Sequence record: OR769032.1
Length of the DNA stretch: 64,000 bases
Reading direction: 5' to 3' (one strand)
DNA from: Escherichia phage JoYop
This document shows, one piece after another, positions 1-64,000 of this stretch. How positions within the stretch are numbered: position 1 is the stretch's first letter; every line of letters starts with the position of its first letter. The translations under genes and the position numbers were made by a program. Below the pieces are notes generated by a model. It saw nothing but the letters and a program-made list of their open reading frames with translations. It was not told the DNA's origin and ran no database searches.

Positions 1-327
1 CATTACTCGACGTAATACTTCAACATCATCCTTTTTACCATCAGTGATATATCCAGTTAATTCCTCAATTGCAGCATTTCCAGTCAATTTCCGAGTAGCT
101 AACGTGAATTCAATGAAGTCAAGCATATCGGTAATAGTCAGCATTCCAAAACTCTGGGTAGCAATACCAGGTTTAGGCCATTTCTTGATATAATACTGTA
201 ACCCACGAGAATAAGTCAGACGATATACCCGTTTAAGCAATTCATTATCTTTATTCTTTTCAAGAATTGCTTGCTTCTGCTTAGTTGATCCAATAGATGC
301 TATTTCATTCAGAATTTTAAGAATCAT
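1..327 (-). CDS. 30: DNA ligase, N-terminal 109 codons (rest of gene lies left of window)
   Basis: Minus-strand reading from ATG at 327 gives MILKILNEIASIGSTKQKQAILEK..., which I recognise as the T4 DNA ligase N-terminus; ATGA overlap with stop of ORF 324..593. Confidence 0.8.
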   Translation of the reverse strand, partial: MILKILNEIASIGSTKQKQAILEKNKDNELLKRVYRLTYSRGLQYYIKKWPKPGIATQSFGMLTITDMLDFIEFTLATRKLTGNAAIEELTGYITDGKKDDVEVLRRVM

Positions 328-593
328 TGCTCATCCTTCAAAGTTTGGTTTACAGCTCTATTATAAATCAATTCATCATTAAGCTCAGTTAAAGACTTAT
401 GATATGTGGTTCTAACTTTATTTCCTTGCATCCAATGCTTGACGTAAATGAAACCTTGCTCTACACATTTTTTAAAAATTCGTTCGTCTTTTTGAGCTCG
501 GAATTCTGGATTGCATCTAAAAAATTGATTTACGTGACCGTAATCACGTGTAGTATTACCTTCATTTTCATAAATAGTGTGAACAACAAACAT
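324..593 (-). CDS. hypothetical protein, 89 aa (position of T4 30.x ORFs)
   Basis: ORF track; tightly packed, stop overlaps ligase start. Confidence 0.5.
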   Translation of the reverse strand: MFVVHTIYENEGNTTRDYGHVNQFFRCNPEFRAQKDERIFKKCVEQGFIYVKHWMQGNKVRTTYHKSLTELNDELIYNRAVNQTLKDEQ

Positions 594-1432
594 TAGAATG
601 CTCCTTGGAAAATATTATCACCACAAGTAGGTCTATTATACAAATACTCTATGCCACCAGGTTTAATATAGTTCCATGTCTGAAACGGATGTGTCTGATA
701 TGGATGATATAGATGATTATAAGGATTAAATCCAGGCGTTCTCCAGGTAGTGTTCCAACGAAAAGAATCGTTTTTAACCATCTTCTCAATTAAATCTTTT
801 ATAGCTTTTTCACTATCAAAACTTTCTTTATTTTCCTTTGGTGAAAAAAGCTTATTTTCTACATCATTCCATGTATAAACCCGCTGAGCAGTTTTTGGAA
901 TATTGTCACGCTCTCCTCGAGCCATCCAATAAACCGGAACATTTAATATTTCACTCGCGTGGTCGCAGTGGTGAGCGAGATCGTCAATATAACAAATTAC
1001 GTTATATTTCTCTTTTGCCTTTTTGAATAACTCTTCTTTTGAAGAATCATGACCACACATCATTACTTCTGAGAATGCACCAGGAAAAAGAGCATTCAAA
1101 TTAAATTGACGATTCAACAGAGCGTCAATAGAATCACCTAATGCTGTAACAGCTACAAAATTATAATCTTCTTTTAGTTTGTTAATTACGCACAGGGCAT
1201 CTTTATATGGAGACAAGTAACGAATAAAATCTGATCGATTGTATTTTTCAATTAGCTTGACACCAAGTTCTTCGTCACAATTAAAAAGTTTACCAGGTGA
1301 AATAAATTTTTCATCTTGAATCATTTTTAAAATATGTTCTAACGGAAGATTATATTTCTGAGCAAAATAAGGAAGACCTGATTGCCAGCTTAAACATACT
1401 CCATCAATATCAGTTAAAATAGTAGGCTTCAT
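593..1432 (-). CDS. HAD-superfamily hydrolase-like protein, 279 aa
   Basis: N-terminal DIDGV motif (HAD motif I) and later YIDD; function not assigned. Confidence 0.5.
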   Translation of the reverse strand: MKPTILTDIDGVCLSWQSGLPYFAQKYNLPLEHILKMIQDEKFISPGKLFNCDEELGVKLIEKYNRSDFIRYLSPYKDALCVINKLKEDYNFVAVTALGDSIDALLNRQFNLNALFPGAFSEVMMCGHDSSKEELFKKAKEKYNVICYIDDLAHHCDHASEILNVPVYWMARGERDNIPKTAQRVYTWNDVENKLFSPKENKESFDSEKAIKDLIEKMVKNDSFRWNTTWRTPGFNPYNHLYHPYQTHPFQTWNYIKPGGIEYLYNRPTCGDNIFQGAF

Positions 1433-1893
1433 AGAGAGTCTCTTAATAGGTTTAACACATCAATAAATTCAGCTTCGGTTAGTATTGTATCATCTTTTGT
1501 TAGACCACTAGCCATGCTGTGCTTCAAAACTTTTCCTTTCGAGGCTTGTAATGCATCGCGAAAGCCCTTGTTTTGGAACGCTGCTTCAAAATATGCATTT
1601 GTGTATAATTCTTTCCATGCTTCGGAATATCTTGAAAATGGAACTCCAAGCCAGAACAACGTGCCACGGTCCTGAGCTCTAGCATAAGACCTTCCAGCTT
1701 GTTGGGCGGCAAGCCCGGATAACCCAAATATACGACGTTGGTGTTCAACATTTTTCACCTTACACCCTTGGAGGAATCCTTCGAGACCTCCAAATTGGAT
1801 ACCATTCATAACGAAAGGCCATTGGGCGAAATTACTTAATGCACATGATGGCCATTTAAAATTGCTTCTTATCTCTAGCTCAGACATTTTCAA
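1429..1893 (-). CDS. NADAR/YbiA-like domain protein, 154 aa
   Basis: Motif pattern LSNF...PF...G..F...EGFLQGCK resembles DUF1768/NADAR signature; by eye only. Confidence 0.45.
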   Translation of the reverse strand: MKMSELEIRSNFKWPSCALSNFAQWPFVMNGIQFGGLEGFLQGCKVKNVEHQRRIFGLSGLAAQQAGRSYARAQDRGTLFWLGVPFSRYSEAWKELYTNAYFEAAFQNKGFRDALQASKGKVLKHSMASGLTKDDTILTEAEFIDVLNLLRDSL

Positions 1894-2086
1894 TACTTAT
1901 AATTTCAACATCAGCCCAATGACCATAGCAAGGAAGACGAAATTCAACTGGCCAATTAGGGTCCTTTTCTAATATAATAGACTCAACTTGTGGTTCTTCA
2001 TGTTCATCAGTATATGGATTTTTATCTGTTACTTTATATGTGACCTTAATGTACTGAATTCCAAAAATCTTATTAATTATATTCAT
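1880..2086 (-). CDS. hypothetical protein, 68 aa
   Basis: ORF track; overlapping-stop/start packing with neighbours. Confidence 0.4.
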   Translation of the reverse strand: MNIINKIFGIQYIKVTYKVTDKNPYTDEHEEPQVESIILEKDPNWPVEFRLPCYGHWADVEIISIENV

Positions 2087-2280
2087 ACTAATTCCTTTAA
2101 TCCGTAAATAGGAGATAATTCATCGCCCATACGGAGGTCTTCATTTCCATCTACCCAGGAAACAATATAAGCCTCTTTTATTTGAATACCACTCCATTTA
2201 AATGGAGGTAGAACCTTAGAAATTAATCCAGGTATACCAACCCCCTTTAATTCAACAGTTTGACCCAAAAAGAATTTCAT
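2083..2280 (-). CDS. hypothetical protein, 65 aa
   Basis: ORF track; coupled to flanking ORFs. Confidence 0.4.
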   Translation of the reverse strand: MKFFLGQTVELKGVGIPGLISKVLPPFKWSGIQIKEAYIVSWVDGNEDLRMGDELSPIYGLKELV

Positions 2281-2567
2281 TAGAACCTCATCTGAAAACC
2301 ATGCGATTTAACATTACCTCCGCCAATATCAGAAATGTTAATTTCACGCGCAATTGAAGGGTCAATGTCAATTTCACGATTGAGTTTAGTGATAGCTAAA
2401 GTATCGCGGCCATTTACAGTACGGAACTCTAAAGGGCAGACTACATTAACGTAGTTTTTAATCGATTCGCTGGTAGGCTGCAAATGAGCAGGAAGGTCTT
2501 TAGGCGCCTTTGAGAAAACTACTTCACAGAAATTTTTGCGGGTGTCAAAATAAGTAGTCATAAACAT
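2280..2567 (-). CDS. hypothetical protein, 95 aa
   Basis: ORF track; GAGGAAAA RBS upstream, preceded by UUCG hairpin. Confidence 0.5.
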   Translation of the reverse strand: MFMTTYFDTRKNFCEVVFSKAPKDLPAHLQPTSESIKNYVNVVCPLEFRTVNGRDTLAITKLNREIDIDPSIAREINISDIGGGNVKSHGFQMRF

Positions 2568-2608
2568 AGTATTTTCCTCAGTAAGGGGCCGAAGCCCCTC
2601 ATTTTATT

Positions 2609-2974
2609 TTAAATATCAAATTCGTTAAGAACTACATCAAAGATTGCTTCAAGATGCTCAGGTTTAGCTCTGTTACTCAGAATATGACGAATCCAAGTTT
2701 TAACCAGAAGCTTGCGATTAACGCCATTCCAGCAAGGATGAGTCCCTAAATCGCGTTGACGAAAATCATCATCCAAAGCGATTTTGAAGTTAGAGCCTTC
2801 CATTGTGATTGAAACTGTGATGCCATTTTCAAATCGCATATAAACGTAGTTAGGAGTCATATACTGTTCAATTTCGCATACTGATCCATTTTGATGTTTC
2901 CAAAGGCAAATAGTATCAATAGAACCTGCAATACCATTAGAAACATATTTACGTTCGAAGTTGATGTAGTTCAT
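2609..2974 (-). CDS. hypothetical protein, ~121 aa
   Basis: Track ORF starts at TTG within the RBS (MENKM...); true start taken as ATG at 2974 after GGAGAA. Confidence 0.5.
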   Translation of the reverse strand: MNYINFERKYVSNGIAGSIDTICLWKHQNGSVCEIEQYMTPNYVYMRFENGITVSITMEGSNFKIALDDDFRQRDLGTHPCWNGVNRKLLVKTWIRHILSNRAKPEHLEAIFDVVLNEFDI

Positions 2975-3010
2975 TTTATTCTCCAAGATGTTTAATTGCG
3001 GTACAGGTAT

Positions 3011-3038
3011 ATAATATCATATCCTGTACCAAAGTAAA
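3011..3038 (-). promoter_or_regulatory. early sigma70-type promoter (TTTACT-N16-TATTAT)
   Basis: Hexamers read on minus strand; -10 bracketed by 8-bp inverted repeat. Confidence 0.5.
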
Positions 3039-3041
3039 CAA

Positions 3042-3374
3042 TTATTTTACTACTTTCCAATGCTGCATGTCAAGTTTACCAACTTTTTTCATCTTCGCAA
3101 TTAAGCGTTCGGCACGTTGGCGAGCTGTAACATAATACCATTCACCTAATTCATTTTGTTCAATTTTTCCAACGATTACTGTATTCAATTCATAAATCCA
3201 ACCAGTAAAGAAATTATGAACTTGAATTGTAAAGGTGAAATCTGTTCCCATACCTTCTGTTGTTTCTACTTCAATAATATCACCTTCAACTGCCATTAAG
3301 AACCACATAGTTTCATCATATTTACCATTGAAACATTTAGTTTTAACTGCAGCGTTCAGATTAATCGTTTTCAT
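3042..3374 (-). CDS. hypothetical protein, 110 aa
   Basis: ORF track; AGGAGAA RBS; early promoter upstream. Confidence 0.5.
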   Translation of the reverse strand: MKTINLNAAVKTKCFNGKYDETMWFLMAVEGDIIEVETTEGMGTDFTFTIQVHNFFTGWIYELNTVIVGKIEQNELGEWYYVTARQRAERLIAKMKKVGKLDMQHWKVVK

Positions 3375-3401
3375 TTTATTCTCCTTTGTTTGTGTAAGAT
3401 A

Positions 3402-3430
3402 ATACTATCACAAAGGAACCATACTGTAAA
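3402..3430 (-). promoter_or_regulatory. early promoter candidate (TTTACA-N17-TAGTAT)
   Basis: Immediately downstream of terminator; weaker -10. Confidence 0.4.
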
Positions 3431-3450
3431 CAACTTTGTGCATTCTTTGG

Positions 3451-3480
3451 AAAATAAAAAAGGACTCCCGAAGGAGTCCT
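3451..3480 (-). terminator. intrinsic terminator (UUCG-loop hairpin plus U tract)
   Basis: Minus strand AGGACUCC-UUCG-GGAGUCCU followed by UUUUUUAUUUU. Confidence 0.6.
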
Positions 3481-3484
3481 CAAC

Positions 3485-3661
3485 TTATGCTTTCTGCTTA
3501 CCAAAACGAGAAGCATCATCTCGAAGAACCGCACGTGCTCGGCGCATGATCTTCTCAACAGTTTGATTGATACGAGAGTTCGACCCACGCTTGTAGCCAG
3601 CGCGTTTAGAATCACCAACTTTCTTTTCAACTGCTTTCTTTGCTTTAGCTTGTTTTGCCAT
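3485..3661 (-). CDS. small basic protein, ~58 aa
   Basis: Track ORF trimmed to ATG at 3661 (MAKQAKAKK...); Lys/Arg-rich; terminator immediately downstream. Confidence 0.45.
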   Translation of the reverse strand: MAKQAKAKKAVEKKVGDSKRAGYKRGSNSRINQTVEKIMRRARAVLRDDASRFGKQKA

Positions 3662-3781
3662 TATAAATTCTCTTTTAAATGAAAATGCAGGACTTATTGG
3701 CATTGCCTGCGAAAGCCCTCAAAGGGGTACTTAGGTTTTGAATATTTACCGACAGGATAACCATAAACCTCGTCAACATAA

Positions 3782-4030
3782 TTACTTCAATGTTACCACA
3801 AAGTGACGAACTGCTTTTCGTGCAGCAGAAGCCAGAGGCTTAGCATACTTAAGTTCATCTTTTTCCTGAAGCTCAGCAGCTAATGTAGTTTGAGCAGGGT
3901 TCAGATGTTTGAAATAACGCAGGATTTCAAGAGCTTCGGCTTCAACATCAATAGATGCGCCATAGTTTTCGTGACCATTATTCCATGCGTTTCGTTGCAG
4001 TTCAAGAGCGTGTTGTAATTGTTTAATCAT
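3782..4030 (-). CDS. rIII: lysis-inhibition accessory protein rIII
   Basis: 82 aa, same length and map position as T4 rIII (between 30.x block and gene 31). Confidence 0.65.
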   Translation of the reverse strand: MIKQLQHALELQRNAWNNGHENYGASIDVEAEALEILRYFKHLNPAQTTLAAELQEKDELKYAKPLASAARKAVRHFVVTLK

Positions 4031-4177
4031 TTAAAAATTCTCGTTAGAGATTAAAACTCGGTAGTCACGTTCTTCTGAATTTCATCTTCTTTCGACAGAT
4101 CTCTCAGTTGTAGACTACCACATAGAATTGTTCGGTTAACTTATTATTCCGACACCCAATTCATATTATTATTTATA

Positions 4178-4513
4178 TCACTTATAAAGACACGGAATAG
4201 CTTTATAGTGACAGGTAACGAATTTTTGTTTAATTTCTTTTGGCTGCTTAAGACCCAGAGCTACAAAAGGATGCGGAACATTTCGAATTTGACCAACTGG
4301 AAGAGAAGTCAAATCACCAACTTCACAAAAACCTTCAGGAACATCAGGACCGACGGAGTGAATTACACATAGTTCAGGAACTTCACCTTGAACACGTTTA
4401 CCGATAATAAGTCCTGATTCTGTAACTTCTTCATCACCGGCTTGCGCAGGTTCAGAAACTAAAATAACATATTCACCGACAGCACGAATTGGTAGCTGTT
4501 GTACTTCAGACAT
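4178..4513 (-). CDS. 31: GroES-like co-chaperonin gp31
   Basis: 111 aa, sequence [19 protein letters not shown]... recognised as T4 gp31. Confidence 0.9.
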
Positions 4514-4569
4514 CTTATTTCCTTGTTGTTTGACGATAGATTAATAATACCATACTATTCGTAAAGCAT

Positions 4570-4878
4570 TTATTTACCAATAAATTGAAGCAAATGCTCA
4601 ACTTTCATGCCATTAACGGAAATCAATTTGTCAATAGAAAAACCTCGCCATGCACCAAGCTCAACATCAAATACTGGAACCATATCAGTAGATTCTTTCC
4701 GAGTAGATTCAGTCAATTTACCGGTTTGCATGGTTGGCATAAAGTCTGCATCACGAGTACCTTTCATAGTACGAATAGTACCATCAGACTTTTCAAAAAC
4801 TACGTTTGAAATACCCATGGACAATTTAGTTTTCAAAATTTCACGAATTGCTACTTTTTGTTCAGTCGTCAGTTTCAT
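4570..4878 (-). CDS. hypothetical protein, 102 aa (31.1 position)
   Basis: ORF track, position downstream of gene 31. Confidence 0.5.
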   Translation of the reverse strand: MKLTTEQKVAIREILKTKLSMGISNVVFEKSDGTIRTMKGTRDADFMPTMQTGKLTESTRKESTDMVPVFDVELGAWRGFSIDKLISVNGMKVEHLLQFIGK

Positions 4879-5115
4879 TTATTTACCTATTACAGTTTTA
4901 ATATGGGTTGTTCCACGTTCTTTAAGAGTGGAAAGCAATTTTTGGCATTTTTCTAAATCAGATTTCCAACTATATGGTCTATCAATACAAACCCATTCTG
5001 ACTTATAATACTGCTTCCATTTAGAGAAAAAATATTTCTTATACTCTACAGCAAATGAAATATTCTCATTAGAATAAGAACTAATTGCTGTGAGTTGTAC
5101 CAAACGAAATTTCAT
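4879..5115 (-). CDS. hypothetical protein, 78 aa (31.2 position)
   Basis: ORF track. Confidence 0.45.
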   Translation of the reverse strand: MKFRLVQLTAISSYSNENISFAVEYKKYFFSKWKQYYKSEWVCIDRPYSWKSDLEKCQKLLSTLKERGTTHIKTVIGK

Positions 5116-5696
5116 TATTCACCACAGAATTCGTTGATATTTTCCCAATTTAACTTATTCAAGTTTTTCTTAGGAACATTGAACACTTCAATACCTGCAT
5201 TTCGCAGAATATCATCCCAGCCAGGTTTATTTTTATCGTATGTTTCGCAATAAACCAGCTTTTTAATTCCAGATTGAGCGATCGCTTTTGCACAATCTGG
5301 GCAAGGAGAAAGTGTTACATACATAGTAGCACCTTCAATTGAAGAACCATTTCGTGCAGCAAACAAAATTGCATTTAGTTCAGCATGAATTTCATTTTTA
5401 GACGACCATTCAGAATGAGCGCTGCGGTGTTCTTTCGCCAAAACAAAACGATCAGTTGAACCAAACGATACGCATTCAGGCTTATGACCTTGAATGATAG
5501 TATGTTTAGGTTTATTCAATAACCAACCTTGCTCGGCAGCATAATCACAACAGTTCACACCCCCGGCAGGTGAACCATTATACCCAGTAGAAATAATACG
5601 TCCATTCTTTTCAATTACTGCTCCTACCTTCCAGGAGCAACATTTTGATTCTTGTGATACTAAATATGCAATTTGAAGTACTGTACTCGCTTTCAT
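5115..5696 (-). CDS. cd: dCMP deaminase
   Basis: 193 aa; cytidine/dCMP deaminase zinc motifs HAELNAI and PCPDC. Confidence 0.9.
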   Translation of the reverse strand: MKASTVLQIAYLVSQESKCCSWKVGAVIEKNGRIISTGYNGSPAGGVNCCDYAAEQGWLLNKPKHTIIQGHKPECVSFGSTDRFVLAKEHRSAHSEWSSKNEIHAELNAILFAARNGSSIEGATMYVTLSPCPDCAKAIAQSGIKKLVYCETYDKNKPGWDDILRNAGIEVFNVPKKNLNKLNWENINEFCGE

Positions 5697-6031
5697 TTCA
5701 TAATCACCAGATAAGCAGATTTAGCAGTTTCAACACGATAAATTTCGTGACGAAGTTTAGTTATACTTTTAATAACAGAACTAATTATATTCTGCCCATC
5801 TTTAAAGCGGTTTTTCTTATCGATAAAAATTGCGCCAATCATCTTTTTGTGAAGCTCAACTGGATACTTCGTCACAATAATAGCATCATACACAGAAGGA
5901 TGAATACTATTCACTAGAGTATCATTCATTAAAGTTATTCTAATGAACTGTGCTGTTTCAGAATCAAGCGCTCTATGATCGCCAGTATCATTTTCAAGAC
6001 AATTATCAATTATATCAGTTAAATTCATCAT
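5693..6031 (-). CDS. hypothetical protein, 112 aa
   Basis: ORF track, cd.x position. Confidence 0.45.
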   Translation of the reverse strand: MMNLTDIIDNCLENDTGDHRALDSETAQFIRITLMNDTLVNSIHPSVYDAIIVTKYPVELHKKMIGAIFIDKKNRFKDGQNIISSVIKSITKLRHEIYRVETAKSAYLVIMK

Positions 6032-6267
6032 AGTACGCCATACACCCTTTGTGCTTCAACTAATCCATCAAAATCCAGTTTAAGATGCGATATTTGATCG
6101 CCATCACCTGGATTCACAATTACTAATACTGAACGAGGAGTTTCGGTAATAACACGAACCGATGTTTCAGGAAATCGTTCAGAAACCTTATTTACTAATT
6201 CTTGCGCAAATAGTTTAACTTTTTCTTGGAATTCTTTAACAGTAATTGGTTTTTCACTTAGCAGCAT
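6028..6267 (-). CDS. hypothetical protein, 79 aa
   Basis: ORF track. Confidence 0.45.
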   Translation of the reverse strand: MLLSEKPITVKEFQEKVKLFAQELVNKVSERFPETSVRVITETPRSVLVIVNPGDGDQISHLKLDFDGLVEAQRVYGVL

Positions 6268-6788
6268 GTTGATCCAAGCTCCTTACTTTCAACATTTTTA
6301 ACTAATTTGACAGAAACTAATTCAGCATCTTGAGTAATCATTACCGGGCCTTCTTCATATTTTTCAAGATATTCTAGAGCTTTCTTTTTAGCTTCTTCCT
6401 TCGTATCAGTTTGAGCATAGATATAAAACATGCAACCAGTAATACCTACTACTTTCCACTTAATTTCTTTATCAGCTTTAATTTCAAATTTACTGATAGA
6501 ATCATCTTTTTGAACTTCTTCGAAAAAAGAATATTCTAACATATGAGTAATTGAAAATAACGGGCTAACTTTATAGGATTCGCCCATTACGTCAACAGCT
6601 TTATACCAGCAATCGTCAATTTCGCGTTTAATGCTAATAACATTCTTCGCAGGGTCAATTTTTACTTTAAATGAATTTTCCCCAATAAACTGGGCAATTC
6701 GTTTATTAGCCCCGCAAGTTTCATTAAAAATATCTTTATATCCAGCTTTAAAGCGATAAACCTTATCTTCTTCAAACCATTCGCTCAT
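6258..6788 (-). CDS. hypothetical protein, 176 aa
   Basis: ORF track; RBS AGGAAA and early promoter upstream. Confidence 0.5.
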   Translation of the reverse strand: MSEWFEEDKVYRFKAGYKDIFNETCGANKRIAQFIGENSFKVKIDPAKNVISIKREIDDCWYKAVDVMGESYKVSPLFSITHMLEYSFFEEVQKDDSISKFEIKADKEIKWKVVGITGCMFYIYAQTDTKEEAKKKALEYLEKYEEGPVMITQDAELVSVKLVKNVESKELGSTCC

Positions 6789-6817
6789 TTCAATTTCCTC
6801 ATTTGTTTGGTAGAACT

Positions 6818-6846
6818 ATAATATCACAACTCTACCATAAAGTAAA
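6818..6846 (-). promoter_or_regulatory. early sigma70-type promoter (TTTACT-N17-TATTAT)
   Basis: Upstream of ORF 6258..6788. Confidence 0.55.
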
Positions 6847-6849
6847 CTA

Positions 6850-7125
6850 TTAAATCGCTTTGAATTCCGCAGTTTGAGATTCAAAGTAAATGTCGCCTTT
6901 GATAACTAGCTCAGCATCAAGACCGAATACGACAATGATATGCGCGGAACCTGGATACAGCGTAATAGCAACAGAATCCACCTGGTCTGGAAGTAAAGTG
7001 TTCAATACATGAGTCACTTGAGCATGGATTCGAAGCTCAGCTGCATTATCAAGCTTTTCAAACATATTATTAGCGATAATTTGACTAAACACTACTTCTA
7101 CGATTTTAGAATAAGTCGGAAACAT
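6850..7125 (-). CDS. hypothetical protein, 91 aa
   Basis: ORF track. Confidence 0.45.
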   Translation of the reverse strand: MFPTYSKIVEVVFSQIIANNMFEKLDNAAELRIHAQVTHVLNTLLPDQVDSVAITLYPGSAHIIVVFGLDAELVIKGDIYFESQTAEFKAI

Positions 7126-7127
7126 AT

Positions 7128-8531
<1,404 letters not shown>

Positions 8532-8535
<4 letters not shown>

Positions 8536-8762
8536 CTATTTTTCTCAACCAATGATTGAATATAATCATGCAGGTCTTTAGATGCTTTACCCCACTTATT
8601 TTGATATTCATTTTTAAGATTAGCACGTGATTGAGCTAATAAAACATCATTAGTTGGAGGTAAAGATTCTAATCGTTGAATCTGGCGACCATAAATCATT
8701 GCAGCCATCTCGGATTCATAAATCAATCCTTTAAGATGTTCAAATTGATGCCAAGAAATCAT
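8532..8762 (-). CDS. hypothetical protein, 76 aa
   Basis: ORF track. Confidence 0.45.
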
Positions 8763-9058
8763 TTACATTTATCCTCTTTTAACTCTTGACGATAATAACA
8801 TATCATAGTTTTCTGGTCATGTACATATCGTTTTACATCATTAAGCCAAATACGAAATTCCTGGGAATCTTCAAATGGCATACCGACCCAAGCTTTACCA
8901 TCGATAACTTTAACTTGCCAAGATAGTTTAGCTTCATCATATGACTTTATCTGCACAGGCCAATTAGGATGAACTGTTTCTTTCTTTACTTCTAGAGGCT
9001 TTGTCGAACAACCAACTAGAAGACCAATAGATAATATTACTGCTGATAGTTTAATCAT
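8759..9058 (-). CDS. putative lipoprotein, 99 aa
   Basis: Signal peptide with lipobox LLVGC near N-terminus. Confidence 0.5.
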   Translation of the reverse strand: MIKLSAVILSIGLLVGCSTKPLEVKKETVHPNWPVQIKSYDEAKLSWQVKVIDGKAWVGMPFEDSQEFRIWLNDVKRYVHDQKTMICYYRQELKEDKCK

Positions 9059-9408
9059 TTAGAAAGGTCCTGGATGTCTTCTGCAAACTTGTTGAAGGAG
9101 TTGTTGATTTGTTTTTCAACCAATCCTGGTTTATGAGCCACCACATCCGCCTTCTTTGCGTCTTTGCGCAGTTTTTCATTTTCACGCTCAATAGCAGCAA
9201 TTGCCTCACGATTTTTATTATTCATCGCATCAATATAATTATATTGAATTTTTAAATCATTTAATGCTAAAGCGTTTTCATTGGCCGTTTTTGTAATTTC
9301 TACAACAGACGTTTCTAATCTTTCAATTTTACTTTTTAAAATTAAAGAAGTTCCGCCCAATGCAATTACAATTAATAACAAGCCTGTTGTTGTATTACTT
9401 AATTGCAT
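9055..9408 (-). CDS. membrane-anchored coiled-coil protein, 117 aa
   Basis: Hydrophobic N-terminal segment LLLIVIALGG followed by charged heptad-like region. Confidence 0.45.
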   Translation of the reverse strand: MQLSNTTTGLLLIVIALGGTSLILKSKIERLETSVVEITKTANENALALNDLKIQYNYIDAMNNKNREAIAAIERENEKLRKDAKKADVVAHKPGLVEKQINNSFNKFAEDIQDLSK

Positions 9409-9905
9409 AAAGTTTTAATAACCTCTATAATATCGTCTTGAGAAAGACCGTTAATTAAAATATGATGTTCAGCCGGAGATTTAGAAATTTTAAAGCATGC
9501 CTCAACATCTTCTGCCATATCCGATGCGCTACGATTTGGATTACTAATTCCAAGACGATGTTTTCCCGTCAAAGGATTAACGATGATATAGCATTTACAG
9601 CTATTGATATGAACATTAGGTTGAGTCTGATTAATGAACACATCACAATCATATTTCGCAAGCTGATTTTCTAAAAAGACTTTCATCTCCTCAACCGCAT
9701 CGGGAAGCATATCACGGGCTTGCTCAAGACGACGATTTCGATATTCTTTAATGGTCGTTTTCCGCTTGACTTGCTTAGCTAAATCTTTCTTAAGATCGGT
9801 GATATATCCAACTCGACGATTTCCTTTAAATACAGAAATCCCATCCGTGGTATCACCGTATGCTTCAACGACCATTTCAGTAGTAATAAGCTGTAAATCC
9901 ATCAT
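9399..9905 (-). CDS. alc: Alc, host transcription unfolding/termination protein
   Basis: 167-168 aa, position between pseT cluster and rnlA as in T4; early promoter upstream. Confidence 0.7.
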   Translation of the reverse strand: MMDLQLITTEMVVEAYGDTTDGISVFKGNRRVGYITDLKKDLAKQVKRKTTIKEYRNRRLEQARDMLPDAVEEMKVFLENQLAKYDCDVFINQTQPNVHINSCKCYIIVNPLTGKHRLGISNPNRSASDMAEDVEACFKISKSPAEHHILINGLSQDDIIEVIKTLCN

Positions 9906-9933
9906 AAAGTCCTCATGTTATGTCAGTAAGTCT

Positions 9934-9962
9934 ACTATAACACAACACGAGGGACTTGTAAA
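9934..9962 (-). promoter_or_regulatory. early sigma70-type promoter (TTTACA-N17-TATAGT) upstream of alc
   Basis: Hexamers and spacing read on minus strand. Confidence 0.55.
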
Positions 9963-9966
9963 CAGC

Positions 9967-11551
<1,585 letters not shown>

Positions 11552-11554
<3 letters not shown>

Positions 11555-11576
11555 AATAAAATGGGCCTTGCGGCCC
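11552..11576 (-). terminator. GC hairpin with GNRA loop and U-rich tail between nrdB and denA
   Basis: Minus strand GGGCC-GCAA-GGCCC AUUUUAUU; overlaps denA start so may attenuate rather than terminate. Confidence 0.35.
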
Positions 11577-11581
11577 ACTCC

Positions 11582-12760
11582 TTAAAAATATTTTTTAAAA
11601 CTCATCATAACTTTATCATCAACATCATTATCAATCTGTGCTACAAGGTAAGATGACAGTTCTACTTCTTGTGGTGCAGATTGAACATTATCAGAATTAA
11701 GATATTCACGAATCCAAGGATATGGATGTTTAACCGGAGCATCGGTAATTGGGCATGGAAGACCACACTGTTTCATACGAGATACAGTTAAGTAATCAAT
11801 AAAGCTCCACATGCTATTTGTATTTAATCCAGGAACGTCTCCATCTTTAAATAAATGAACTGCCCAGTCTTTTTCTTGGCGGTTAACTTCCATGAAAATA
11901 TCAACCGCTTCTTGTTCGCATTCTTTAGCAATTTTAACCCATTCATCACCGTCTGTTCCAAGTTGAAGTTGACGAATAATATATTGAGTGCCCTTAAGGT
12001 GTAGTTGTTCATCGCGAGCAATGAACTTCATAATCTTGGCATTACCTTCCATGATTTCCATATTCTTGTGAAAGTTAAAGGTGCATGCGAAAGATACGTA
12101 AAAACGAATAGCTTCTAAGGCATTAATAACGTGCAAACAGAGGTAAAGAGATTTCATTAGCTCACGCTTCCAATATGTCTCATGCTCAATAGCATCTTCA
12201 ATAACGTCTTCGTCTGCATTAATTTCTTTTTGGTATTCGATATCAGCTTTAGCGTTTTCCCAATAACGAGTTTTAACCAGAACATCATCATAATAGCGAC
12301 CGATAGATTCAGCACGTTTCATAATAGCTTCATCTAATACAATCTCATCAAACACCTTCGATGGATCAGTATAAAGATTTCGCATGATATGAGTATATGA
12401 ACGACTGTGAATAGTTTCACTAAAAGTCCATGTAGCAACCCATGTATCAAGGCTTGGGTCTGAAATTAATGACATAAGTACAGCAGATGGTGCACGACCC
12501 TGAATGCTATCTAGAAGTGATTGATACTTCAGGTTATTAGTAAAAATATTTTGCTGATACTGAGGAAGTTTATTAAATTGTGCAGCATCCATCATTAAGT
12601 TTACTTCTTCAGGCCGCCAGAAAAATGACAATTGCTTTTCGGTCAAATCTTCAAAAACTTTATGGCGTTGAATATCATAACGCGCAATACCAAGACCTGA
12701 ACCAAAAAACATCGGTTCTTTTAAAACATCAACTGGATTTGTATTAAAAACTGTGCTCAT
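11582..12760 (-). CDS. nrdB: ribonucleotide reductase small subunit, uninterrupted
   Basis: 392 aa continuous ORF with di-iron ligand regions; no intron. Confidence 0.93.
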   Translation of the reverse strand: MSTVFNTNPVDVLKEPMFFGSGLGIARYDIQRHKVFEDLTEKQLSFFWRPEEVNLMMDAAQFNKLPQYQQNIFTNNLKYQSLLDSIQGRAPSAVLMSLISDPSLDTWVATWTFSETIHSRSYTHIMRNLYTDPSKVFDEIVLDEAIMKRAESIGRYYDDVLVKTRYWENAKADIEYQKEINADEDVIEDAIEHETYWKRELMKSLYLCLHVINALEAIRFYVSFACTFNFHKNMEIMEGNAKIMKFIARDEQLHLKGTQYIIRQLQLGTDGDEWVKIAKECEQEAVDIFMEVNRQEKDWAVHLFKDGDVPGLNTNSMWSFIDYLTVSRMKQCGLPCPITDAPVKHPYPWIREYLNSDNVQSAPQEVELSSYLVAQIDNDVDDKVMMSFKKYF

Positions 12761-13490
12761 AAATTTTCCTCTTTAAAATTCTGCCGTGTTTCCAACCTGG
12801 CGGTATAATATCATCTTTACCTATAAGCGTGCATTCACTTCCATTATTAATCCATTTCTTACCGCGGATTCCTTTATAATCTCTTGGTTTTATTTTGTCA
12901 AACTTTGCATCAAGTTGATATGACCATCTAAATCCATAAGCATATTGAAATTTACCCTCGGCACAATATTTGATATTTGACCCGTTTCCATTAACTGACC
13001 GGGACGCTGCCGCAATAGAGTGAAAGGTTTCTATGAAATCTCCATCTAATGAGAATTTATGTATTTCTACAGATGGGCACGCATATCTATTCACGTTAGA
13101 TACATGCTGTTTAGTTTCGTTTTTATGATGCTTACCTAGCATCCCTTTAGGATGAGGATTATTTTTCCAATATTTCTTAAAGAACTCAGAATTAGCTTTA
13201 GCAAATAATTTTCTGTGTAAGCTGTACAATCTGTTATTAATTCTATTGCCAGCTTTATCTGTTGCCATTAACGTTAACGCAGAGGCAAGACCAAAATGGC
13301 CTTCATTTATCTTACATAGTAATAGATGAGCTATAAAATGTTCTCTGGCTGTTAATTCAACTAAATTTTCCTTATCATCAGAACCTCCCATACATTTAGG
13401 GATTATATGATGTGTCTCTTTATATTCTAGTAAAGATTCCCGAGCCTGAGCTCGGGAAATTAGGTCGTTATAGATTTTTTGATAATTCAT
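12744..13490 (-). CDS. free-standing HNH homing endonuclease (mobE-like position)
   Basis: HNH motif THHIIPKCMGGSDDKENLVELTAREH; wedged between nrdA stop and nrdB start. Confidence 0.7.
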   Translation of the reverse strand: MNYQKIYNDLISRAQARESLLEYKETHHIIPKCMGGSDDKENLVELTAREHFIAHLLLCKINEGHFGLASALTLMATDKAGNRINNRLYSLHRKLFAKANSEFFKKYWKNNPHPKGMLGKHHKNETKQHVSNVNRYACPSVEIHKFSLDGDFIETFHSIAAASRSVNGNGSNIKYCAEGKFQYAYGFRWSYQLDAKFDKIKPRDYKGIRGKKWINNGSECTLIGKDDIIPPGWKHGRILKRKIYEHSF

Positions 13491-15754
13491 TACAATTTAC
13501 ACGCTGCGCAATCATCGGCTTTTGGAGTTTCTATTTCATAATCATCAGTACCAGAACCATCGCGGGTATTATGATAATAGAAATTTTTAATGCCATAATA
13601 CCATCCGTATAGCATGTCATCAATCATTATTGACATTGGAACCTTTCCTTTAGGGAAGATTTGGGGGTCATAATATGTATTCGCTGAAGCTGATTGACAC
13701 ACCCATTTCAGCATAATAGCTACCTGCGTAAGATACGGTTTATTACCTTTCTTAGCTAATTTCCATGTATAATCATAGAGGTCTATGTTATGTTCAATAT
13801 TGGGCACGACTTGATTAAAGGAACCCTCTTTTGACTCTTTAACAGAGACTGGTCCACGTGGAGGTTCGATACCGTTTGTACTGTTAGAAACTTGGGAAGA
13901 TGACTCACATGGCATAAGTGCTGATAATGTGCTATTACGGATGCCAAAGAGCTTAAGGTCTTCCCGCAGCGACGACCAGTCACAAACGTATTTTGGAGCT
14001 GCGATTTGGTCAATCTTTTTATTGTACCAGTCGATAGGTAATTCGCCTCGAGACCAACGAGTGTCTGAATAATATTCGCAAGGTCCTTTTTCTTTGGCGA
14101 GCTTAATGGATGCTTTAATGAGTCCATACTGTAATCTCTCAAATAGTTCATGCGTTAAATCGTTAGCATCTTCATAAGAAGCAAAGTTACTTGCTAGCCA
14201 AGCTGCATAGTTAGTAACACCTACGCCAAGATTACGACGCTTTTTAGCTTTTTCTGCTTCAGGAACTGGATATCCTTGGTAATCCAACAGATTATCAAGA
14301 GCACGAACTTGAACTTCTGCCAATTCATTAATTTTATCTTGGTCTTGCCAATCGAAGTTATCCAATACAAATGCAGATAAAGTGCATAATCCAATTTCAG
14401 CATCAGGACTATTCACATCATTTGTTGGAATAGCAATTTCACAGCACAAGTTACTCTGACGAATAGGTGCCTTTTCACGAATAAACGGCGTATAATTATT
14501 CGTGTTATCAATGAACTGTACATAAATCCTTGCTGTTCCTGAGCGTTCAGTCATGAGCAATTCAAATAGTTCACGTGCTTTAATACGCTTTTTACGAATA
14601 TTAGGGTCTTTTTCTGCTGCTTCGTATAATTCACGGAAACGGTCTTGGTCTTTAAAATAAGAATAATAAAGCTCGCCACCCATTTCATGTGGACTGAACA
14701 AAGTAATGTAATCGTTCTTTCCAAAACGTTCCATCATCAAATCATTCAGCTGAACACCATAATCCATATGACGGATACGGTTTTCTTCTACGCCTTTGTT
14801 ATTTTTTAAAACGAGAAGATTTTCAACTTCCAAATGCCAAATAGGATAATAAGCAGTAGCAGCGCCGCCACGAATTCCACCCTGTGAACACGATTTAACA
14901 GCAGTCTGAAAATGTTTCCAAAAAGGAATAACACCAGTATGTCGTACTTCGCCCATACCAATCTTAGAACCTTCGGCACGAATCATACCAACGTTAATAC
15001 CAATTCCAGCGCGTTTAGAAATATATTCAACAATTGAAGCAGAAGCCTTATTGATAGACTTCAATGAATCACCTGCCTCAATAACAACACATGAACTAAA
15101 CTGTCGAGTCGGAGTACGGCAACCAGCCATAATAGGAGTTGGCAGTGAAATCTGTCGAGTAGATACTGCTTCATAAAAACGAATAACATGTTTTAATCTA
15201 TCAACAGGTTCATCTTGATGCAATGCCATTCCGATAGTCATAAATGCAAACTGTGGAGTTTCATAAATTTGACCAGTGCTTTTATCTTTAACTAAATATT
15301 TTTCTTTTAATTGCATTGCACCGGAATAAGTAAATTCCATATCCCGCTCATGCTTAATTTTTGATTCTAAAAATGTAATTTCTTCTGCAGAATATTTTGA
15401 CAATAATTCAGGGTCATATTTCCCTTCATTTACACAATAAGAAATATGGTCAATAAATGAACGCGGTTCATACTGTCCATAAACATGCTTACGAAGAGCA
15501 AACATTAAACAGCGTGCAGCTACATATTGATAATCAGGCTCTTCGACTGAAATAGAATTCGCAGCGGCCTTAATGACGATAGTCTGAATATCATCAGTTG
15601 TCATTCCATCACGGAGATAAGATTTAATATTTTCATATAATTCATAAGGATCGACTGATGTTCCTTCAGCTGCCCAAGATAAAACTTTAATAATTTTTTG
15701 CGGGTCAAAGCTCTGAGAAACACCACTACTTTTGATAACATTAATTAATTGCAT
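13490..15754 (-). CDS. nrdA: ribonucleotide reductase large subunit
   Basis: 754 aa; class Ia RNR catalytic motifs (NLCCEI, C-terminal CxxC tail). Confidence 0.95.
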   Translation of the reverse strand: MQLINVIKSSGVSQSFDPQKIIKVLSWAAEGTSVDPYELYENIKSYLRDGMTTDDIQTIVIKAAANSISVEEPDYQYVAARCLMFALRKHVYGQYEPRSFIDHISYCVNEGKYDPELLSKYSAEEITFLESKIKHERDMEFTYSGAMQLKEKYLVKDKSTGQIYETPQFAFMTIGMALHQDEPVDRLKHVIRFYEAVSTRQISLPTPIMAGCRTPTRQFSSCVVIEAGDSLKSINKASASIVEYISKRAGIGINVGMIRAEGSKIGMGEVRHTGVIPFWKHFQTAVKSCSQGGIRGGAATAYYPIWHLEVENLLVLKNNKGVEENRIRHMDYGVQLNDLMMERFGKNDYITLFSPHEMGGELYYSYFKDQDRFRELYEAAEKDPNIRKKRIKARELFELLMTERSGTARIYVQFIDNTNNYTPFIREKAPIRQSNLCCEIAIPTNDVNSPDAEIGLCTLSAFVLDNFDWQDQDKINELAEVQVRALDNLLDYQGYPVPEAEKAKKRRNLGVGVTNYAAWLASNFASYEDANDLTHELFERLQYGLIKASIKLAKEKGPCEYYSDTRWSRGELPIDWYNKKIDQIAAPKYVCDWSSLREDLKLFGIRNSTLSALMPCESSSQVSNSTNGIEPPRGPVSVKESKEGSFNQVVPNIEHNIDLYDYTWKLAKKGNKPYLTQVAIMLKWVCQSASANTYYDPQIFPKGKVPMSIMIDDMLYGWYYGIKNFYYHNTRDGSGTDDYEIETPKADDCAACKL

Positions 15755-16071
15755 AAGTCCTCAACTTGAAAATCGTCTTTAAACAATCGGTTAACTATAT
15801 GAGCTATTATATCACCATGACACGGCTTCGGTTTACATGTGCATCCTAGCCTCATTCCACGTAAAGGCTCTAAATGTGCTTTAGTTATTTCTCCGGATTT
15901 AATTCGACGTATAAAATCTTTTTTGAATAATTCAATGGCAGCCTCCCGGCTGCCAGCATCTTTACCGACGTAATTTCCCCAAAATGTACCACGGTGAATA
16001 TTAACATCAAAGTCGGATTTATATTTATTCACTACCTGGCATAGACGGCCCGCGCGGTGATAATTCGTCAT
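15745..16071 (-). CDS. hypothetical protein, 108 aa (nrdA.1 position)
   Basis: ORF track; Cys/His cluster [11 protein letters not shown]. Confidence 0.5.
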
Positions 16072-16288
16072 ATTGTTTTTCCGTTAAAACAGTAATATCA
16101 TAATAACAGTCAGAAGAAGTTTTAACTGTGGAAATTTTATTATCAAAATACTCACGAGTCATTTTATGAGTATAATATTTTTTGCCATAAATTATAATAG
16201 GCTGATTTGGTCCTGGAACTTCTAACTCGCTTGGGTTAGGAAGTGTAAAAAGAACTACACCAGAAGTATCTTTAAATCGTAAAATCAT
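16025..16288 (-). CDS. hypothetical protein, 87 aa (nrdA.2 position)
   Basis: ORF track. Confidence 0.45.
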
Positions 16289-16311
16289 ATATCCTCACAA
16301 TTAAATTAAAA

Positions 16312-17172
16312 TTACACTGCCATTTTTCCTTTCAAGACACCATGGGACTGATAATCTTTGAGAACGAAATCTCGTGCTGTCATATATTCAGTTAACCAAT
16401 ACATTTGAGTTTCAGTATCGCATTGACTGAATCCATTAGGCCAATTGATACTGAGTTTACATAGGTCCATAGGGGTTCTATTTAATATCTCTTTGCATTG
16501 CACAATATGGTTAGAATAAATGTGTGTATTACCACCAGAGAATATCAAATCACCTGGAACTAGTTCACACATGTCAGCAACAATATGCAAAAGAGCAGCA
16601 TAGCTCGCGATGTTAAATGGAAGACCGAGGAAAACATCTACTGATCGTTGATACCATTGGAGGTCAAGGTATCCGTTACGAACATTAAACTGATAGAACA
16701 TATGACAAGGTGGTAATGCCATCTGCTTAAGTTCTGCCGGATTCCACGCAGAAACAATTTGGCGTCTATCATTAGGAAATGTTTTAATACGATCAATAAC
16801 TTCTACAATTTGGTCTACACCGCCAAAATCACGCCATTGTTTTCCATAAATTGGACCAAGCTCACCGCTATGATATCCTAAATCTTTTGCTTGTTTTTCG
16901 TAATTTTCATCCCAAATCGTTTTCCCTGCAATTAAAGACCCGTGAGTACGCTGACGCAGGTCATTTACGTTAGTACTTCCTGATAAGAACCACAATAACT
17001 CAGAAATACAAGCATTCCAGGCGAGCTTTTTGGTTGTTACCGCAGGAAAACCTTTAGTTAAATCCCAACGCAATTTAGTACCAAACAGAGCAATTGTTCC
17101 TGTGCCTGTTCGGTCATCGGTTTCATAGCCATTTTCAAGGATATTTTTAATTAAATCTTGGTATTGTTTCAT
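16312..17172 (-). CDS. td: thymidylate synthase, uninterrupted
   Basis: 286 aa continuous; TS active-site region ALPPCH present; AGGTG RBS. Confidence 0.95.
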   Translation of the reverse strand: MKQYQDLIKNILENGYETDDRTGTGTIALFGTKLRWDLTKGFPAVTTKKLAWNACISELLWFLSGSTNVNDLRQRTHGSLIAGKTIWDENYEKQAKDLGYHSGELGPIYGKQWRDFGGVDQIVEVIDRIKTFPNDRRQIVSAWNPAELKQMALPPCHMFYQFNVRNGYLDLQWYQRSVDVFLGLPFNIASYAALLHIVADMCELVPGDLIFSGGNTHIYSNHIVQCKEILNRTPMDLCKLSINWPNGFSQCDTETQMYWLTEYMTARDFVLKDYQSHGVLKGKMAV

Positions 17173-17185
17173 TTAGCACCTATAA

Positions 17186-18143
<958 letters not shown>

Positions 18144-18386
18144 TCAAAACCCCTTTTCAATAAACCATTCAGTGGCTTTATTAGCATCAAAGAATAACTC
18201 TTCATATGTCTTTTCTTTGTTTTCAAAAACTGTCACACAAACACGTTGACATTCTCCGCAGTATTCTTCTGACATACTCAAAGCGTCAGAAAACATTTCA
18301 TTAAATTCACTTAAATCAGGATTATGTAATGCGTTAAAAATTGCATAATCGAATTCGTCATTCATAAATTCAAAAACAAAAATCAT
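18144..18386 (-). CDS. hypothetical acidic protein, 80 aa
   Basis: ORF track, frd.x position. Confidence 0.45.
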   Translation of the reverse strand: MIFVFEFMNDEFDYAIFNALHNPDLSEFNEMFSDALSMSEEYCGECQRVCVTVFENKEKTYEELFFDANKATEWFIEKGF

Positions 18387-18397
18387 ATTATCTCCTA

Positions 18398-18730
18398 TTA
18401 AAAAGGATCAGGAACATATCCGCTAGCTTTAATCATTTTAATTAACGTTAGCATTCCTTTATTAACTGCTTGCGAAATTTCATCAAAAACTTCATCACTA
18501 AAAAGTTCTAACACGCCCTTTTGAACTTTTAATTTACAGCCAACAATTTCGTCATCGCCTATAGTAAATTCATTACCACCAATTCCACCGAAAAACTTAA
18601 TTACACCAGTTAACTGTCTTCCACGAGAATATGGGTCGTGCGATAAAGTAATATGAGTCACCCCGGGTACAGTTTTAAATTGGCAACGAATGTTTACTTG
18701 TGAAATTCCAGTTACATGAATGTCAGACAT
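18398..18730 (-). CDS. hypothetical protein, 110 aa
   Basis: ORF track. Confidence 0.45.
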   Translation of the reverse strand: MSDIHVTGISQVNIRCQFKTVPGVTHITLSHDPYSRGRQLTGVIKFFGGIGGNEFTIGDDEIVGCKLKVQKGVLELFSDEVFDEISQAVNKGMLTLIKMIKASGYVPDPF

Positions 18731-18740
18731 AATATTTTCC

Positions 18741-18983
18741 TCAAACAGACTTTTTCACAATTTTCCAATCAGCTTTAAACTGTTCAACGTCAGAATGGTA
18801 AATCCAGAATCCTGCGCTTTCTCCATCTTCATAAAGAGGACATCCATCACATTCATCTTCCCATCCCATATCACGCAAAAGACGTTCAGCTTTTTCAACA
18901 AGTTCAGAATCTTTACCGATGATATTAAAATACCATTTACCTTTAACTTCTGAATCTTTGATGCTCTGGCGTTGTAATTTCAT
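18741..18983 (-). CDS. hypothetical protein, 80 aa
   Basis: ORF track. Confidence 0.45.
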   Translation of the reverse strand: MKLQRQSIKDSEVKGKWYFNIIGKDSELVEKAERLLRDMGWEDECDGCPLYEDGESAGFWIYHSDVEQFKADWKIVKKSV

Positions 18984-19037
18984 TTTATTCTCCTTAGTTG
19001 ATAGGGTAATAGTATCACACTACTACCCTTCTGTAAA

Positions 19038-19418
19038 CTACTTTTTGAAAGTTTTTCGCAAAAGTTCAATGATTTCATCTACATTGTTTTCGTCAACAAT
19101 GCAGTGAATTTTTATTACGCCAGAAACCTTGTCTTCGACTTCATCTTCTTCAGAAGTCGGTTCTTTATACTCGTGGAAACAATGAAATTCGTCTTCGCAA
19201 ATTTCTAAAAGTCTATCTTTGAGATAAAAATGCTTTCCATTTGCGCATTCAATGTGTTTTACTGCTTTATATCCATTAGCGACGGAAACTTCTTTAACTT
19301 CAAACCATCCGCCATTATCTCGAATAGCTTTAACTATTGATGAATTAGAACGTGGACTATAATTAATAAATGTATCAATAAGTCTTGGAACAAGTTCATA
19401 CTTTCTACCAGTATACAT
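19038..19418 (-). CDS. hypothetical protein, 126 aa
   Basis: ORF track; hairpin and RBS upstream. Confidence 0.45.
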   Translation of the reverse strand: MYTGRKYELVPRLIDTFINYSPRSNSSIVKAIRDNGGWFEVKEVSVANGYKAVKHIECANGKHFYLKDRLLEICEDEFHCFHEYKEPTSEEDEVEDKVSGVIKIHCIVDENNVDEIIELLRKTFKK

Positions 19419-19461
19419 AATGTTTCCTCATTTTAATAGGGGCTTGATAGCCCCTTGATAA

Positions 19462-19689
19462 TTATTGTTCAATCAGTCCCATGTAAAATTCTACGTCTTC
19501 AGAATCCATACCATCACAATATTCATTAGCCATAAAGCGGGTGAGGTCTTCAAGAGGACCTTCAATAACGATTTGAATGCTCCAAAACTTAGAATCTTGT
19601 ACACTTGTGATACTAAGTTCAGGATAGCGATTACGAATAATTTCTTCAATATATTCAAAATCAACAATGTCAATATCAACTTTAGCCAT
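19462..19689 (-). CDS. hypothetical protein, ~75 aa
   Basis: Track ORF trimmed to ATG at 19689 (MAKVDIDIV...); upstream part of track ORF is the early promoter. Confidence 0.45.
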
Positions 19690-19732
19690 ATTATTTTCCT
19701 CTTTAATCATCAGCAGTATTGCCGATAGTTGT

Positions 19733-19761
19733 ATAGTACCATGGAAGAACAGGGGTGTAAA
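19733..19761 (-). promoter_or_regulatory. early promoter (TTTACA-N17-TGG TACTAT)
   Basis: Member of conserved ...GTTTACA...TGGTACTATACAACTATC family. Confidence 0.65.
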
Positions 19762-19782
19762 CAGTTTTGTGAAAAAATTTTT

Positions 19783-19813
19783 GAAAATAAAAAAGGGGAC
19801 CTCTAAGGTCCCC
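19783..19813 (-). terminator. intrinsic terminator downstream of gene 32
   Basis: Minus strand GGGGACC-UUAGA-GGUCCCC followed by UUUUUUAUUUUC. Confidence 0.7.
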
Positions 19814-19835
19814 AATTAATTAGTAATATAATCTA

Positions 19836-20744
19836 TTAAAGGTCATTCAAAAGGTCATCCAGGTCCGTGTCATCAGCACTAGATGAACTGCCAGAGCTTG
19901 AGCTCATAAAATCATCTTCAGTTTTTGTTTTGAAGTCATCAACATTGAATGCATCCAAATCATCAGCAACTTTATCAGCTTTCTTAGCGGCAGTTGCTGC
20001 GGCACCGCCCATAGCAGCAGTTCCCATAACTTGACTGAACTTAGTGCTCAGTTCTTCAAACGATTTGAATTTATCTTTAGAAGTCATTTCAGAAAGGTCA
20101 ACCATCTGTTCAAACAGTTCTTTCTGGAAAGATTCATCATCAATGTTTGGAATCGCAGATTGATTCAGGAATTTAGATTCGTCGTAGTTACTAAAACCAG
20201 AAACTTGTTTAACTTTCAGTACAAAGTTAGCACCTTCCCACGGACAAGTTACATCAACCGGAGTTTCACCCATTTCAACATCAACTGCAATCATTGCATT
20301 GATTTTATCCCAGATTTTCTTACCGAAACGGTATTTAAATACTTTACCTTCATTTTCTGGAGCAGCTGGGTCTTTTACAACAAGAATGTTAGCCCAGTAA
20401 GAAGTTTTACGTTTAACAAGACCGTACTCTTTATTATCAGTGTTGTACAAATCATTTTTACTGATGTACTGACATACTGGACAAGAATCGTAATCACCGT
20501 GGGTAGATGAACAGTTTTCAATATACCATTTACCATTTTTCTTGAAACCGTGATTTACAAGAATTGCGAATGGTGCCTGTTCATCATTTTTAGACGGAAG
20601 AAAACGAATTACTGCTTGACCGTTACCCGCATTGTCGAGTTTCAGTTTCCACTCGCCTTTATCTTCAGAAGAAAAACCACCTTTATTTCCAGCCAGTTTA
20701 GCCATTTGCGCAGCGAGTTCAGCAGTAGATTTACGTTTAAACAT
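19836..20744 (-). CDS. 32: single-stranded DNA-binding protein gp32
   Basis: 301-302 aa, near-identical to T4 gp32 as recalled, including acidic Ser-rich C-terminal tail. Confidence 0.97.
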
Positions 20745-20843
20745 TTTTATTTCCTTTTTAATTTAATTGACAGTTGGTGCTATGACGATGTATGACCTCA
20801 TAGCTGGTCAGTGAGATAATTATAATCTATTTATAATAAGCAA

Positions 20844-21497
20844 TTAGTACTTGCAAGATTTCACAGTTTCAATAAAAACACTTTTAGCTTTCTGTGAATC
20901 AATATTTAAAATTTTTCTATAAGCCTTTAACTTTATAGAATAATTATTCCAGACTAAATTATCAGTCTGTTCATCATGTTTATCAATTATATTTAAAAAC
21001 GAATCAAGCAAGATAAATGTCTCAAACGAAATTATATTCGATTGCAGAAGTTTAAAAATATAACTTGACTGAACTTTTGGATTATACTCAAAAATTTCTT
21101 TAAAAGCAGAAACTTCAACTTTTTTACTAAAATAATAAATGTTGCGAATATCTTCTTCAAACTTAAATTTAATTTGCTTTAAGCGTCCGATATATTCACG
21201 ATAAAACACAAGTGCATCAGCGTCAGAGATGTCACCAATCCAAGCATCTTGGTTAGCAACCAAATTGCTTATAAAGATTAAAGCAAGTTCCTTTAATTTA
21301 TATTTTTCTGATAACTTCTGGAAAAAATACTTATCCCTTCGCTTTTGATAAGCGGCATCAGACACCCGCATGCACCAATTATACTTAATTACATCATACT
21401 TTCCATTCATATGTTGTTTTATCATTAAGTATAATTTATAAACTGACTTACCATCAATGTATCTTTCACCACCAGCAGGCATGCGGAGTTTAATCAT
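20844..21497 (-). CDS. 59: helicase loader gp59
   Basis: 217 aa, MIKLRMPAGGERYIDGKSVYKLY... recognised as T4 gp59. Confidence 0.93.
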   Translation of the reverse strand: MIKLRMPAGGERYIDGKSVYKLYLMIKQHMNGKYDVIKYNWCMRVSDAAYQKRRDKYFFQKLSEKYKLKELALIFISNLVANQDAWIGDISDADALVFYREYIGRLKQIKFKFEEDIRNIYYFSKKVEVSAFKEIFEYNPKVQSSYIFKLLQSNIISFETFILLDSFLNIIDKHDEQTDNLVWNNYSIKLKAYRKILNIDSQKAKSVFIETVKSCKY

Positions 21498-21832
21498 AGT
21501 AGAAAATCTAATGTATTAGTTTTTTCACAACGAACAACAGAAGGACGTAAAAGATTTTCGTCAATAGCTTCTGACTGAATTTTTTCAATTATACCCGAAG
21601 GAATAAATTTAGCAAATTGAGTTTCAGGAATAGAATTTTCTTCCAAGAATGCTGTTGTAGCTTCAAGATAACTCATTCCAAACTCTTCTACCATTTTTTC
21701 AATAATAAATCCATTTTCTTGACGATCAAGAAGCTTTGCTATTTCATCCTTTTCTTTCTTAATTGAAAGTTCTTTTTCTGAAAGACCGGTCTCATCGACC
21801 GGACGAATATCATTTAGAGAAAACTGTGTCAT
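21494..21832 (-). CDS. 33: late transcription co-activator gp33
   Basis: 112 aa from ATG at 21832 (MTQFSLNDIRPV...); track ORF has 3 extra codons. Confidence 0.9.
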   Translation of the reverse strand: MTQFSLNDIRPVDETGLSEKELSIKKEKDEIAKLLDRQENGFIIEKMVEEFGMSYLEATTAFLEENSIPETQFAKFIPSGIIEKIQSEAIDENLLRPSVVRCEKTNTLDFLL

Positions 21833-22079
21833 AAAGTTCAACTACCTCTTCAGTTTCAGCTTCAAACACATCACGATTATCTTTATGATACAAAGCTAAT
21901 AGACGATTAAACATCTTACCATCAACACCAAGTTCATCTTTGGCACGAATTCGAATATCTTTAATCAATTCATTATAACCAGAAATTTTCAGTTTATGAT
22001 CAGATGCTTCTTTAATAAATTTAGCCAAGTCTTCGCCATGGATAGCTTCATCAAATTCAACCATTTCTTTTTTAGCCAT
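21810..22079 (-). CDS. dsbA: double-stranded DNA-binding protein DsbA
   Basis: 89 aa, MAKKEMVEFDEAIHGEDLAKFIK... recognised as T4 DsbA. Confidence 0.9.
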   Translation of the reverse strand: MAKKEMVEFDEAIHGEDLAKFIKEASDHKLKISGYNELIKDIRIRAKDELGVDGKMFNRLLALYHKDNRDVFEAETEEVVELYDTVFSK

Positions 22080-22087
22080 TATTCACC

Positions 22088-23082
22088 TCAAAATTCATTA
22101 ATGCTATTAGTTAATTTAGAAAGACCCGCTTTTACAAAATATGAATAAATTTTGCCACGCGGTGGTAATTTATATGAATTATAGTAATTCACAATGTTTG
22201 AAGCAATATTATCAGGAATATAATCAAAATCAATTAGAACTAGATTTTCTTTATAACGATTATATTCAGATTCTGTGAGAAGCACCTTAGCTTGTTCACG
22301 GTCATTAGCAATAGCTTCAACGATTGAAGTTTTCATTGAAGGGGTTCGTTCACCTTCAACTCTTGTAAACCAAAAGTCAGATCGTACTTTAACTGAAGCA
22401 ACGTTATCCTTTTTGTCACCTTTAAGGATTTTAGTCATACAGTCAATTTCAGCAGAACCGCTTTTAATTTTAACCCATTTCTTGTGCATCGGTGACCATT
22501 GCTTAACATTTGGGTATTTATGAAGTTGAGTAAAGTCACCATCAGATGAAATGATTAAAATCTTATGTCCTTCTAAAGAGAACTTTTTAACCAAAACAGC
22601 AATATGGTCATCTGCTTCATACTTATCAATATCCATAACGATGTATGGCATATAAGCTTTCAATTCATCTATAACTTTATGGCTGGATTCAAAATAACCT
22701 TCCCAGTCCCAAGTAGGATGTATGGCATATAAGCTTTCAATTCATCTATAACTTTATGGCTGGATTCAAAATAACCTTCCCAGTCCCAAGTAGATTCTTC
22801 TCGTGCTTTTCCGCGGTTTTTCTTGTAATAATAGGCGAAATCACGACGCCAATATCCCGATTTCGCGTTATCGATACACAGTACGATTTTAGTGTATCCA
22901 AGAGTTTTTGCTTTTTTGACATTAAACTTAATTGAGTTCAATATCAAATGACGAACCATTGATAAATTAATTTTTTCTTTATCTGGGAAGTTTACTAAAG
23001 CAGTTGAAAGTGCGATTTGACTAAAGTCAATTAAGCAGATTCCTTCTTTGTAATCTTCATCCAGCATCATTTCTAAATCCAT
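22088..23082 (-). pseudogene. rnh: RNase H (rnh) disrupted by a 77-bp tandem duplication; two ORF fragments
   Basis: Track ORFs 22669..23097 (N-terminal part ending ...AYMPYILLGTGKVILNPAIKL*) and 22088..22663 (TTG start, ...AYMPYIVMDIDK...) together equal T4 RNase H; removing one 77-bp copy restores a 305-codon ORF. Confidence 0.85.
22640..22793. repeat. perfect 77-bp direct tandem duplication (2 copies) inside rnh
   Basis: 22640..22716 and 22717..22793 are identical base for base. Confidence 0.95.
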
Positions 23083-23111
23083 ATGAACCTCGTTCAATTA
23101 GTGAGATTTCT

Positions 23112-23140
23112 ATTATATACCATCCAAATCTTAAAGTAAA
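23112..23140 (-). promoter_or_regulatory. early promoter (TTTACT-N17-TATAAT) upstream of rnh
   Basis: Back to back with late promoter of gene 34. Confidence 0.6.
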
Positions 23141-23144
23141 CAAG

Positions 23145-23152
23145 TATAAATA
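23145..23152 (+). promoter_or_regulatory. late promoter TATAAATA for gene 34
   Basis: TATAAATACTTATT 35 nt upstream of gene 34 ATG. Confidence 0.7.
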
Positions 23153-23186
23153 CTTATTATTGAAAACACAATAGGAGCCCGGGAGA

Positions 23187-26100
23187 ATGGCCGAGATTAA
23201 AAGAAAGTTCAGAGCAGAAGATGGTCTGGACGCAGGTGGTGATAAAATAATCAACGTAGCTTTAGCTGATCGTACCGTAGGAACTGACGGTGTTAACGTT
23301 GATTACTTAATTCAAGAAAATACAGTTCAACAATACGATCCAACTCGTGGATATTTAAAAGATTTTGTAATCATTTATGATAACCGCTTTTGGGCTGCTA
23401 TAAATGATATTCCAAAACCAGCAGGAGCTTTTAATAGCGGACGCTGGAGAGCATTACGTACGGACGCAAACTGGATTACGGTTTCATCTGGTTCATATCA
23501 ATTAAAATCCGGTGAAGCAATTTCGGTTAACACTGCAGCTGGTAATGACATCACGTTTACTTTACCATCTTCTCCAATTGATGGTGATACTATCGTTCTC
23601 CAAGATATTGGAGGAAAACCTGGAGTTAACCAAGTTTTAATTGCAGCTTCAGTACAAAGTATTGTAAACTTTAGAGGTGAACAAGTACGTTCAGTACTAA
23701 TGACTCATCCAAAGTCACAGCTAGTTTTAATTTTTAGTAATCGTCTGTGGCAAATGTACGTTGCTGATTATAGCAGAGAAGCTGTAATTGTAACACCAGC
23801 GAATACTTATCAAGCGCAATCTAACGATTTTATCGTGCGTAGATTTACTTCCGCTGCGCCGATTAATATTAAACTTCCGAGATTTGCTAATCATGGCGAT
23901 ATTATTAATTTCGTTGATTTGGATAAATTAAATCCACTTTATCATACAATTGTTACTACATACGATGAAACTACTTCAATACAAGAAGATGGAACTCATT
24001 CTATTGAAGGCCGTACATCGATAGATGGTTTCTTGATGTTTGATGATAATGAGAAACTGTGGAGATTGTTTGATGGCGATAGCAAAGCACGTTTACGTAT
24101 TATAACAACTAATTCAAATATTCGTCCAAATGAAGAAGTTATGGTATTTGGAGCGAATAACGGAACAACCCAAACAATTGAGCTTCAGCTTCCAACTAAT
24201 ATTTCTGTTGGTGATACTGTTAAAATTTCCATGAATTACATGAGAAAAGGACAAACAGTTAAAATCAAAGCTGCCGGTGAAGATAAAATTGCTTCTTCAG
24301 TTCAATTGCTGCAATTTCCAAAACGTTCAGAATATCCACCTGAAGCTGAATGGGTTACAGTCCAAGAATTAGTTTTTAACGGTGAAACTAATTATGTTCC
24401 AGTTTTGGAGCTTGCTTACATTGAAGACTCTGATGGAAAATACTGGGTTGTACAACAAAACGTTCCTACTGTGGAAAGAGTAGATTCTTTAAATGATTCA
24501 ACTAGAGCAAGATTAGGCGTAATTGCTTTAGCTACACAAGCTCAAGCAAATGTCGATTTAGAAAATTCTCCACAAAAAGAATTAGCAATTACTCCAGAAA
24601 CATTAGCTAACCGTACTGCTACAGAAACTCGTAGAGGTATCGCAAGAATAGCAACTACTGCTCAAGTGAATCAGAACACCACATTCTCTTTTGCTGATGA
24701 TATTATCATTACTCCTAAAAAGCTGAATGAAAGAACTGCTACAGAAACTCGTAGAGGTGTTGCTGAAATTGCTACGCAACAGGAAACTAATGCAGGTACT
24801 GATGATACTACAATCATCACTCCTAAAAAGCTTCAAGCTCGTCAGGGTTCTGAATCATTATCTGGTATTGTAACCTTTGTATCTACCGCAGGAGCTACTC
24901 CAGCTTCTAGTCGTGAATTAAATGGTACAAACGTTTATAATAAAAACACTAATAATTTAGTTGTTTCGCCTAAAGCTTTGGATCAGTATAAAGCTACTCC
25001 AACGCAACAAGGTGCAGTAATTTTAGCGGTTGAAAGTGAAGTAATTGCTGGAAAAAGTCAAGAAGGATGGGCAAATGCTGTTGTAACGCCAGAAACGTTA
25101 CATAAAAAGACATCAACTGATGGAAGAATTGGTTTAATTGAAATTGCTACACAAAGTGAAGTTAATACAGGAACTGATTATACTCGTGCAGTCACTCCTA
25201 AAACTTTAAATGACCGTATAGCAACTGAAAGTTTAAGTGGTATAGCTGAAATTGCTACACAAGTTGAATTCGACGCAGGCGTCGACGATACTCGTATCTC
25301 TACACCATTAAAAATTAAAACCAGATTTAATAGTACTGATCGTACTTCTGTTGTTGCTCTATCTGGATTAGTTGAATCAGGAACTCTCTGGGACCATTAT
25401 ACCCTTAATATTCTTGAAGCAAATGAGACGCAACGTGGTACACTTCGTGTGGCTACACAAGTTGAAGCTGCTGCTGGAAAATTGGATAATGTTTTAATAA
25501 CTCCTAAAAAGCTTTTAGGTACTAAATCTACCGAATCGCAAGAAGGTGTTATTAAAGTTGCAACTCAGTCTGAAACTGTGACTGGAACATCAGCAAATAC
25601 TGCTGTATCTCCAAAAAATTTAAAATGGATTGTACAGAGTGAACCTACCTGGGCAGCTACTACTGCGGTAAGAGGTTTTGTTAAAACTTCATCTGGTTCA
25701 ATTACATTCGTTGGTAATGATACAGTTGGTTCAACACAGTCGTTAGAATTATACGAGAAAAATAGCTATGCAGTATCACCATATGAATTAAACCGTGTAC
25801 TCGCTAACTATTTGCCATTAAAAGCAAAAGCTGCTGACGCAAATTTATTAGATGGCCTAGATTCATCCCAGTTCATTCGTAGGGATATTGCACAGACGGT
25901 TAATGGTTCACTAACCTTAACCCAGCAAACGAATCTGAGTGCCCCTCTTGTATCATCTAGTACTGCTACGTTTGGCGGATCAGTTTCAGCAAACAGCACA
26001 TTAACTATTTCTAATACTGGAACTATGACGCCCCGTATCGTTTTCGAAAAAGGTCCTGCATCTGGGGCAAATCCTGCACAGTCAATGAGTATTCGTGTAT

Positions 26101-27059
26101 GGGGTAACCAATTTGGCGGCGGTAGTGATACAACACGTTCGACAGTGTTTGAAGTTGGCGATGAAACATCTCATCACTTTTATTCTCAACGTAATAAAGA
26201 CGGTAATATAGCGTTTAGTATTAATGGTACTGTAATGCCAATAAACATTAATGCTTCCGGTTTGATGAATGTGAATGGTGTTGCAACATTCGGTCGTTCA
26301 GTTACAGCCAATGGTGAATTCATTAGCAAGTCTGCAAATGCTTTCAGAGCAATTAGTGGTGATTATGGATTCTTTATTCGCAATGATGCTGCTAATACCT
26401 ATTTTATGCTCACTGCATCAGGTGATCAGACTGGCGGATTTAATGGATTACGTCCTTTGGCTATTAATAATGCATCTGGCCAAGTAACGATTGGTGAAGG
26501 CTTAATCATTGCCAAAGGTGCTACTATAAATTCAGGTGGTTTGACTGTTAACTCGAGAATTCGTTCTCAGGGTAATAAAACATCTGATTTATATACCCGT
26601 GCGCCAACATCTGATACTATAGGATTCTGGTCAATCGATATTAACGATTCAGCCACTTATAACCAGTTCCCGGGTTATTTTAAAATGGTTGAAAAAACTA
26701 ATGAAGTGACTGGACTTCCATACTTAGAACGTGGTGAAGAAGTTAAATCTCCTGGTACATTGACTCAGTTTGGTAACACACTTGATTCGCTTTACCAAGA
26801 TTGGATTACTTATCCAACGACTCCAGAAGCACGTACCACTCGCTGGACGCGTACATGGCAGAAAACCAAAAACTCTTGGTCGAGTTTTGTTCAGGTATTT
26901 GACGGAGGTAACCCTCCTCAGCCGTCTGATATCGGTGCTTTACCATCTGATAATGCTACAATGGGGAATCTTACTATTCGTGATTTCTTACGAATTGGTA
27001 ATGTTCGCATTGTTCCTGACCCAGTGAATAAAACGGTTAAATTTGAATGGGTTGAATAA
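23187..27059 (+). CDS. 34: long tail fibre proximal subunit gp34
   Basis: 1290 aa; late promoter TATAAATA 35 nt upstream; internal RxATETRRG...ATQ repeats. Confidence 0.95.
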   Translation: MAEIKRKFRAEDGLDAGGDKIINVALADRTVGTDGVNVDYLIQENTVQQYDPTRGYLKDFVIIYDNRFWAAINDIPKPAGAFNSGRWRALRTDANWITVSSGSYQLKSGEAISVNTAAGNDITFTLPSSPIDGDTIVLQDIGGKPGVNQVLIAASVQSIVNFRGEQVRSVLMTHPKSQLVLIFSNRLWQMYVADYSREAVIVTPANTYQAQSNDFIVRRFTSAAPINIKLPRFANHGDIINFVDLDKLNPLYHTIVTTYDETTSIQEDGTHSIEGRTSIDGFLMFDDNEKLWRLFDGDSKARLRIITTNSNIRPNEEVMVFGANNGTTQTIELQLPTNISVGDTVKISMNYMRKGQTVKIKAAGEDKIASSVQLLQFPKRSEYPPEAEWVTVQELVFNGETNYVPVLELAYIEDSDGKYWVVQQNVPTVERVDSLNDSTRARLGVIALATQAQANVDLENSPQKELAITPETLANRTATETRRGIARIATTAQVNQNTTFSFADDIIITPKKLNERTATETRRGVAEIATQQETNAGTDDTTIITPKKLQARQGSESLSGIVTFVSTAGATPASSRELNGTNVYNKNTNNLVVSPKALDQYKATPTQQGAVILAVESEVIAGKSQEGWANAVVTPETLHKKTSTDGRIGLIEIATQSEVNTGTDYTRAVTPKTLNDRIATESLSGIAEIATQVEFDAGVDDTRISTPLKIKTRFNSTDRTSVVALSGLVESGTLWDHYTLNILEANETQRGTLRVATQVEAAAGKLDNVLITPKKLLGTKSTESQEGVIKVATQSETVTGTSANTAVSPKNLKWIVQSEPTWAATTAVRGFVKTSSGSITFVGNDTVGSTQSLELYEKNSYAVSPYELNRVLANYLPLKAKAADANLLDGLDSSQFIRRDIAQTVNGSLTLTQQTNLSAPLVSSSTATFGGSVSANSTLTISNTGTMTPRIVFEKGPASGANPAQSMSIRVWGNQFGGGSDTTRSTVFEVGDETSHHFYSQRNKDGNIAFSINGTVMPININASGLMNVNGVATFGRSVTANGEFISKSANAFRAISGDYGFFIRNDAANTYFMLTASGDQTGGFNGLRPLAINNASGQVTIGEGLIIAKGATINSGGLTVNSRIRSQGNKTSDLYTRAPTSDTIGFWSIDINDSATYNQFPGYFKMVEKTNEVTGLPYLERGEEVKSPGTLTQFGNTLDSLYQDWITYPTTPEARTTRWTRTWQKTKNSWSSFVQVFDGGNPPQPSDIGALPSDNATMGNLTIRDFLRIGNVRIVPDPVNKTVKFEWVE

Positions 27060-27067
27060 GAGGTATT

Positions 27068-28183
27068 ATGGAAAAATTTATGGCAGAGTTTGGACAAGGA
27101 TATGTCCAAACGCCATTTTTATCGGAAAGTAATTCAGTAAGATATAAAATAAGTATAGCGGGTTCTTGTCCGCTTTCTACAGCAGGACCATATGTTAAAT
27201 TTCAGGATAATCCTGTTGGAAGCCAAACATTTAGCGCAGGACTTCATTTAAGAGTTTTTGACCCTTCCACCGGAGCATTAGTTGATAGTAAGTCATATGC
27301 TTTTTCGACTTCAAATGATACTACATCAGCTGCTTTTGTTAGTTTCATGAATTCTTTGACGAATAATAGACTTGTTGCTATATTAACTAACGGAAAAGTT
27401 AATTTTCCTCCTGAAGTAGTGTCTTGGTTAAGAGCCGCAGGAACGGCTGCTTTTCCATCTGATTCTATATTGTCAAGATTCGACGTATCATATGCTGCTT
27501 TTTATACTTCTTCTAAAAGAGTTATCGCGTTAGAGCATGTTAAACTAAGTAATAGAAAAAGCACAGATGACTATCAAACTATTTTAGATGTTGTATTTGA
27601 TAGTTTAGAAGACGTTGGAGCTACGGGATTTCCTAAAAGAACATATGAAAGTGTCGAGCAATTCATGTCAGCGGTCGGTGGAACCAATAACGAAATTGCA
27701 CGTTTTCCAACTTCATCCGCGATAAGTAAACTCTCTGATTATAATTTAGTTCCTGGTGATGTTCTTTATCTTAAAGCTCAGTTATATGCTGATGCGGATT
27801 TACTTGCGCTTGGAACCACAAATATATCCATCCGTTTTTATAATGCATCTAATGGATATATTTCTTCAACACAAGCTGAGTTCACCGGACAAGCTGGGTC
27901 TTGGGAATTAAAGGAAGATTATGTAGTTGTTCCAGAAAACGCTGTGGGATTTACGATATACGCACAAAGAACTGCACAAGCTGGTCAAGGTGGCATGAGA
28001 AATTTAAGCTTTTCTGAAGTGTCAAAAAATGGAGGTATTTCGAAACCTGCTGAATTTGGCGTCAATGGAATTCGTGTTAATTATATCTGTGAATCTGCTT
28101 CACCTCCGGATATAATGGTACTTCCTACACAAGCATCGTCTAAAACTGGTAAAGTGTTTGGGCAAGAATTTAGAGAAGTATAA
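27068..28183 (+). CDS. 35: long tail fibre hinge connector gp35
   Basis: 371 aa, position and size as T4 gp35; GAGG RBS. Confidence 0.9.
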   Translation: MEKFMAEFGQGYVQTPFLSESNSVRYKISIAGSCPLSTAGPYVKFQDNPVGSQTFSAGLHLRVFDPSTGALVDSKSYAFSTSNDTTSAAFVSFMNSLTNNRLVAILTNGKVNFPPEVVSWLRAAGTAAFPSDSILSRFDVSYAAFYTSSKRVIALEHVKLSNRKSTDDYQTILDVVFDSLEDVGATGFPKRTYESVEQFMSAVGGTNNEIARFPTSSAISKLSDYNLVPGDVLYLKAQLYADADLLALGTTNISIRFYNASNGYISSTQAEFTGQAGSWELKEDYVVVPENAVGFTIYAQRTAQAGQGGMRNLSFSEVSKNGGISKPAEFGVNGIRVNYICESASPPDIMVLPTQASSKTGKVFGQEFREV

Positions 28184-28188
28184 ATTGA

Positions 28189-28215
28189 GGGAGCCTTCGG
28201 GTTCCCTTTTTCTTT
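28189..28215 (+). terminator. intrinsic terminator downstream of gene 35
   Basis: GGGAGCC-UUCG-GGUUCCC followed by UUUUUCUUU. Confidence 0.65.
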
Positions 28216-28222
28216 ATAAATA
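28215..28222 (+). promoter_or_regulatory. late promoter TATAAATA for gene 36
   Basis: TATAAATACTATT directly after gene 35 terminator. Confidence 0.7.
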
Positions 28223-28245
28223 CTATTAAAATAAAGGGGCATACA

Positions 28246-28911
28246 ATGGCTGATTTAAAAGTAGGTTCAACAACCGGAGGCTCTGTCATTTGGCATCAAG
28301 GAAATTTTCCATTGAATCCAGCCGGTGACGATGTACTCTATAAATCATTTAAAATATATTCAGAATACAATAAACCGCAAGCAGCTGATAACGATTTCGT
28401 TTCTAAAGCTAATGGCGGTACTTATGCATCAAAGGTAACATTTAATGCTGGTGTTCAAGTACCATATGCTATAAACAATACAAACCAAAGCGGTATTTAT
28501 CCTGGCAATGGTGATGCTGCTACTTTTGATACAGCAAATATTGATATTGTTTCATGGTACGGCATTGGTTTTAAATCATCACAAGGATCTGCAGGTAGAA
28601 CTGTTGTTGTTAACACTCGTACTGGTGATATCAGCACTAAGGGTGGTATTTATGCAATCGGACCCGTCCGTTCTAACGTTACCGCTCCAGTGGCAGCAAA
28701 TGACCTTACTAGAAAGGACTATGTTGATGGAGCAATAAATACTGTTACGGCAAATGCGAACTCTAGAGTGTTACGATCTGGTGACACTATGACGGGTAAC
28801 TTAACCGCACCAAACTTTTTCTCGCAGAATCCTGCATCTCAACCTTCACATGTTCCACGATTTGACCAAATCGTAATTAAGGATTCTGTTCAAGATTTCG
28901 GCTATTATTAA
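28246..28911 (+). CDS. 36: long tail fibre distal connector gp36
   Basis: 221 aa as in T4; own late promoter. Confidence 0.9.
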   Translation: MADLKVGSTTGGSVIWHQGNFPLNPAGDDVLYKSFKIYSEYNKPQAADNDFVSKANGGTYASKVTFNAGVQVPYAINNTNQSGIYPGNGDAATFDTANIDIVSWYGIGFKSSQGSAGRTVVVNTRTGDISTKGGIYAIGPVRSNVTAPVAANDLTRKDYVDGAINTVTANANSRVLRSGDTMTGNLTAPNFFSQNPASQPSHVPRFDQIVIKDSVQDFGYY

Positions 28912-28919
28912 GAGGACTT

Positions 28920-31900
28920 ATGGCTACTTTAAAACAAATACAATTTAAAAGAAGCAAAACCGCAGGTGCACGTCCTGCTGCTTCAGTATTAGCCGAAGGT
29001 GAATTGGCTATAAACTTAAAAGATAGAACAATTTTTACTAAAGACGATTTAGGAAATATCATTGATCTGGGTTTTGCTAAAGGCGGGCAGGTTGATGGAA
29101 ATATCACTCAAACTGGTGATTATTTACAAAATGGAACATATAATCTTAATGGAAACCAGTTTGTTTATGCAGGAAAATATATTGAATTTTTACCTAAAAC
29201 AGCTGGTAATGGCGCTTGGGCAAATCAACACCTAAATAAAGCCCCTATCTTTACAGATTTAAGTTCAGCTACTTCTACTTCAGAATACCATCCGCTAATT
29301 AAGCAGCGTTATAAAGATGGAACTTTTTCTGTTGGTACGTTAGTAAATGAAGGAAGTTTTAAAATTCAATATATCAATGAATCTGGTGATTCAAAATATT
29401 GGACTTTTAATCGAAACGGTAGTTTTATTGTAGATAATGGCAGTATTGAAGTCCGTGCAGGTAATATTTCGGCTTCAGGTAATATTAACTCGGCAACCGG
29501 ATTTGTTTCTGCACCGCGCGTCAATACAAAAAATATTAACCTGAGTTCTAAAAAATTTATACCGAATAATGACGAGGGTTATGACATTGTTTCTTTACCT
29601 ACTTGGATTTATAATCCACCAGCAGATGGTTCTGACCGTGATACAAACGGATTGAACTACATGCGTAAAATGCGGGCTTCAAATACTTCTAGCATTTTCC
29701 ATGAAATTGTCGATTGCCGAAAAGGTAAGCCACAAGAAATTTCTTGGTGGACTGGTGTTGGGCCTTCTTCTTTCCAGTGGGCGTTTGATACCTCCGGGCG
29801 TATTACTGCAGGTAAATCAATTTCTGTAGGTCTTCCTGATAATGGTTCAAATGGACGTTATCCTTTAGATTCTGCCATTTCTATTGGTATTGCAATTGGT
29901 GATAACGACACCGGTATTAAATGGGTCCGCGACGGTGTTATTGATTTCATGGCTAACGGTATTTCATCCGCTACCATTTTGAATAACGGTATTAACAGCA
30001 CTAAGAAATTGATGGTCGGTTATAGCCGCGATTCTGGTACTACTTGGGATTACCCAAATAACAACCAAGCAATGTTTACTGCGCGTACCGATGTTGATGG
30101 TAATAATAATGGCGATGGACAGACTCATATCGGTTATAGCAGCAACGCTAAGATGTATCACTATTTCCGTGGTACAGGTCGTATGTCCGTTAATATGGGC
30201 GATGGACTTCTTGTTGAGCCTGGCATTTTAGATATTAAAACCGGTTCAAATTCGTTAAATTTGCGCGCTGATGGTACCATTGCTTCTGTTCAAACATTAA
30301 AACTTAATAATGGATTATATTTTAATGGTGATGGAACTAATGCTTCTCTAGTTTTTAAAGCCGCTTCAGGTATTGATGGCACTAAGCAAATCATGTGGGA
30401 AGGCGGTACTCGACCAGGTCAGAATAAGAGTTATGTAACTGTTAAAGCATGGGGTAATTCATTTAACGCCACTGGCGATAAATCTCGTGAAACCGTATTT
30501 GAAGTCTCTGATGGACAAGGTTGGTATTTCTACACTCAACGCCTGGCTCCAACTGATTCTGGAACCATAGGTCGTGTTACAACTTACTTCAATGGTGAGC
30601 TTCGTTCTAAAGGAAACCTAATAAGCGAAGGAAGTCTTGAAGTTGATGGAACAAGCACACTAGCCGGTAATGTTACTATGTCTAACGGTTTGTTTGTTCA
30701 AGGTGGTTCTTCTATTACTGGACAAGCTAAATTTGGTGGAACGGCAGATGCATTAAGAATTTGGAATGCTGAATATGGTGCTATTTTCCGTCGTTCAGAA
30801 GCATCATTGCATATTATTCCGACCCCTAAAGATGCCGGTGAAAGCGGTGGAATAAGTAATCTCCGTCCACTTAGTATCAGCCTTAATAACGGTATGGTGC
30901 AAATGCGTCATTCTGTCACATTAGGTGATGATGGCAGAGGCGGAAATATGGTTACCGTAGACAACGATAATAAACTTGTTGTTGTTACTAGTAATAGTCG
31001 TATTTCTCCTAATTACCGTATGCAAATAGGTCAGTCAGCATATATTGATGTTGAATGCACTGACAGCGTTCGTCCAGCGGGTGCAGGTTCTTTTGCTTCC
31101 CAGAATAATGAAAACGTACGCGCACCATTCTATATGAATATTGACCGTACAGACAATAGCACTTATGTTCCAATTTTGAAGCAGAGATATGTACAAGGAA
31201 ACAGCTGTTACTCTATTGGAACCTTAATTAATGGTGGTAACTTTAGAGTTCATTATCATGAAGGTGGAGACGGAAGCTCATCAGGCGCAATTATAAAAGA
31301 TTTAGGATGGGAATTTACGCGTTCTGGCGATTTTATATCTCCTAAGCGTGTTTCTGCCGGGGGTTCAGTTTATTTAGGTACAGATGGTAACATTACTGGC
31401 GGTTCAGGAAACTTTGCTAACTTGAACACTACTTTAGACCGTAAAGTAACTACCGGCTGGATTAATTATTCTGTTGATAGCGGTTGGTATAAATTGGCAA
31501 CAGTAACTATGCCTCAAGGTGTGGCTACAGTTCAATTTAAAATTACTGGTGGTTCTGGATTTAACGTTGGTACTTTTAGACAAGCAACAATTAATGAAAT
31601 TGTATTGCGTTCAGGTAATAACAGCCCTAAAGGAATTAATGGTGTTTTATGGCAACGCGAAACAGATGCTATTAAAGATATTGCGTATATTAATACCTCA
31701 GGCGATGAGTATGATGTTTATATTAATTGTGGCACTTATTTAAATAGACTTACCTTAGAATATAGCACTTCAGAAAACGCTTCAGTAGTAGTTCATGGAT
31801 TATATGGGCCTACACAATCACCAGTAGAAGAGCTTCCTGTAGATACTGTTAAAGGTCGTGTTTTTAAACTTCTTAATAATAGCTCAGGCGTTTTTGATGC

Positions 31901-32885
31901 AGGTAGTTCTAATATTTCTACAAATGCAACTTTTGTGGCAAATACTACTATAGGATTCCGTCACAAATCTAACGGCGACGAAAGTGGCTCTGCAGCTGCT
32001 CTGTTTTATAATGATGGTACTACGTTCCATATATTATTAACAGATAAAAATACCGATACTGATAAAACTAAAGCCTCTGGTTCTTATAATAGCTTGAGAC
32101 CTTTTTCTATCAATATTGCTTCTGGTAAAGTAACTATTTCAAACTCTATGAGCGTTTCTGGGGTATCAGAGTTTTATAATGGACTTAACATCAAAAATAA
32201 TGGAAGTATTAACTTTGATAAGTCTGGCGCTAACCCGAGAAATATGAGAATATTTCATGCTGGTGATGCTTCTCGCGGTAACCGTATTGAAATTGCTGAT
32301 GAAACTAACTATATTGCTTACTTTGAAAAAACTCCAGGTGGAGCTAACCGCTTTGTAGTAAATAATGCTACTGTGGATGGTGTTAATCAAATGAATTCAT
32401 TTGGTATTAATATCAATAACGCACTTGGTGGAAATAGTATAGCATTTGGTGATAATGATACTGGAATTAAACAATCTGGTGACGGAATTCTCGATATCAT
32501 TACTAACGCCGCACGCCGAATGAGATTCCAAACAGGTGACACCTATTCTGACATGAATATAAACGCCCCAAACGTTTATATTCGTTCTGATATTCGTTTG
32601 AAATCTAATTTCAGACCTATTGAAAATGCTCTTGAAAAGGTTGAACAGCTTGATGGTTTAATCTATGATAAAGCTGACTATATAGGCGGTGAACCTGTTC
32701 AAACAGAAGCAGGTATTATAGCTCAAACGTTGCAAGACGTTTTACCTGAAGCAGTTCGTGAAGTTGAAGATATTAAGGGTAATAAAATACTCACTGTTTC
32801 TTCTCAATCCCAGATTGCTCTTCTGGTTGAAGCTGTGAAAACACTTTCTGCTCGTGTAAAAGAACTTGAATCTAAACTTATGTAA
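28920..32885 (+). CDS. 37: long tail fibre distal subunit gp37 (T2-type, with C-terminal intramolecular chaperone-like domain)
   Basis: 1321 aa; C-terminal ~110 aa begins SDIRLKSN..., resembling the S74-type auto-cleaving chaperone motif. Confidence 0.9.
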   Translation: MATLKQIQFKRSKTAGARPAASVLAEGELAINLKDRTIFTKDDLGNIIDLGFAKGGQVDGNITQTGDYLQNGTYNLNGNQFVYAGKYIEFLPKTAGNGAWANQHLNKAPIFTDLSSATSTSEYHPLIKQRYKDGTFSVGTLVNEGSFKIQYINESGDSKYWTFNRNGSFIVDNGSIEVRAGNISASGNINSATGFVSAPRVNTKNINLSSKKFIPNNDEGYDIVSLPTWIYNPPADGSDRDTNGLNYMRKMRASNTSSIFHEIVDCRKGKPQEISWWTGVGPSSFQWAFDTSGRITAGKSISVGLPDNGSNGRYPLDSAISIGIAIGDNDTGIKWVRDGVIDFMANGISSATILNNGINSTKKLMVGYSRDSGTTWDYPNNNQAMFTARTDVDGNNNGDGQTHIGYSSNAKMYHYFRGTGRMSVNMGDGLLVEPGILDIKTGSNSLNLRADGTIASVQTLKLNNGLYFNGDGTNASLVFKAASGIDGTKQIMWEGGTRPGQNKSYVTVKAWGNSFNATGDKSRETVFEVSDGQGWYFYTQRLAPTDSGTIGRVTTYFNGELRSKGNLISEGSLEVDGTSTLAGNVTMSNGLFVQGGSSITGQAKFGGTADALRIWNAEYGAIFRRSEASLHIIPTPKDAGESGGISNLRPLSISLNNGMVQMRHSVTLGDDGRGGNMVTVDNDNKLVVVTSNSRISPNYRMQIGQSAYIDVECTDSVRPAGAGSFASQNNENVRAPFYMNIDRTDNSTYVPILKQRYVQGNSCYSIGTLINGGNFRVHYHEGGDGSSSGAIIKDLGWEFTRSGDFISPKRVSAGGSVYLGTDGNITGGSGNFANLNTTLDRKVTTGWINYSVDSGWYKLATVTMPQGVATVQFKITGGSGFNVGTFRQATINEIVLRSGNNSPKGINGVLWQRETDAIKDIAYINTSGDEYDVYINCGTYLNRLTLEYSTSENASVVVHGLYGPTQSPVEELPVDTVKGRVFKLLNNSSGVFDAGSSNISTNATFVANTTIGFRHKSNGDESGSAAALFYNDGTTFHILLTDKNTDTDKTKASGSYNSLRPFSINIASGKVTISNSMSVSGVSEFYNGLNIKNNGSINFDKSGANPRNMRIFHAGDASRGNRIEIADETNYIAYFEKTPGGANRFVVNNATVDGVNQMNSFGININNALGGNSIAFGDNDTGIKQSGDGILDIITNAARRMRFQTGDTYSDMNINAPNVYIRSDIRLKSNFRPIENALEKVEQLDGLIYDKADYIGGEPVQTEAGIIAQTLQDVLPEAVREVEDIKGNKILTVSSQSQIALLVEAVKTLSARVKELESKLM

Positions 32886-32887
32886 AA

Positions 32888-32903
32888 GAGGGCTTCGGCC
32901 CTC
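32888..32903 (+). promoter_or_regulatory. UUCG hairpin between genes 37 and 38
   Basis: GAGGGC-UUCG-GCCCUC just before gene 38 RBS; no clean U tract. Confidence 0.35.
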
Positions 32904-32915
32904 TAAGGATTTTTA

Positions 32916-33701
32916 ATGGCAATTGTAGGTGTTCCTGGCTGGATTGGCGAATCTGCCGTGAATGAAACTGGACAACGTTGGATGGATGCTGCGATGAAAG
33001 CTGTTCGTGTTTCAGTTCCTGGTTGGATGAGCTCAATGGCTGGACAATCTAAAGAAGTATATTACAGCATTGGTGCTAGTAATTCTTATAATAAAGACAC
33101 GCTAATAAATTGGATAAAAGCTCAAGGAAGTACTCCTGTTGTTATTACAATTACAGGAAATATTGTTTCTCAATCTACTGGTGTTCCATGCTTAGATTTT
33201 CCTAGCTCATTAACTAATGCATACGTGACACTTAATATCAATTCAGGTGTATATGTTTGGGGCCGTGGCGGGAATGGCGGAAATAACTCTGCCGGTGGAG
33301 CAGGAGGAACTGCAATAAATAATGGAATTGGAACTAGATTGCGTATTAACAACAATGGTGTTATCGCAGGCGGTGGTGGCGGTGGCGGTGGTGGGTATTA
33401 TTCTCCTACGCCACAAATGAAATTAACCTTTGGTGGTGGTGGCGGTCGTCCGTTTGGTGCTGCTGGTGGATCTGCCAACATGCAATCAGGCGCAACTGCT
33501 GGTACTATTTCCGCGCCAGGTAAAGGGTCTGTCAACGGTGTCTATAATGGCGGAAACGGCGGTGATGCTGGTGCCGCAGGTGGTAAATGTAATATTCGTG
33601 GTCAAGGATCAGAATATAACGGCGGTGCGGCTGGTAAAGCTGTTACTGGTAATGCTCCAACTTGGACTAAAGTTGGTACAATATATGGTGCAAGAGTATA
33701 A
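32916..33701 (+). CDS. 38: receptor-recognising adhesin gp38 (T2-type)
   Basis: 261 aa; five glycine-rich motifs including a run of nine Gly, separated by variable segments. Confidence 0.88.
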   Translation: MAIVGVPGWIGESAVNETGQRWMDAAMKAVRVSVPGWMSSMAGQSKEVYYSIGASNSYNKDTLINWIKAQGSTPVVITITGNIVSQSTGVPCLDFPSSLTNAYVTLNINSGVYVWGRGGNGGNNSAGGAGGTAINNGIGTRLRINNNGVIAGGGGGGGGGYYSPTPQMKLTFGGGGGRPFGAAGGSANMQSGATAGTISAPGKGSVNGVYNGGNGGDAGAAGGKCNIRGQGSEYNGGAAGKAVTGNAPTWTKVGTIYGARV

Positions 33702-33731
33702 TTTGAATAAATATCCTTAAAAGGAGGGTCT

Positions 33732-34388
33732 ATGGCAGCACCTAGAATATCATTTTCGCCCTCTGATATTCTATTTGGTGTTCTAGATCGCTTGTTCAAA
33801 GATAACGCTACCGGGAAAGTTCTTGCTTCCCGGGTAGCTGTCGTAATTCTTTTATTTATGATGGCGATTGTTTGGTATAGGGGAGATAGTTTCTTTGAGT
33901 ACTATAAGCAATCAAAGTATGAAACATACAGTGAAATTATTGAAAAGGAAAGAAATGCACGCTTTGAATCTGTCGCCCTGGAACAACTCCAGATAGTTCA
34001 TATATCATCTGAGGCAGACTTTAGTGCGGTGTATTCTTTCCGCCCTAAAAACTTAAACTATTTTGTTGATATTATAGCATACGAAGGAAAATTACCTTCA
34101 ACAATAAGTGAAAAATCACTTGGAGGATATCCTATTGATAAAACTATGGATGAATATACAGTTCATTTAAATGGACGTCATTATTATTCCAACTCAAAAT
34201 TTGCTTTTTTACCAACTAAAAAGCCTACTCCCGAAATAAATTACATGTACAGTTGTCCATATTTCAATTTGGATAATATCTATGCTGGAACAATAACCAT
34301 GTACTGGTATAGAAATGATCATATAAGTAATGACCGCCTTGAATCAATATGTTCTCAGGCGGCCAGAATATTAGGAAGGGCTAAATAA
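33732..34388 (+). CDS. t: holin
   Basis: 218 aa; N-terminal transmembrane segment then large periplasmic domain; matches T4 holin T. Confidence 0.93.
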   Translation: MAAPRISFSPSDILFGVLDRLFKDNATGKVLASRVAVVILLFMMAIVWYRGDSFFEYYKQSKYETYSEIIEKERNARFESVALEQLQIVHISSEADFSAVYSFRPKNLNYFVDIIAYEGKLPSTISEKSLGGYPIDKTMDEYTVHLNGRHYYSNSKFAFLPTKKPTPEINYMYSCPYFNLDNIYAGTITMYWYRNDHISNDRLESICSQAARILGRAK

Positions 34389-34661
34389 TTATTTGTTTGT
34401 ATACATCTCTAGATATCGATATACACCCTCAAAACCCTCGTTGAATTCGTCGATGAGGGTTTTCTTATCTTCTTGAGTTAATTCAGAAACAATTTTACGG
34501 AATGAATTCTGATTTAATTTTCTACCTTCATGCGTTACTCCAATCTCATTCAGAAATGCGATAAAATTAGCACGATTCTCAACAATATCTTCTCTGGAAA
34601 ATTTAATCAAAATAGACGCAACAGTAATAATTTCACGAACTGTATCAATGTTTTTATTCAT
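34389..34661 (-). CDS. asiA: anti-sigma-70 factor AsiA
   Basis: 90 aa, MNKNIDTVREIITVASILIKFSREDIVENRANFIAF... recognised as T4 AsiA. Confidence 0.93.
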   Translation of the reverse strand: MNKNIDTVREIITVASILIKFSREDIVENRANFIAFLNEIGVTHEGRKLNQNSFRKIVSELTQEDKKTLIDEFNEGFEGVYRYLEMYTNK

Positions 34662-34692
34662 TAACTATACCACTCAATTAGTTGACTTTATT

Positions 34693-34721
34693 ATAATATC
34701 ATCAGACACTTGATTTGTAAA
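34693..34721 (-). promoter_or_regulatory. early promoter (TTTACA-N17-TATTAT) upstream of asiA
   Basis: Hexamers and spacing read on minus strand. Confidence 0.6.
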
Positions 34722-34822
34722 CTGGTCTGTGTTATTTTCTTCAAAAATTTTTTCTACGAATTCCTTGAACGACTCACGTTCCTGAGCTACATTATGCTCG
34801 ATTACCTTTTCAAGATTATGAC

Positions 34823-35101
34823 TCATTCGAAATAATCTTCAATTTCGTAATCATGGACGTAAATCATTATAGTTTTTAATACATCATCAATACTTTTTCC
34901 TGGAGCTGGAATTACGTAAAAATATCCCGCCTTTAAGTTATCTTTATAAGTTCCAACCAAGAAATCATTATTCTCAAGATGTAGTTCTTCAACTAATTCA
35001 TTAACAATTGAGTGGTATAAATTTGGTAGAAACTTATATAGCTTTTCTAGAATATCAATTTTGATTGTATATTGAACCACAGATTGAGAATCAATAATCA
35101 T
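34823..35101 (-). CDS. arn: anti-restriction nuclease (McrBC inhibitor) Arn
   Basis: 92 aa, position after asiA; sequence matches my recollection of T4 Arn. Confidence 0.7.
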   Translation of the reverse strand: MIIDSQSVVQYTIKIDILEKLYKFLPNLYHSIVNELVEELHLENNDFLVGTYKDNLKAGYFYVIPAPGKSIDDVLKTIMIYVHDYEIEDYFE

Positions 35102-35184
35102 AGACCTTCCCCTTATGTTTCTGTTTGCGATTAGATTCTTTAAACGCTTTCTTCTTATCCTTATGAACAGAAGCTTTATTAAAA

Positions 35185-35403
35185 TTATGTTTTGCGACTA
35201 AATTGTTCATAGTGTTGAATTACCTCTCTTAAACATTTGCATGTGAATGAAAACTTTTTAGCTACACCACATTCAAATATATGTTCTCTTAAATCACGTG
35301 TGTCAGTATATCCCATCTCAACAATAAAATGCCGTATTAGATTTTTATCTTTATCATTGAGAGAGTTAAAATAATCGGATTTTGAATTAATTTCCCTGGC
35401 CAA
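35185..35403 (-). CDS. hypothetical protein, 72 aa
   Basis: ORF track. Confidence 0.4.
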   Translation of the reverse strand: MAREINSKSDYFNSLNDKDKNLIRHFIVEMGYTDTRDLREHIFECGVAKKFSFTCKCLREVIQHYEQFSRKT

Positions 35404-35683
35404 ATTGAATCACCTTCAGTTGACGTTTTAGTTCTTTTATCATCTCTTCGTTCATCGCAATATAAAGATCGCGTAAAGCAGGCTTTAGCATTCCATTTAT
35501 TGGGGAACTAAATGGACATACATAATCTTTTCCTACGAGCTTTTTAGTGAATTCCATATTACAGAACTGAAATGCCGGTTCATTGGCATAAATTCCCCAT
35601 TTGGTTGACATCATTTTATTGGCATATTCCAATGCCTGGATTTGATTCATAATTCCATCAATTTGAAACTTTTTAATATTCAT
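35387..35683 (-). CDS. hypothetical protein, 98 aa
   Basis: ORF track. Confidence 0.45.
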   Translation of the reverse strand: MNIKKFQIDGIMNQIQALEYANKMMSTKWGIYANEPAFQFCNMEFTKKLVGKDYVCPFSSPINGMLKPALRDLYIAMNEEMIKELKRQLKVIQFGQGN

Positions 35684-36144
35684 TAGTAAAGGTCCTCAGA
35701 GTAAAGTTCTTTTTCACTACCACCACGTTCAATACGTACTTGTCCAGCGTAAGTTGCAATAATCATTGCTTCTTCACGTGTCCAATAATTACTATATTGG
35801 TCAATAAACCCTTGGTCATCATCACAAACTTGTTGAGTAACTAATTGAGGTTTAACTACATCTAAAACTTCTGCCATATCTTTAGAATAATGACGAGCAC
35901 CTGGAATAATAAGAGTTCGTCCATCTTTTAATTTAAAACGATTAGCTGCACAGACAATTCGTCGTTGATACTTTTGGTTTTCATCCCAGTATGCAGTCTG
36001 CCAACAGATTTCAGGAACTTCATCTAAAACATTTTGTTCTGTATATTCACCACCGTAAGAAGCTAATTTAGCAGCCAGACTTTCCGGAGTCTCACGCGAC
36101 AAAGCTTTATCTAACAGAGCTAAGCGTTCTTTAAAAGTTTTCAT
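35683..36144 (-). CDS. hypothetical protein, 153 aa
   Basis: ORF track. Confidence 0.45.
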
Positions 36145-36470
36145 TTAAACCATCCTTTAATACGTTGCCACAAAGTTTTCTGCTGAGCTTTGTTAACACC
36201 AATTGAGCGAATAACCGGTTGAGATTCCTGGAATTCTTTATAATCATCAAGGTAAATTTCGTAAGCTGCATCTGTAAATGAACTTATTGCTGCCATAAAA
36301 TTATTGCGAATACCTACTGGAGCATCTTTACTTTCACGAATAATCATGTATTTACCAGTCTTAATCTTTACGATAGTTCCAAGATAAGCTCCGTGGTACC
36401 AAATATCCCAACCCTCTTGAGTAGGTTCTGCACAACGACGAAGTTCATTGATAATTTCTAACTTGTTCAT
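36141..36470 (-). CDS. hypothetical protein, 109 aa
   Basis: ORF track. Confidence 0.45.
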
Positions 36471-36480
36471 TATTTATTCC

Positions 36481-37116
36481 TCACAGTTCAGATGCTACAG
36501 TGATTACAGCTTCGATGTTTTCTACCGAGCGTTTAATGTCAAGATACACATTACCATTTTTAGCGATTTTACATGACATTCCGATGTCAGTAAATTTCTG
36601 AATATGATGTTCCATCATTTTGTATCCAAAAATTCGCATATTTCCATTGTTGTTAATTTCAAAATTGCGAATTCCATGAGTACGTTTTTCTAAAATGGCA
36701 AGATAATTACTACGATAAGTTTCAACCTTTTTAAGAACAAATCCATTTTCATCTAAAAGTTTTAACATGAAGTCTTTATCTTCTTCCATATCAGAAGTAA
36801 TCTCACGAGCTTTACGAGTTGCTCGTTTTTTCAGCAGTTCCGGAGCATTTTCTTGTGCGTATAAAGTTGCTGCATTTGAAATAATATCCTGAGCTTCACC
36901 AGTAATGATTAATCCATCACCAGATTTCTCCACCAGGCCTTTTTTAATCAATACCCCAATATTACTATTAACTACTGCATTACCTAAATCTGGATGCACC
37001 TCACGAACTTCTGCAGCTGTAATGAAATCTTTCTTAGCAATGGTAATTAAAATTGCAGCAGTTTTTTCATTCAGAACATCGTTAGAAGCTTTGATGATGT
37101 AAGTTACTTTAGACAT
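36481..37116 (-). CDS. motA: middle-transcription activator MotA
   Basis: 211 aa, MSKVTYIIKASNDVLNEKTAAILITIAKKDF... recognised as T4 MotA; early promoter upstream. Confidence 0.93.
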   Translation of the reverse strand: MSKVTYIIKASNDVLNEKTAAILITIAKKDFITAAEVREVHPDLGNAVVNSNIGVLIKKGLVEKSGDGLIITGEAQDIISNAATLYAQENAPELLKKRATRKAREITSDMEEDKDFMLKLLDENGFVLKKVETYRSNYLAILEKRTHGIRNFEINNNGNMRIFGYKMMEHHIQKFTDIGMSCKIAKNGNVYLDIKRSVENIEAVITVASEL

Positions 37117-37157
37117 TTTCTAATCTCCGTAATTCTGTATCAGTAGTTGATAGTTGT

Positions 37158-37186
37158 ATAGTACCACAGTATGCTTTGGTTGTAAA
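37158..37186 (-). promoter_or_regulatory. early promoter (TTTACA-N17-TGG TACTAT) upstream of motA
   Basis: Conserved family member; A/T-rich UP-like tract upstream. Confidence 0.7.
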
Positions 37187-37204
37187 CCGTTTTGTGAAAA
37201 AAAT

Positions 37205-37238
37205 TTTAAAATAAAAAAGGGAGAGCCGAAGCTCTCCC
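37205..37238 (-). terminator. intrinsic terminator downstream of gene 52 and its coupled micro-ORF
   Basis: Minus strand GGGAGAGC-UUCG-GCUCUCCC followed by UUUUUUAUUUUAAAAUUU. Confidence 0.65.
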
Positions 37239-37243
37239 TAAAA

Positions 37244-37393
37244 TTACTGCATGACTGTGATAACTGTCATGATAACACGTTGAATTCCGAACGCAAGAAG
37301 ACCTCCTGCTACGGCTGGAACAACACCTAAACCCGCCAGTAAAATGCCACCAGATACTAATGCAGCGCTTGTAATACCTATGAATGGACTCAT
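37244..37393 (-). CDS. small hydrophobic peptide, 49 aa, coupled to gene 52
   Basis: ATGA overlap with gene 52 stop; MSPFIGITSAALVSGGILLAGLGVVPAVAGGLLAFGIQRVIMTVITVMQ; terminator follows. Confidence 0.4.
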   Translation of the reverse strand: MSPFIGITSAALVSGGILLAGLGVVPAVAGGLLAFGIQRVIMTVITVMQ

Positions 37394-38718
37394 TTGATTT
37401 CCTCTAAATCTTTGGTGTATTCTGTAACTACATCAGTAGTTTTCCAATATTCGTTCTCTTCTTTTTTAGCTTTAGCTTCTTCAGCAAGTTTCTTTGCTTC
37501 ATCGGAAGTCATATGAAAAATATTCATTCCGACTAGTTTATCAGCATAAGAAGAATACATATCAATTTTAGAAAGTTCTTCAGTCAGTTCTTTGCGAGTT
37601 TTACCCTGTACAACGATTTCACCTGAAATTACTTTCTTAATGAAATGGGCCTTAGCAAAGGCTAAACGAAATGCTGACTCAGTTTCTTTGATTTTGTTAT
37701 CAATTCGTTTTTGGACATAAGTTTTACGAACTTCAACAAAGTCTTTGATTAAATCGACTACATTATCGTAAACTTGAAGCTTTCCTTTCTCATTAATAAC
37801 CGTAATATTCTGAGAACGACGCTCAATCAACCCGAAGTCTTTCATGATTTTTGCATGGCGTTCTTCTTCGTTATCACTCAAAGAGTATTCTTTACGGAAT
37901 TTAATTTTAAAACCAAAACCATGCTCACCGCAAGCATCATCCCATGTAATGAAGCCTTTATCTTCAAGCGGGTCTAAAATTTTGCTCACATAAGTTTCAC
38001 GATCATACTTATACGGAATCTCAGTGATATTCATTTGAGTTCGTGAAGTAAACTTGTATGTTCCGCGAATTTCATATTGTCCATCAATTTCAACGACTTC
38101 ACCGCGAAATTCTGGGAATTCTACTTTCGGTTTAGTTACTTTCTTTCCTTGAAGAGCTTGCAATACAGCTTTCTTGACAGAAGAAACACTATGAGGAAGA
38201 ATGTAAGTTGCATAACCAGTTGCAATACCGGAAACACCATTAAGAAGAACGGTAGGAATAATAGGCAAATAGAAAGCAGGCGGAATGTGTTCTTTATCTT
38301 GATGTACCGGAGCATATTCAGTATCTTTATATACACTATAGAAATTTTTACTTACACGAGCAAAAATATAACGACTTGCCGCTGCTTTTTGAACGGTACG
38401 AGAACCAAAGTTTCCTTGACCATCTAACAGAGGAAAGTTATTATTCCAAGTGTTAGCCATCAAAGCACCTGCGTCTTGCGCAGAGTTTTCACCATGATGA
38501 TATCCAAGGTCCGCTACACCACCTGCAATAGAAGCGAGTTTGTGAAACTTATCTTTATTTCCTCGTGCCAAATCAAGAGCTCGAGCAATAACAAATCGTT
38601 GAACTGGCTTAAATCCATCAATCATATTTGGAATGGCACGATTTTCAACCGTGTACATAGCATAAGCCAATGCTTCATTATCAATGATACTTTTTAAATC
38701 GCGATTATTCAGTTGCAT
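37390..38718 (-). CDS. 52: topoisomerase II medium subunit gp52
   Basis: 442 aa as in T4; GyrA-like N-terminal region. Confidence 0.93.
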   Translation of the reverse strand: MQLNNRDLKSIIDNEALAYAMYTVENRAIPNMIDGFKPVQRFVIARALDLARGNKDKFHKLASIAGGVADLGYHHGENSAQDAGALMANTWNNNFPLLDGQGNFGSRTVQKAAASRYIFARVSKNFYSVYKDTEYAPVHQDKEHIPPAFYLPIIPTVLLNGVSGIATGYATYILPHSVSSVKKAVLQALQGKKVTKPKVEFPEFRGEVVEIDGQYEIRGTYKFTSRTQMNITEIPYKYDRETYVSKILDPLEDKGFITWDDACGEHGFGFKIKFRKEYSLSDNEEERHAKIMKDFGLIERRSQNITVINEKGKLQVYDNVVDLIKDFVEVRKTYVQKRIDNKIKETESAFRLAFAKAHFIKKVISGEIVVQGKTRKELTEELSKIDMYSSYADKLVGMNIFHMTSDEAKKLAEEAKAKKEENEYWKTTDVVTEYTKDLEEIK

Positions 38719-38855
38719 AAATTTACCATACTAGTGAATGTAGTGCCATAATAACATCAGAAATGAAAAGCACGACTTGAATTAATCCGAACATTACTCC
38801 ATAATATAGTGCTACTAATAAAGTAGCAAGGGCTAATGAATAGCCCAAGATTTTC

Positions 38856-39014
38856 TTAATCATTGGTAGATAACAACACAAATGTTAAATATGCACACAT
38901 ACCCTGAGCTAAAGCTTGTGAAAACACACTGCTAGCATCGATACAGATAGTTAAAACACATGCTACTATCCAACAAATAAATGAAATAACTCCTAATAAT
39001 TTTGCGATATTCAT
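38856..39014 (-). CDS. ac: small membrane protein, 52 aa (position of ac)
   Basis: Hand-translated: MNIAKLLGVISFICWIVACVLTICIDASSVFSQALAQGMCAYLTFVLLSTND; not in the 60-aa ORF track. Confidence 0.5.
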   Translation of the reverse strand: MNIAKLLGVISFICWIVACVLTICIDASSVFSQALAQGMCAYLTFVLLSTND

Positions 39015-39021
39015 ATTTTCC

Positions 39022-39102
39022 TCACTGGCGTCCGAAGACGCCTTTAGTTTTAAGATTATTACGATAGAACTGCATCACGTGTTCGTTGTGGAAATTACTC
39101 AT
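39022..39102 (-). CDS. stp: Stp peptide (activator of host PrrC anticodon nuclease)
   Basis: Hand-translated 26 aa [26 protein letters not shown]; ATG overlaps ndd stop (TAATG). Confidence 0.8.
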
Positions 39103-39545
39103 TAATATGCCTGCAAAACAAATTTAAAGTTATCAGCCAACATACGATTCATTTCTTCAAGTGTTTGATACTCAGAATGATGATTACGAGTAAACGCCAA
39201 AGCTAACTGACCTTTTCCAAACCCCGTCGTCAGAGGTTTCATCTTAGAAGCAGGTAGATAAAATACCGTGTATGCCATATTGTTATTTGCAATAGTACGC
39301 GCAAGCTGAGATCGACGCTGACGAATATGACTTAGAACCGCACTGAATCCTTGCTTAGAACGCTGATTACCTACATAAAATCGTGCAGATACACATGAAC
39401 CGTCAAATTCATTTACCAAAAAGTAAAATCCAGGTTTAGACAAAATGTCTTTGTGCGGAGTTCCCAAAAACCACTCACCACCCTTAATTGTACCAATAAC
39501 AGTAGCACCTGCATTATTCAGATCAGTAACAGTCATATATTTCAT
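39102..39545 (-). CDS. ndd: nucleoid disruption protein Ndd
   Basis: 147 aa from ATG at 39545 ([18 protein letters not shown]...); track ORF extends through an upstream hairpin. Confidence 0.88.
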
Positions 39546-39605
39546 ATTAATTTCCTCTAAATTATTTTCTACTCCAAGGCCGCATGAATACACGCGGCCG
39601 ATAAA

Positions 39606-39821
39606 TTAATCGTCGCAGTCGACGCTCAATTCCCAGAACTCTTCTACAGTATAAGTTTCAGTATCATTTTCAATACAGAAACGTTCATTACTGTTATTTG
39701 CTAAAGTAGCATTAACTGTCGGTTTCTCGCTAGTGCTCTTAAGAGGTGAAATGCGAATTAACTGATCACCATTATCTAAACAGAAAATTTCACCAACTTT
39801 TACATCTTTAAAACTTTTCAT
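39606..39821 (-). CDS. hypothetical protein, 71 aa
   Basis: ORF track, ndd.x position. Confidence 0.45.
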   Translation of the reverse strand: MKSFKDVKVGEIFCLDNGDQLIRISPLKSTSEKPTVNATLANNSNERFCIENDTETYTVEEFWELSVDCDD

Positions 39822-39936
39822 AATTCACCTCAAGGAGTATAAAATCCAAACGCAGTTGTTGACCATCCCATCCAATACGGGAAATTTGCGCCAATGTAAA
39901 ACATAAGAATATAAAACCAACCGCTCAGCAAATTCA

Positions 39937-40155
39937 TCATTTTACACCATTCCAAATTGTTTCAACCACGGATTTTAAACCATTCTGATGAATATCCATT
40001 CCGACTACTGTCATCAAATAGATTCCAACTACAACTGAACCTAATGCAAAAATCAGCATGAAAATGAATAAAGCCGGAAAAATATTATCGAAAAACCATT
40101 CCATAAATGTAAAAGCACTGCGTTTACGTTTCATATTTTCCTCACATAAATCCAA
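39937..40155 (-). CDS. small membrane protein, 72 aa
   Basis: Hydrophobic segments (LFIFMLIFALGSVVVGIYLM). Confidence 0.45.
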   Translation of the reverse strand: MDLCEENMKRKRSAFTFMEWFFDNIFPALFIFMLIFALGSVVVGIYLMTVVGMDIHQNGLKSVVETIWNGVK

Positions 40156-40255
40156 AGTAAGCGTTTAATACATCAATCATTAAAACGATTGGGAATATAC
40201 TCAAAACAACTAAAATTATAATTATATTCCATATAGCTTTAACAATCTTTTTCAT
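40142..40255 (-). CDS. small membrane peptide, ~37 aa
   Basis: Track ORF trimmed to ATG at 40255 (MKKIVKAIWNIIIILVVLSIFPIVLMI...); upstream part is the early promoter. Confidence 0.35.
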   Translation of the reverse strand: MKKIVKAIWNIIIILVVLSIFPIVLMIDVLNAYFGFM

Positions 40256-40283
40256 TTTCTGTTCCTCCGTAGTTGATAGTTGT

Positions 40284-40312
40284 ATAGTACCACAGAGGAA
40301 CAGTCTTGTAAA
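40284..40312 (-). promoter_or_regulatory. early promoter (TTTACA-N17-TGG TACTAT)
   Basis: Conserved family member. Confidence 0.65.
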
Positions 40313-40319
40313 CCACTTT

Positions 40320-40418
40320 TTAAAAATATTCGTAATAAATGTGAATACCAATCACTACTGCCGAAACTTGCGCAACCCACCACGCACAAGCAATAAGTAC
40401 AGAATTCAAAATTTTCAT
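40320..40418 (-). CDS. hydrophobic micro-ORF, 32 aa
   Basis: Hand-translated MKILNSVLIACAWWVAQVSAVVIGIHIYYEYF; GAGGT RBS; ATGA-coupled to upstream micro-ORF. Confidence 0.3.
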   Translation of the reverse strand: MKILNSVLIACAWWVAQVSAVVIGIHIYYEYF

Positions 40419-40501
40419 AATAACCTCATTACAAAAGTAAATGTTAAACAAATTACCGGAATACTAATTAACCAAACAAAACACCACCATAACGAACTCA
40501 T
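40415..40501 (-). CDS. hydrophobic micro-ORF, 28 aa
   Basis: Hand-translated MSSLWWCFVWLISIPVICLTFTFVMRLL. Confidence 0.3.
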   Translation of the reverse strand: MSSLWWCFVWLISIPVICLTFTFVMRLL

Positions 40502-40529
40502 AGTTCAATCTCAACGATTTTCATTTTAC

Positions 40530-40736
40530 TCAATAATCCGCTAAAAGATCAACGATTGCATCACGAAGACATTTATTCGCAATACGTTTAAGAGCAATTT
40601 CAGTTTCAGGCGCATTTCGAATAATCATTGAATTCAATTCAGCTTCGGCAAACTGAAGTTCTTTGACTAATTCAGCTTTATATTTTCCTTGACCTTTCTT
40701 AGCTTTTGCTCGTTTTAATTCAGCTGTAGTAAACAT
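40530..40736 (-). CDS. hypothetical protein, ~68 aa
   Basis: Track ORF trimmed to ATG at 40736 (MFTTAELKRAKAKK...). Confidence 0.4.
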   Translation of the reverse strand: MFTTAELKRAKAKKGQGKYKAELVKELQFAEAELNSMIIRNAPETEIALKRIANKCLRDAIVDLLADY

Positions 40737-40770
40737 TTTATTCTCCAAATCCGTATCAGTTGATAGTTGT

Positions 40771-40799
40771 ATAGTACCACAGTCCTTGTGGTATGTAAA
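40771..40799 (-). promoter_or_regulatory. early promoter (TTTACA-N17-TGG TACTAT)
   Basis: Conserved family member between denB and next ORF. Confidence 0.65.
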
Positions 40800-40816
40800 C
40801 CATTTTGTGAAAATTT

Positions 40817-41374
40817 TTAAATGGAAAGATACCATCCGTTGTAGTTACTTTTTCTTACAACCTTACGAAGGTCTTCTCTATCACCGATGAACTTCGGAGT
40901 GTACTGGATGACACCTGGATGAATTTCTTTAGTGTTGAATATAATTATACAGTCTGCGACCTGATGATTTAGAATGGGCCCTAGATTTATTCCAGAACCG
41001 TACGGATACTCTCCGCTGCATCCTGTTGTTACCGAAATCCAACGAGAGTCAGTTTGATGTGTTTTGACTTCTACTCGAAGACCGCAGTATTTTGGATGTG
41101 CCAAAACATCCCATGCATATGTATACGGGTCATCGACATCTTCTTGACCTTTGTTAACATACCCGCTTAGCCAATCTGCTACAAAAAATTCTGCGTACAC
41201 AGCGATACGGCATCTTTCGATAACTTCTGCCTTATCCTGATTTGGATTTTGCTTTAAAGAATATCTTGCAGTATCAGCAATTTTGACCTTCATTTCACTA
41301 GTCAAGTCACCGTTCGATAGGGTAAATGTCGGAATCTGAAATAGTCTCTGTAGCCCCGGATTCGTTTTCTGCAT
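40817..41374 (-). CDS. denB: endonuclease IV
   Basis: 185 aa as in T4 DenB, position upstream of ndd cluster. Confidence 0.75.
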   Translation of the reverse strand: MQKTNPGLQRLFQIPTFTLSNGDLTSEMKVKIADTARYSLKQNPNQDKAEVIERCRIAVYAEFFVADWLSGYVNKGQEDVDDPYTYAWDVLAHPKYCGLRVEVKTHQTDSRWISVTTGCSGEYPYGSGINLGPILNHQVADCIIIFNTKEIHPGVIQYTPKFIGDREDLRKVVRKSNYNGWYLSI

Positions 41375-41636
41375 TTAGACTTTCCTTTTTACCGCTGAGA
41401 TAAGCGTTATACACTTTAAGAGTACCGTAGTAAATTCGATCGTTTTCATCTAAAGACTCGCGGTCAAGTTCATCGAGTTCCTTTTTATCCATGACTATAA
41501 CATCATTACAGTAAAGAAACCCAAGTTTTTCGTGACCAAACTCAAATTTATTACAGTACACAATATTAGCGTGATGATTTCCGTGTAGTTTAATCTCTTT
41601 TATGTCGGAATCACCGATATTCATACAATAAATCAT
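41307..41636 (-). CDS. hypothetical protein, 109 aa (denB.1 position)
   Basis: ORF track; 68-nt out-of-frame overlap with denB start, so boundary uncertain. Confidence 0.4.
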   Translation of the reverse strand: MIYCMNIGDSDIKEIKLHGNHHANIVYCNKFEFGHEKLGFLYCNDVIVMDKKELDELDRESLDENDRIYYGTLKVYNAYLSGKKESLNAENESGATETISDSDIYPIER

Positions 41637-41653
41637 AATTTACCTTAAAACAA

Positions 41654-41683
41654 AAGGGCCGAAGCCCTTATTTAAATTGTTCA
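41654..41683. repeat. 30-bp direct repeat, copy 1 (stop codon plus UUCG hairpin)
   Basis: aagggccgaagcccttatttaaattgttca; identical to 41881..41910. Confidence 0.9.
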
Positions 41684-41862
41684 ATTCTTTTCTCTAGACA
41701 TTCAGCATAAGATTTCATTGAGATAAACTGTGAAAGCAGTAATTCTTGTTCAACTTCATTAACTGTTAGAAACTTCGTGCTTTCTAAAAATTTGCCCAGT
41801 GCATTAATTTTGAGCATTAATTGTTCGTATTCTTCTTTTACTCGTGCTTGATAACCTAGCAT
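41668..41862 (-). CDS. hypothetical protein, 64 aa
   Basis: ORF track; ends EQFK-stop-hairpin exactly like rIIB. Confidence 0.45.
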   Translation of the reverse strand: MLGYQARVKEEYEQLMLKINALGKFLESTKFLTVNEVEQELLLSQFISMKSYAECLEKRIEQFK

Positions 41863-41880
41863 AATTTTCCTTAGTATGAT

Positions 41881-41910
41881 AAGGGCCGAAGCCCTTATTT
41901 AAATTGTTCA
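41881..41910. repeat. 30-bp direct repeat, copy 2 (3' end of rIIB plus UUCG hairpin)
   Basis: Identical to 41654..41683. Confidence 0.9.
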
Positions 41911-42833
41911 GTAACGTCTTCAACTACTTCGTATTGGCAGGTACGCATTTTAGCATCGTTGTAATCAATCGGAATTGATACTACATCACGAGGATGTACT
42001 TTAACTTTTACAACTCGGCTGGTTGAACTGCCAAAGTGACGAATATAAGATTTAGAACACACATGCAGACCACGAGAACAAGTTTGTGTATCATCGTCAT
42101 TCACACGAGTACGTGGCATTTTAACTACTTTACCCGGACTGTTATCAAAGGTATTTGAGTGACAGTCAAAGTAATTACTGCGAACTACTTTCCAAGCATA
42201 GAAGTAACCATCTTCTGTAATTTCAATATCGTTTGCTACCAAGAAATCAAAGAGTCGAGATACCGCTTTCTGGCTCGGGTTTTCCAACAGATTTTCCAAG
42301 AACGGAAAATAGAATTCAAAGTTTTCGCCTTTTTCCATCGAGTCAAGAATACGATCAACCAGACCAGACCGTAATTCGATATTTTGATAGAACAAGCTTC
42401 CACCTTCAATTCGAACATCGCCGGAAATATATTTTTCAACAGCGCGACGAACATTAATTTTTTGTGCTGCTTCTTCCAACTTATCCGCTACGAGCAGATT
42501 AAGAATTTCCTGGAAGTTTGAATGAGTGTTAGGAGTTGCGTTATAAGTTACACCATCAACGGTAATTGAAATGAATTTTTTAGATGCATTCCAAATAATG
42601 TCAGATTTAGCAACTGGAGCAATAGCTGCATCGCTCTTAACTGTAACTGTAATGTCACCGCTAATGGTAACTTTGGAGCGCTCAGCTTCTTCAGCATTTT
42701 TCAAAACACGACGGATTGTGTCCACCGATACACCTTGCCAATCAGCCAATTCCTGTTGGGTGTAATTACCACTTGAATACAGTTTAACGATTTCAGCTTG
42801 TTCGTTTTTGGTCAGGCATTTAATATTGTACAT
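41895..42833 (-). CDS. rIIB: rIIB protein
   Basis: 312 aa as in T4 rIIB. Confidence 0.92.
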   Translation of the reverse strand: MYNIKCLTKNEQAEIVKLYSSGNYTQQELADWQGVSVDTIRRVLKNAEEAERSKVTISGDITVTVKSDAAIAPVAKSDIIWNASKKFISITVDGVTYNATPNTHSNFQEILNLLVADKLEEAAQKINVRRAVEKYISGDVRIEGGSLFYQNIELRSGLVDRILDSMEKGENFEFYFPFLENLLENPSQKAVSRLFDFLVANDIEITEDGYFYAWKVVRSNYFDCHSNTFDNSPGKVVKMPRTRVNDDDTQTCSRGLHVCSKSYIRHFGSSTSRVVKVKVHPRDVVSIPIDYNDAKMRTCQYEVVEDVTEQFK

Positions 42834-42844
42834 AATTTTCCTTA

Positions 42845-45022
42845 TTAGGCCGCAAGGGCCTTCATAGTTTTAGCGATTTGGGAAACTTCATCATCACTTA
42901 AAGAGTTGCGATAACCGATGAAGTCGGAAACAATACGGAATTTCTTGGTAAACTCAGCAACCATTTTATCACTGTTTTTTGAAGCATTATATGATAATTT
43001 ATCAAAAAGATTAGTTACTGTCCAGATGTCATGACCGATGGTATCTTTTCCACCGTTGAAATATACACCCTGTAATGAACTAACCATATTAGCGAGTCGT
43101 GTATATTTTTCAGAAACTTCATCTGTACTAAAGTACTTCATCATAAAATCTAACTCAGGATACTTGATGATTTTATCAATATATCGTTTAGCTGAACTTG
43201 AATAACCTACGTACTCATCATAATCTACATCATCAAAAGCATCTACATATAAATCACGCACAGTTTCAAAAATACATTGGCACTGACCAAGTTCTTTTAC
43301 CTTTTTCTGTAAAAGAGGACGAATAACATAAAATTCATTAATGCCAATAAGATTAGCCATACGAATCAAAATATTCATAGATGGATTACAAAGAGATGTA
43401 GTACCATCCATAGAAAAAATATCAGAACGATGCATAAACGCTACATAACCAGTAATTTCATCTGCTTCTGATGTAAGCGTAAATAGTTCTTCTTTTTCCC
43501 AACGCCCATCTTTAATTTCAAACTTAAACGCTGTAGCAGCTTTAGGACGAGGAGCTTTACTTTTAACTGCCTTCGGAATATAACTTTTAACTAAAGCTTC
43601 AATTTCTGACAAATAATGAATGTTAACTTCATCACTTTCAAACATCGCCATAATATCAGGAAGTAAATCAATTTGTGATTCTACTTCCGGGTTAATAAAC
43701 AGAAGACGCTCATTATGATGAATATTTAAAGTGTTATTAAATTCACTATCATCTAACGCATGTGCTAATCCACGGACAATATTAACACGATTTTTAATAT
43801 CATCAATAACGATATTAATTTTTGTTGTATTAATACCAAACAGACGATAGCTTGATGCAACGGCTGAAGTTTCATGGCTTTGCTTAATGCGTTTCAGTCG
43901 AGGGTCAAGATTTACTTCATACACAACCCCTGCATTACATAACTTACTATCAGGTTCAAACATGCTCTGCATCTTCTTATATGACAGATTTTTAGTCGTG
44001 AATTTGACTGAATTACTAATCATATAATCTCGAGCAGAATACCCCATCTTCATTAATTCGCGATATGTGTGACGAGGAGATGTAGATTCTTTAAATCGTT
44101 TTACATCTTCATTGAATGCCTTCTCACTAAGCTCTTTAACTCGTTCAATAATATTTTTACGAGTACGATCATCCAGTGAAAGAGCCTCGCGAGATGGAGC
44201 AATATCAAGTGAACCCATTGGAAACTTAATGTAATTCACTTCATTGCGAATGCTTAACCAATTACGCTCTCTAATAACACCATCAATAGGATAAACAATA
44301 CCGCCATATATGGCATACAATCCGCCGCGATCTGGCCAGTATCTTTCTGGATTTACGCCATAATAATCATCAAAATCTGGAAAATAATCAATTTCGCGGT
44401 CAAGACCATTAATGATAGCCAAATCTTTGAACGGTCGCATGATATAAGAAACTTCATAAGCAAAGTTTCTAAAGTCTTTTTCTTCAACTGGAACTACGAT
44501 TTCAATACCAGTTTTATCATCTGGACCCATTTCTTTTACGAATGTAGGTTTAATCTGTGGACCATCGCCATCCATATAAGCTACATAACCACGAATTTCG
44601 CCTTTATGATACGAAGTAATACTAAACGTATCAGTATAACTAAACGGAGATTTAGAACCTAAACCAAATCCACCAATGAAATCGTTGGATTCGGCTTTAG
44701 ATGAACTGAAGTATGAATTATACAAACCAGGAGAATTATCATCACCCTGAATATCAAAATCACTCATACCTGGACCAAAATCTCGGCAAACAAATCGTGG
44801 ATCTAATCGTCCAGGAACTTGAATGATAAATTTTTCAGGATTTCCATTGAGTGCATGAGCATCAATCATGTTAGTAATTAATTCACGAACTACTGCGCGA
44901 ATCTTGTTTGTATATAAATCAGACGACAGAATTTTAAATACTTTAGGAGATGCTGTGATGCTAAATGCTTTTGATTTAGAACCATTGCCCAGAATTGTTT
45001 CTTTTTCAGTGGTGATAATCAT
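42845..45022 (-). CDS. rIIA: rIIA protein
   Basis: 725 aa as in T4 rIIA; N-terminal GHKL-type ATPase-like motif [11 protein letters not shown]. Confidence 0.95.
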
Positions 45023-45032
45023 AATTTCCTCA

Positions 45033-45236
45033 TTAATTCATATTACGCTTAATAACTTCAGCAACTTCTAGCAATTCATCTTTAGTTGCAGTGTCGGATT
45101 GAATTTTATCTCTAATATCCTTAAAGCGGTTTTTAAACTCTTCGGCTTCTCCCATATCGAAAAAGCGCTGAATGATTCTATATTCTCGATGAACTGCTTT
45201 ATCAAAAAGTTCTAAATTTACTCTATATGATTTCAT
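45033..45236 (-). CDS. hypothetical protein, 67 aa (rIIA.1 position)
   Basis: ORF track; early promoter upstream. Confidence 0.5.
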
Positions 45237-45261
45237 TTCAATATCCTCATTTGCCCAATTA

Positions 45262-45290
45262 ATTATACCACATCCTTGTGGTAAAGTAAA
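45262..45290 (-). promoter_or_regulatory. early promoter (TTTACT-N17-TGG TATAAT)
   Basis: Abuts gene 39 stop; upstream of rIIA.1-position ORF. Confidence 0.65.
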
Positions 45291-47111
45291 CTACTGGCTC
45301 ATCCATTCTTTGCGAAGGTCAGCATTATCTCCCATGAGCATTTCAAAAAGCTCTTTCCAATTCTCAGGAAGTTTAACAACATCATATACTGGATTTTGAA
45401 TCATCTCACGATATTCAGATTTTTCCAAAGAGCCAAGTCCTTTAATATAACGGATGCTATGTTTAGGTAGAGCATCTTTGGCACTCTCATATTCAGCGAC
45501 TGTATAAAACCATTCTTGTTTTTTACCGACCTGAGCGATGATTACAGGAGTTTTGACAAAGCGAATTCTTCCTTGTTCAAACAGTTCTGGCCAATTACTA
45601 AAAAATCCGAGCAGAGAAGGATAAATGCTTCCTAGACCATCATGGTCAGCATCAGTCATAATAGCAATATTACGATAATTCAAGTTTTCAGCTTTTTCAC
45701 CAAGAACTAGACCAGTGATTGCGCAAATATCAAATAGTTCTTTGTTTTTAAGCATATCGGCATATGACATACCCCAGCTATTAAGAACTTTACCACGCAA
45801 CGGATAACCACCATGAAGTTCTTTATCGCGAACATCAATAAGATATCCGATAGCAGAATCGCCTTCGGTTAAGAACAACGTAGTGTCAGCATCTTTACCA
45901 CAAAGATTCGCTTTAATATGTTTATGAACCTTAGCTTTAGAAGCCTTTTTAGCTGCTTTAGTTTCTGCTGCTTTTTCTGCCGCCAATTTACGAGCTAATG
46001 CTGCTTCAATAATTGGCATTAAAATTGCTTCATTATTTAGAATAGCGCGTGAAATCTTTTTAGCATCAAGTTGAATATGACTACGGATTTCACCAAATGG
46101 AGAAGTCAAACGCTCTTTAGTTTGAGAATCAAATCGCATGTTTTTCATATCACGAACAAACATAACGATAGTCAAACATTCTTTAACACGTGCTTTAGTT
46201 ACATCAATTTTGAACTTACGTTTGATTTGTGGAATAAGGTCTTCGCAAATATCATCCATAACACAATCAATGTGATGGCCACCATTCTTAGTGTGAATGT
46301 TATTCACGTAAGTTAATTGACGAAAACCATCCGGTGAACGACCAACCGCAATAGAACAATTTTCTTGCTCTTGAACGATAGCGTGTTCATCATATTGGCG
46401 TGCATATTTCTTAAAATTACCCTGAACCTTTTTACCATTAAAGGTAAATTGAATATCAGGATAAACTACAGCAAGAGTCTGGAGACGATCTAGTGTAATG
46501 TCAAGATAAACTTGGGATAACTCATTAGTTTCAAATGACATAAAATCAGGAATGAAAGTAACACGAGTTCCTTTCCATTTTCCAGGAATATCTTCCCATG
46601 ATTTATTTTCCATGCCATTTGAACAACGAACTACAATATTATTTTGACCATCACCAGTTTCACCGACAAACATCACAGAAAAAATGTTTGTTAAACTAGA
46701 ACCAACACCGTTCATACCACCGGTGACGCGTTCTTTATCATCACCGAAGTTACCACCTGCTTTTGGAATAGTCCATGCAGCAACAGGACCAGGAATTTCT
46801 TCACCGGTAGGTGTTTTAACCATCGCTTGTGGAATACCGCGACCGTTATCTTCAACTGTTACTTGATTGTTTTTAATAGTAACATTAATTTTATTCGCGA
46901 ATTTAAACTTAGTACGAATACCTTCATCTACTGAGTTATCGATAATTTCATCAATAAGCTTAACAAGACCAGGTACATACTGAACACTTTCCCATTTACC
47001 AAACAGAAAGCGCTCATGCATTTCATTAGCTGAAGAGCCAATGTACATGCCGCTACGCTTTTTGATATGTTCAATATCGCTCAGAATTTTAATTTCATTC
47101 TTAATCATCAC
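45291..47111 (-). CDS. 39: topoisomerase II large (ATPase) subunit, single uninterrupted ORF
   Basis: 606 aa with GyrB-type ATPase and Toprim motifs. Confidence 0.93.
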   Translation of the reverse strand: MMIKNEIKILSDIEHIKKRSGMYIGSSANEMHERFLFGKWESVQYVPGLVKLIDEIIDNSVDEGIRTKFKFANKINVTIKNNQVTVEDNGRGIPQAMVKTPTGEEIPGPVAAWTIPKAGGNFGDDKERVTGGMNGVGSSLTNIFSVMFVGETGDGQNNIVVRCSNGMENKSWEDIPGKWKGTRVTFIPDFMSFETNELSQVYLDITLDRLQTLAVVYPDIQFTFNGKKVQGNFKKYARQYDEHAIVQEQENCSIAVGRSPDGFRQLTYVNNIHTKNGGHHIDCVMDDICEDLIPQIKRKFKIDVTKARVKECLTIVMFVRDMKNMRFDSQTKERLTSPFGEIRSHIQLDAKKISRAILNNEAILMPIIEAALARKLAAEKAAETKAAKKASKAKVHKHIKANLCGKDADTTLFLTEGDSAIGYLIDVRDKELHGGYPLRGKVLNSWGMSYADMLKNKELFDICAITGLVLGEKAENLNYRNIAIMTDADHDGLGSIYPSLLGFFSNWPELFEQGRIRFVKTPVIIAQVGKKQEWFYTVAEYESAKDALPKHSIRYIKGLGSLEKSEYREMIQNPVYDVVKLPENWKELFEMLMGDNADLRKEWMSQ

Positions 47112-47177
47112 TTATCCTCGTTTGGTTTCGGGAATATTATACTCCGGTAATCATAAAGCTAAAGGCCCGAAGGCCTT

Positions 47178-47447
47178 TTATTTAAAACGAATAGTCGAAT
47201 CCTTGAAGAATAGACCAGAACACACGGTTCCTTCTACTTTCTGCCCGGTAGGTCCAATAGCACGAAATCCAGTATGTTGGAAATCATTTTCAGAGCAACC
47301 GAACCAGTTATATCCAGTGATTTCAATATTAGTAAAACCACTTGAAGACAAAACTTTAGTTGCATTATCAGCATCAGTACATCCTACTAAAGATACTGCT
47401 AATACTAATGCTGCGATAGAACGATTAACATATTTCATAATTTTCAC
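47178..47447 (-). CDS. putative lipoprotein, 89 aa
   Basis: Signal peptide with lipobox SLVGC. Confidence 0.5.
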   Translation of the reverse strand: MKIMKYVNRSIAALVLAVSLVGCTDADNATKVLSSSGFTNIEITGYNWFGCSENDFQHTGFRAIGPTGQKVEGTVCSGLFFKDSTIRFK

Positions 47448-47815
47448 TTAAATTTAATGGCTTGAAGAAGACTAATAATTCTCAAGCGACTTCTTTCATC
47501 TTTAACTGTAAAAGAAAGAGGGTCACCAGATTTCATAGTAATAGTACATTCAAAATCAAAATCTTCGGGAACTTCTTCGAATAGGTCAAATTCTTCATCA
47601 TAAATTAGAACATTACTCTGAAAACTGTGAAGAATTTTTCCATCATTTCCAGATGCTGTACTAATCATTGTAACATTATTACCTTTCATATCTTCAACGA
47701 TAAATTCGCTTGTAGATATTACAGCATTAATAGAACCATTCCTATAAATAGCAGAAAATAGATATTTCTTTTCTTCGCCTTCGCGAATACGATACTTCTT
47801 ACCGATTTTAAACAT
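47444..47815 (-). CDS. hypothetical protein, 123 aa
   Basis: ORF track. Confidence 0.45.
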   Translation of the reverse strand: MFKIGKKYRIREGEEKKYLFSAIYRNGSINAVISTSEFIVEDMKGNNVTMISTASGNDGKILHSFQSNVLIYDEEFDLFEEVPEDFDFECTITMKSGDPLSFTVKDERSRLRIISLLQAIKFK

Positions 47816-47817
47816 AA

Positions 47818-47994
47818 TTACCCTTTAAGTAAGTCGTAAAAACCGCCATTCACATGCTTAGGAGCAGAAGCCCGACGAGTAGACAAACGATGACATTTAG
47901 GGCAAACATCATTTTCTCGTTCAGAAATCTTTTTAATTTTTTCATATTCATGCCCGCAATCTTCGGATTGGCATTTATAATCATACATTGGCAT
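47818..47994 (-). CDS. zinc-ribbon micro-protein, 58 aa
   Basis: Hand-translated MPMYDYKCQSEDCGHEYEKIKKISERENDVCPKCHRLSTRRASAPKHVNGGFYDLLKG; two CxxC pairs; fills gap between track ORFs. Confidence 0.45.
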   Translation of the reverse strand: MPMYDYKCQSEDCGHEYEKIKKISERENDVCPKCHRLSTRRASAPKHVNGGFYDLLKG

Positions 47995-47996
47995 AA

Positions 47997-48401
47997 TTAT
48001 TCCTTAAAATGTGCTTTCAACATCTGATACAAAGACCATGCGTGTTCATTATTTTCAATAGTAACTTTCATTACCGGGAATTCTGTGAAATCTTCTATCT
48101 GTTCCTGCTCTTCAGAAGCTTGGTATGGATTTTCCACTTCATCAAAGAACTCAGCTTCGTTAGTAGAGAGCCAGATAAAGTTTTCGTCAAGGATATCAGC
48201 GCCGGCACAACGTTTGAGTACACCTGTGAATGTCACAATTTTAGTAGGACGACTGAGATGGTCAACATCTAAAATTTTAAAAGGCTCCATACCTAAACGT
48301 CGTGCATAGATTCCGTTATCAGTATGGTCTTTAATAAAAGCTTCTTGAGCTTGTTTATTTTTAAATTGATACCATTTATTAACTTCAAATCTAATAGCCA
48401 T
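47997..48401 (-). CDS. hypothetical protein, 134 aa
   Basis: ORF track. Confidence 0.45.
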
Positions 48402-48616
48402 TAATAAATTTCCTTCCAGTAAGTTGTACCGTCTTCAGTGATTTCACGGAATACACCATAAATCGGTTGTTTATCACCAACCTTTTCATACACATAAACC
48501 GAAGTCAAGTGAGTAAACTTAACTGTGTGTTCCTTTTGAACTACTACCAAATCTGGATCGAATAATACATCTTCAAATTCGTCATTAGTACAATTCTGAA
48601 CAATTTTACGTTTCAT
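48401..48616 (-). CDS. hypothetical protein, 71 aa
   Basis: ORF track. Confidence 0.4.
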
Positions 48617-48629
48617 TACAATTTCCTCA

Positions 48630-48899
48630 TTAATTAAACAGTGGAGCGATGCGTTTCAGAAGAGTAGCAGCACCTTTGGCGAATTTTACATCATGAAAAA
48701 CAGTTTCTTCTTCCGTTACAACACGAGCTTTAATGTTTTCACAATCCCAATTTTTACGAACAATCTTCAAAAGCTGCAGTAAATCTTTACATTCAGCAAT
48801 ATCGATAACACATCCACGAGAATCTTCCATTATCGCACGATAACCATAAGCCATACCATAATCGTTGAAAGATTGTTCGATGATGATTAAGTTTTCCAT
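48630..48899 (-). CDS. hypothetical protein, ~89 aa
   Basis: Track ORF trimmed to ATG after GGAGAA RBS. Confidence 0.45.
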   Translation of the reverse strand: MENLIIIEQSFNDYGMAYGYRAIMEDSRGCVIDIAECKDLLQLLKIVRKNWDCENIKARVVTEEETVFHDVKFAKGAATLLKRIAPLFN

Positions 48900-48997
48900 T
48901 TTATTCTCCAAGTTGTTTTCTGTATCAGTAGTTGATATTGATATAGTACCATAATCAACTACTGATGTATATAGTTTTATGAAAAAAATTTTAAACT

Positions 48998-49495
48998 TTA
49001 TGCACAGCGAGCTTTGCTATAGTGTTTAATCCAACTTTCAGGAATGACTTTGTATGTTCCTAAAAATACCGCGTTGTACAGCTTAACACCGTCTTCTACC
49101 CACTGATCGGTAATGTATGCGCACATAGCACGAGTACGGTGTTTTTGAACAACCCCTTCCTCATCTTCAGTAAATTCGAATTCATAAGGAGCAACGAACT
49201 TAATAGCTTGACCGAGTTTCCACTTAAAGTCTACACCTACATGTGAAGTATCAATCGTTTCAATTCCTTTAGCAGGAACAGCTTTCAAAAACGCAGATTC
49301 AAGAAATTTCGCACGAACATAGCCAAACTGAGGTTTAGACTTTCCATCTTTAGGAATGATACGCACTTTTACTTCAGAATCTTCATCTTTAACGCCATGT
49401 TTAAGCTGAATGCTTACAATTTCGACCAATTTTCCTGCTGCTTTAGAGCGGGATTTATCAGATACACGAGCTAATTCACCAATATTAATAATCAT
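48998..49495 (-). CDS. hypothetical protein, 165 aa (paralog A; possibly MotB-like)
   Basis: C-terminal ITDQWVEDGVKLYNAVFLGTYKVIPES shared with next ORF. Confidence 0.45.
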   Translation of the reverse strand: MIINIGELARVSDKSRSKAAGKLVEIVSIQLKHGVKDEDSEVKVRIIPKDGKSKPQFGYVRAKFLESAFLKAVPAKGIETIDTSHVGVDFKWKLGQAIKFVAPYEFEFTEDEEGVVQKHRTRAMCAYITDQWVEDGVKLYNAVFLGTYKVIPESWIKHYSKARCA

Positions 49496-49568
49496 AGTTA
49501 TTTCTCACTTGTTAAAAAGATTTTATACTCCGCGGGACCATTATACTCTGGTCCCAAGAGTTTGTAAA

Positions 49569-50003
49569 CTAGCTTACACGAACATTAATCACTGCGCTGC
49601 GAGGAACTACGGAGTACTCTCCAGCATGAACTACATTAAGAAGTTCAACGCCATCTTCAATCCACTGGTCAGTTACCCAACCGCCAATCGGATTCGCGAA
49701 TGGACGACGAATATAAACTGCCTTACACAACAGATCAGTCGGGTCTTCAGGTTTTTCAATTTCTGTCAATAGATTAAAATCTTCTTCATAGATGATGAAT
49801 GATGATACCCTTCCATAATAGTTTCTAATTTCCATGTACACTGTACCAATGAGAATTCCGCTATTAACACTAATAACAGTAAAAGGATATCCGCCAGTTG
49901 TACCAAGAAGTTCCCAAAACTTGCTATCAGTCGTATTCGACATTGTCTGGAAATCAATTTCAGACGGTTTTTTCATTTGATACGTAGTATTAATTTTAAT
50001 CAT
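49569..50003 (-). CDS. hypothetical protein, 144 aa (paralog B)
   Basis: C-terminal VTDQWIEDGVELLNVVHAGEYSVVPRS similar to preceding ORF. Confidence 0.45.
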   Translation of the reverse strand: MIKINTTYQMKKPSEIDFQTMSNTTDSKFWELLGTTGGYPFTVISVNSGILIGTVYMEIRNYYGRVSSFIIYEEDFNLLTEIEKPEDPTDLLCKAVYIRRPFANPIGGWVTDQWIEDGVELLNVVHAGEYSVVPRSAVINVRVS

Positions 50004-50013
50004 AATTTTCTCT

Positions 50014-50511
50014 TTAGTCTAAGGTAATAAAGCCTTTTAATTCAGCATGCGATTTGCGGAACATTACTTGGTGCCCACCAATGATAACTTCATCTTCAGG
50101 AACTTCGTATACAGCAAGATAAAATCCTTTAGAAGCTAATTCTTCACGCTCTTCTCGTGTGAACCATCTCATCATATCATATTCACTAGCGAAAGCAAAA
50201 TGATAAAGAGCTATAAACCATCCTGGAATATGATATTCTACTCCAACATAATCTTTCTTGAACTTAGTATTAATTACTATATTAGCGTTTTTAACTAGTA
50301 GTTTATCTTCGTGTGGTAAAGGAATTCTTTTATTATCGCTATGATGCATAAAATTAGGTCTGTCATAACCTACGTGTAATAGCCACTCTTCGCTCCATGA
50401 ATCTATTATACTCCTGTACGGCGTTATTTGAACACAAAGATTTCGACGTATTGTTATAGCATCTTCATAATCAAGAATACTAAATGATGATTCAACACGA
50501 TAAATTTTCAT
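50014..50511 (-). CDS. hypothetical protein, ~165 aa
   Basis: Track ORF trimmed to ATG at 50511 (MKIYRVESS...) after GAGGA RBS; track start lies inside the promoter. Confidence 0.45.
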   Translation of the reverse strand: MKIYRVESSFSILDYEDAITIRRNLCVQITPYRSIIDSWSEEWLLHVGYDRPNFMHHSDNKRIPLPHEDKLLVKNANIVINTKFKKDYVGVEYHIPGWFIALYHFAFASEYDMMRWFTREEREELASKGFYLAVYEVPEDEVIIGGHQVMFRKSHAELKGFITLD

Positions 50512-50538
50512 TTTATTATCCTCAGTAGCTATGGTGTT

Positions 50539-50567
50539 ATAATACCACAACTAACCGAGGAAGTAAA
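50539..50567 (-). promoter_or_regulatory. early promoter (TTTACT-N17-TGG TATTAT)
   Basis: Between dexA and ORF 50014..50511. Confidence 0.6.
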
Positions 50568-50574
50568 CAACTTT

Positions 50575-51258
50575 TTATCGTTTTGTTGGAAGAGATAGAG
50601 GATCGCAATCTTCCTCTGACGGAGCATCTTCAAGACCCATGGCGTATCGCAAAGCATACTTCATCATCAGGATGTCCTTCGCGCAGTCATGAATAGAATC
50701 ATGCGCAACGAATCCATCTAAGGTTCCTTTTGGAAGAGGACACGTGGTCATATCACGAACAAGTAGAAGTGCTTCAATTCTGGTACGAATATCACGCTGA
50801 TTCCAGAACTTACATGGTTCTAACTTAAATGTGTCAAGCTCATTTTCGGAAACGCCATTAAGACGTTGAATATCACGAATGAGATCGACTAAAATTGGAA
50901 AATCAAACGACATTCCACGGCACCAGCCTTGAGATTTCCAAGGATCGATATTATGTGCATTGATGTAATCATTAAATTTTGCAATACCATCGATAGTGCT
51001 TACATCTTCATCTGATGGTGCAATATTTTTTCGAGCTTCAGGGGATTGATTCTTCCACCATTCGATAGTGCTTTTAGTAAAAAGACGATGTCCTTTTTGG
51101 CTTTTTAAATCAAATTTGATTTTAATGCCGCGTGAAACTAATTCATCGAATGTTTCAACTACTTCTGGATTAGGGTCAAAAGCAATTACAGCCAAATCAA
51201 TAACAGCTGCTTTTTCACCACTTCCCATTGTTTCAAAATCTATAATAAAATCAAACAT
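50575..51258 (-). CDS. dexA: exonuclease A (3'-5' DEDD-type)
   Basis: 227 aa, MFDFIIDFETMG... recognised as T4 DexA. Confidence 0.9.
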   Translation of the reverse strand: MFDFIIDFETMGSGEKAAVIDLAVIAFDPNPEVVETFDELVSRGIKIKFDLKSQKGHRLFTKSTIEWWKNQSPEARKNIAPSDEDVSTIDGIAKFNDYINAHNIDPWKSQGWCRGMSFDFPILVDLIRDIQRLNGVSENELDTFKLEPCKFWNQRDIRTRIEALLLVRDMTTCPLPKGTLDGFVAHDSIHDCAKDILMMKYALRYAMGLEDAPSEEDCDPLSLPTKR

Positions 51259-51500
51259 TAAATTTTCCTTGCTAAATCGCGAATTTGACCTACAGTATAA
51301 TCTTGGATATAAACTTTATTAATGGGCTCATCAATAAATTTTGCCATAGATTCAATATCTTTTTGCATCTCTTCAAGACTGTATACTATCTTTAAAGCTT
51401 TTTCGCGAATAGTAACATTATCAGGTCCTGGATTTTTCTCAATGACAGCTTTAACGTTTGTCATAAGAGATTTAAACTGGCACAAACTTAATTCAATCAT
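51258..51500 (-). CDS. hypothetical protein, 80 aa
   Basis: ORF track. Confidence 0.45.
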   Translation of the reverse strand: MIELSLCQFKSLMTNVKAVIEKNPGPDNVTIREKALKIVYSLEEMQKDIESMAKFIDEPINKVYIQDYTVGQIRDLARKI

Positions 51501-51753
51501 TAATAATCACCTTATAAAGATGGCTAATTTCGCCTAAAACATAATCACTGATTGTAACAGTTTTCACTTCACCACAAAAGAATTCTAGAGCAATTAAATC
51601 TCGTTCAATTTCTTCCAATTGAAGCATTAACTTACCCGATTTAATTTTTACATTTGTGCGATTTTTACTATAAGCTATTTCATAAATTTCGCTCACTTTA
51701 TCCTGAAGAAGATAAAACTGATCTTTAGTTATTTCCACGAATAGCTTCCTCAA
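51493..51753 (-). CDS. hypothetical protein, 86 aa
   Basis: ORF track. Confidence 0.45.
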   Translation of the reverse strand: MRKLFVEITKDQFYLLQDKVSEIYEIAYSKNRTNVKIKSGKLMLQLEEIERDLIALEFFCGEVKTVTISDYVLGEISHLYKVIIND

Positions 51754-51985
51754 ATTTAATTAGTAATTTACAGACACTTTCATCTAATGTAATTACCGTA
51801 TCTGTATTACTATGATATGATTGTTTTTCAATTCGTTTAATTGCTAATATAGTATCACTTATAAGATAAAGCTTATTGAGGAGCTCAGCTCCTGTTACCA
51901 TAACATTAAGATTATCTTGCTTATTAGTATGCTTCCTTATACCATCTATTAGACGATGTAAATATTTTGAATTGATGTTAATCAT
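51725..51985 (-). CDS. hypothetical protein, 86 aa
   Basis: ORF track. Confidence 0.45.
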   Translation of the reverse strand: MININSKYLHRLIDGIRKHTNKQDNLNVMVTGAELLNKLYLISDTILAIKRIEKQSYHSNTDTVITLDESVCKLLIKFEEAIRGNN

Positions 51986-51991
51986 ATAGCC

Positions 51992-53311
51992 TCACACATA
52001 AAATACATCATAACGACCACGGGTAACACCTACATAAAGAAGCTGCTGAGCCAATTCAGCATCTGCATAATGAATACAAGGCGTATAAATGAAAGCACGG
52101 TCTACAGACATGCCCTGAGCTTTATGGAATGTTGATGCAGGAAGTGCTTTCACTTTACTAAACTGTGATTTAGCATCCCAAAAATCACTCCATGGAGCTT
52201 TTCCACCCTTATTCCAATTTTTATAAGTTTCTGCTGTTTTACCTAAAAATAGATTAAACTTATACAGCTCTTCATCGGATGAAATTATTTTAATCTTTTC
52301 ACGATAGTATTCATCATCGCCATAAGTTTCTACTGTCAAGTCCCAATGACGAATTAGGTATTCTCCAGAAACACCACGAGCTTTAACAAAGGTTGACGTA
52401 TACTCTGCTTCTATAATACGAACTAATTGTCCATTGTTAAAAATAATTTCTGACACAGGCTTTCCATCAATTTTATACGTTTTAATTAATGGTTCCTGCA
52501 TTACAATAATTTCACCTACAATAAAATCTTTATCAGTTTCAAAAATCTTTTTACGAATGATGCTATTTAACTTATCGACAGATTTATTCGTAAATGCCAT
52601 TACGCGATTTTCAAACAAATCATCTAGTGATTTAACGATTGAAAAATAATTTACCATAAAATCACGTAAAGCTGAATCACCAGTAAATCCACGTACTCCA
52701 TGACCGTCAACAACTTTATCATAAATCCACTTACCGTTACGAACGTCAGTAGCTACATCAATAATAGGAGCATTACTACGTTTAACTTCAGTGAGTTCAC
52801 ACTGATAAAAGTCTTTGTGTGTAAAGAATGGACTGATATAAGCAGTATTTTCTCCTGGGTCAACAGGTCTAATTTGCTTATTATCACCTATTCCAATTAT
52901 TGTACACCAAGGTGGAATGGTTGAAAGCAGAATTTTAAATAGCTTTCTATCATACATTGACACTTCGTCACAGATTAATACTCTGCATTTAGCTAAATCT
53001 GGTACTTCCTTCTGTTCAAAAAGGACATTTTCTTCATATGTTACAGGGTTAATTTTAAGAATACTATGAATAGTACTCGCTTCTTTCCCTGATAATTTTG
53101 AAAGAATCTTTTTAGCTGCGTGAGTAGGAGCCGCTAAAATAATACCAGTTTCACCTGTAGATATTAGGGCTTCAATAATGAACTTAGTAAGAGTAGTTTT
53201 ACCAGTACCAGCAGGTCCATTAATAGTTACATGGTGTTTCTTTTCTTTAATAGCCTTCATAACCATGTCGAAGGCATTTTTCTGGCCTTCGGTCAAATCA
53301 TCAAATGTCAT
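51992..53311 (-). CDS. dda: Dda DNA helicase (SF1B)
   Basis: 439 aa; Walker A GPAGTGKTT; matches T4 Dda. Confidence 0.95.
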   Translation of the reverse strand: MTFDDLTEGQKNAFDMVMKAIKEKKHHVTINGPAGTGKTTLTKFIIEALISTGETGIILAAPTHAAKKILSKLSGKEASTIHSILKINPVTYEENVLFEQKEVPDLAKCRVLICDEVSMYDRKLFKILLSTIPPWCTIIGIGDNKQIRPVDPGENTAYISPFFTHKDFYQCELTEVKRSNAPIIDVATDVRNGKWIYDKVVDGHGVRGFTGDSALRDFMVNYFSIVKSLDDLFENRVMAFTNKSVDKLNSIIRKKIFETDKDFIVGEIIVMQEPLIKTYKIDGKPVSEIIFNNGQLVRIIEAEYTSTFVKARGVSGEYLIRHWDLTVETYGDDEYYREKIKIISSDEELYKFNLFLGKTAETYKNWNKGGKAPWSDFWDAKSQFSKVKALPASTFHKAQGMSVDRAFIYTPCIHYADAELAQQLLYVGVTRGRYDVFYV

Positions 53312-53619
53312 CGTAAATTCCCTGCAATTGGTATACTAACAATACGCCCAGTATCTAGAATTCGTTGATATAATCTTTGCGTGTCTACGTCAGGCTTAAC
53401 ATGTTTAACTTCTATTTTATTAAACCAAAACTTACGCGGAGTCTCAACTAATCTTGGAATTCCCTTACCTAAAGCTAGTTGATACTGCTCTTTAAGAGTT
53501 GTAAAAACTTTATCAGCAATCTCCCTTTCAAAAAATACAGCAGGACGATGTTCATCAAGAGGAACAGGCACCGCAAATCCATCTTTATCTCTATACACTA
53601 TCGCATATACATAAAACAT
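53308..53619 (-). CDS. hypothetical protein, 103 aa (dda.1 position)
   Basis: ORF track. Confidence 0.5.
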   Translation of the reverse strand: MFYVYAIVYRDKDGFAVPVPLDEHRPAVFFEREIADKVFTTLKEQYQLALGKGIPRLVETPRKFWFNKIEVKHVKPDVDTQRLYQRILDTGRIVSIPIAGNLR

Positions 53620-53620
53620 A

Positions 53621-54376
53621 TTATCCTCGGATAAGTTTAAAAATTGAACAATTTAGCGGGTATCCTCTTTTCAGTTTAAGTTTATCAATAAAAGACAAGT
53701 TTTGATACCGCTTTACACCTTGAATAATTTTATCACACATATCATATTGCATTTCTGCTTCTGACAACTTTTTCACAGTTTTCCAATCAGAACCTTTAAG
53801 AAGAACGTTCAGTTTAACAATTTCAGCGCCTTCTGCTATGCGAGAACCATCAATTCGCGCTTTGAGTGCTATAATCATTAGCTTAATGTCAGAAGTTTGT
53901 TTTGATTTAGAAAGCTGAGAAAGATGTTCAATTCGGTTTTCACGTTTTTTCTGTATAGCTTTAATTTGATTATAAGTCTTTTTGATTTTAGCCCATTTCT
54001 TTTCATCTAAATTTAGTTTATGAACTTTTTTAGCAGATGAACGACCAATTCGCAAAGCAAATAAATCACGCTTTTCAATCAACTCCTCTAAAGTATAATC
54101 AGAACGAAATGTATTATACTTTTTCTTTACTGCAATAACATTCCCTTTAATGTATCCAACGTTATTATCAAAACGTTCTAACGATAATTTCTCACCTTCA
54201 ATACGATTATCAAAAGGTTCTCCCGAGTAAGCACAAACTTTTTGATCTAAAATGTTCTTAATGTAATTGAAGTCTAAGTTAAAATCTTTAGAACGTCTTT
54301 TTGCAGATGCCTGAGTATGCTCTAAACGACGTTTAATTTTACGAATTTGATTTTTGGACATATTATGCAGTTTCAT
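53621..54376 (-). CDS. srd: Srd (sigma-like early protein)
   Basis: 251 aa, basic; position between dda and modA as in T4. Confidence 0.65.
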   Translation of the reverse strand: MKLHNMSKNQIRKIKRRLEHTQASAKRRSKDFNLDFNYIKNILDQKVCAYSGEPFDNRIEGEKLSLERFDNNVGYIKGNVIAVKKKYNTFRSDYTLEELIEKRDLFALRIGRSSAKKVHKLNLDEKKWAKIKKTYNQIKAIQKKRENRIEHLSQLSKSKQTSDIKLMIIALKARIDGSRIAEGAEIVKLNVLLKGSDWKTVKKLSEAEMQYDMCDKIIQGVKRYQNLSFIDKLKLKRGYPLNCSIFKLIRG

Positions 54377-54411
54377 ATTTTTCTCACATCTTACGGACGG
54401 TTGACTACTAT

Positions 54412-54440
54412 ACTATAACATTTTTACCTTGGCCTGTAAA
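54412..54440 (-). promoter_or_regulatory. early promoter (TTTACA-N17-TATAGT) upstream of srd
   Basis: Hexamers and spacing read on minus strand. Confidence 0.6.
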
Positions 54441-54498
54441 CAACTTTATGTAAAAATGCTTTAAAAATTTCATGGTATAATGAATCTAAGTCCTTCCA

Positions 54499-55101
54499 TT
54501 ATAAATTAAATCCTTCAAAATCGAGAGTATAGATAGTGTATGTTGAATACTTTTTATACTCATATCTATCTGCAATTCTAAATACACTTCCAGCTGGTAT
54601 CATTACTTCTTGTTCATCTGAAACTAATTCCATATTACGATAGCGATGGCTATCTGGAAATTTAAAGCTTGGATTATATTCTTTACAGCGTAGAGCTTTT
54701 ATAGCATACTCCTGGAAATTGAATACCATAGGAGCTTTGAATTCAAAAATAACTTGTGTGTTATACTCTAAACCAGAAGCAAAATGTAGAGCTATATTTT
54801 TATCATATGAAGCTGATACGACTTTATCAAATGTAATAATATCAATTCCTTGATTTAATACTTGTTTAGTTTCGACTGGAACACCTCTCCAAAGAGGTTT
54901 ATCGTTTGGAACCAAACGAGATTTGATTATTTCATTTAACCAAGTATGGTCATCTGGCTTATTAGTAATACAGTGAATTAAAAGTTCAATTTCAGATAAA
55001 TTAAACCCTTCAGAAAGCAATTCTTCACGAATAGAAGCACGCACAGATGCATCCATTGATTTTATTTTAAAATCTTTTAGTTGCATTACTGAGTATTTCA
55101 T
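54499..55101 (-). CDS. modA: ADP-ribosyltransferase ModA
   Basis: 200 aa as T4 ModA; paralogous to adjacent ORF. Confidence 0.8.
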   Translation of the reverse strand: MKYSVMQLKDFKIKSMDASVRASIREELLSEGFNLSEIELLIHCITNKPDDHTWLNEIIKSRLVPNDKPLWRGVPVETKQVLNQGIDIITFDKVVSASYDKNIALHFASGLEYNTQVIFEFKAPMVFNFQEYAIKALRCKEYNPSFKFPDSHRYRNMELVSDEQEVMIPAGSVFRIADRYEYKKYSTYTIYTLDFEGFNL

Positions 55102-55733
55102 TCAACTACCTCAATATCATACACTTTAAATGTTCCAAATGAATCGTGTAATTTTTCTTTTGAAATAGAAGTTATTTTATACTTTCCAATTGGAACCATC
55201 CATTCTTGTTCATGTACAATCATCATTAAGTTATCAGTACGCTCTGAATCTAATCCATCAGTATCTTCATATGTATACTTGAACTCAGTATTTGGAGAAG
55301 AAAGTATAATATCGCTGATATGGTCAGAATAATTAAAAGCTTTATCAGTTTTTAAGCGAAATATTATTTCAGTAAAATATTCAGCATAAGAAAAAGAGCA
55401 TGCTGTATGCAAACTAGTAGTAAATGAATCTACCCTGTTCGTTGAAAACACTTCTCCAACTTGTAAATCTTTAATAAGTTCTTGTGTTGATTTTGATATA
55501 CCACGATATAATTGATAAGGCGATTTAGTTAAATGCTTTTTAACGATTTTATTCAACTGTCGATGAAGAGCTTCGTTCTTTTTGGCTTCCATACATTGCC
55601 AAAGAATTGACTGTTCAAAGTCAGTAAATTTTTCACAGACCTTTTTATACATATCATATTGAAAATCAACACTTTCAGCTTTTATAGATAACTGTTCAAC
55701 ATCTGCAAGATTAATAATCATGATAGCCTCCAT
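55098..55733 (-). CDS. modB: ADP-ribosyltransferase ModB
   Basis: 211 aa; position and paralogy to modA; early promoter upstream. Confidence 0.8.
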   Translation of the reverse strand: MEAIMIINLADVEQLSIKAESVDFQYDMYKKVCEKFTDFEQSILWQCMEAKKNEALHRQLNKIVKKHLTKSPYQLYRGISKSTQELIKDLQVGEVFSTNRVDSFTTSLHTACSFSYAEYFTEIIFRLKTDKAFNYSDHISDIILSSPNTEFKYTYEDTDGLDSERTDNLMMIVHEQEWMVPIGKYKITSISKEKLHDSFGTFKVYDIEVVE

Positions 55734-55747
55734 ATACTTCAGAAGCT

Positions 55748-55776
55748 ATCATATCATTGTTAGAAAGTAAAGTAAA
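55748..55776 (-). promoter_or_regulatory. early promoter (TTTACT-N17-TATGAT) upstream of modB
   Basis: Hexamers and spacing read on minus strand. Confidence 0.55.
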
Positions 55777-55788
55777 CAACTTTTTGAA

Positions 55789-55971
55789 TTATTTTGCCCA
55801 GGGAGCCCAGGGCGGAGGGTCAAGATGGTATGAAGCTAGTTCTTCTAGAAGAGCATCTGGGGCTTCAATTCCATAATTCTGTAATACTATACGGTACTCT
55901 TTCTTATAATCACTAGAATCATTCTGGTTATTCGTAGAATGATTATCTTCTAACATCTCAAATAAATCCAT
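55789..55971 (-). CDS. hypothetical acidic protein, 60 aa
   Basis: ORF track. Confidence 0.35.
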   Translation of the reverse strand: MDLFEMLEDNHSTNNQNDSSDYKKEYRIVLQNYGIEAPDALLEELASYHLDPPPWAPWAK

Positions 55972-55979
55972 ATTAATTC

Positions 55980-56450
55980 CTAGCGATAAAAACCAAAGTG
56001 ACGATTAGCTTCAACAATCTTTCTTTCTTCTTCGGACATTCTCCAACGTAGTCCAACATCAAAATGAGCCCAGACCATCTTAACAAATGCGTTTATATCT
56101 TTAATATCTTCAATAATGAATGTTTTGCTTTTAGAAGGCTGACTCGCCAATTTAACTTTATCATCTTCAAACAGGTCAAAAAGACCATATTCGTGAGCTC
56201 TTTTATAGCCTTTAATAGTTAAAGCTTCAGAAGAAGAAAATGGTGAATCTGTATTCTGCAAAATATCTTCAGTATGCTTTATAATTAGAATAATATTTTC
56301 TGGATATTTTCTTTCTTTTATATCTTTAATTAAAATATCCGGATTTTCTGCTAAAGGAATAATTAACGAGCAATTTTTATCAAGCGTATTTACTGATTTA
56401 CCTTCTTTAGACATAAATCCTATTGAATAATGTTTTGCTACTTCAATCAT
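55980..56450 (-). CDS. hypothetical protein, 156 aa
   Basis: ORF track. Confidence 0.45.
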
Positions 56451-56603
56451 GCGATTTCCTCTTGCCTACTAATGGACCATCAGGAATTTTGTTTTCCTGG
56501 ATATATTTCTCATTTTCTTCCATCATTTTACTACCGATTTTAAGAAGCAAATCTAAGGCTTCATTTGCTTTATCCTTAGCCTCTTCTAACGTCATATTCT
56601 TGT

Positions 56604-56807
56604 TCATGATTTATCCCCATAGATGTCTCTCATCAATTTAAGCGCTGAGCGTTCTAATTTCTTTTCTTTCTCAGCACTAATCATTGATTTCATCCATTCT
56701 TCTGATTCGTTCTGCATTTCTTTATTTGCCTGTTCAACCCAACCATCATCAATATACATTGAGTTTGGTCTACTGAACCATTCAAGCATCTTCTTCAGAA
56801 CTTTCAT
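56604..56807 (-). CDS. hypothetical protein, 67 aa
   Basis: ORF track. Confidence 0.4.
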
Positions 56808-57279
56808 TTGTTTTACCTAAAACAATAGTAGGAGCATCATCAAATTCATGAATTTTTAGCAATTTTGGATTTAAATTATTCCATACATAATAAATAAAGT
56901 ATGATAAAGCATCTTCACTCGCAATTATAAATTTATTTCCTTTATCTATTTTCCAGTCATATACTGAATCATACGAATAAAAAGATAAAGGGTTATCATT
57001 ATATTGTTCTGCGCTGACATTAATGTATTCGGATTTAGTAAATGCTTCAATTGCTCTAAACGGACTATTTGGTACAGTTTCAATAATTCCGATCTTTTTA
57101 AGTTTTATTTCAGCATCTTCTGGAACTGGCATTGAAACGAAATTTTCTACGAGATACATAGGGTTACGATAACCCTTATCAATCATTACGGCTACAGTAA
57201 TTGGAACATCTTTAGCAAATGACATGTTATTACTGCTAATATACATTTCAAACAAAATCGCTTCCATAATTTTCCTCAA
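56782..57279 (-). CDS. hypothetical protein, 165 aa
   Basis: ORF track. Confidence 0.45.
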
Positions 57280-57617
57280 TCACAAGATGTAGATGAACAA
57301 CTAGAATCACAAGAACTTCCACATGAATCGCCCGTCCATACATGAACAGGAACATTAGTGTCATATGAATCAGAACTAGACTGTGTATTCTGCGTATTAG
57401 ATGATGCAGTAGGTATTGACCAGCGCCAAGGATTTTTATAATATTCTTGGGCTTCTTCATAAGTCATAGTAACTGCTTCTACTGTTCCATCTCCCATATA
57501 AACATATTCAACTACAGTTAAAGGAAGGTAGTCATTTGAAATAGGAACTACACCTTCTCCGGGAGTTGTAGAGAAAAAATCTTTAAAGAAACTTTTAAAC
57601 CAATTAAAGATAAACAT
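57276..57617 (-). CDS. hypothetical protein with Cys/Ser-rich C-terminal tail, 113 aa
   Basis: C-terminus ...[18 protein letters not shown]. Confidence 0.45.
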
Positions 57618-57823
57618 TACAAAAAGCCTCTTTTGAATTCAACTTGTTTATCGCCATAATCATATCGAATCTCTGCGTTAAATTCAACAGAACCATCCGC
57701 GTACATCATAAATGAATGCACAACAACTTCTGTAGACCATGGTTGCAATTCATATTTCTTCATTACATGCCGTGAAATGATAATATCTAAATCTTCATTT
57801 GGTTTAATCCAACGATTTAACAT
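57617..57823 (-). CDS. hypothetical protein, 68 aa
   Basis: ORF track; strong early promoter upstream. Confidence 0.45.
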   Translation of the reverse strand: MLNRWIKPNEDLDIIISRHVMKKYELQPWSTEVVVHSFMMYADGSVEFNAEIRYDYGDKQVEFKRGFL

Positions 57824-57849
57824 AGTGCTCTCCTCTATAAGATAGTTCT

Positions 57850-57878
57850 ATTATACCATACTCATTTTGATATGTAAA
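57850..57878 (-). promoter_or_regulatory. early promoter (TTTACA-N17-TGG TATAAT)
   Basis: Immediately downstream of soc terminator. Confidence 0.65.
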
Positions 57879-57887
57879 CCATTTAAA

Positions 57888-57913
57888 TGAAAAAGGACTC
57901 CCGAAGGAGTCCT
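57888..57913 (-). terminator. intrinsic terminator downstream of soc
   Basis: Same AGGACUCC-UUCG-GGAGUCCU hairpin as at 3461, followed by UUUUUCAUUU. Confidence 0.65.
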
Positions 57914-57918
57914 TGAAT

Positions 57919-58161
57919 TTATTCACCAGTTACTTTCCACAAATCTTCATTTGCAGCAATCCATTCAGTACGTTGATTTTCTTCATATACTGTAGAATAT
58001 GCTGCTTTTTCTGAAGGGAACGTCTGGTAATGAGCACCAGAAATTTTGTGAACATCAGAATAAAGAGGGAAAGCTACAGAAATTTCTTTACCCTGAATTG
58101 TACCACCATCAACTGCTTGGTCAAATGTTTTAATATTAACATAACCGCGAGTACTAGCCAT
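57919..58161 (-). CDS. soc: small outer capsid protein Soc
   Basis: 80 aa, MASTRGYVNIKTF... recognised as Soc; late promoter upstream, terminator downstream. Confidence 0.9.
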   Translation of the reverse strand: MASTRGYVNIKTFDQAVDGGTIQGKEISVAFPLYSDVHKISGAHYQTFPSEKAAYSTVYEENQRTEWIAANEDLWKVTGE

Positions 58162-58177
58162 GTAATTCTCCTTTTAT

Positions 58178-58387
58178 TTAAATTACATGATTATTTATAA
58201 TAAATTCTCGCGGAACGTTAAAATACCCGATTTTAGTTAATATAACAACATCGCCGTTAATGATTACCGGAGAATAATCTTCTGGAGCATTAAATTTCCA
58301 ATGGGCTCTAATATTATATCCATCAGAACCAAATGCTCGAGTAGCCGGTCTCCCGGCTTTTTGCCATGCGTAGAAATCAAATTTCAT
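58178..58387 (-). CDS. hypothetical protein, 69 aa (soc.1-like position)
   Basis: ORF track; occupies the slot where I recall T4 carrying segF. Confidence 0.45.
   Translation of the reverse strand: MKFDFYAWQKAGRPATRAFGSDGYNIRAHWKFNAPEDYSPVIINGDVVILTKIGYFNVPREFIINNHVI
58192..58199 (-). promoter_or_regulatory. late promoter TATAAATA for soc
   Basis: Minus strand TATAAATAATC about 30 nt upstream of soc ATG. Confidence 0.65.
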
Positions 58388-58578
58388 TTTGAATGCTCTA
58401 TAATTAATTTTAAAGCTTCTTCACTGACATAAATTTCGTCATGACCTTCTGTAACTTCAACCATACGAAGCTGATTAGTTAAGAGCTCACATACGAGCCC
58501 TTTGTCATAATCTTTAAATAGCTGGTCAATACGTTTCTTGTGGGCTTTCTTAAGCTGGCGTTTATTTAAACGAGCCAT
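58384..58578 (-). CDS. hypothetical protein, 64 aa (soc.2-like position)
   Basis: ORF track. Confidence 0.45.
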   Translation of the reverse strand: MARLNKRQLKKAHKKRIDQLFKDYDKGLVCELLTNQLRMVEVTEGHDEIYVSEEALKLIIEHSK

Positions 58579-59096
58579 TAATAACCTCGGTCTTGACGAG
58601 CGAAGTTTTCAGCATTTTTCAGATAATAAAGTTTAAAGATTTCTTCAGCTGACATTCCAAGAGCAATGAATTTATTCATGAAAAAGTGAAATTGGTCAAT
58701 AAGTTCAAATTTAATTTCAAGCTGATCTTCGGGAGATAAATCTTGAATTTTTTTGGATTGCATTTCAGAATAACGTTTCTTCCAAGGTTTCCATACAGCA
58801 GAAGCTTCTTTTTCACCATTACTCATACCGCCAAGAGAAGTATATAGCTCGCGAGTTTCGTCTGCGATATAATCGTCTTGGTTTCGCAACCAAGCAAGAA
58901 CTTCTCCCGCAGTTTCAAGTGAATCGGGATGACGATTTGTTTCTGGTTTATCGTTAGCCAAACGAATCTGTAAATGCCGTTGCATATCAAGCATAACCTG
59001 CAGTGGGTCAATATTGTGCATAATATTCTCAGCATATGCACGATTTGCTTTATCAACACCTTCGATCAAATGAGCACATTCATTAAAGTAAGCCAT
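58578..59096 (-). CDS. 56: dCTP pyrophosphatase (dCTPase) gp56
   Basis: 172 aa; MazG-like; matches T4 gp56 at both ends. Confidence 0.88.
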   Translation of the reverse strand: MAYFNECAHLIEGVDKANRAYAENIMHNIDPLQVMLDMQRHLQIRLANDKPETNRHPDSLETAGEVLAWLRNQDDYIADETRELYTSLGGMSNGEKEASAVWKPWKKRYSEMQSKKIQDLSPEDQLEIKFELIDQFHFFMNKFIALGMSAEEIFKLYYLKNAENFARQDRGY

Positions 59097-59131
59097 TATT
59101 TTTTCCTTTCAATTCATGGGTTAGTAGATTA

Positions 59132-59155
59132 ATTATACAATAAATATATAAAGCA
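59132..59155 (-). promoter_or_regulatory. middle (MotA-dependent) promoter candidate for gene 56
   Basis: Minus strand reads TGCTTTA-N11-TATAAT about 40 nt upstream of gene 56 ATG. Confidence 0.45.
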
Positions 59156-59168
59156 ATAAGGAGGACAT

Positions 59169-59369
59169 ATGGTACAAAAATTAATGGCACTTGTCAATGC
59201 CATAAAAGGTAATAAAAAGCGTATAGCTTTTACTATTTCTGCTATGGTAGGAATTTTACTCTGGAACTTTATTTTATCACCAATTGCAATTGCGCATGGT
59301 GTTAATATTCCAGTAGTTACTCTTGATACATTCGTAGATTTAGCATTTGCTCTAGTTGGGCTAATTTAA
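59169..59369 (+). CDS. small hydrophobic protein, 66 aa, on opposite strand to all neighbours
   Basis: AAGGAGG RBS 4 nt before ATG; two predicted hydrophobic segments; stop overlaps stop of gene 61. Confidence 0.4.
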   Translation: MVQKLMALVNAIKGNKKRIAFTISAMVGILLWNFILSPIAIAHGVNIPVVTLDTFVDLAFALVGLI

Positions 59370-60394
59370 ATCTTAGCATATTTAGATAGCCGCATTTTAG
59401 CCATTAACCCCTGGGCAATATTATTTTTCATATATTCCATAATTTGTTCAGGGGTTGCACCTTCCTTTCTAATCATATCATTAACATCTTTAGATTTCCA
59501 GGGAGATTTATCCCAAAACATAACCCTTTCTCCTGCATTGACTAATTTAGTCATTCGCTTAATTGTATCAGGATGCCGAGGTTCATTATCTAAGACCCAC
59601 ACACGTCTATCTTTAAATGGAACAACTTCTAGGTCTAATTGGCCACCCGTAATGGCTATACCATTTTCAATAAAAAGTGAGTCGATAGGTCCTTCTAGAA
59701 CATATACATCACCATCTTTAACTCGTTCAACACCGTAAATTTTTGTTGCCTCAGGATAAGCTTTGATGGTGATATATTTTTGAGGAGCATCTTTCTTTAA
59801 TGCGCGTCCTTGAAAAGACTCAGCTTTTCCGTTAGCATTATAAATTGGAATAACAAGTCTAGGTTCAGAAATTTCCTTTTTGTATGTTCCTGGAGCTATG
59901 CTATTAACTAATTTAGGCCATTCAGATGTAAACCAAAGATACTTCCATTTATCCTTTGGAATACAACGAGCTTTTACATATTTTATAATTGGATGGTCTT
60001 CCGCCAGTTTATCTAATCTAATGCATGACGGAAGAGATTTAATTATTTTCTTCTCAGGTTGTTTAGGAAGTTCTTTAGGTTTTTCTACTGGACGACTTTT
60101 ACCTTTTTCTTTTCTTATTTCAAAGATATACTCACGATATAAATCAGGTTCAAACTCCTTTAAATATATTCCGATTGGTGCATGATAGTTGCAGTTATAA
60201 CAATGAATATTTCCTTCATTATTATCGCCATAATACCATCCACGGGCTTTATTTTGATCGGTTTTTGAATCTCCACAAACAGGGCATCTAAACCGTAATT
60301 TAAAAGTTGAACTATTATTTACTTGTGTAAATTTAGGTAAATGAGCTAATGCACGGTATGCAAACTCATTATCAATCCAAGGTATTGATGACAT
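59366..60394 (-). CDS. 61: DNA primase gp61
   Basis: 342 aa; N-terminal zinc ribbon CPVCGDS...CYNC; Toprim region. Confidence 0.93.
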   Translation of the reverse strand: MSSIPWIDNEFAYRALAHLPKFTQVNNSSTFKLRFRCPVCGDSKTDQNKARGWYYGDNNEGNIHCYNCNYHAPIGIYLKEFEPDLYREYIFEIRKEKGKSRPVEKPKELPKQPEKKIIKSLPSCIRLDKLAEDHPIIKYVKARCIPKDKWKYLWFTSEWPKLVNSIAPGTYKKEISEPRLVIPIYNANGKAESFQGRALKKDAPQKYITIKAYPEATKIYGVERVKDGDVYVLEGPIDSLFIENGIAITGGQLDLEVVPFKDRRVWVLDNEPRHPDTIKRMTKLVNAGERVMFWDKSPWKSKDVNDMIRKEGATPEQIMEYMKNNIAQGLMAKMRLSKYAKI

Positions 60395-60396
60395 TT

Positions 60397-60561
60397 TTAC
60401 TCTTCTTTTTCTTTAGATTCCTCTTTTTTCTTTTTAGGAATCTGCTCAGGACCTTTATTTACTACAGCGCCTGACGTTGTTCCAGTGGAGATATTTTCAG
60501 GATTACCACCTGAATCTCCAGCGACCATATCTTCTTTGATAAATTCTTTATACGTTTTCAT
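60397..60561 (-). CDS. hypothetical protein, 54 aa (61.1 position)
   Basis: Hand-translated MKTYKEFIKEDMVAGDSGGNPENISTGTTSGAVVNKGPEQIPKKKKEESKEKEE. Confidence 0.45.
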   Translation of the reverse strand: MKTYKEFIKEDMVAGDSGGNPENISTGTTSGAVVNKGPEQIPKKKKEESKEKEE

Positions 60562-60562
60562 A

Positions 60563-60919
60563 TTAACCTCTATTCATAAAAGCATTAAAAATTTGGTCAT
60601 CAATCGACGGAATAGCAACCTTTTCTGCGTTATTTAGCAAATCATTAATTTCATCAGATAGCATAACACATGTACCTTTATTTCCTGTAATTGTTACTGC
60701 GCAATTACGAACGTTTTCTTTATCAAATTTTAGGTTAATATTTTCGTAGTGAAAATCCTTTAATGCTGAATATATTTTTAAAATAAAATTATCTTTTACT
60801 ACAATAAAACCGACTTCACTGTTAAAACGCGGCTCATGAAAACTGTAATAAACCTTTTCATCTATAAAATCGTATGAAATTTTTTCCATTTTTAAATATG
60901 GAAATTCAGAACTATACAT
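60563..60919 (-). CDS. hypothetical protein, 118 aa (61.2 position)
   Basis: ORF track. Confidence 0.45.
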   Translation of the reverse strand: MYSSEFPYLKMEKISYDFIDEKVYYSFHEPRFNSEVGFIVVKDNFILKIYSALKDFHYENINLKFDKENVRNCAVTITGNKGTCVMLSDEINDLLNNAEKVAIPSIDDQIFNAFMNRG

Positions 60920-60931
60920 ATTAACCTCTAA

Positions 60932-61225
60932 TTATTCACCTACCACTTCAGCGATGATATTTTTATTATTAAAGTTTTTATCGCAATACAAAACATAATT
61001 ATACTGCATTACACCGCCAGATTTAAGCTGTTTTTGCACTTCAGCTTTCATTTCAGGACGATCGCGCTCAACGATATTCATAATATCTGCTTCAATTTGA
61101 GTTTCAACCTCAGTCTGATCTGCAGTCATAGACCACTCACATAAATCTTTATCATAACCCGCCATAGCAGGCTGAGCAGTACAAGAAGCCAAAGCAAAAA
61201 TTGCAGCAAAAACAAATTTTTTCAT
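60932..61225 (-). CDS. sp: spackle periplasmic protein
   Basis: 97 aa with N-terminal signal peptide MKKFVFAAIFALASCTAQPAMA; size and position as T4 sp. Confidence 0.75.
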   Translation of the reverse strand: MKKFVFAAIFALASCTAQPAMAGYDKDLCEWSMTADQTEVETQIEADIMNIVERDRPEMKAEVQKQLKSGGVMQYNYVLYCDKNFNNKNIIAEVVGE

Positions 61226-61328
61226 GATAATCTCCTCAGTAGTTTATGTTTATAGTATCTCAATTTTCAACAAAAGTAAACACTAGTAGAAGCAAACAGA
61301 CAAATTGCAATAATTGGTGATTTCAGTT

Positions 61329-61511
61329 TCATTCTTCTCCTCCTTCATGTTGATGAACATATTCTTTTTCAAGTCTAGAGCACAAGTTTTCATATTCAAC
61401 TAATAAAAGTGAATCAAGTGCGTTATTTCTATGCTGACACCGTTCTTGTAAAGAATCCATTTCTGAGCGTTGTTCTTGTGTTAATAATTGATAACCTGAT
61501 ACTTTAGACAT
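61329..61511 (-). CDS. hypothetical protein, ~60 aa
   Basis: Track ORF trimmed to second ATG after GGAGAA. Confidence 0.4.
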   Translation of the reverse strand: MSKVSGYQLLTQEQRSEMDSLQERCQHRNNALDSLLLVEYENLCSRLEKEYVHQHEGGEE

Positions 61512-61575
61512 TTTGTTCTCCATTTACTCGTTTGTTTTGATAGGTCTATAATAACATGTTTAAAACAAAAGTAAA

Positions 61576-61830
61576 CTATTTTATTTCCTCAAGTTCGTTA
61601 ATCAATAAAAGTTCTCTGACGCTAAAAACAAAGAAAAATGTGTTCCCATCAACCAGAGCATGACCGCTAATAGAACACCCTCTGCGGAATTTAGAAACTT
61701 CACAATCTAGAACTGTAAAGGGTTTTAATCCTATGACTTTAGCTGTGCGTCTATTCAGTTCACAACCACTCGCGAATTTTTCCAAATCTTCTTCTGATTT
61801 AAACTGATATTCTCTATTAACTAGCATCAT
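61576..61830 (-). CDS. hypothetical protein, 84 aa
   Basis: ORF track. Confidence 0.45.
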   Translation of the reverse strand: MMLVNREYQFKSEEDLEKFASGCELNRRTAKVIGLKPFTVLDCEVSKFRRGCSISGHALVDGNTFFFVFSVRELLLINELEEIK

Positions 61831-61914
61831 TTTCTTTTCTCCGCGATTAGCTGATAGAATTACTATAACACAACTCTATCAGCTTGTAAACTACTATTTT
61901 ACTAGCATCAATAA

Positions 61915-62178
61915 CTATTTCTCTAACTTGACGATTTTACGAAAGTATCTTTTGCATTGACGAATCTGTCGCTTAGTAGGGCGCACAGCAAACTTAATAA
62001 ATTCCACTCGACCGAATGGAGGGTTTTCTTCTGATGGAATATCTAACACCAATTCCCACGTATCTGCGATAAGTGCTTTGAATTGAGTATTTTTCCTAAC
62101 GTTATACGGAGTAGGCTTAAATAAAACTATATGCATATTATCCTCGGCAATCCACTTCACACACTTTCTTGTCATCAA
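61915..62178 (-). CDS. hypothetical basic protein, 87 aa
   Basis: ORF track; 41-nt overlap with next ORF. Confidence 0.4.
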   Translation of the reverse strand: MMTRKCVKWIAEDNMHIVLFKPTPYNVRKNTQFKALIADTWELVLDIPSEENPPFGRVEFIKFAVRPTKRQIRQCKRYFRKIVKLEK

Positions 62179-62320
62179 TGAAAGCTTTAACTAGCGCTTT
62201 ATTAACTTCAGCATATTGAGTAGTAGCCCATTGAACATCATCTTTCATCATTGTGATTTCTTTAGTAAACATGCTTTCATTCTTAAACCACCCCATAAAA
62301 ACTACCTTTACCAATTCCAT
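62138..62320 (-). CDS. dmd: small protein, 60 aa, at the position and size of Dmd (antitoxin against RnlA/LsoA)
   Basis: 60 aa ORF immediately upstream of gene 41; assignment by size and position only. Confidence 0.45.
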   Translation of the reverse strand: MELVKVVFMGWFKNESMFTKEITMMKDDVQWATTQYAEVNKALVKAFIDDKKVCEVDCRG

Positions 62321-62378
62321 AACAATCTCCTCATTTAACCAACAAGACTACTATACCATAGTCTTGTCAGCTTGTAAA

Positions 62379-63806
62379 CTAAAATTTTAATTCATTCGCC
62401 AAAGCATCTAACTGAGCTCGAGTCGATTCATTTCTTTGATAGCGATTCTGCTCAGCCTGAATCTGCTGCGAACCTGCCACTTCATTCACTTCGGTTGGAG
62501 TAGAATCTTGTTCAATTTCTACCCATTTTTGATTTCCTTTTTGAACACCCATTAAAAACTTATTCCATTTATTCTTATCACCATATCGTGATTTGATTTG
62601 CTTAATGAGTTGCTGTTCAGCAGCTGCTAACTCCTCGGTTTCAATGACCGCAAGCATAAAATCGGCTGTCGCTGGAAGACCAGCAGATTCTGCGATATCA
62701 CTCATGTTAACATCAGAAGAGTCCCAAGCTTGCTTACCAACCTGTGCTGCAGTCCAAAGAACAGTTTCGGTTTCAACAGCCAGAGCACGTAATTCCTCTG
62801 CAATAGCTTTAACAGTTGTGTAACTATTTTCTGAATAAACTCGGATGCGACACGATTTACAAATACCCAAATAGTCGACAATAATGATTGTTGGAACAAA
62901 ATTCTTCTTGAGCTTCAATTCGTTTAAAAGTGATCGAAATGTATTAGCGTCTGCTCCACCAGTAGGATACTGTTTAACGATTAAACGACCGAGAGTAGAT
63001 TTCTCACGCCATTTTTCCATTTTTCCTTTATACTCAGCGTAAGAAATATGCCCATCATCAATGTCATCAAGAGAAACATCAAGCATATTAGCATCAATAC
63101 GCTTAGCACAGACTTCTTCAGCCATTTCCATGGAAATGTAAAGAACATTATGTCCAAGCTGTAAATAATCCGCTGCTAGTGAACACAATCCTAATGACTT
63201 ACCAACGTTAACGCCAGCCATTAAAACATTTAGTGTTCCAGTCTCAGCTCCGCCTTTAGTAATTTTGTTCAGAATTTTTAGTTTAAATGGAACCTTACGA
63301 GCTTTATTCATATAAGATAGCCAACGTGCTTCATAGTCATCCATCCAATCATGACCAACGTAACTATCAAATGAAATAGATAATGCTTGCCGCATGATGT
63401 CAGGAATGGCACCTACATCTGGCATTTTCTTATTTCGTTTTTCCGGAGGAAGCTCAGCATTAGTTTGAATTTCAATTATTTTAGATGTGGCGTTAAACAT
63501 CGCCCTTTGCTGAACATATTTTTCTGTTTCTTTTACTAACCAGCTGTGGTCTTCCGGAGAATCAGCTAGTTTTGAAATAAGTGTTTTTACACCAGAATAT
63601 TCTGTTTCAGTAAATGAACTATTTTCTAATGCAACATTTAACGCATTAATAGATGGAACGCTATGGTACTCATCGACATGAGATTTAATTAATTTGAATG
63701 TATTTTTAGCTGGACCACTTTCAAAATATTCTGAATCCATATATGGCCAAACTTTTGAAAAATAAGCTTGATCAAATATGAGATGAGAAAGAATAATTTC
63801 TACCAC
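62379..63806 (-). CDS. 41: replicative DNA helicase gp41
   Basis: 475 aa; DnaB-family Walker A GVNVGKS; GTG start with AAGGAG RBS. Confidence 0.95.
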   Translation of the reverse strand: MVEIILSHLIFDQAYFSKVWPYMDSEYFESGPAKNTFKLIKSHVDEYHSVPSINALNVALENSSFTETEYSGVKTLISKLADSPEDHSWLVKETEKYVQQRAMFNATSKIIEIQTNAELPPEKRNKKMPDVGAIPDIMRQALSISFDSYVGHDWMDDYEARWLSYMNKARKVPFKLKILNKITKGGAETGTLNVLMAGVNVGKSLGLCSLAADYLQLGHNVLYISMEMAEEVCAKRIDANMLDVSLDDIDDGHISYAEYKGKMEKWREKSTLGRLIVKQYPTGGADANTFRSLLNELKLKKNFVPTIIIVDYLGICKSCRIRVYSENSYTTVKAIAEELRALAVETETVLWTAAQVGKQAWDSSDVNMSDIAESAGLPATADFMLAVIETEELAAAEQQLIKQIKSRYGDKNKWNKFLMGVQKGNQKWVEIEQDSTPTEVNEVAGSQQIQAEQNRYQRNESTRAQLDALANELKF

Positions 63807-63815
63807 ACTTACTCC

Positions 63816-64000
63816 TTAAAAGAATTTAAATTTTTTCTTTGACCTTTTATTAAATGCATCTTGTAGTTGCATTGTAATACATTTTTCTACATGAGGAGCT
63901 AACTCAGCTTTTCTTTCTTGGTCAAGAACAGCAAAGTCCATTACAACCTTTCCATCAACCCAATCTAATTTTGTCACATACACAATGTGTGTAGAACCGT
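63816..64000 (-). CDS. 40: C-terminal 61 codons of the gene upstream of 41 (gene 40 position); 5' part right of window
   Basis: Open minus-strand frame ending ...KRSKKKFKFF* 10 nt before gene 41 RBS. Confidence 0.45.
   Translation of the reverse strand, partial: GSTHIVYVTKLDWVDGKVVMDFAVLDQERKAELAPHVEKCITMQLQDAFNKRSKKKFKFF

Follow-up and report, generated by a model that had tools for sequence, protein, structure and literature searches.

A perfect 77-bp tandem duplication interrupting rnh in the genome record of Escherichia phage JoYop is very probably an untrimmed assembly overlap

Introduction

T4-type genomes are circularly permuted, and SPAdes v3.13, an assembler applied to such a genome in the present case, has the same default k series as SPAdes v4.0.0. 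For 150-bp reads this series is stated for v4.0.0 as 21, 33, 55 and 77 (PMC12222747). Repeats of length k at the two ends of SPAdes contigs built from circular templates are a documented artefact, and in one instance a repeat of 55 bp turned into one of 77 bp once k = 77 was used (PMC13631441). [quoted passage not shown] The copies of a SPAdes overlap are usually located at the ends of a linear record, where they mimic a short terminal repeat.

T4 RNase H is a 5'-3' exonuclease of the FEN-1/RAD2 family with entries in the structure database (PDB 1TFR, 2IHN). It is encoded by rnh, for which the note of the T4T record lists das as a synonym. The roles of metal ligands and other active-site residues referred to below are taken from PMC3012046. 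Deletion mutants of T4 rnh are characterised laboratory alleles (Hobbs and Nossal 1996), and rnh-minus T4 is described as viable, with the 5'-3' exonuclease of E. coli DNA polymerase I (Pol I) substituting for the phage enzyme, where that work is cited in PMC3012046.

Here we analyse a continuous stretch of 64,000 nucleotides from the sequence record of Escherichia phage JoYop (OR769032.1), referred to as the window. It derives from a Tequatrovirus and keeps the collinear order of T4 through the rIIB/rIIA map origin. A preliminary description, made from the letters of the window, had reported a perfect 77-bp tandem duplication that frameshifts rnh and had proposed either a genuine loss-of-function mutation or an artefact of assembly or sequencing.

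Results

The rnh gene in the JoYop record contains two identical head-to-tail copies of a 77-bp unit. Direct comparison of positions 22640..22716 (copy 1) and 22717..22793 (copy 2) shows 77/77 identical bases and Tandem Repeats Finder (TRF) reports 2.0 copies with a period of 77, 100% matches and a score of 308, confirming the identity of the two segments claimed previously. The unit starts with GATGTATGG and ends with CAAGTAG. Copy 1 is the promoter-distal copy in the orientation of rnh and holds the ATG at 22651 that serves as the GenBank start of a 187-aa 'RNaseH'. Copy 2 corresponds to rnh nucleotides 290-366, that is, codons 97-122. The copies meet between 22716 and 22717, and the 37-mer across this junction is CCTTCCCAGTCCCAAGTAGGATGTATGGCATATAAGC. 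A base-by-base comparison of the edges of the duplication yielded 0 bases of microhomology on either side; the base 5' of copy 1 is not the one that ends the unit, nor is the base 3' of copy 2 the one that begins it. The repeat is the sole perfect tandem duplication in the 64-kb window for scanned units of 20-399 bases, and also the sole perfect direct repeat of at least 40 bases. An exact repeat of 77 bases cannot be due to chance. A weak 21-bp tandem repeat with 2 copies and 85% matches (TRF score 57) is found at 8486..8525 in the pseT / pseT.1 region. The window also holds a dispersed repeat family of five copies of about 78 nt each with 65-100% identity (19708, 37133, 40259, 40746 and 48918). 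Its core reads ...GATAGTTGTATAGTACCA...GTAAAC... and in the minus-strand reading resembles the early-promoter regions of T4.

A unit of 77 bp is not divisible by 3, and the duplication therefore breaks the reading frame of rnh. As written, the gene extends over 995 nt (22088..23082, minus strand), equal to 918 + 77, and its frame leaves the native sequence after residue 122, which bears out the frameshift reported in the preliminary description. The N-terminal fragment (22669..23082, minus strand) encodes 137 aa, made up of native residues 1-122, including D19, D71 and R79, and a 15-aa out-of-frame tail, LLGTGKVILNPAIKL, that ends at a stop codon. This fragment had been described as 142 codons long. 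The fragment and its stop are confirmed in the sequence, but the earlier count begins at an upstream TTG (ORF 22669..23097, 142 aa), whereas the native ATG at 23082 sits 5 codons inside this TTG, is preceded by a GAGG Shine-Dalgarno sequence and gives 137 aa. The rest of rnh opens only at the internal TTG at 22663 (191 aa), which had been recognised before, or at an ATG at 22651 (187 aa). The ORF starting at this ATG (22088..22651, minus strand) covers native residues 119-305 with D132, D155, D157, D197 and D200 and is deposited as WPJ67580.1. An exact look-up of the 137-aa N-terminal fragment in public collections did not find it as an annotated protein.

Deletion of one copy in silico restores a 918-nt ORF of 305 codons, as had been anticipated, whose protein product is 100% identical to T4 RNase H. 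An exact-sequence look-up of the repaired protein returned RNH_BPT4, and the alignment to T4 rnh, suggested earlier as a check, shows identity over 305 residues. At the DNA level, repaired rnh and its T4 counterpart differ at 28 nucleotides in 27 codons, all of them synonymous (0 non-synonymous), with only 1 of the 28 differences located inside the 77-base unit. That every differing codon is synonymous shows that rnh has remained under purifying selection until now. Pfam assigns the 5_3_exonuc_N (PF02739) and RNaseH_C (PF09293) domains to the repaired protein. When the fragments are submitted separately, the N-terminal one gives no Pfam match and the C-terminal one matches the tail of the exonuclease domain and RNaseH_C only. 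Repaired RNase H retains D19, D71, D132, D155, D157 and D200, and the split after residue 122 divides the active site of the gene as written, with the metal ligands D19 and D71 as well as R79 in the N-terminal fragment and D132, D155, D157 and D200 in the C-terminal fragment. Taken at face value, the sequence would thus specify a dead RNase H enzyme.

Searches among relatives recover one copy of the unit. A search with 1201 bases surrounding the repeat gave matches in 500 Tequatrovirus records, with identities of 95-99%, and each of the 40 matches listed of these 500 spans 1124 bp of the 1201-bp query, corresponding to one copy. In a megablast search with a junction 60-mer against 50,697 phage records, all 488 matching records map two pieces of the query onto a single copy. 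The junction 37-mer does not occur in the viral, metagenome and genome contig collections searched. Among the records of relatives, the rnh region of Escherichia phage HY03 (KR269718.1) is labelled 'putative terminase DNA packaging enzyme large subunit', apparently an annotation slip.

The conserved genes in the remainder of the window are intact. The window was compared with the translations of about 105 annotated T4 genes that span its extent. All conserved genes in this set are full length and in one frame without stops, except for rnh and for gene 40, which is cut by the end of the window. The other incomplete or missing T4 genes belong to the known mobile or variable set, namely homing endonucleases, the gp37/38 adhesin cassette, dam, cd.5, 61.2 and the end of 61.4. 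uvsX is located beyond the window end, and gene 39 forms one ORF together with the part that is gene 60 in T4. Within the 64-kb window, rnh is therefore the only damaged core gene and the assembly is otherwise clean. The neighbourhood of rnh keeps its T4 position, with dsb at 21813-22079 (minus strand), rnh at 22088-23082 (minus strand) and gene 34 at 23187-27059 on the opposite, plus strand. An Rfam scan of the window at gathering thresholds returned nothing.

Several other loci differ from T4. Gene 39, encoding the topoisomerase II large subunit, is a single uninterrupted ORF of 606 codons (45291..47111, minus strand). T4 gp39 aligns over residues 1-473 only and the JoYop ORF then runs through the part encoded by T4 gene 60. 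Since gene 39 is without the mobA homing-endonuclease insertion, the split gene 60 of T4 and the 50-nt bypass in its translation are lacking. A homologue of T4 Dam methyltransferase was not found in the window by tblastn, and gene 56 (58578..59096, minus strand; 69% identical to T4 gp56) is separated by only 72 bp from dam.1 (59169..59369, plus strand), at the place held by dam in T4. Where T4 has segF, the window has two small ORFs of 64 and 69 aa (58178..58578). At 28920..33732 (plus strand), T4 gp37 aligns over residues 1-803 only, roughly 50% of them identical, and the window contains no match to T4 gp38; the distal tail-fibre/adhesin cassette is therefore of a non-T4 type. I-TevI (td), I-TevIII (nrdB), segG, segF and cd.5 also have no match in the window, the relevant span for I-TevI, I-TevIII, segG and cd.5 being 11578..18140. 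A MobE-like stretch at 13176..13490 is partial and 61% identical. Most T4 mobile endonuclease genes are, as judged by these comparisons, absent from 11578..18140.

The interruption of rnh is already present in the deposited record. The 187-aa ORF starting at the ATG at 22651 was identified by exact look-up as WPJ67580.1, 'RNaseH [Escherichia phage JoYop]', and the 1290-aa product of the adjoining gene 34 is WPJ67581.1 of the same phage, whose record is 169,193 bp long. GenBank OR769032 annotates rnh at this position solely as the 187-aa C-terminal part, and the break was therefore not made by cutting out the window. In addition, the locus tags of rIIB and rIIA are cm3_109 and cm3_110 (PMC10927641) and only 27 T4 CDS lie between gene 34 and rIIB, so that some 80 genes precede rnh in the record and the duplication is in its interior. 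A wrapped circular record, or a duplication introduced into the window, was considered and rejected on the basis of the deposited 187-aa fragment and the position of rnh about 80 genes in. The consecutive accessions WPJ67580 and WPJ67581 were dropped as proof of adjacency, given that the accessions of Carena, a phage genome from the same submission, run by protein length and not by position. According to the genome paper, JoYop was sequenced on an Illumina NextSeq 2000 with 2x151-bp reads at 1,741x coverage (SRA run SRR27213192) and assembled by SPAdes 3.13.0 with default parameters, with Ray and Geneious also used; SPAdes and Ray 'gave the same contig' (PMC10927641). The gene count in this paper is inconsistent, with 246 predicted genes in the abstract and 276 in the text (PMC10927641).

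Discussion

We conclude that the 77-bp duplication is very probably an untrimmed SPAdes end overlap in OR769032 and represents a database error and not a mutation of the phage. Of the two possibilities raised in the preliminary description, the artefact is now strongly favoured, with the unit length equal to a final k of 77 and k-length overlaps documented for this assembler. Because T4-like genomes are circularly permuted, a de Bruijn assembler sees a cycle, and SPAdes prints this cycle as a linear contig in which the first k bases equal the last k bases. Under default settings the series of k values ends at 77 for 2x151-bp reads, and the unit length matches this final k as documented for the assembler and read length used for JoYop. 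We infer that the ends of the JoYop contig fell inside rnh and that the contig was circularised and re-opened elsewhere with one copy of the overlap left untrimmed, which would place the two copies head to tail. On this reading, the contig ends would have been joined between 22716 and 22717. As the cut point of a contig is arbitrary, 0 bases of microhomology are as expected, and the finding of just one perfect tandem duplication with a unit of at least 20 bp in the 64-kb window agrees with a single junction in each assembly.

The two copies are adjacent and internal to the record, and a re-opening step is documented only indirectly, through the Carena record. The Carena record begins at the first base of the holin CDS, and the authors of JoYop therefore did re-open at least one assembly. 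No leftover duplication of 77 bp or another k-sized length was found in this sister genome, and a failure of trimming would therefore not be systematic. The idea that JoYop was rotated to match its closest named relative, ADUt, is unsupported, ADUt being in the opposite orientation. Counting against an untrimmed overlap is the report that two assemblers gave the same contig, which, read literally, would mean that a second assembler with a different k also produced the duplication. Comparisons of contigs, however, usually ignore the start point and terminal overlaps (compare PMC5923482). Overall, an untrimmed overlap needs just one common curation slip.

Compared with known systems, the duplication resembles the SPAdes k-overlap artefact in its length, equal to the final k, in the identity of the copies, in its arbitrary site without microhomology, in occurring only once, as judged from the 64-kb window, and in a genome that maps as a circle through T4-like headful packaging. 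In contrast to the usual overlap with copies at the ends of a linear record, the JoYop copies are adjacent and internal, so that an extra step of joining and re-opening is needed and a gene is broken as a side effect. The repaired gene is the counterpart of T4 rnh, sharing the 305-residue protein, both Pfam domains and the dsbA-rnh-gene 34 neighbourhood. The deposited version departs from T4 rnh in its broken ORF, of which the annotation covers residues 119-305 alone. In all likelihood there is nothing biologically new at this locus. The gene is an ordinary T4 rnh and the repeat fits a known type of assembler footprint, whose one unusual trait is an internal position that disguises it as a frameshift.

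A genuine 77-bp duplication fixed in the JoYop stock would shift the frame after codon 122 and abolish RNase H, leaving the removal of Okazaki primers to the 5'-3' exonuclease of host DNA polymerase I. We consider this improbable. Since an rnh-null phage is viable on polA+ hosts (PMC3012046), a real lesion is biologically permissible. The agreement between SPAdes and Ray (PMC10927641) and the clean Carena record would also be in keeping with a real duplication. JoYop would then be the natural counterpart of the viable rnh-null laboratory mutants as they are cited in PMC3012046, although those mutants are characterised alleles and the JoYop lesion is known from its deposited sequence alone. A real duplication would, however, match the final k of the assembler by coincidence only. 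Spontaneous duplications usually show microhomology at their boundaries, which is not obligatory, and the boundaries observed here are blunt. The copies have not diverged, their junction is missing from the 488 phage records and from viral, metagenome and genome contigs, and damage in the window is confined to rnh. Given 0 non-synonymous against 27 synonymous codon differences, any inactivation of rnh would need to be extremely recent, and the duplication would need to have become fixed during plaque purification in spite of a likely loss of fitness.

Some other human or software edit, for example overlapping contigs from SPAdes and Ray merged by hand, or a sequence-editor step for scaffolding or to 'circularise' that concatenated the overlap in place of merging it, would be expected to have the same outcome, a perfect head-to-tail copy without microhomology, and the pipeline did include two assemblers and Geneious (PMC10927641). 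This would be a variant of the untrimmed overlap, as the length of 77 bp would still come from the SPAdes k overlap, the default k of Ray being much shorter, and as a separate explanation we regard it as highly improbable. A functional arrangement, with RNase H naturally split into two polypeptides or produced by programmed frameshifting, draws on the observation that both fragments are ORFs and overlap by native residues 119-122. Neither the TTG at 22663 nor the ATG at 22651 is preceded by a Shine-Dalgarno sequence, in contrast to the GAGG ahead of the native start. The break lies inside the N-terminal domain of the 5'-3' exonuclease, the N-terminal fragment by itself matches no family and the active site is shared out between the fragments. 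The arrangement is absent among the relatives matched, and the duplicated segment is identical at the nucleotide level with no sign of adaptation. On the grounds of absent ribosome-binding sites, a divided active site and no similar relative, we reject a split or recoded gene as vanishingly unlikely.

If the duplication is an untrimmed overlap, OR769032 is 77 bp too long, the genome shrinks from 169,193 bp to 169,116 bp and rnh is one intact gene of 305 codons. The value of this result is limited to data quality, namely the correction of OR769032. As deposited, the record would then act as a false positive when phage genomes are mined for pseudogenes, for gene loss in the replication module or for tandem duplications. 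In phage assemblies from short reads, any perfect direct repeat of 55, 77, 99 or 127 bp, at the ends or in the interior, is best regarded as an assembler footprint unless reads prove it genuine. In the improbable event of a real duplication, JoYop would represent a natural rnh-null Tequatrovirus from Abidjan wastewater that depends on Pol I for the removal of Okazaki primers. As a separate observation on database entries, some entries for Enterococcus faecalis (WP_411416595.1, WP_411402465.1) and Salmonella enterica (EFS3288642.1) are proteins that match T4 RNase H exactly or almost exactly. The contigs encoding them are 1.6-24 kb long and probably represent contaminating T4-like phage DNA in bacterial assemblies.

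Follow-up and report, generated by a model that had tools for sequence, protein, structure and literature searches.

In Escherichia phage JoYop, which type of receptor-binding tip does the long tail fibre carry, and which outer-membrane protein is it likely to recognize? The locus in question was analysed within a window of 64,000 nucleotides, i.e., the whole stretch of DNA under study, from record OR769032.1. The list of open reading frames places gp37 at 28920-32885 (ATG start, 1321 aa) and gp38 at 32916-33701 (ATG start, 261 aa), both on the + strand, in agreement with an earlier note on this DNA. Both are exact matches to annotated proteins of JoYop, a Tequatrovirus (OR769032), namely WPJ67584.1 and WPJ67585.1, and E. 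coli C is given as the isolation host in the genome announcement (PMC10927641). According to reading frames and Pfam matches, genes in the window follow the order gp34-35-36-37-38-t, with gp37 and gp38 located between gp34/35/36 and the holin gene t, and the same gp37-gp38-t order was found in T2, T6, Bas36, Bas38, Bas39, Bas45, REP1, RB32, and PST. The two genes encode an ordinary receptor-binding tip for the long tail fibre, as found in T4-like coliphages, and the plan they follow is that of T2/T6 and not that of T4. Both proteins were already known, as was the gp37-gp38 tip design: the tip, its self-cleaving chaperone, and the adhesin made of glycine-rich motifs and hypervariable segments (HVSs) have long been established (Trojet 2011; S16 structure 6F45).

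The gp38 adhesin was first considered domain by domain. Its N-terminal attachment domain (aa 1-42; 32916..33041, + strand) matches Pfam Gp38_N (PF21721; E 7.2e-18, 64.8 bits for a cut-off of 25) and would, by homology, dock on the gp37 tip. Tryptophans W9, W22, and W37 are invariant among the eight aligned adhesins, and the conserved N-terminal tryptophans of gp38 act as "prongs" in phage S16 (PMC7917993). The linker and the N-terminal part of the beta-helix domain (aa 43-115; 33042..33260, + strand), named after PMC12032242, belong to the T2/Bas45/Bas39 sequence class, with segment identities of 99% to Bas39, 93% to Bas45, 64% to T2, and 34% to T6. The specificity domain, supported by Pfam, the S16 chain 6f45_D, and alignments, comprises aa 116-261 and the stop codon (33261..33701, + strand). 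Family membership was clear: Pfam GP38 (PF05268) covers aa 47-261 (E 1e-70, 238.4 bits, cut-off 25), PHROG 2056 ("tail fiber protein; host specificity") matches with an E-value of 3.9e-104, and aa 8-259 match the S16 gp38 crystal chain 6f45_D with an E-value of 3e-49. A single-sequence AlphaFold2 model (mean pLDDT 29.8, pTM 0.24) was unusable for assessing a polyglycine-II sandwich fold like that of 6f45_D.

Glycine reaches 34% in aa 116-261, versus 10% in aa 1-115. Five glycine-rich motifs, read from the sequence at about residues 116-122, 151-160, 172-185, 212-223, and 236-243, coincide with invariant glycine columns of related adhesins and are separated by four HVSs, which is the very definition of this adhesin type (Trojet 2011; PMC12032242). 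The earlier description of a 261-aa protein with five glycine-rich motifs split by variable segments is thus confirmed by the reading frame and by the aligned glycine columns, and this pattern is not a matter of chance since the protein also matches both Pfam families, GP38 and Gp38_N. The gp38 protein of the S16 tip complex (PDB 6F45) aligns end to end with that of JoYop and has the same glycine motifs, whereas its hypervariable loops differ.

The specificity domain points to a receptor. Alignment of the variable segments of gp38, suggested in the earlier note, revealed kinship with T2-type adhesins together with HVS2-4 of the T6, Tsx-binding type; OmpA-type adhesins were represented in this comparison by Bas45 and RB32, in place of K3, Ox2, and M1. 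HVS2 (YYSPxPQMKLTF), HVS3 (GSANMQSGATAGTISAPGKGSVNGVYN), and HVS4 (KCNIRGQGSEYN) are, apart from point changes, the versions found in T6, Bas36, and Bas39, while HVS1 belongs to the Bas39/Bas45 class. Over aa 116-261, identity amounts to 96% with Bas39 (Tsx), 79-80% with T6 and Bas36 (Tsx), and 75% with Bas45 (OmpA), the nearest non-Tsx relative, and it drops to 55% with T2 and 49% with Bas38 (OmpF) among OmpF/FadL binders; over aa 111-261, it is 99% with Pu-Krd-SF4. Considering the whole protein, gp38 is 96.9% identical to that of Bas39 (FriedrichMiescher, MZ501066), 87% to that of Bas45, and 84% to that of Bas43. Bas39 is Tsx-dependent in the BASEL table, as are Bas43, Bas36, and T6. One set of four HVSs is common to nearly all Tsx-binding gp38 proteins (Trojet 2011), and closely related gp38 proteins use the same receptor (PMC12032242). 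Because the hypervariable segments of gp38 are those of the T6/Bas39 set, Tsx is predicted as the receptor; the primary receptor of JoYop is most likely this nucleoside channel. The earlier note had considered that the receptor could not be assigned from sequence, a view which we revise here, as homology points to Tsx through this HVS set.

Comparison with the closest phages clarifies how this adhesin is composed. Bas39 belongs to a 90%-identity cluster together with KFS-EC3, Sf24, and IME339, and Pu-Krd-SF4 is a similarly close relative; gp38 is 261 aa long in all of them, as in JoYop, and those of KFS-EC3 and Pu-Krd-SF4 are 97.7% identical to that of JoYop. These phages share the chimeric layout of JoYop gp38, with an N-terminal half of the T2/Bas45 class followed by HVS2-4 of the T6 class. 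The partner gp37, by contrast, differs strongly, that of JoYop being only 56% identical to its Bas39 counterpart and 68% to that of Pu-Krd-SF4. T6 gp38 resembles JoYop gp38 in its specificity domain, with the HVS2, HVS3, and HVS4 versions mentioned above, but not in its N-terminal half (46% identical), and its HVS1 is of another class. The opposite holds for T2 gp38: its 42 N-terminal residues are 95% identical to those of JoYop, but its specificity domain bears other HVSs. T2 uses FadL/OmpF (Trojet 2011), so that "T2-type" refers here to architecture and not to the receptor.

A few changes in HVS2 and HVS3 can add or shift specificity, from Tsx to OmpA or the reverse (PMC12032242; Trojet 2011), and JoYop gp38 does present such changes. 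Among the full-length members of the 90% cluster that were read, it stands apart from the 12 others at Y113, T165, P166, Q190, S191, and V209; all of these positions except Y113, i.e., five out of six, lie in HVS2 (165/166) or HVS3 (190/191/209). Pu-Krd-SF4 shares five of the six substitutions and has M at position 165, where most relatives have F and where T was found in no other compared sequence. JoYop may possess the T2-type architecture without relying on Tsx alone, its HVS2/HVS3 substitutions shifting or broadening recognition to OmpA, to another beta-barrel protein, or to both Tsx and OmpA as in PST. The variant residues indeed adjoin the PST positions 167/168/208, switching between Tsx and OmpA through minor changes is discussed in PMC12032242, and the OmpA binder Bas45 has the same gp38 N-terminal half and HVS1 class. 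We nevertheless consider this unlikely: at the three PST-specific positions, JoYop gp38 retains the residues of T6 (Q167, M168, and G208) and not those of PST, a phage that uses both Tsx and OmpA (R, I, and I); P166, Q190, and S191 are themselves T6 residues; the loop set of Bas45 is clearly different, with no YYSPxPQM segment and an HVS3 that contains an insertion; and Bas39, the nearest typed relative, depends on Tsx. The variant common to JoYop and Pu-Krd-SF4 (Y113, P166, Q190, S191, and V209, with T165 in JoYop alone) could conceivably have an altered fine specificity, either for Tsx loop alleles missed by Bas39/T6-type adhesins or for a second receptor as in PST. This is also rather improbable; if true, a natural host-range switch would be located at position 165 of HVS2.

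Mature gp37 is predicted to comprise aa 1-1222 (28920..32585, + strand) and to form the trimeric distal half-fibre, on the basis of its reading frame, of PHROG 1699 ("long tail fiber protein distal subunit"), of its identity to T2 gp37, and of cleavage by homology. The predicted mature C-terminus reads ...NAPNVYIR and is the predicted docking surface for gp38. T2 gp37 is of similar length (1341 versus 1321 aa); identity reaches 55% for aa 1-1091 and 79% for the 165 C-terminal residues, among which PNVYIRSDIRLKSNF is identical in both; together with the S74-type C-terminal chaperone, this supports the T2-type reading previously proposed for gp37. T6 gp37 shares the VYIR/SDxRLK junction and the C-terminal chaperone with JoYop gp37, but it has 994 residues and is only ~21% identical in a global alignment. 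As judged from these alignments, gp37 and gp38 are recombinational mosaics of pieces found in other T-even phages, and gp37 is composed of at least four donor-like blocks. A central segment of gp37 (aa 421-600), poorly matched in the first 12 comparison phages, was considered as a candidate for novelty and then rejected, as tblastn yielded 85% matches in several T-even gp37 proteins, making it another mosaic block.

The C-terminal intramolecular chaperone of gp37 occupies aa 1223-1321 and the stop codon (32586..32885, + strand). Peptidase_S74 (PF13884) matches aa 1223-1280 over profile positions 1-58 of 58 (E 6.5e-15, 55.6 bits, cut-off 22), and phmmer aligned aa 1165-1318 with the S16 gp37 construct 6f45_A. 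The segment does begin with SDIRLKSN and is of the S74 type, as had been noted, but it consists of 99 residues from residue 1223 and not of about 110. It opens with SDIRLK at S1223, where Ser1223 and Lys1228 form a putative catalytic pair, and studies of endosialidase and of T5 fibres have established Ser/Lys as the catalytic pair of S74-type domains. JoYop gp37 is far longer than its S16 counterpart. In S16, gp37 is reported to be cut at DLNVS^SDRRIKK, which releases a 113-aa chaperone and exposes the docking surface for gp38, and in fPS phages the cleavage site is DVYIR^SDGRLKI (PMC7917993). The VYIR/SDxRxK motif of JoYop gp37 agrees with the S16 site, although the S16 chaperone is longer and the cut falls at S^S rather than at R^S. 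The same logic, an autocleaving chaperone followed by a monomeric gp38 cap, applies in S16 (PMC7917993, PMC12032242) and is inferred for JoYop.

The V-Y-I-R-S-D-x-R-x-K motif is invariant in seven of the seven aligned gp37 proteins that have a gp38 partner, including the divergent T6 and Bas38. The fact that the Ser/Lys pair and VYIR are kept even between gp37 proteins otherwise ~20-30% identical argues for selection on function, and gp37 probably removes its folding domain by self-cleavage between R1222 and S1223. One might object that the cleavage assignment in JoYop is drawn solely from sequence, and that the S74-like segment could be a degenerate remnant, uncleaved and kept in the virion, with a tip unlike the S16/T2 model. 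This is very improbable, as the S74 match spans the full profile well above the cut-off, as neither the Ser and Lys of SDxRxK nor the VYIR before them varies despite such divergence, and as cleavage has been reported not only for S16 (PMC7917993) but also for T2 and T6 (Trojet 2011).

T4 itself offers a different plan. The positions of the gp37 and gp38 genes, the gp34-36 partners, and a UUCG hairpin between genes 37 and 38 are common to both phages, and the 60 N-terminal residues of T4 gp37 are 95% identical to those of JoYop gp37. However, T4 gp37 has no S74 domain, shows 0-1% identity across the last 240 residues of the JoYop protein, and itself binds the receptor (Trojet 2011), while T4 gp38 is an unrelated chaperone. 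The lengths quoted in the earlier note for T4 are correct, gp37 having 1026 aa and gp38 183 aa (552 nt with its stop codon), and so is its view of JoYop gp38 as a T2/T6-type adhesin instead of a T4-type chaperone, given the two Pfam families and the 6f45_D match described above. A T4-type identity of gp38 was tried and rejected, the best BLASTP E-value against T4 gp38 being 20. That gp38 would be an assembly chaperone only, absent from particles and leaving receptor binding to gp37, is suggested by several records naming close homologues "distal long tail fiber assembly catalyst" or "tail assembly protein," but it is hardly credible, as similarity to T4 gp38 is undetectable, as gp38 belongs firmly to an adhesin family with a solved gp37-gp38 tip complex, as these "assembly" labels are inherited from the T4 gene name, and as the RefSeq T4 record itself describes gp38 of the T2 subfamily as an unrelated adhesin.

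Regarding expression, a T4 late-promoter-like TATAAATA is located at 28215..28222 (+ strand), 31 nt before the start of gp36, the short distal hinge connector joining gp35 to gp37 (28246..28911, + strand; Pfam Phage_T4_gp36, E 9.5e-40). By its position, it probably marks where a late transcript of gp36-gp37-gp38(-t) begins. A second copy was found at 23145, before gp34, and none before gp37 or gp38. Across the window, the pattern shows no enrichment, with 6 occurrences for 10 expected, and what is suggestive is solely its placement ahead of gp34 and gp36. Between gp37 and gp38, a C(UUCG)G tetraloop hairpin with a 7-bp stem (32887..32904, + strand; -13.4 kcal/mol, z-score -2.1), kept in T2, T4, Bas39, and REP1, is followed by the AAGGA Shine-Dalgarno sequence of gp38 (32905-32909, + strand), ahead of its ATG at 32916. 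Sigma-70 promoter-like sites were at chance level in the window (21 for 22.3 expected), and window-wide Rfam (at the gathering threshold) and tRNA scans found nothing.

From a mechanistic point of view, gp37 would trimerize assisted by the 99 residues of its C-terminal chaperone domain; this domain would then detach by self-cleavage at the R1222-S1223 bond, with Ser1223 and Lys1228 as the catalytic pair, thereby exposing the flat ...VYIR tip. One gp38 molecule would dock there by means of its N-terminal domain, with W9, W22, and W37; its glycine-rich motifs would build a compact polyglycine core, from which the hypervariable segments would project as loops onto an outer-membrane protein, the T6/Bas39-type loop set contacting Tsx as the primary receptor. 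Taken as a whole, the combination of a self-cleaving gp37 chaperone, a gp38 cap, Tsx as primary receptor, and mosaic genes is, with good confidence, the best explanation of this locus: reading frames, domains, conserved motifs, and the closest relatives of known receptor were observed, and cleavage, capping, and Tsx binding would follow from them by homology.

The locus matters little beyond annotation. JoYop was isolated for a biocontrol biobank, and the practical value of this work lies in a testable receptor prediction. If Tsx is indeed the receptor, loss of tsx is the expected single-gene route to resistance, and the prediction speaks for cocktails in which JoYop is joined by phages with other receptors. 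With regard to T-even phages, this locus provides a clean case of modular shuffling, the N-terminal half of gp38 and its HVS2-4 having come from two different lineages.

The gp37-gp38 module of JoYop is a member of the T2/T6/S16-type fibre tip, all of whose defining features open to sequence testing were found. Both genes lie exactly where the earlier note had placed them according to the ORF listing, gp37 (distal subunit, 1321 aa) at 28920-32885 (+) and gp38 (adhesin, 261 aa) at 32916-33701 (+), and the T4 lengths cited there (gp37, 1026 aa; gp38, 183 aa) were also right. They are part of a canonical T-even late fibre block, with gp34 (ORF, 23187-27059, its C-terminal region matching T4 gp34 structures), gp35 (ORF, 27068-28183, +), gp36 (28246-28911, +, Pfam Phage_T4_gp36) and holin gene t (33732-34388, Pfam Phage_holin_T, E 5e-117). 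An exact-sequence look-up traced both proteins to deposited JoYop records, the distal subunit being WPJ67584.1 (annotated as "long tail fiber protein distal subunit") and the adhesin WPJ67585.1 ("tail fiber protein"). The DNA flanking the module is ~95% identical to BASEL Tequatroviruses, and the top DNA match of the module itself, by BLAST against a phage collection without JoYop, is REP1 (91.6% over 87%). JoYop is a Tequatrovirus (OR769032, 169,193 bp) from Abidjan wastewater, isolated on E. coli C, whose genome announcement mentions neither fibres nor receptor (PMC10927641). That paper gives nine tRNAs (PMC10927641); since no tRNA gene was found in window 1-64000, the tRNA cluster must lie outside it. 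Nor did any Rfam family reach the gathering threshold in window 1-64000. Residues 58-116 of gp35, the hinge protein, matched Pfam ILEI (interleukin-like EMT inducer, PF15711; E 3.2e-8, 34.4 bits for a curated cut-off of 27), a surprising annotation for the hinge of a phage fibre.

In terms of expression, the T4 late-promoter-like motif TATAAATA occurs on the + strand of the fibre block only before gp34 (23145-23152, 42 nt 5' of the ATG) and gp36 (28215-28222, 31 nt 5' of the ATG), and is absent before gp37 and gp38. Because TATAAATA is not enriched in the window (6 found vs 10 expected), it is solely motif position that suggests one late transcript for gp36-37-38, perhaps including t. Downstream of the gp37 stop codon and upstream of the Shine-Dalgarno of gp38 lies a C(UUCG)G hairpin with a 7-bp stem (32887-32904, +, -13.4 kcal/mol). 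This element is conserved across T2, T4, Bas39 and REP1, with a GGGGCTTTGCCCC variant in T6. Another stable C(UUCG)G tetraloop hairpin (28187-28208, +) occupies the gp35/gp36 intergenic spacer and has a T-run, then TATAAATA, on its downstream side. Both are probably mRNA-stabilising or processing elements of the fibre operon.

The distal subunit falls into PHROG 1699 ("long tail fiber protein distal subunit"). Its identity to T2 gp37 is 55% across residues 1-1091 and 79% in the C-terminal 165 residues. The segment beginning SDIRLKSN, described earlier as ~110 aa, is indeed present and S74-type, but counts 99 aa from residue 1223. Pfam Peptidase_S74 ("chaperone of endosialidase") matched residues 1223-1280 over its entire 58-position profile (E 6.5e-15; 55.6 bits, cut-off 22), and from established knowledge of this family we take Ser1223 and Lys1228 to be the putative catalytic pair. 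The string V-Y-I-R-S-D-x-R-x-K was unchanged in 7/7 aligned gp37s, all encoded upstream of a gp38 adhesin and including those of T6 and Bas38, overall ~20-30% identical to JoYop gp37. In the S16 homologue, self-cleavage was reported at DLNVS^SDRRIKK, freeing a 113-residue intramolecular chaperone and uncovering the gp38 docking surface, and Yersinia fPS phages have DVYIR^SDGRLKI (PMC7917993). Cleavage of gp37 has been reported for T2 and T6 as well (Trojet 2011). By homology with these reported sites, and given the invariant junction, gp37 is predicted to be cut between R1222 and S1223, which would leave residues 1-1222 as the mature protein.

Whole gp37 is a singleton at 90% clustering (top full-length match 81.6%). 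Sliding identity against twelve other gp37s showed it to be pieced together from four or more donor-like blocks, with breaks near residues 420, 600, 780 and 840; every block has relatives among other T-even phages (85-100%). Residues 61-420 follow REP1 (93-100%), with slur07, Pu-Krd-SF4 and dhaeg also close over much of the block; residues 601-780 follow Bas45 and KFS-EC3 (81-100%), and residues 841-1321 REP1 and slur07 (91-100%). Residues 421-600 have no close relative among the twelve (<=80% per 60-aa block), and targeted tblastn found 85% matches in other T-even gp37s. Such mosaicism is normal for T-even gp37 and does not amount to a new architecture. Residues 485-668 and 985-1080 resemble residues 948-1109 of the same phage's gp34, in its C-terminal trimerisation region (~30% identity; Pfam Gp34_trimer), and are building blocks common to the proximal and distal half-fibres.

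The earlier description of gp38 as a glycine-rich adhesin with five motifs and variable segments, distinct from T4 gp38, was borne out by Pfam Gp38_N (aa 1-42, E 7e-18) and GP38 (aa 47-261, E 1e-70), and by phmmer against the PDB, where residues 8-259 matched the S16 receptor-recognition protein 6f45_D (E 3e-49); the GFP-gp38 fusion 9v85_A was also matched. A T4-type gp38 was rejected, similarity to T4 gp38 being absent (E = 20). The N-terminal tryptophans W9, W22 and W37 are invariant in the 8 adhesins aligned. Glycine makes up 34% of residues 116-261 vs 10% of residues 1-115, in blocks that coincide with invariant alignment columns while the stretches between them vary, in line with the known design of five glycine-rich motifs (GRMs) and four hypervariable segments (HVSs) (Trojet 2011; PMC12032242). 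Single-sequence AlphaFold2 gave a pLDDT of 29.8, too low to use.

Although the receptor had been considered unassignable from sequence, the alignment of variable segments with T2 and T6 adhesins then proposed proved feasible and points to Tsx. Identities to JoYop gp38, split into residues 1-115 and 116-261, were 98% and 96% for Bas39 (Tsx), 46% and 79% for T6 (Tsx), 46% and 80% for Bas36 (Tsx), 95% and 75% for Bas45 (OmpA), 76% and 55% for T2 (FadL/OmpF), and 48% and 49% for Bas38 (OmpF); residues 111-261 are 99% identical to Pu-Krd-SF4 and 54% to RB32 (OmpA). Receptors of Bas36, Bas38, Bas39, Bas43 and Bas45 are those listed in the BASEL supplementary table; for T2 and T6, the BASEL text was used together with Trojet 2011. 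The label "T2-type" is apt as far as architecture goes; the specificity domain itself is of the T6 type. In these alignments gp38 is a chimera whose junction lies around GRM1/HVS1, and the same changeover appears in a sliding DNA comparison. Nearly all Tsx-binding gp38s have one common set of four HVSs, and PST gained OmpA use via changes including 167R, 168I and 208I (Trojet 2011), positions at which JoYop carries the T6 residues Q167, M168 and G208. Given this common set, these residues and the Tsx dependence of the nearest typed relatives, Tsx is likely to be the primary receptor.

Specificity might nevertheless, though less probably, be shifted or broadened. JoYop gp38 departs from each of the 12 other full-length members read of its 90% cluster (68 members, including an experimentally typed one) at six positions (Y113, T165, P166, Q190, S191, V209), five of which fall within HVS2/HVS3, known sites of host-range change. 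P166, Q190 and S191 are T6 residues, and Pu-Krd-SF4 has 5/6 of the differing residues; T165 was found in no other compared sequence (F elsewhere, M in Pu-Krd-SF4).

The module noticed earlier is real and was correctly read, and it is already known; its genes are deposited and annotated, its adhesin cluster has a typed member and its biology is textbook; the sole new item is a sequence-based receptor prediction, Tsx, for one phage, JoYop.

Follow-up and report, generated by a model that had tools for sequence, protein, structure and literature searches.

A direct repeat at the 3′ ends of rIIB and denB.1

The DNA that we analysed (hereafter the window) is a stretch of 64,000 nucleotides from Escherichia phage JoYop (OR769032.1); its best match is Escherichia phage PaulHMueller (97.8%), and it belongs to the genus Tequatrovirus. 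A first-pass annotation, made without database searches, had named one of the genes at the locus rIIB, and this identification is right, as the window carries rIIA and rIIB of a Tequatrovirus. On the minus strand, rIIA (42845-45022), rIIB (41895..42833, 312 aa) and a reading frame of 64 aa (41668..41862) are read in series. The last of these is denB.1, an annotated T4 gene that is assigned to phrog_774 and encodes a full-length member of the Pfam family PF21825 (crAss001_48-related; E=3.8e-19). Downstream of denB.1 lie a minus-strand gene for a 109-aa DUF7418 protein (Pfam PF24193; 41307..41636) and denB (40817-41374).

The window holds exactly two copies of the 30-mer AAGGGCCGAAGCCCTTATTTAAATTGTTCA (41654-41683 and 41881-41910), both on the plus strand, with no mismatches and a distance of 227 nucleotides from start to start. 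The chance expectation for a repeat of this length is 0, and none of 100 dinucleotide-preserving shuffles matched it; the exact repeat with two copies 227 bp apart that had been reported for this locus is thus confirmed. On the minus strand, the copy at the 3′ end of rIIB (41881..41910) consists of the codons GAA CAA TTT AAA, the stop codon TAA and a hairpin that we call hairpin 1, and the copy at the 3′ end of denB.1 (41654..41683) consists of the same codons and stop followed through into hairpin 2, so that both proteins end in EQFK. The 30 bp of identity comprise a hairpin of 16 nt and the 14 coding nucleotides that precede it in each copy. The earlier description of each copy as EQFK and a stop codon with a UUCG hairpin after them holds for the sequence, but not for the arrangement: the hairpin overlaps the stop codon by 2 nt, since at both sites the AAGGGC 5′ arm begins with the AA of TAA.

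Structure and distribution of the two hairpins

Hairpin 1 (41879..41898, minus strand) has the form AUAAGGGC-UUCG-GCCCUUAU, with a stem of 8 bp that contains the whole rIIB stop codon. The 16-nt hairpin folds as predicted, with a centroid energy of -11.9 kcal/mol for the rIIB copy. No U-tract follows hairpin 1. The coding strand on its 3′ side reads AUCAUACUAAGG, a scan for terminator-like sites did not call it, and it is followed by the Shine-Dalgarno sequence of denB.1. The translation initiation region of denB.1 (41863..41878, minus strand) reads CAUACUAAGGAAAAUU, then AUG, and resembles the RegA-operator sequence of rIIB, AAAAUUAUGUAC (operator quoted in PMC3014915). A search of Rfam with positions 41200-42300 returned no family at E<=1.

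As outgroups we used Bp7, JS98 (Dhakavirus), VR20 (Gaprivervirus), CIP9 (Kanagawavirus) and Klebsiella phage kv_tblp8. All five keep a UUCG hairpin after rIIB, with the stems GGAGGC/GCCUCC, GGGGC/GCCCC or GGGGAC/GUCCCC. Across the sampled lineages, compensatory double changes are seen in four of the six pairs and 95.8% of cells are paired, and the observed covariation score was reached by none of 500 shuffles. On this comparative evidence, hairpin 1 is an old, structurally conserved RNA element shared by several lineages of Tevenvirinae. It likely serves as an mRNA 3′-end or processing barrier, or as a structure that terminating ribosomes must melt. In CIP9 and kv_tblp8 a U-tract follows its counterpart, unlike in Tequatrovirus.

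Hairpin 2 (41654..41669, minus strand) is AAGGGC-UUCG-GCCCUU, with a 6-bp stem, and is restricted to Tequatrovirus. No hairpin follows denB.1 in any of the five outgroups, in which the DUF7418 gene begins 0-7 nt past the denB.1 stop codon; by its distribution, hairpin 2 is a Tequatrovirus innovation. Its sequence is too invariant for a covariation test. The window contains 14 CUUCGG hairpins with stems of at least 4 bp, and since hairpins 1 and 2 are identical at 16 of 16 core positions, while the 12 others all have different stems, hairpin 2 appears to be a copy of the 'K-stop-hairpin' end of rIIB. It is directly followed by a U-rich tract (41645..41653, minus strand; UUGUUUUAA, or UUUUGUUUU when the last two U's of the stem are counted). 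Hairpin 2 with its tail, TTGTTTTAAG, scores as terminator-like, having a GC-rich stem-loop, a stable tetraloop and a U-tract directly after it, and the annotation of phage G2133 places an ARNOLD terminator at this site. In these sequence features hairpin 2 is like intrinsic terminators, and hairpin 1, with no U-tract, is not. We infer that hairpin 2 and its U-tract could form an intrinsic terminator or attenuator that closes the rIIB-denB.1 unit.

Conservation of denB.1

The first-pass annotation had proposed that the repeat could mediate deletion of the intervening reading frame, and that T-even genomes be compared for its presence or absence. With the INPHARED phage collection as the denominator, our comparison rests on 497 Tequatrovirus records that carry this region. 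The body of denB.1 is found at a coverage of at least 80% in 496 records, and tblastn at an identity of at least 80% also gives 496. The gene occurs at the same position in Dhakavirus, Gaprivervirus, Kanagawavirus and a Klebsiella T4-like phage, and the order rIIB, hairpin, denB.1, DUF7418 gene, denB is common to all five outgroups. Found in about 496 of 497 Tequatrovirus records as well as in these four sampled lineages outside the genus, denB.1 is no variable insert, and we rejected the idea that T-evens differ in having or lacking it. Its pN/pS of 0.13 (24 distinct alleles) indicates purifying selection. The sole record with a broken denB.1 is PTE-Eco15, in which the lesion is an internal 12-nt deletion with a frameshift, unrelated to the repeats.

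The deletion junction predicted from recombination between the two copies was not found in sequenced relatives. When a synthetic rIIB/hairpin/DUF7418 junction was used as query, the 30 best matches were all in two pieces that span 332-342 nt, with denB.1 still between them. The exact junction had no matches in metagenome and genome collections, in which only about three contigs show even the normal junction; similarly, scans of IMG/VR and metagenomes for junction patterns reached just 2-4 T-even contigs, so the zero there weighs little. Nor did we find a relative that has a single copy of the repeat and no denB.1, as expected of an insertion footprint; the outgroups have the gene and one hairpin. 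Deletion of the gene is mechanistically still possible, and laboratory T4 strains that lack 52.1-rIIB are viable (PMC9712115, Table 1), which indicates that denB.1 is dispensable in culture, yet it is retained in nature. The repeat could on rare occasions give rise to loss of denB.1, but the gene is kept by selection.

Two kinds of match could be mistaken for rearrangement at the repeat. Two-piece matches of the T4/T2 type might be read as absence of denB.1, but what splits them is the loss of 213 nt from within the DUF7418 gene. This in-frame deletion occurs in T4, T2, PST and EP01, and the DUF7418 gene is the truly variable gene at the locus. In Sf24, a two-piece denB.1 match that might suggest unequal crossing-over at the repeat comes instead from the DUF7418 gene, which is duplicated in tandem there (gp121/gp122). 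Another plastic spot near rIIB-denB is a variable ORF of 68 aa.

A graded series of denB.1 tails

We compared the two tails in a panel of 27 distinct Tequatrovirus genomes, which is enriched for alleles without a spacer and whose members are phylogenetically non-independent. The rIIB tail and hairpin 1 are almost invariant in the panel, with TTC in one contig. A hairpin with the identical 16-nt core also follows denB.1 in most of the 27 genomes, and the denB.1 tail is polymorphic, with nine states. These states combine variation at codon 61, which is GCR (Ala) or GAA (Glu), at codon 63, which is TTC or TTT, and in the spacer between the denB.1 stop codon and GGGC, which is 0, +4 (ATAA), +5 (AATAA), +6 or +10 (AAGTAAAAGA). 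The spacers are built of tandem AAAT, AAATA or AAGTAA units, which are typical of slippage.

We denote the alleles by the residue at codon 61, codon 63 and the spacer length. The perfect 30-bp repeat corresponds to E/TTT/0, which is found in the window, PaulHMueller, G2133 and Sa45lw. Sf23, SHFML-11, SHFML-26, ESh29 and KMB42 also fall into this class, by identical alignment statistics, and the class amounts to about eight phages in the collection. The other spacer-free alleles are A/TTT/0 (ECML-363 and ZCEC15), E/TTC/0 (BCPEco001) and A/TTC/0 (PhiZZ30 and S2_01). Among alleles with a spacer, a48 has E/TTC/+4, and T4, T2, T6, PST, Shfl2 and the rest have A/TTC with a spacer of 4-10 nt. A query with the T2-type junction matched 280 records at a coverage of at least 80%, and over 95% of T-evens have a diverged denB.1 tail (Ala, TTC and 4-10 nt from stop to hairpin). 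The perfect repeat is thus a rare allele that closes a graded series.

Four hairpin variants are confined to one copy: in hairpin 1 only, the loop is UCCG in PST and T6 and UUUG in IMGVR_d, and bov10K1 and VEc74 have a differing hairpin 2 stem. Both hairpins of Sf24 contain an additional G, for which a context-specific homopolymer sequencing error is possible, and the T4 reference likewise shows an apparent 1-nt stem difference.

Direction of change

In the outgroups, the denB.1 product ends in RISYFGE*, RIARF* (GCA CGA TTC) or RIQRF*, and rIIB keeps TEQF. These tails imply that Q/R-F near the two C-termini is ancestral in each gene independently, that Ala (GCA) and TTC are ancestral in denB.1, and that the Glu and TTT of the window are derived in the direction of rIIB. 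The polarity of Glu and TTT thus comes from the outgroups; the spacer-free state is a candidate derived state in the lineage of the window. The heading of the first-pass annotation had the 3′ end of rIIB duplicated onto its neighbour, and this direction agrees with a near-invariant rIIB tail and a polymorphic denB.1 tail that was ancestrally Ala/TTC.

The same annotation considered that its reading would fail if relatives had the reading frame without the flanking repeat, and such relatives exist. In the outgroups denB.1 stands without a second hairpin, from which it follows that the gene predates the repeat, and in most T-evens, T4, T2 and T6 among them, the 16-nt hairpin is common to both sites but the tail has diverged. 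What survives of the proposal that the repeat is a footprint of recombination at a hairpin element is that the identity is centred on a hairpin; the reading frame as an insert or a likely target of deletion does not.

Origin of the identical tails

We consider it probable that the feature consists of two T4-type intercistronic C(UUCG)G hairpins that bracket the conserved early gene denB.1, and that the identity of the tails is specific to a lineage. In the course of events that we propose, hairpin 2 would have been added after denB.1 in the ancestor of Tequatrovirus, most likely as a copy of the rIIB end. Because both genes would already have ended in x-Q/R-F by independent ancestry, the outcome of this step would have been a repeat of about 26 nt with imperfect identity. 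A minority of T-evens, the phage of the window among them, would then have had three differences resolved towards rIIB, namely no A-rich spacer, TTC to TTT and GCA to GAA, giving identity at 30 of 30 positions. The part next to the hairpin could have been changed by short-patch gene conversion or by template switching primed at the identical hairpins, and an ordinary point mutation may account for at least the change to Glu. The repeat would be a by-product, not a device. The general description (conservation of denB.1, the allele series and its polarity) is much firmer than the proposal of conversion, and for conversion of at least the hairpin-proximal part we regard the arguments for and against as about evenly balanced.

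The main alternative to copying is that none took place once hairpin 2 had arisen, and that point mutations (GCA to GAA and TTC to TTT) and slippage made already similar C-termini converge on 30 identical positions. Each change is a single mutation or slippage of AAAT(A), both tails were ancestrally x-Q/R-F, and all four combinations of Ala or Glu with TTC or TTT exist; these points weigh against conversion. The spacer lengths of +4, +5, +6 and +10 are likewise as expected of slippage in tandem units, and the hairpin variants are mostly unshared between the copies. Moreover, Glu is present in BCPEco001, which lacks TTT, and in a48, which has a spacer; these two phages contradict a simple model of one continuous tract, and we rejected a single-step conversion of all three differences as it does not fit them. 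Against convergence, the derived states all match rIIB, which favours conversion or template switching, and the two 16-nt hairpins are identical to each other when the other UUCG hairpins of the window have differing stems. TTT is limited to alleles without a spacer (six of nine, against none of 18 with a spacer; Fisher p=2.8e-4, in an enriched and non-independent panel), as would be expected of a tract running outward from the hairpin. The extra G in both hairpins of Sf24 also favours conversion, with the reservation that it might be a sequencing error, and there is a contig whose two tails share TTC. E/TTT/0 turns up at three or more places in an NJ tree built from the flanks, which carries no support values; as T-evens recombine heavily, this scatter may reflect exchange between genomes and not recurrence. 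Weighing these points, we regard convergence without any copying as unlikely.

Two further explanations concern the unit as a whole. The first-pass annotation's view would make denB.1 a mobile or dispensable cassette, inserted between two hairpin copies in the manner of a PeSL-flanked gene or a target duplication, and prone to excision. PeSLs are composites of about 100 bp in which a stem-loop and a Shine-Dalgarno sequence are joined to an early promoter (T4/PST consensus TTTACW-N17-TAYWAT); ORFans lie between them and are excised through them (PMC2839356, PMC4122927). The bracket of direct repeats around denB.1 has the geometry of those ORFans, which are excised as mini-circles in RB49 and phi1 (PMC2839356), and the plasticity near rIIB-denB (the DUF7418 deletion and the variable 68-aa ORF) and the viability of the laboratory deletion strains are also in keeping with a cassette. 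Against it stand the near-universal presence of denB.1 in Tequatrovirus and its presence without hairpin 2 in four other lineages, the purifying selection on the gene, the missing deletion junction and the PTE-Eco15 lesion, which is not an excision between the repeats. The 15-16 nt from each hairpin to the next AUG also leave no room for a promoter. The cassette model is largely refuted, and we hold it to be very improbable. Still more improbable, in our judgement, is selection for some function common to both copies of the complete 30-nt unit, such as a nuclease or RNA-binding site with an embedded stop codon, or an EQFK C-terminal tag. The near-invariance of the rIIB tail and hairpin across Tequatrovirus and the stop codon embedded in the stem of both copies could suggest such a function, but the great majority of T-evens thrive with a diverged denB.1 tail, the outgroup tails differ and lack hairpin 2, and the unit has no Rfam match.

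Returning to the hairpin pair with lineage-specific tail identity, a stronger version would hold that the hairpins are, in T-even populations, a still-active site of short-patch conversion or template switching that repeatedly rewrites the end of denB.1 to that of rIIB, the change from Ala to Glu included, and that lineages with the perfect repeat produce denB.1 deletions or mini-circles at a rate measurably above that of T4 or T2. We think this rather unlikely; if true, the site would be a promoter-less counterpart of PeSL-mediated shuffling.

Relation to known elements

According to PMC8948821, which cites Tuerk et al. 1988, the intergenic regions of T4 are particularly rich in CUUCGG hairpins, which stop reverse transcriptase and can stabilize transcripts. 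Both hairpins at this locus match the T4 pattern (X)2-8 CUUCGG (Y)2-8, as AAGGG-CUUCGG-CCCUU with stems of 6 and 8 bp. They also share with T4 C(UUCG)G hairpins an intergenic place between a stop codon and the next Shine-Dalgarno sequence, a high predicted stability and their occurrence in many copies per genome. Unlike in typical cases, two identical 16-nt copies here bracket one gene, and the identity extends 14 nt into both coding regions. The feature is an ordinary T4 intercistronic hairpin pair with a lineage-specific extension of identity. Our literature search found no description of the pair of hairpins flanking denB.1, nor of the restricted distribution of hairpin 2.

Misalignment and template-switch mutagenesis of the kind studied by Ripley has reportedly been described in T4 rIIB. 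Deletions at short repeats in rII, and the role of homology length, are also the subject of classic work; our literature search on the formation of T4 deletions at direct repeats returned nothing specific. Template switching is reported to homogenize the arms of inverted repeats (PMC8604942). The tails resemble such cases of concerted evolution or templated mutation in that changes at several sites of one copy match the other copy and are anchored beside a hairpin. They differ in that the repeats are direct and not inverted, the tract is not cleanly continuous, and the evidence is comparative.

The repeat shares with PeSLs a repeated intergenic stem-loop with a Shine-Dalgarno sequence and a start codon, placed on either side of a small gene where the genome is plastic and non-essential. 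The consequence proposed for it, excision of the gene by recombination between the two copies, is also that of PeSLs. It differs in being 30 bp long and not about 100 bp, in flanking a conserved gene and not an ORFan, and in that none of the indels of relatives lies at the repeat. The sole promoter-like match, over hairpin 1, is TTTAAA-16-TATCAT, a weak match (9/12) that does not fit the PeSL consensus and whose -10 element is deleted in the T4, Shfl2 and G2133-type spacer. We rejected membership in the PeSL class, as the element contains no early promoter; the repeat may nevertheless act as a weak recombination substrate of the PeSL type.

The feature has little significance beyond the natural history of T4 genomes. 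A bracket of perfect repeats around a gene does not necessarily mark a mobile or dispensable cassette, and the analysis corrects this tempting misreading. It documents an rIIB 3′ hairpin whose structure is conserved across several lineages of Tevenvirinae, with a second, identical and terminator-looking copy in Tequatrovirus. The allele series provides a compact natural data set on slippage, and possibly on templated mutation or conversion, at a hairpin. A better candidate for a PeSL-type arrangement lies about 1 kb downstream, at 40235-40295 and 40722-40782.

Variation of the DUF7418 gene

The truly variable gene of the rIIB-denB locus is the one encoding a 109-amino-acid DUF7418 protein (41307-41636, minus strand). 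Its full-length form appears to be kept in about 230 of the 497 Tequatrovirus records carrying this region. In phages T4, T2, PST and EP01 (loci L003, L002, L005 and L028, respectively), the gene carries an in-frame deletion of 213 nt bordered by the microhomologies TAAAAG and TAAAAAG, which leaves an intact ORF of 37-38 amino acids that overlaps the start of denB and is not annotated in T4. The start region of the gene is missing in Shfl2 and Geo, and PhiZZ30 has a frameshift in it. In Shigella phage Sf24 (locus L009, 1035-1629), the DUF7418 gene is duplicated in tandem between denB.1 and denB, and its two copies, gp122 and gp121, are annotated as similar to each other.

Position of the U-tract and start regions

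In two outgroup phages, Kanagawavirus CIP9 (locus L032) and the Klebsiella T4-like phage kv_tblp8 (L033), a U-run (UUUUUU or UUUCUU) comes after the rIIB hairpin, which therefore looks like a terminator ahead of denB.1. In Tequatrovirus, by contrast, the U-tract belongs not to the rIIB hairpin (hairpin 1) but to the hairpin after denB.1 (hairpin 2). This difference in sequence suggests that the boundary of the transcription unit may have shifted from before denB.1 to after it.

The start regions behind hairpins 1 and 2 (41860-41878 and 41634-41650, minus strand) are similar to RegA translational-operator sequences quoted in PMC3014915. The denB.1 start region reads AAAAUUAUGC in the window and AAAAUUAUGU in T4, for comparison with the rIIB operator sequence AAAAUUAUGUAC (PMC3014915), and that of the DUF7418 gene, AAAUUAUGAUU, is identical to the gene 44 site quoted there. 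Together with the start region of rIIB (42831-42847), those of denB.1 and the DUF7418 gene make up repeat family D2.

Other hairpins and a PeSL-type candidate

Two further UUCG hairpins with 9-bp stems, located 54 kb apart on the minus strand (at about 3473 and 57906), share 21 identical nucleotides (AGGACTCCTTCGGGAGTCCTT), and a T-run comes after each of them; judged by sequence, they are another near-identical pair of terminator hairpins. The hairpin UGAGGGGC-UUCG-GCCCCUUA (about 2575-2610, minus strand) has flanks similar to those of hairpin 1, with AAAUAAAAU upstream and ACUGAGGAAAAUA downstream ahead of an AUG, which suggests that stop-hairpin-Shine-Dalgarno cassettes form a loose family.

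What looks like a genuine promoter-early stem-loop (PeSL)-type cassette lies downstream. Read on the minus strand, it contains a 61-nt repeat, perfect over a core of 24 nt, whose copies are 487 bp apart (40235-40295 and 40722-40782, plus 40307-40330 and 40794-40817). Adjacent to this repeat are an inverted repeat (40259-40303) and a T4-early-promoter-like site whose TTTACA-17-TACTAT sequence has a TG extension (40799-40771). The 61-nt repeat pair brackets a small ORF that is annotated as a 207-nt CDS in T2, PST and PaulHMueller and is absent from T4. Mechanical ORF calling gives 101 amino acids (40530-40835, minus strand), of which the part upstream of Met34 is the promoter-repeat region. The true start is probably this internal Met34 (MFTTAEL..., 68 amino acids, 40530-40736), in agreement with the CDS annotated in relatives.

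Irregular T4 and PTE-Eco15 records

In the T4 reference NC_000866 (locus L003, 2228-2245 and 2452-2470), hairpin 1 is short of one G (AAGGC...GCCCUU) and hairpin 2 of one C (AAAGGGC...GCCUUUU), which leaves both stems unbalanced; hairpin 2 is balanced in the T4-like metagenome contig ULRM01008302. The two missing nucleotides may reflect either old compression errors at GC hairpins or a genuine difference. In Escherichia phage PTE-Eco15 (locus L026, about 701-867), a 12-nt deletion and a frameshift cut denB.1 to 17 amino acids; either the gene has been knocked out naturally or the sequence is misassembled. Small reverse-strand ORFs are annotated in place of denB.1 in that record.

Follow-up and report, generated by a model that had tools for sequence, protein, structure and literature searches.

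The window analysed here, a 64-kb stretch (64,000 nucleotides) of DNA from Escherichia phage JoYop (OR769032.1), carries the genes for the dCTPase/dUTPase (gene 56) and the DNA primase (gene 61) on its minus strand, separated by an interval of 269 bp (59097..59365; about 270 bp in the original prediction). On the opposite strand lies a 66-codon open reading frame (ORF), which diverges from gene 56, its left neighbour, and converges on gene 61; the TAA stop codons of the two have the four nucleotides TTAA in common (Table 1). The strong AAGGAGG ahead of this ORF, its convergence with the primase gene and the overlap of the stops are all as first described from the sequence, and the accompanying claim that this is the only plus-strand gene in a long run of minus-strand early genes agrees with the carefully annotated relative SA20RB, where no coding sequence other than the homologous one is found on the plus strand over the first 32 kb. 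The window belongs to a Tequatrovirus, and a 2.1-kb stretch covering the junction is 96-97% identical, without gaps, to SHBML-50-1, UFV-AREG1 and ECML-134, among others.

Table 1. Features at the 56-61 junction (window coordinates)
Feature	Position	Strand	Basis
Gene 56 (dCTPase/dUTPase)	58578..59096	minus	ORF list; gp56 69% identical to T4 gp56; relatives annotate dCTP pyrophosphatase
Candidate MotA-dependent middle promoter of gene 56	59132..59156	minus	motif match only
Putative late-promoter box AATAAATA, A(-13) variant of TATAAATA	59139..59146	plus	motif; 22 nt before ATG
Shine-Dalgarno AAGGAGG	59158..59164	plus	4 nt before ATG; read from sequence
Small membrane-protein gene (PHROG 2024), 66 codons	59169..59369	plus	ORF list, conservation, profile match, predicted structure
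Terminator-like hairpin followed by UAAUUUUUGU	59174..59203	minus	8-bp stem 59203..59184; annotated terminator in SA20RB
Gene 61 (DNA primase)	59366..60394	minus	ORF list; gp61 99% identical to T4 gp61

The junction with and without dam

In T4, the DNA adenine methyltransferase gene dam lies between genes 56 and 61 (16846..17625 in NC_000866), an order that the original prediction gave correctly, as it had recognised that dam is missing here: a tblastn search of the 64-kb window with T4 Dam returns a best E-value of 1.1, no DPPY motif occurs, and we thus found no Dam-family N6-adenine methyltransferase in the whole window. This absence predicts only that the phage relies on its host for any GATC methylation of its DNA; in T4, mutants in dam are viable.

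What did not survive is the implied view that the small ORF stands at this position instead of dam. T4 carries dam and, at 17738..17938, the same 66-residue ORF, with two amino-acid differences (97% identity) and likewise preceded by AAGGAGG. The 310 bp between dam and 61 that contain it are left empty in NC_000866 and AF158101, and a T2 record does not annotate it either. Replacement of dam by the ORF as a cassette in this lineage, as the ORF's place here, where T4 has dam, might suggest, retains practically no credibility and is already refuted by the T4 sequence with both genes: T2 and other dam-positive phages likewise have the same ORF beside dam, and in the alignment the window and T4 differ by a ~0.9-kb deletion or insertion, all of it left of the putative promoter box in front of the ORF. 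Otherwise the T4 56-dam-61 region (NC_000866 16270..18963; X01416) has the same gene order and orientation as the window, with gp61 99% and the small protein 97% identical and the middle promoter of gene 56 kept, whereas the window is without dam and its flanks and without segF, and gp56 is only 69% identical.

Dam is, to judge from these comparisons, an optional insert between the 66-codon gene and gene 56. A tblastn search over 50,697 phage records found T4-type Dam (at least 90% identity to that of T4) in ~182 records; the 66-codon ORF is present, at the same threshold, in ~502 Tequatrovirus records, which makes the dam-less form the common state, roughly two thirds of the Tequatrovirus records having no T4-type Dam at any position. 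What lies between the ORF and gene 56 varies in other ways as well: the slot is occupied by dam in T4, is empty here and in Mosigvirus and Gelderlandvirus, and in Moonvirus CF1 and Klebsiella phage phi1_146055 is filled by a MazG-like gene and a further ORF.

Several further differences were seen around the junction. The step in identity to T4 from gp61 and the small ORF to gp56 marks a mosaic boundary, and phages with a 100% identical small ORF may have a gp56 just 71.5% identical to that of the window, about as divergent from it as the gp56 of T4. Between soc and gene 56, where segF is absent, the window has two small ORFs (58178..58387 and 58384..58578). Farther to the right, a 118-residue ORF on the minus strand (60563..60919) lies between 61.1 and sp, where T4 has 61.2 (208 residues) and SA20RB has nothing, making 61.1-sp another variable slot.

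Conservation and distribution of the 66-codon frame

The length of the ORF is not significant by itself, as the 1 kb that follows contains two more plus-strand ORFs, of 66 and 101 codons, that are there by chance, and it is because of its conservation, not its length, that we regard it as a gene. By tblastn, the ORF was found in 692 phage records, 686 of which match at least 80% of its length and 67 of which are at least 99% identical to it. The lineages that carry the gene include Tequatrovirus, Mosigvirus, Gaprivervirus, Jiaodavirus, Gelderlandvirus and Moonvirus as well as Klebsiella phage phi1_146055. The Mosigvirus and Gaprivervirus relatives share ~50-55% identity with it, and those from Jiaodavirus, Gelderlandvirus, Moonvirus and phi1_146055 are detectable only by profile (E-values of 1e-11 to 2e-15 in small HMM searches). 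The PHROG 2024 profile matches over its full length (residues 2-66 to profile positions 1-65 of 65; E 1.5e-31).

In every lineage the gene lies on the strand opposite to the primase gene, adjoins its 3' end and occupies the 61-56 slot. Overlap with the stop codon of gene 61 is usual and not obligatory: a homing endonuclease gene separates the two in DK-13 (L004 2872..3621), a gap of ~108 nt in SP18 (L020 2111..2218), and a G+C-rich bidirectional terminator in KP185 (L021 2200..2242). No such ORF was found in the 56-61 slot of Karamvirus VIPECLUMC02, Tegunavirus TG1, Roth23 and Krischvirus, from which it follows that the gene is widespread, not universal, and dispensable for T4-like phages generally.

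The pattern of substitutions shows that purifying selection has kept the frame intact in seven or more lineages of T4-like phages. Within Tequatrovirus, dN/dS against the window's ORF is 0.04-0.15 and reaches 0.22 over all Tequatrovirus pairs; between genera it spans 0.12-0.48, at saturated synonymous sites (dS >1). When all six frames are compared between genera, the ORF frame has the lowest dN/dS (0.25-0.29), and the variable sites at codon positions 1, 2 and 3 number 42, 19 and 55. Across an alignment of seven lineages, the Shine-Dalgarno core AGGAG is invariant and little else upstream is conserved; the initiation region is unstructured by prediction.

It could be argued that the ORF is untranslated and that its DNA is conserved for signals on the opposite strand, namely the terminator of gene 61, the middle promoter of gene 56, which also primes oriA, and, in T4, the promoter of dam. 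There is indeed a terminator-like hairpin within codons 6-12, the gene 56 promoter abuts the leader of the ORF, plus-strand ORFs of similar length arise nearby by chance, and the ORF was never called in the curated annotation of T4. However, these signals span just ~30 of its 201 nt, and the frame has stayed open at 63-69 codons despite ~45% amino-acid divergence and saturated synonymous divergence, with its Shine-Dalgarno sequence and ATG retained in all lineages; as the dN/dS minimum falls in the ORF frame and third positions vary most, we regard this explanation as very improbable.

The frame antisense to the ORF was considered as well, since in the window, T4 and Mosigvirus the gene 61 frame runs on beyond its stop without interruption over the whole ORF. 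This openness follows from the ORF being without Tyr codons, and we rejected the antisense frame as a real coding frame or as a read-through extension of gene 61: it contains stops in some members (L010, Gaprivervirus), its dN/dS between genera is higher, and its variability by codon position is wrong for a coding frame.

In the databases, the exact protein sequence of the window is found in 154 contigs, always under the name 'hypothetical protein', and the PHROG 2024 members RB32ORF030w, RB68_032 and wV7 YP_007004774 are the same protein, with no differences. The exact sequence of the T4 protein was not found in NCBI protein sources. Pfam and NCBIfam gave no match at E-values up to 10, no relatives were found in the PDB by sequence search or Foldseek, and Foldseek against BFVD returned family members only, one of them with an unverified 'Holin' name. 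An exhaustive search of 1.84 billion representatives yielded only small proteins of T4-like phages; two long repetitive proteins that also scored proved spurious on inspection. We found no mention of the ORF in the literature on unannotated T4 small proteins, on ribosome profiling or under the locus name RB32ORF030w, nor in the text of a T4 proteome/transcriptome study, two T4 reviews and the HIDEN-SEQ preprint. The gene family is thus already in the databases, uncharacterised, and the junction is ordinary for this phage group. Taken as a whole, we consider it probable that the junction is an ordinary dam-less T-even form with a real, conserved gene for a 66-residue inner-membrane protein (PHROG 2024), which is present in T4 and was omitted from its reference annotation.

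Signals on the two strands

On the minus strand, the candidate promoter of gene 56 consists of a MotA box TTGCTTTA (59156..59149), an 11-nt spacer and TATAAT (59137..59132). SA20RB carries a middle-promoter annotation at the homologous site, and the T4 counterpart, TTGCTTA-N13-TATAAT, lies directly upstream of gene 56. The small ORF had been said to overlap this promoter; by the coordinates, it is the leader and the candidate promoter of the ORF that do so, and the coding sequence is untouched.

On the plus strand, within the spacer of this same promoter, lies a candidate late-promoter box. The late promoters of T4 are made up of the 8-bp box TATAAATA and lack a -35 element, and of the 50 that have been listed 32 are perfect, 9 have A(-13) and 1 has a TA-to-AT change (PMC2988020). 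The AATAAATA variant upstream of the ORF is a box of this type without a -35 element and differs from the perfect box by A(-13), the commonest variant among the listed promoters, with the reservation that it is a 7-of-8 motif in AT-rich DNA, placed here inside the promoter spacer of the opposite strand. NATAAATA occurs on the plus strand just 7 times between 28 and 64 kb, the copy at the ORF among them. Another of the seven directly precedes the Shine-Dalgarno sequence of the holin gene t in the window (33706..33735), with the same variant and layout, AATAAATA followed by AAGGAGG, where the homologous site in T4 is a perfect TATAAATA. No sigma-70-type promoter was found on the plus strand.

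A TATAAATA-type box precedes the ATG by 12-22 nt in every lineage examined. It reads AATAAATA in Mosigvirus, GATAAATA in T4 (17709..17716), as opposed to AATAAATA in the window, CATAAATA in Gaprivervirus, GATAAATA and CATAAATA in Jiaodavirus and ATTAAATA in Gelderlandvirus and Moonvirus, and is a perfect TATAAATA in phi1_146055; the Gaprivervirus box and the CATAAATA copy of Jiaodavirus lie near the Shine-Dalgarno sequence and would leave a leader of only ~6-10 nt. In T4, where dam parts the ORF from the promoter of gene 56, the alignment shows that the box has stayed beside the ORF and not beside that promoter. Late genes of T4 are transcribed once DNA replication has begun, in dependence on gp55, gp33 and gp45, from a box about one helical turn ahead of the start. 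The early and middle transcripts of T4 all run counterclockwise, and only late ones are of either polarity (PMC2988020). From the clockwise strand and the late-type box in every lineage we infer that the 66-codon ORF is a late gene. Rightward late transcription by the gp55-RNA polymerase would start from the box, at about 59152-59153, giving a leader of ~16 nt, and the ORF would be translated from its strong AAGGAGG.

The hairpin on the minus strand (fold energy -9.9 kcal/mol, z -2.08), which is embedded together with its U-run in codons 2-12 of the ORF, probably terminates the transcription of gene 61. Transcripts of gene 61 would then end within the first codons of the ORF, where both strands of the DNA would be in use. 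For the ORF itself, a terminator is annotated downstream in SA20RB, yet the plus strand after the ORF is here no better than shuffled sequence (z -0.45). With no convincing terminator of its own, the late transcript should extend into gene 61 as antisense RNA, and with the hairpin of gene 61 inside the ORF the two transcripts should overlap as antisense partners.

This raises the alternative that the RNA is the main product, late antisense transcription into gene 61 helping to shut off the primase mRNA and the 3' end of gene 61 acting earlier as antisense to the ORF mRNA, with the peptide secondary. Such an arrangement would be in line with the convergence and overlapping stops found in most lineages, with the position of the gene 61 terminator inside the 5' end of the ORF, with the lack of a significant plus-strand terminator after it, and with the fact that T4 transcribes both strands of some sites at different times (PMC2988020). 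An RNA-only role, however, explains neither the purifying selection on the amino-acid sequence nor the invariant Shine-Dalgarno sequence, and it misfits KP185 and DK-13, where a bidirectional terminator and a homing endonuclease gene, respectively, separate the ORF from 61. We therefore hold it to be quite improbable as the main function, although a role of the RNA and a role of the peptide could coexist.

Predicted topology and function of the protein

The 66-residue protein is predicted to consist of a basic, amphipathic N-terminal helix, one transmembrane helix (~19-42) and a tail. In an AF2 model, built from 24 family members (pLDDT 77.5), helices span residues 2-13, 16-42 and 52-63. The biological-hydrophobicity sum is ~0 kcal/mol for the best 19-mer (19-37), and the insertion-energy sum of the last 19 residues is +6 to +12 kcal/mol in all six lineages tested. 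Both of the hydrophobic segments originally reported are thus present, but a membrane-spanning helix is predicted for the first alone; the second, hydrophobic as it is, corresponds to a 12-residue helix in the model and, at these energies, probably forms no transmembrane helix. Across lineages, the N-terminal tail contains 4-6 Lys/Arg and the C-terminal tail 0-1. In the window's protein (~7 kDa) the last such residue is Arg18, and trypsin would leave one hydrophobic peptide of 48 residues, which shotgun proteomics of the usual kind would probably overlook. The likeliest topology, judged from simple scales and a medium-confidence model, is therefore single-pass, N-in/C-out, and not a two-helix hairpin. 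The basic N-terminus (5 Lys/Arg) would be cytoplasmic and the C-terminal 24 residues would be periplasmic or lie against the outer leaflet.

With few exceptions, residues W32, N33, F34, P38, H43, G44, P48, V56 and D57 and an acidic residue at 53 are conserved in the three closest genera, and distant members retain W-N-[FY], P38, G44, P48, L-[DE] and V56. The family-wide motif can be written as W-N-[FY]..P....G...P...L-[DE]..V, which in Tequatrovirus, Mosigvirus and Gaprivervirus usually takes the form ...A-H-G...P...L-[DE]..V-D. All conserved residues fall in the outer half of the predicted membrane helix or in the predicted periplasmic tail, and this outward placement makes it most likely that the protein has a binding partner on the periplasmic side of the inner membrane.

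A few database labels, 'Holin' in UniProt (phage OE5505) and 'holin family protein' (phage EAWsc9), would make it a holin or antiholin-type lysis protein. It is small, predicted to span the membrane and probably late, and its promoter-to-Shine-Dalgarno layout is like that of the holin gene t in the same window; in size, membrane location and probable late expression it also resembles the class II holins and pinholins, such as S68 of phage 21. It differs from these in its one predicted transmembrane helix, where small holins have two or more, in its basic N-terminus and in its hydrophobic C-terminus, which ends in ...DLAFALVGLI without Lys or Arg, whereas holins typically end in a charged tail. 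Nor does the gene lie in a lysis cassette, since no endolysin or spanin gene adjoins it and its neighbours are the primase and the dCTPase in all lineages, and the Pfam and NCBIfam holin models are without a match even at E-values up to 10. Furthermore, T4-like phages already have the T holin (here at 33733), and PHROG 2024 belongs to the category 'unknown function', which leaves the holin labels unsupported. On balance we find a holin or antiholin unlikely.

Other small T4 proteins offer partial parallels. Imm, Sp and RI, which serve superinfection exclusion and lysis inhibition, act at the inner membrane or in the periplasm. The genes for Imm and Sp are early and lie on the strand opposite to that of the 66-codon ORF, and RI is of the late type, its N-terminus forming a membrane segment and its C-terminal part lying in the periplasm, by which the protein can be likened to it. 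The predicted periplasmic tail of the 66-residue protein is, in contrast, just ~24 residues long, and neither Pfam, the search of 1.84 billion representatives nor the fold searches revealed a similarity to Imm, Sp or RI in sequence, profile or fold. We can only guess at a late role in the envelope, for example in the timing of lysis, in lysis inhibition or in the exclusion of superinfecting phage. A fuller version would be that T4 has an overlooked late gene, whose 66-residue inner-membrane protein, with its conserved motif facing the periplasm, serves a late envelope process (signalling for lysis inhibition, control of holin or antiholin, or late superinfection exclusion) and whose antisense RNA lowers the primase mRNA late in infection; as a whole, this is a speculative proposal that we would not expect to hold.

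For the window itself, the preferred reading of an ordinary junction with a real small gene means little, as this is the commonest form of the junction among T4-type coliphages and the ORF has been deposited hundreds of times as a 'hypothetical protein'. The gene is, on the other hand, as well conserved as many named T4 genes, yet it is missing from NC_000866, AF158101 and a T2 record, and studies that start from the reference gene list are consequently blind to it. We see a modest interest in this gap in the T4 annotation, which concerns a probably late, clockwise gene for a predicted membrane protein that converges on the primase gene. It is a rare clockwise gene in the early, counterclockwise region, with a late promoter apparently back-to-back with the middle promoter of gene 56 and oriA, and these paired promoters, together with the convergence on the primase gene, would make the junction a compact test case for how T4 uses its two strands over time.
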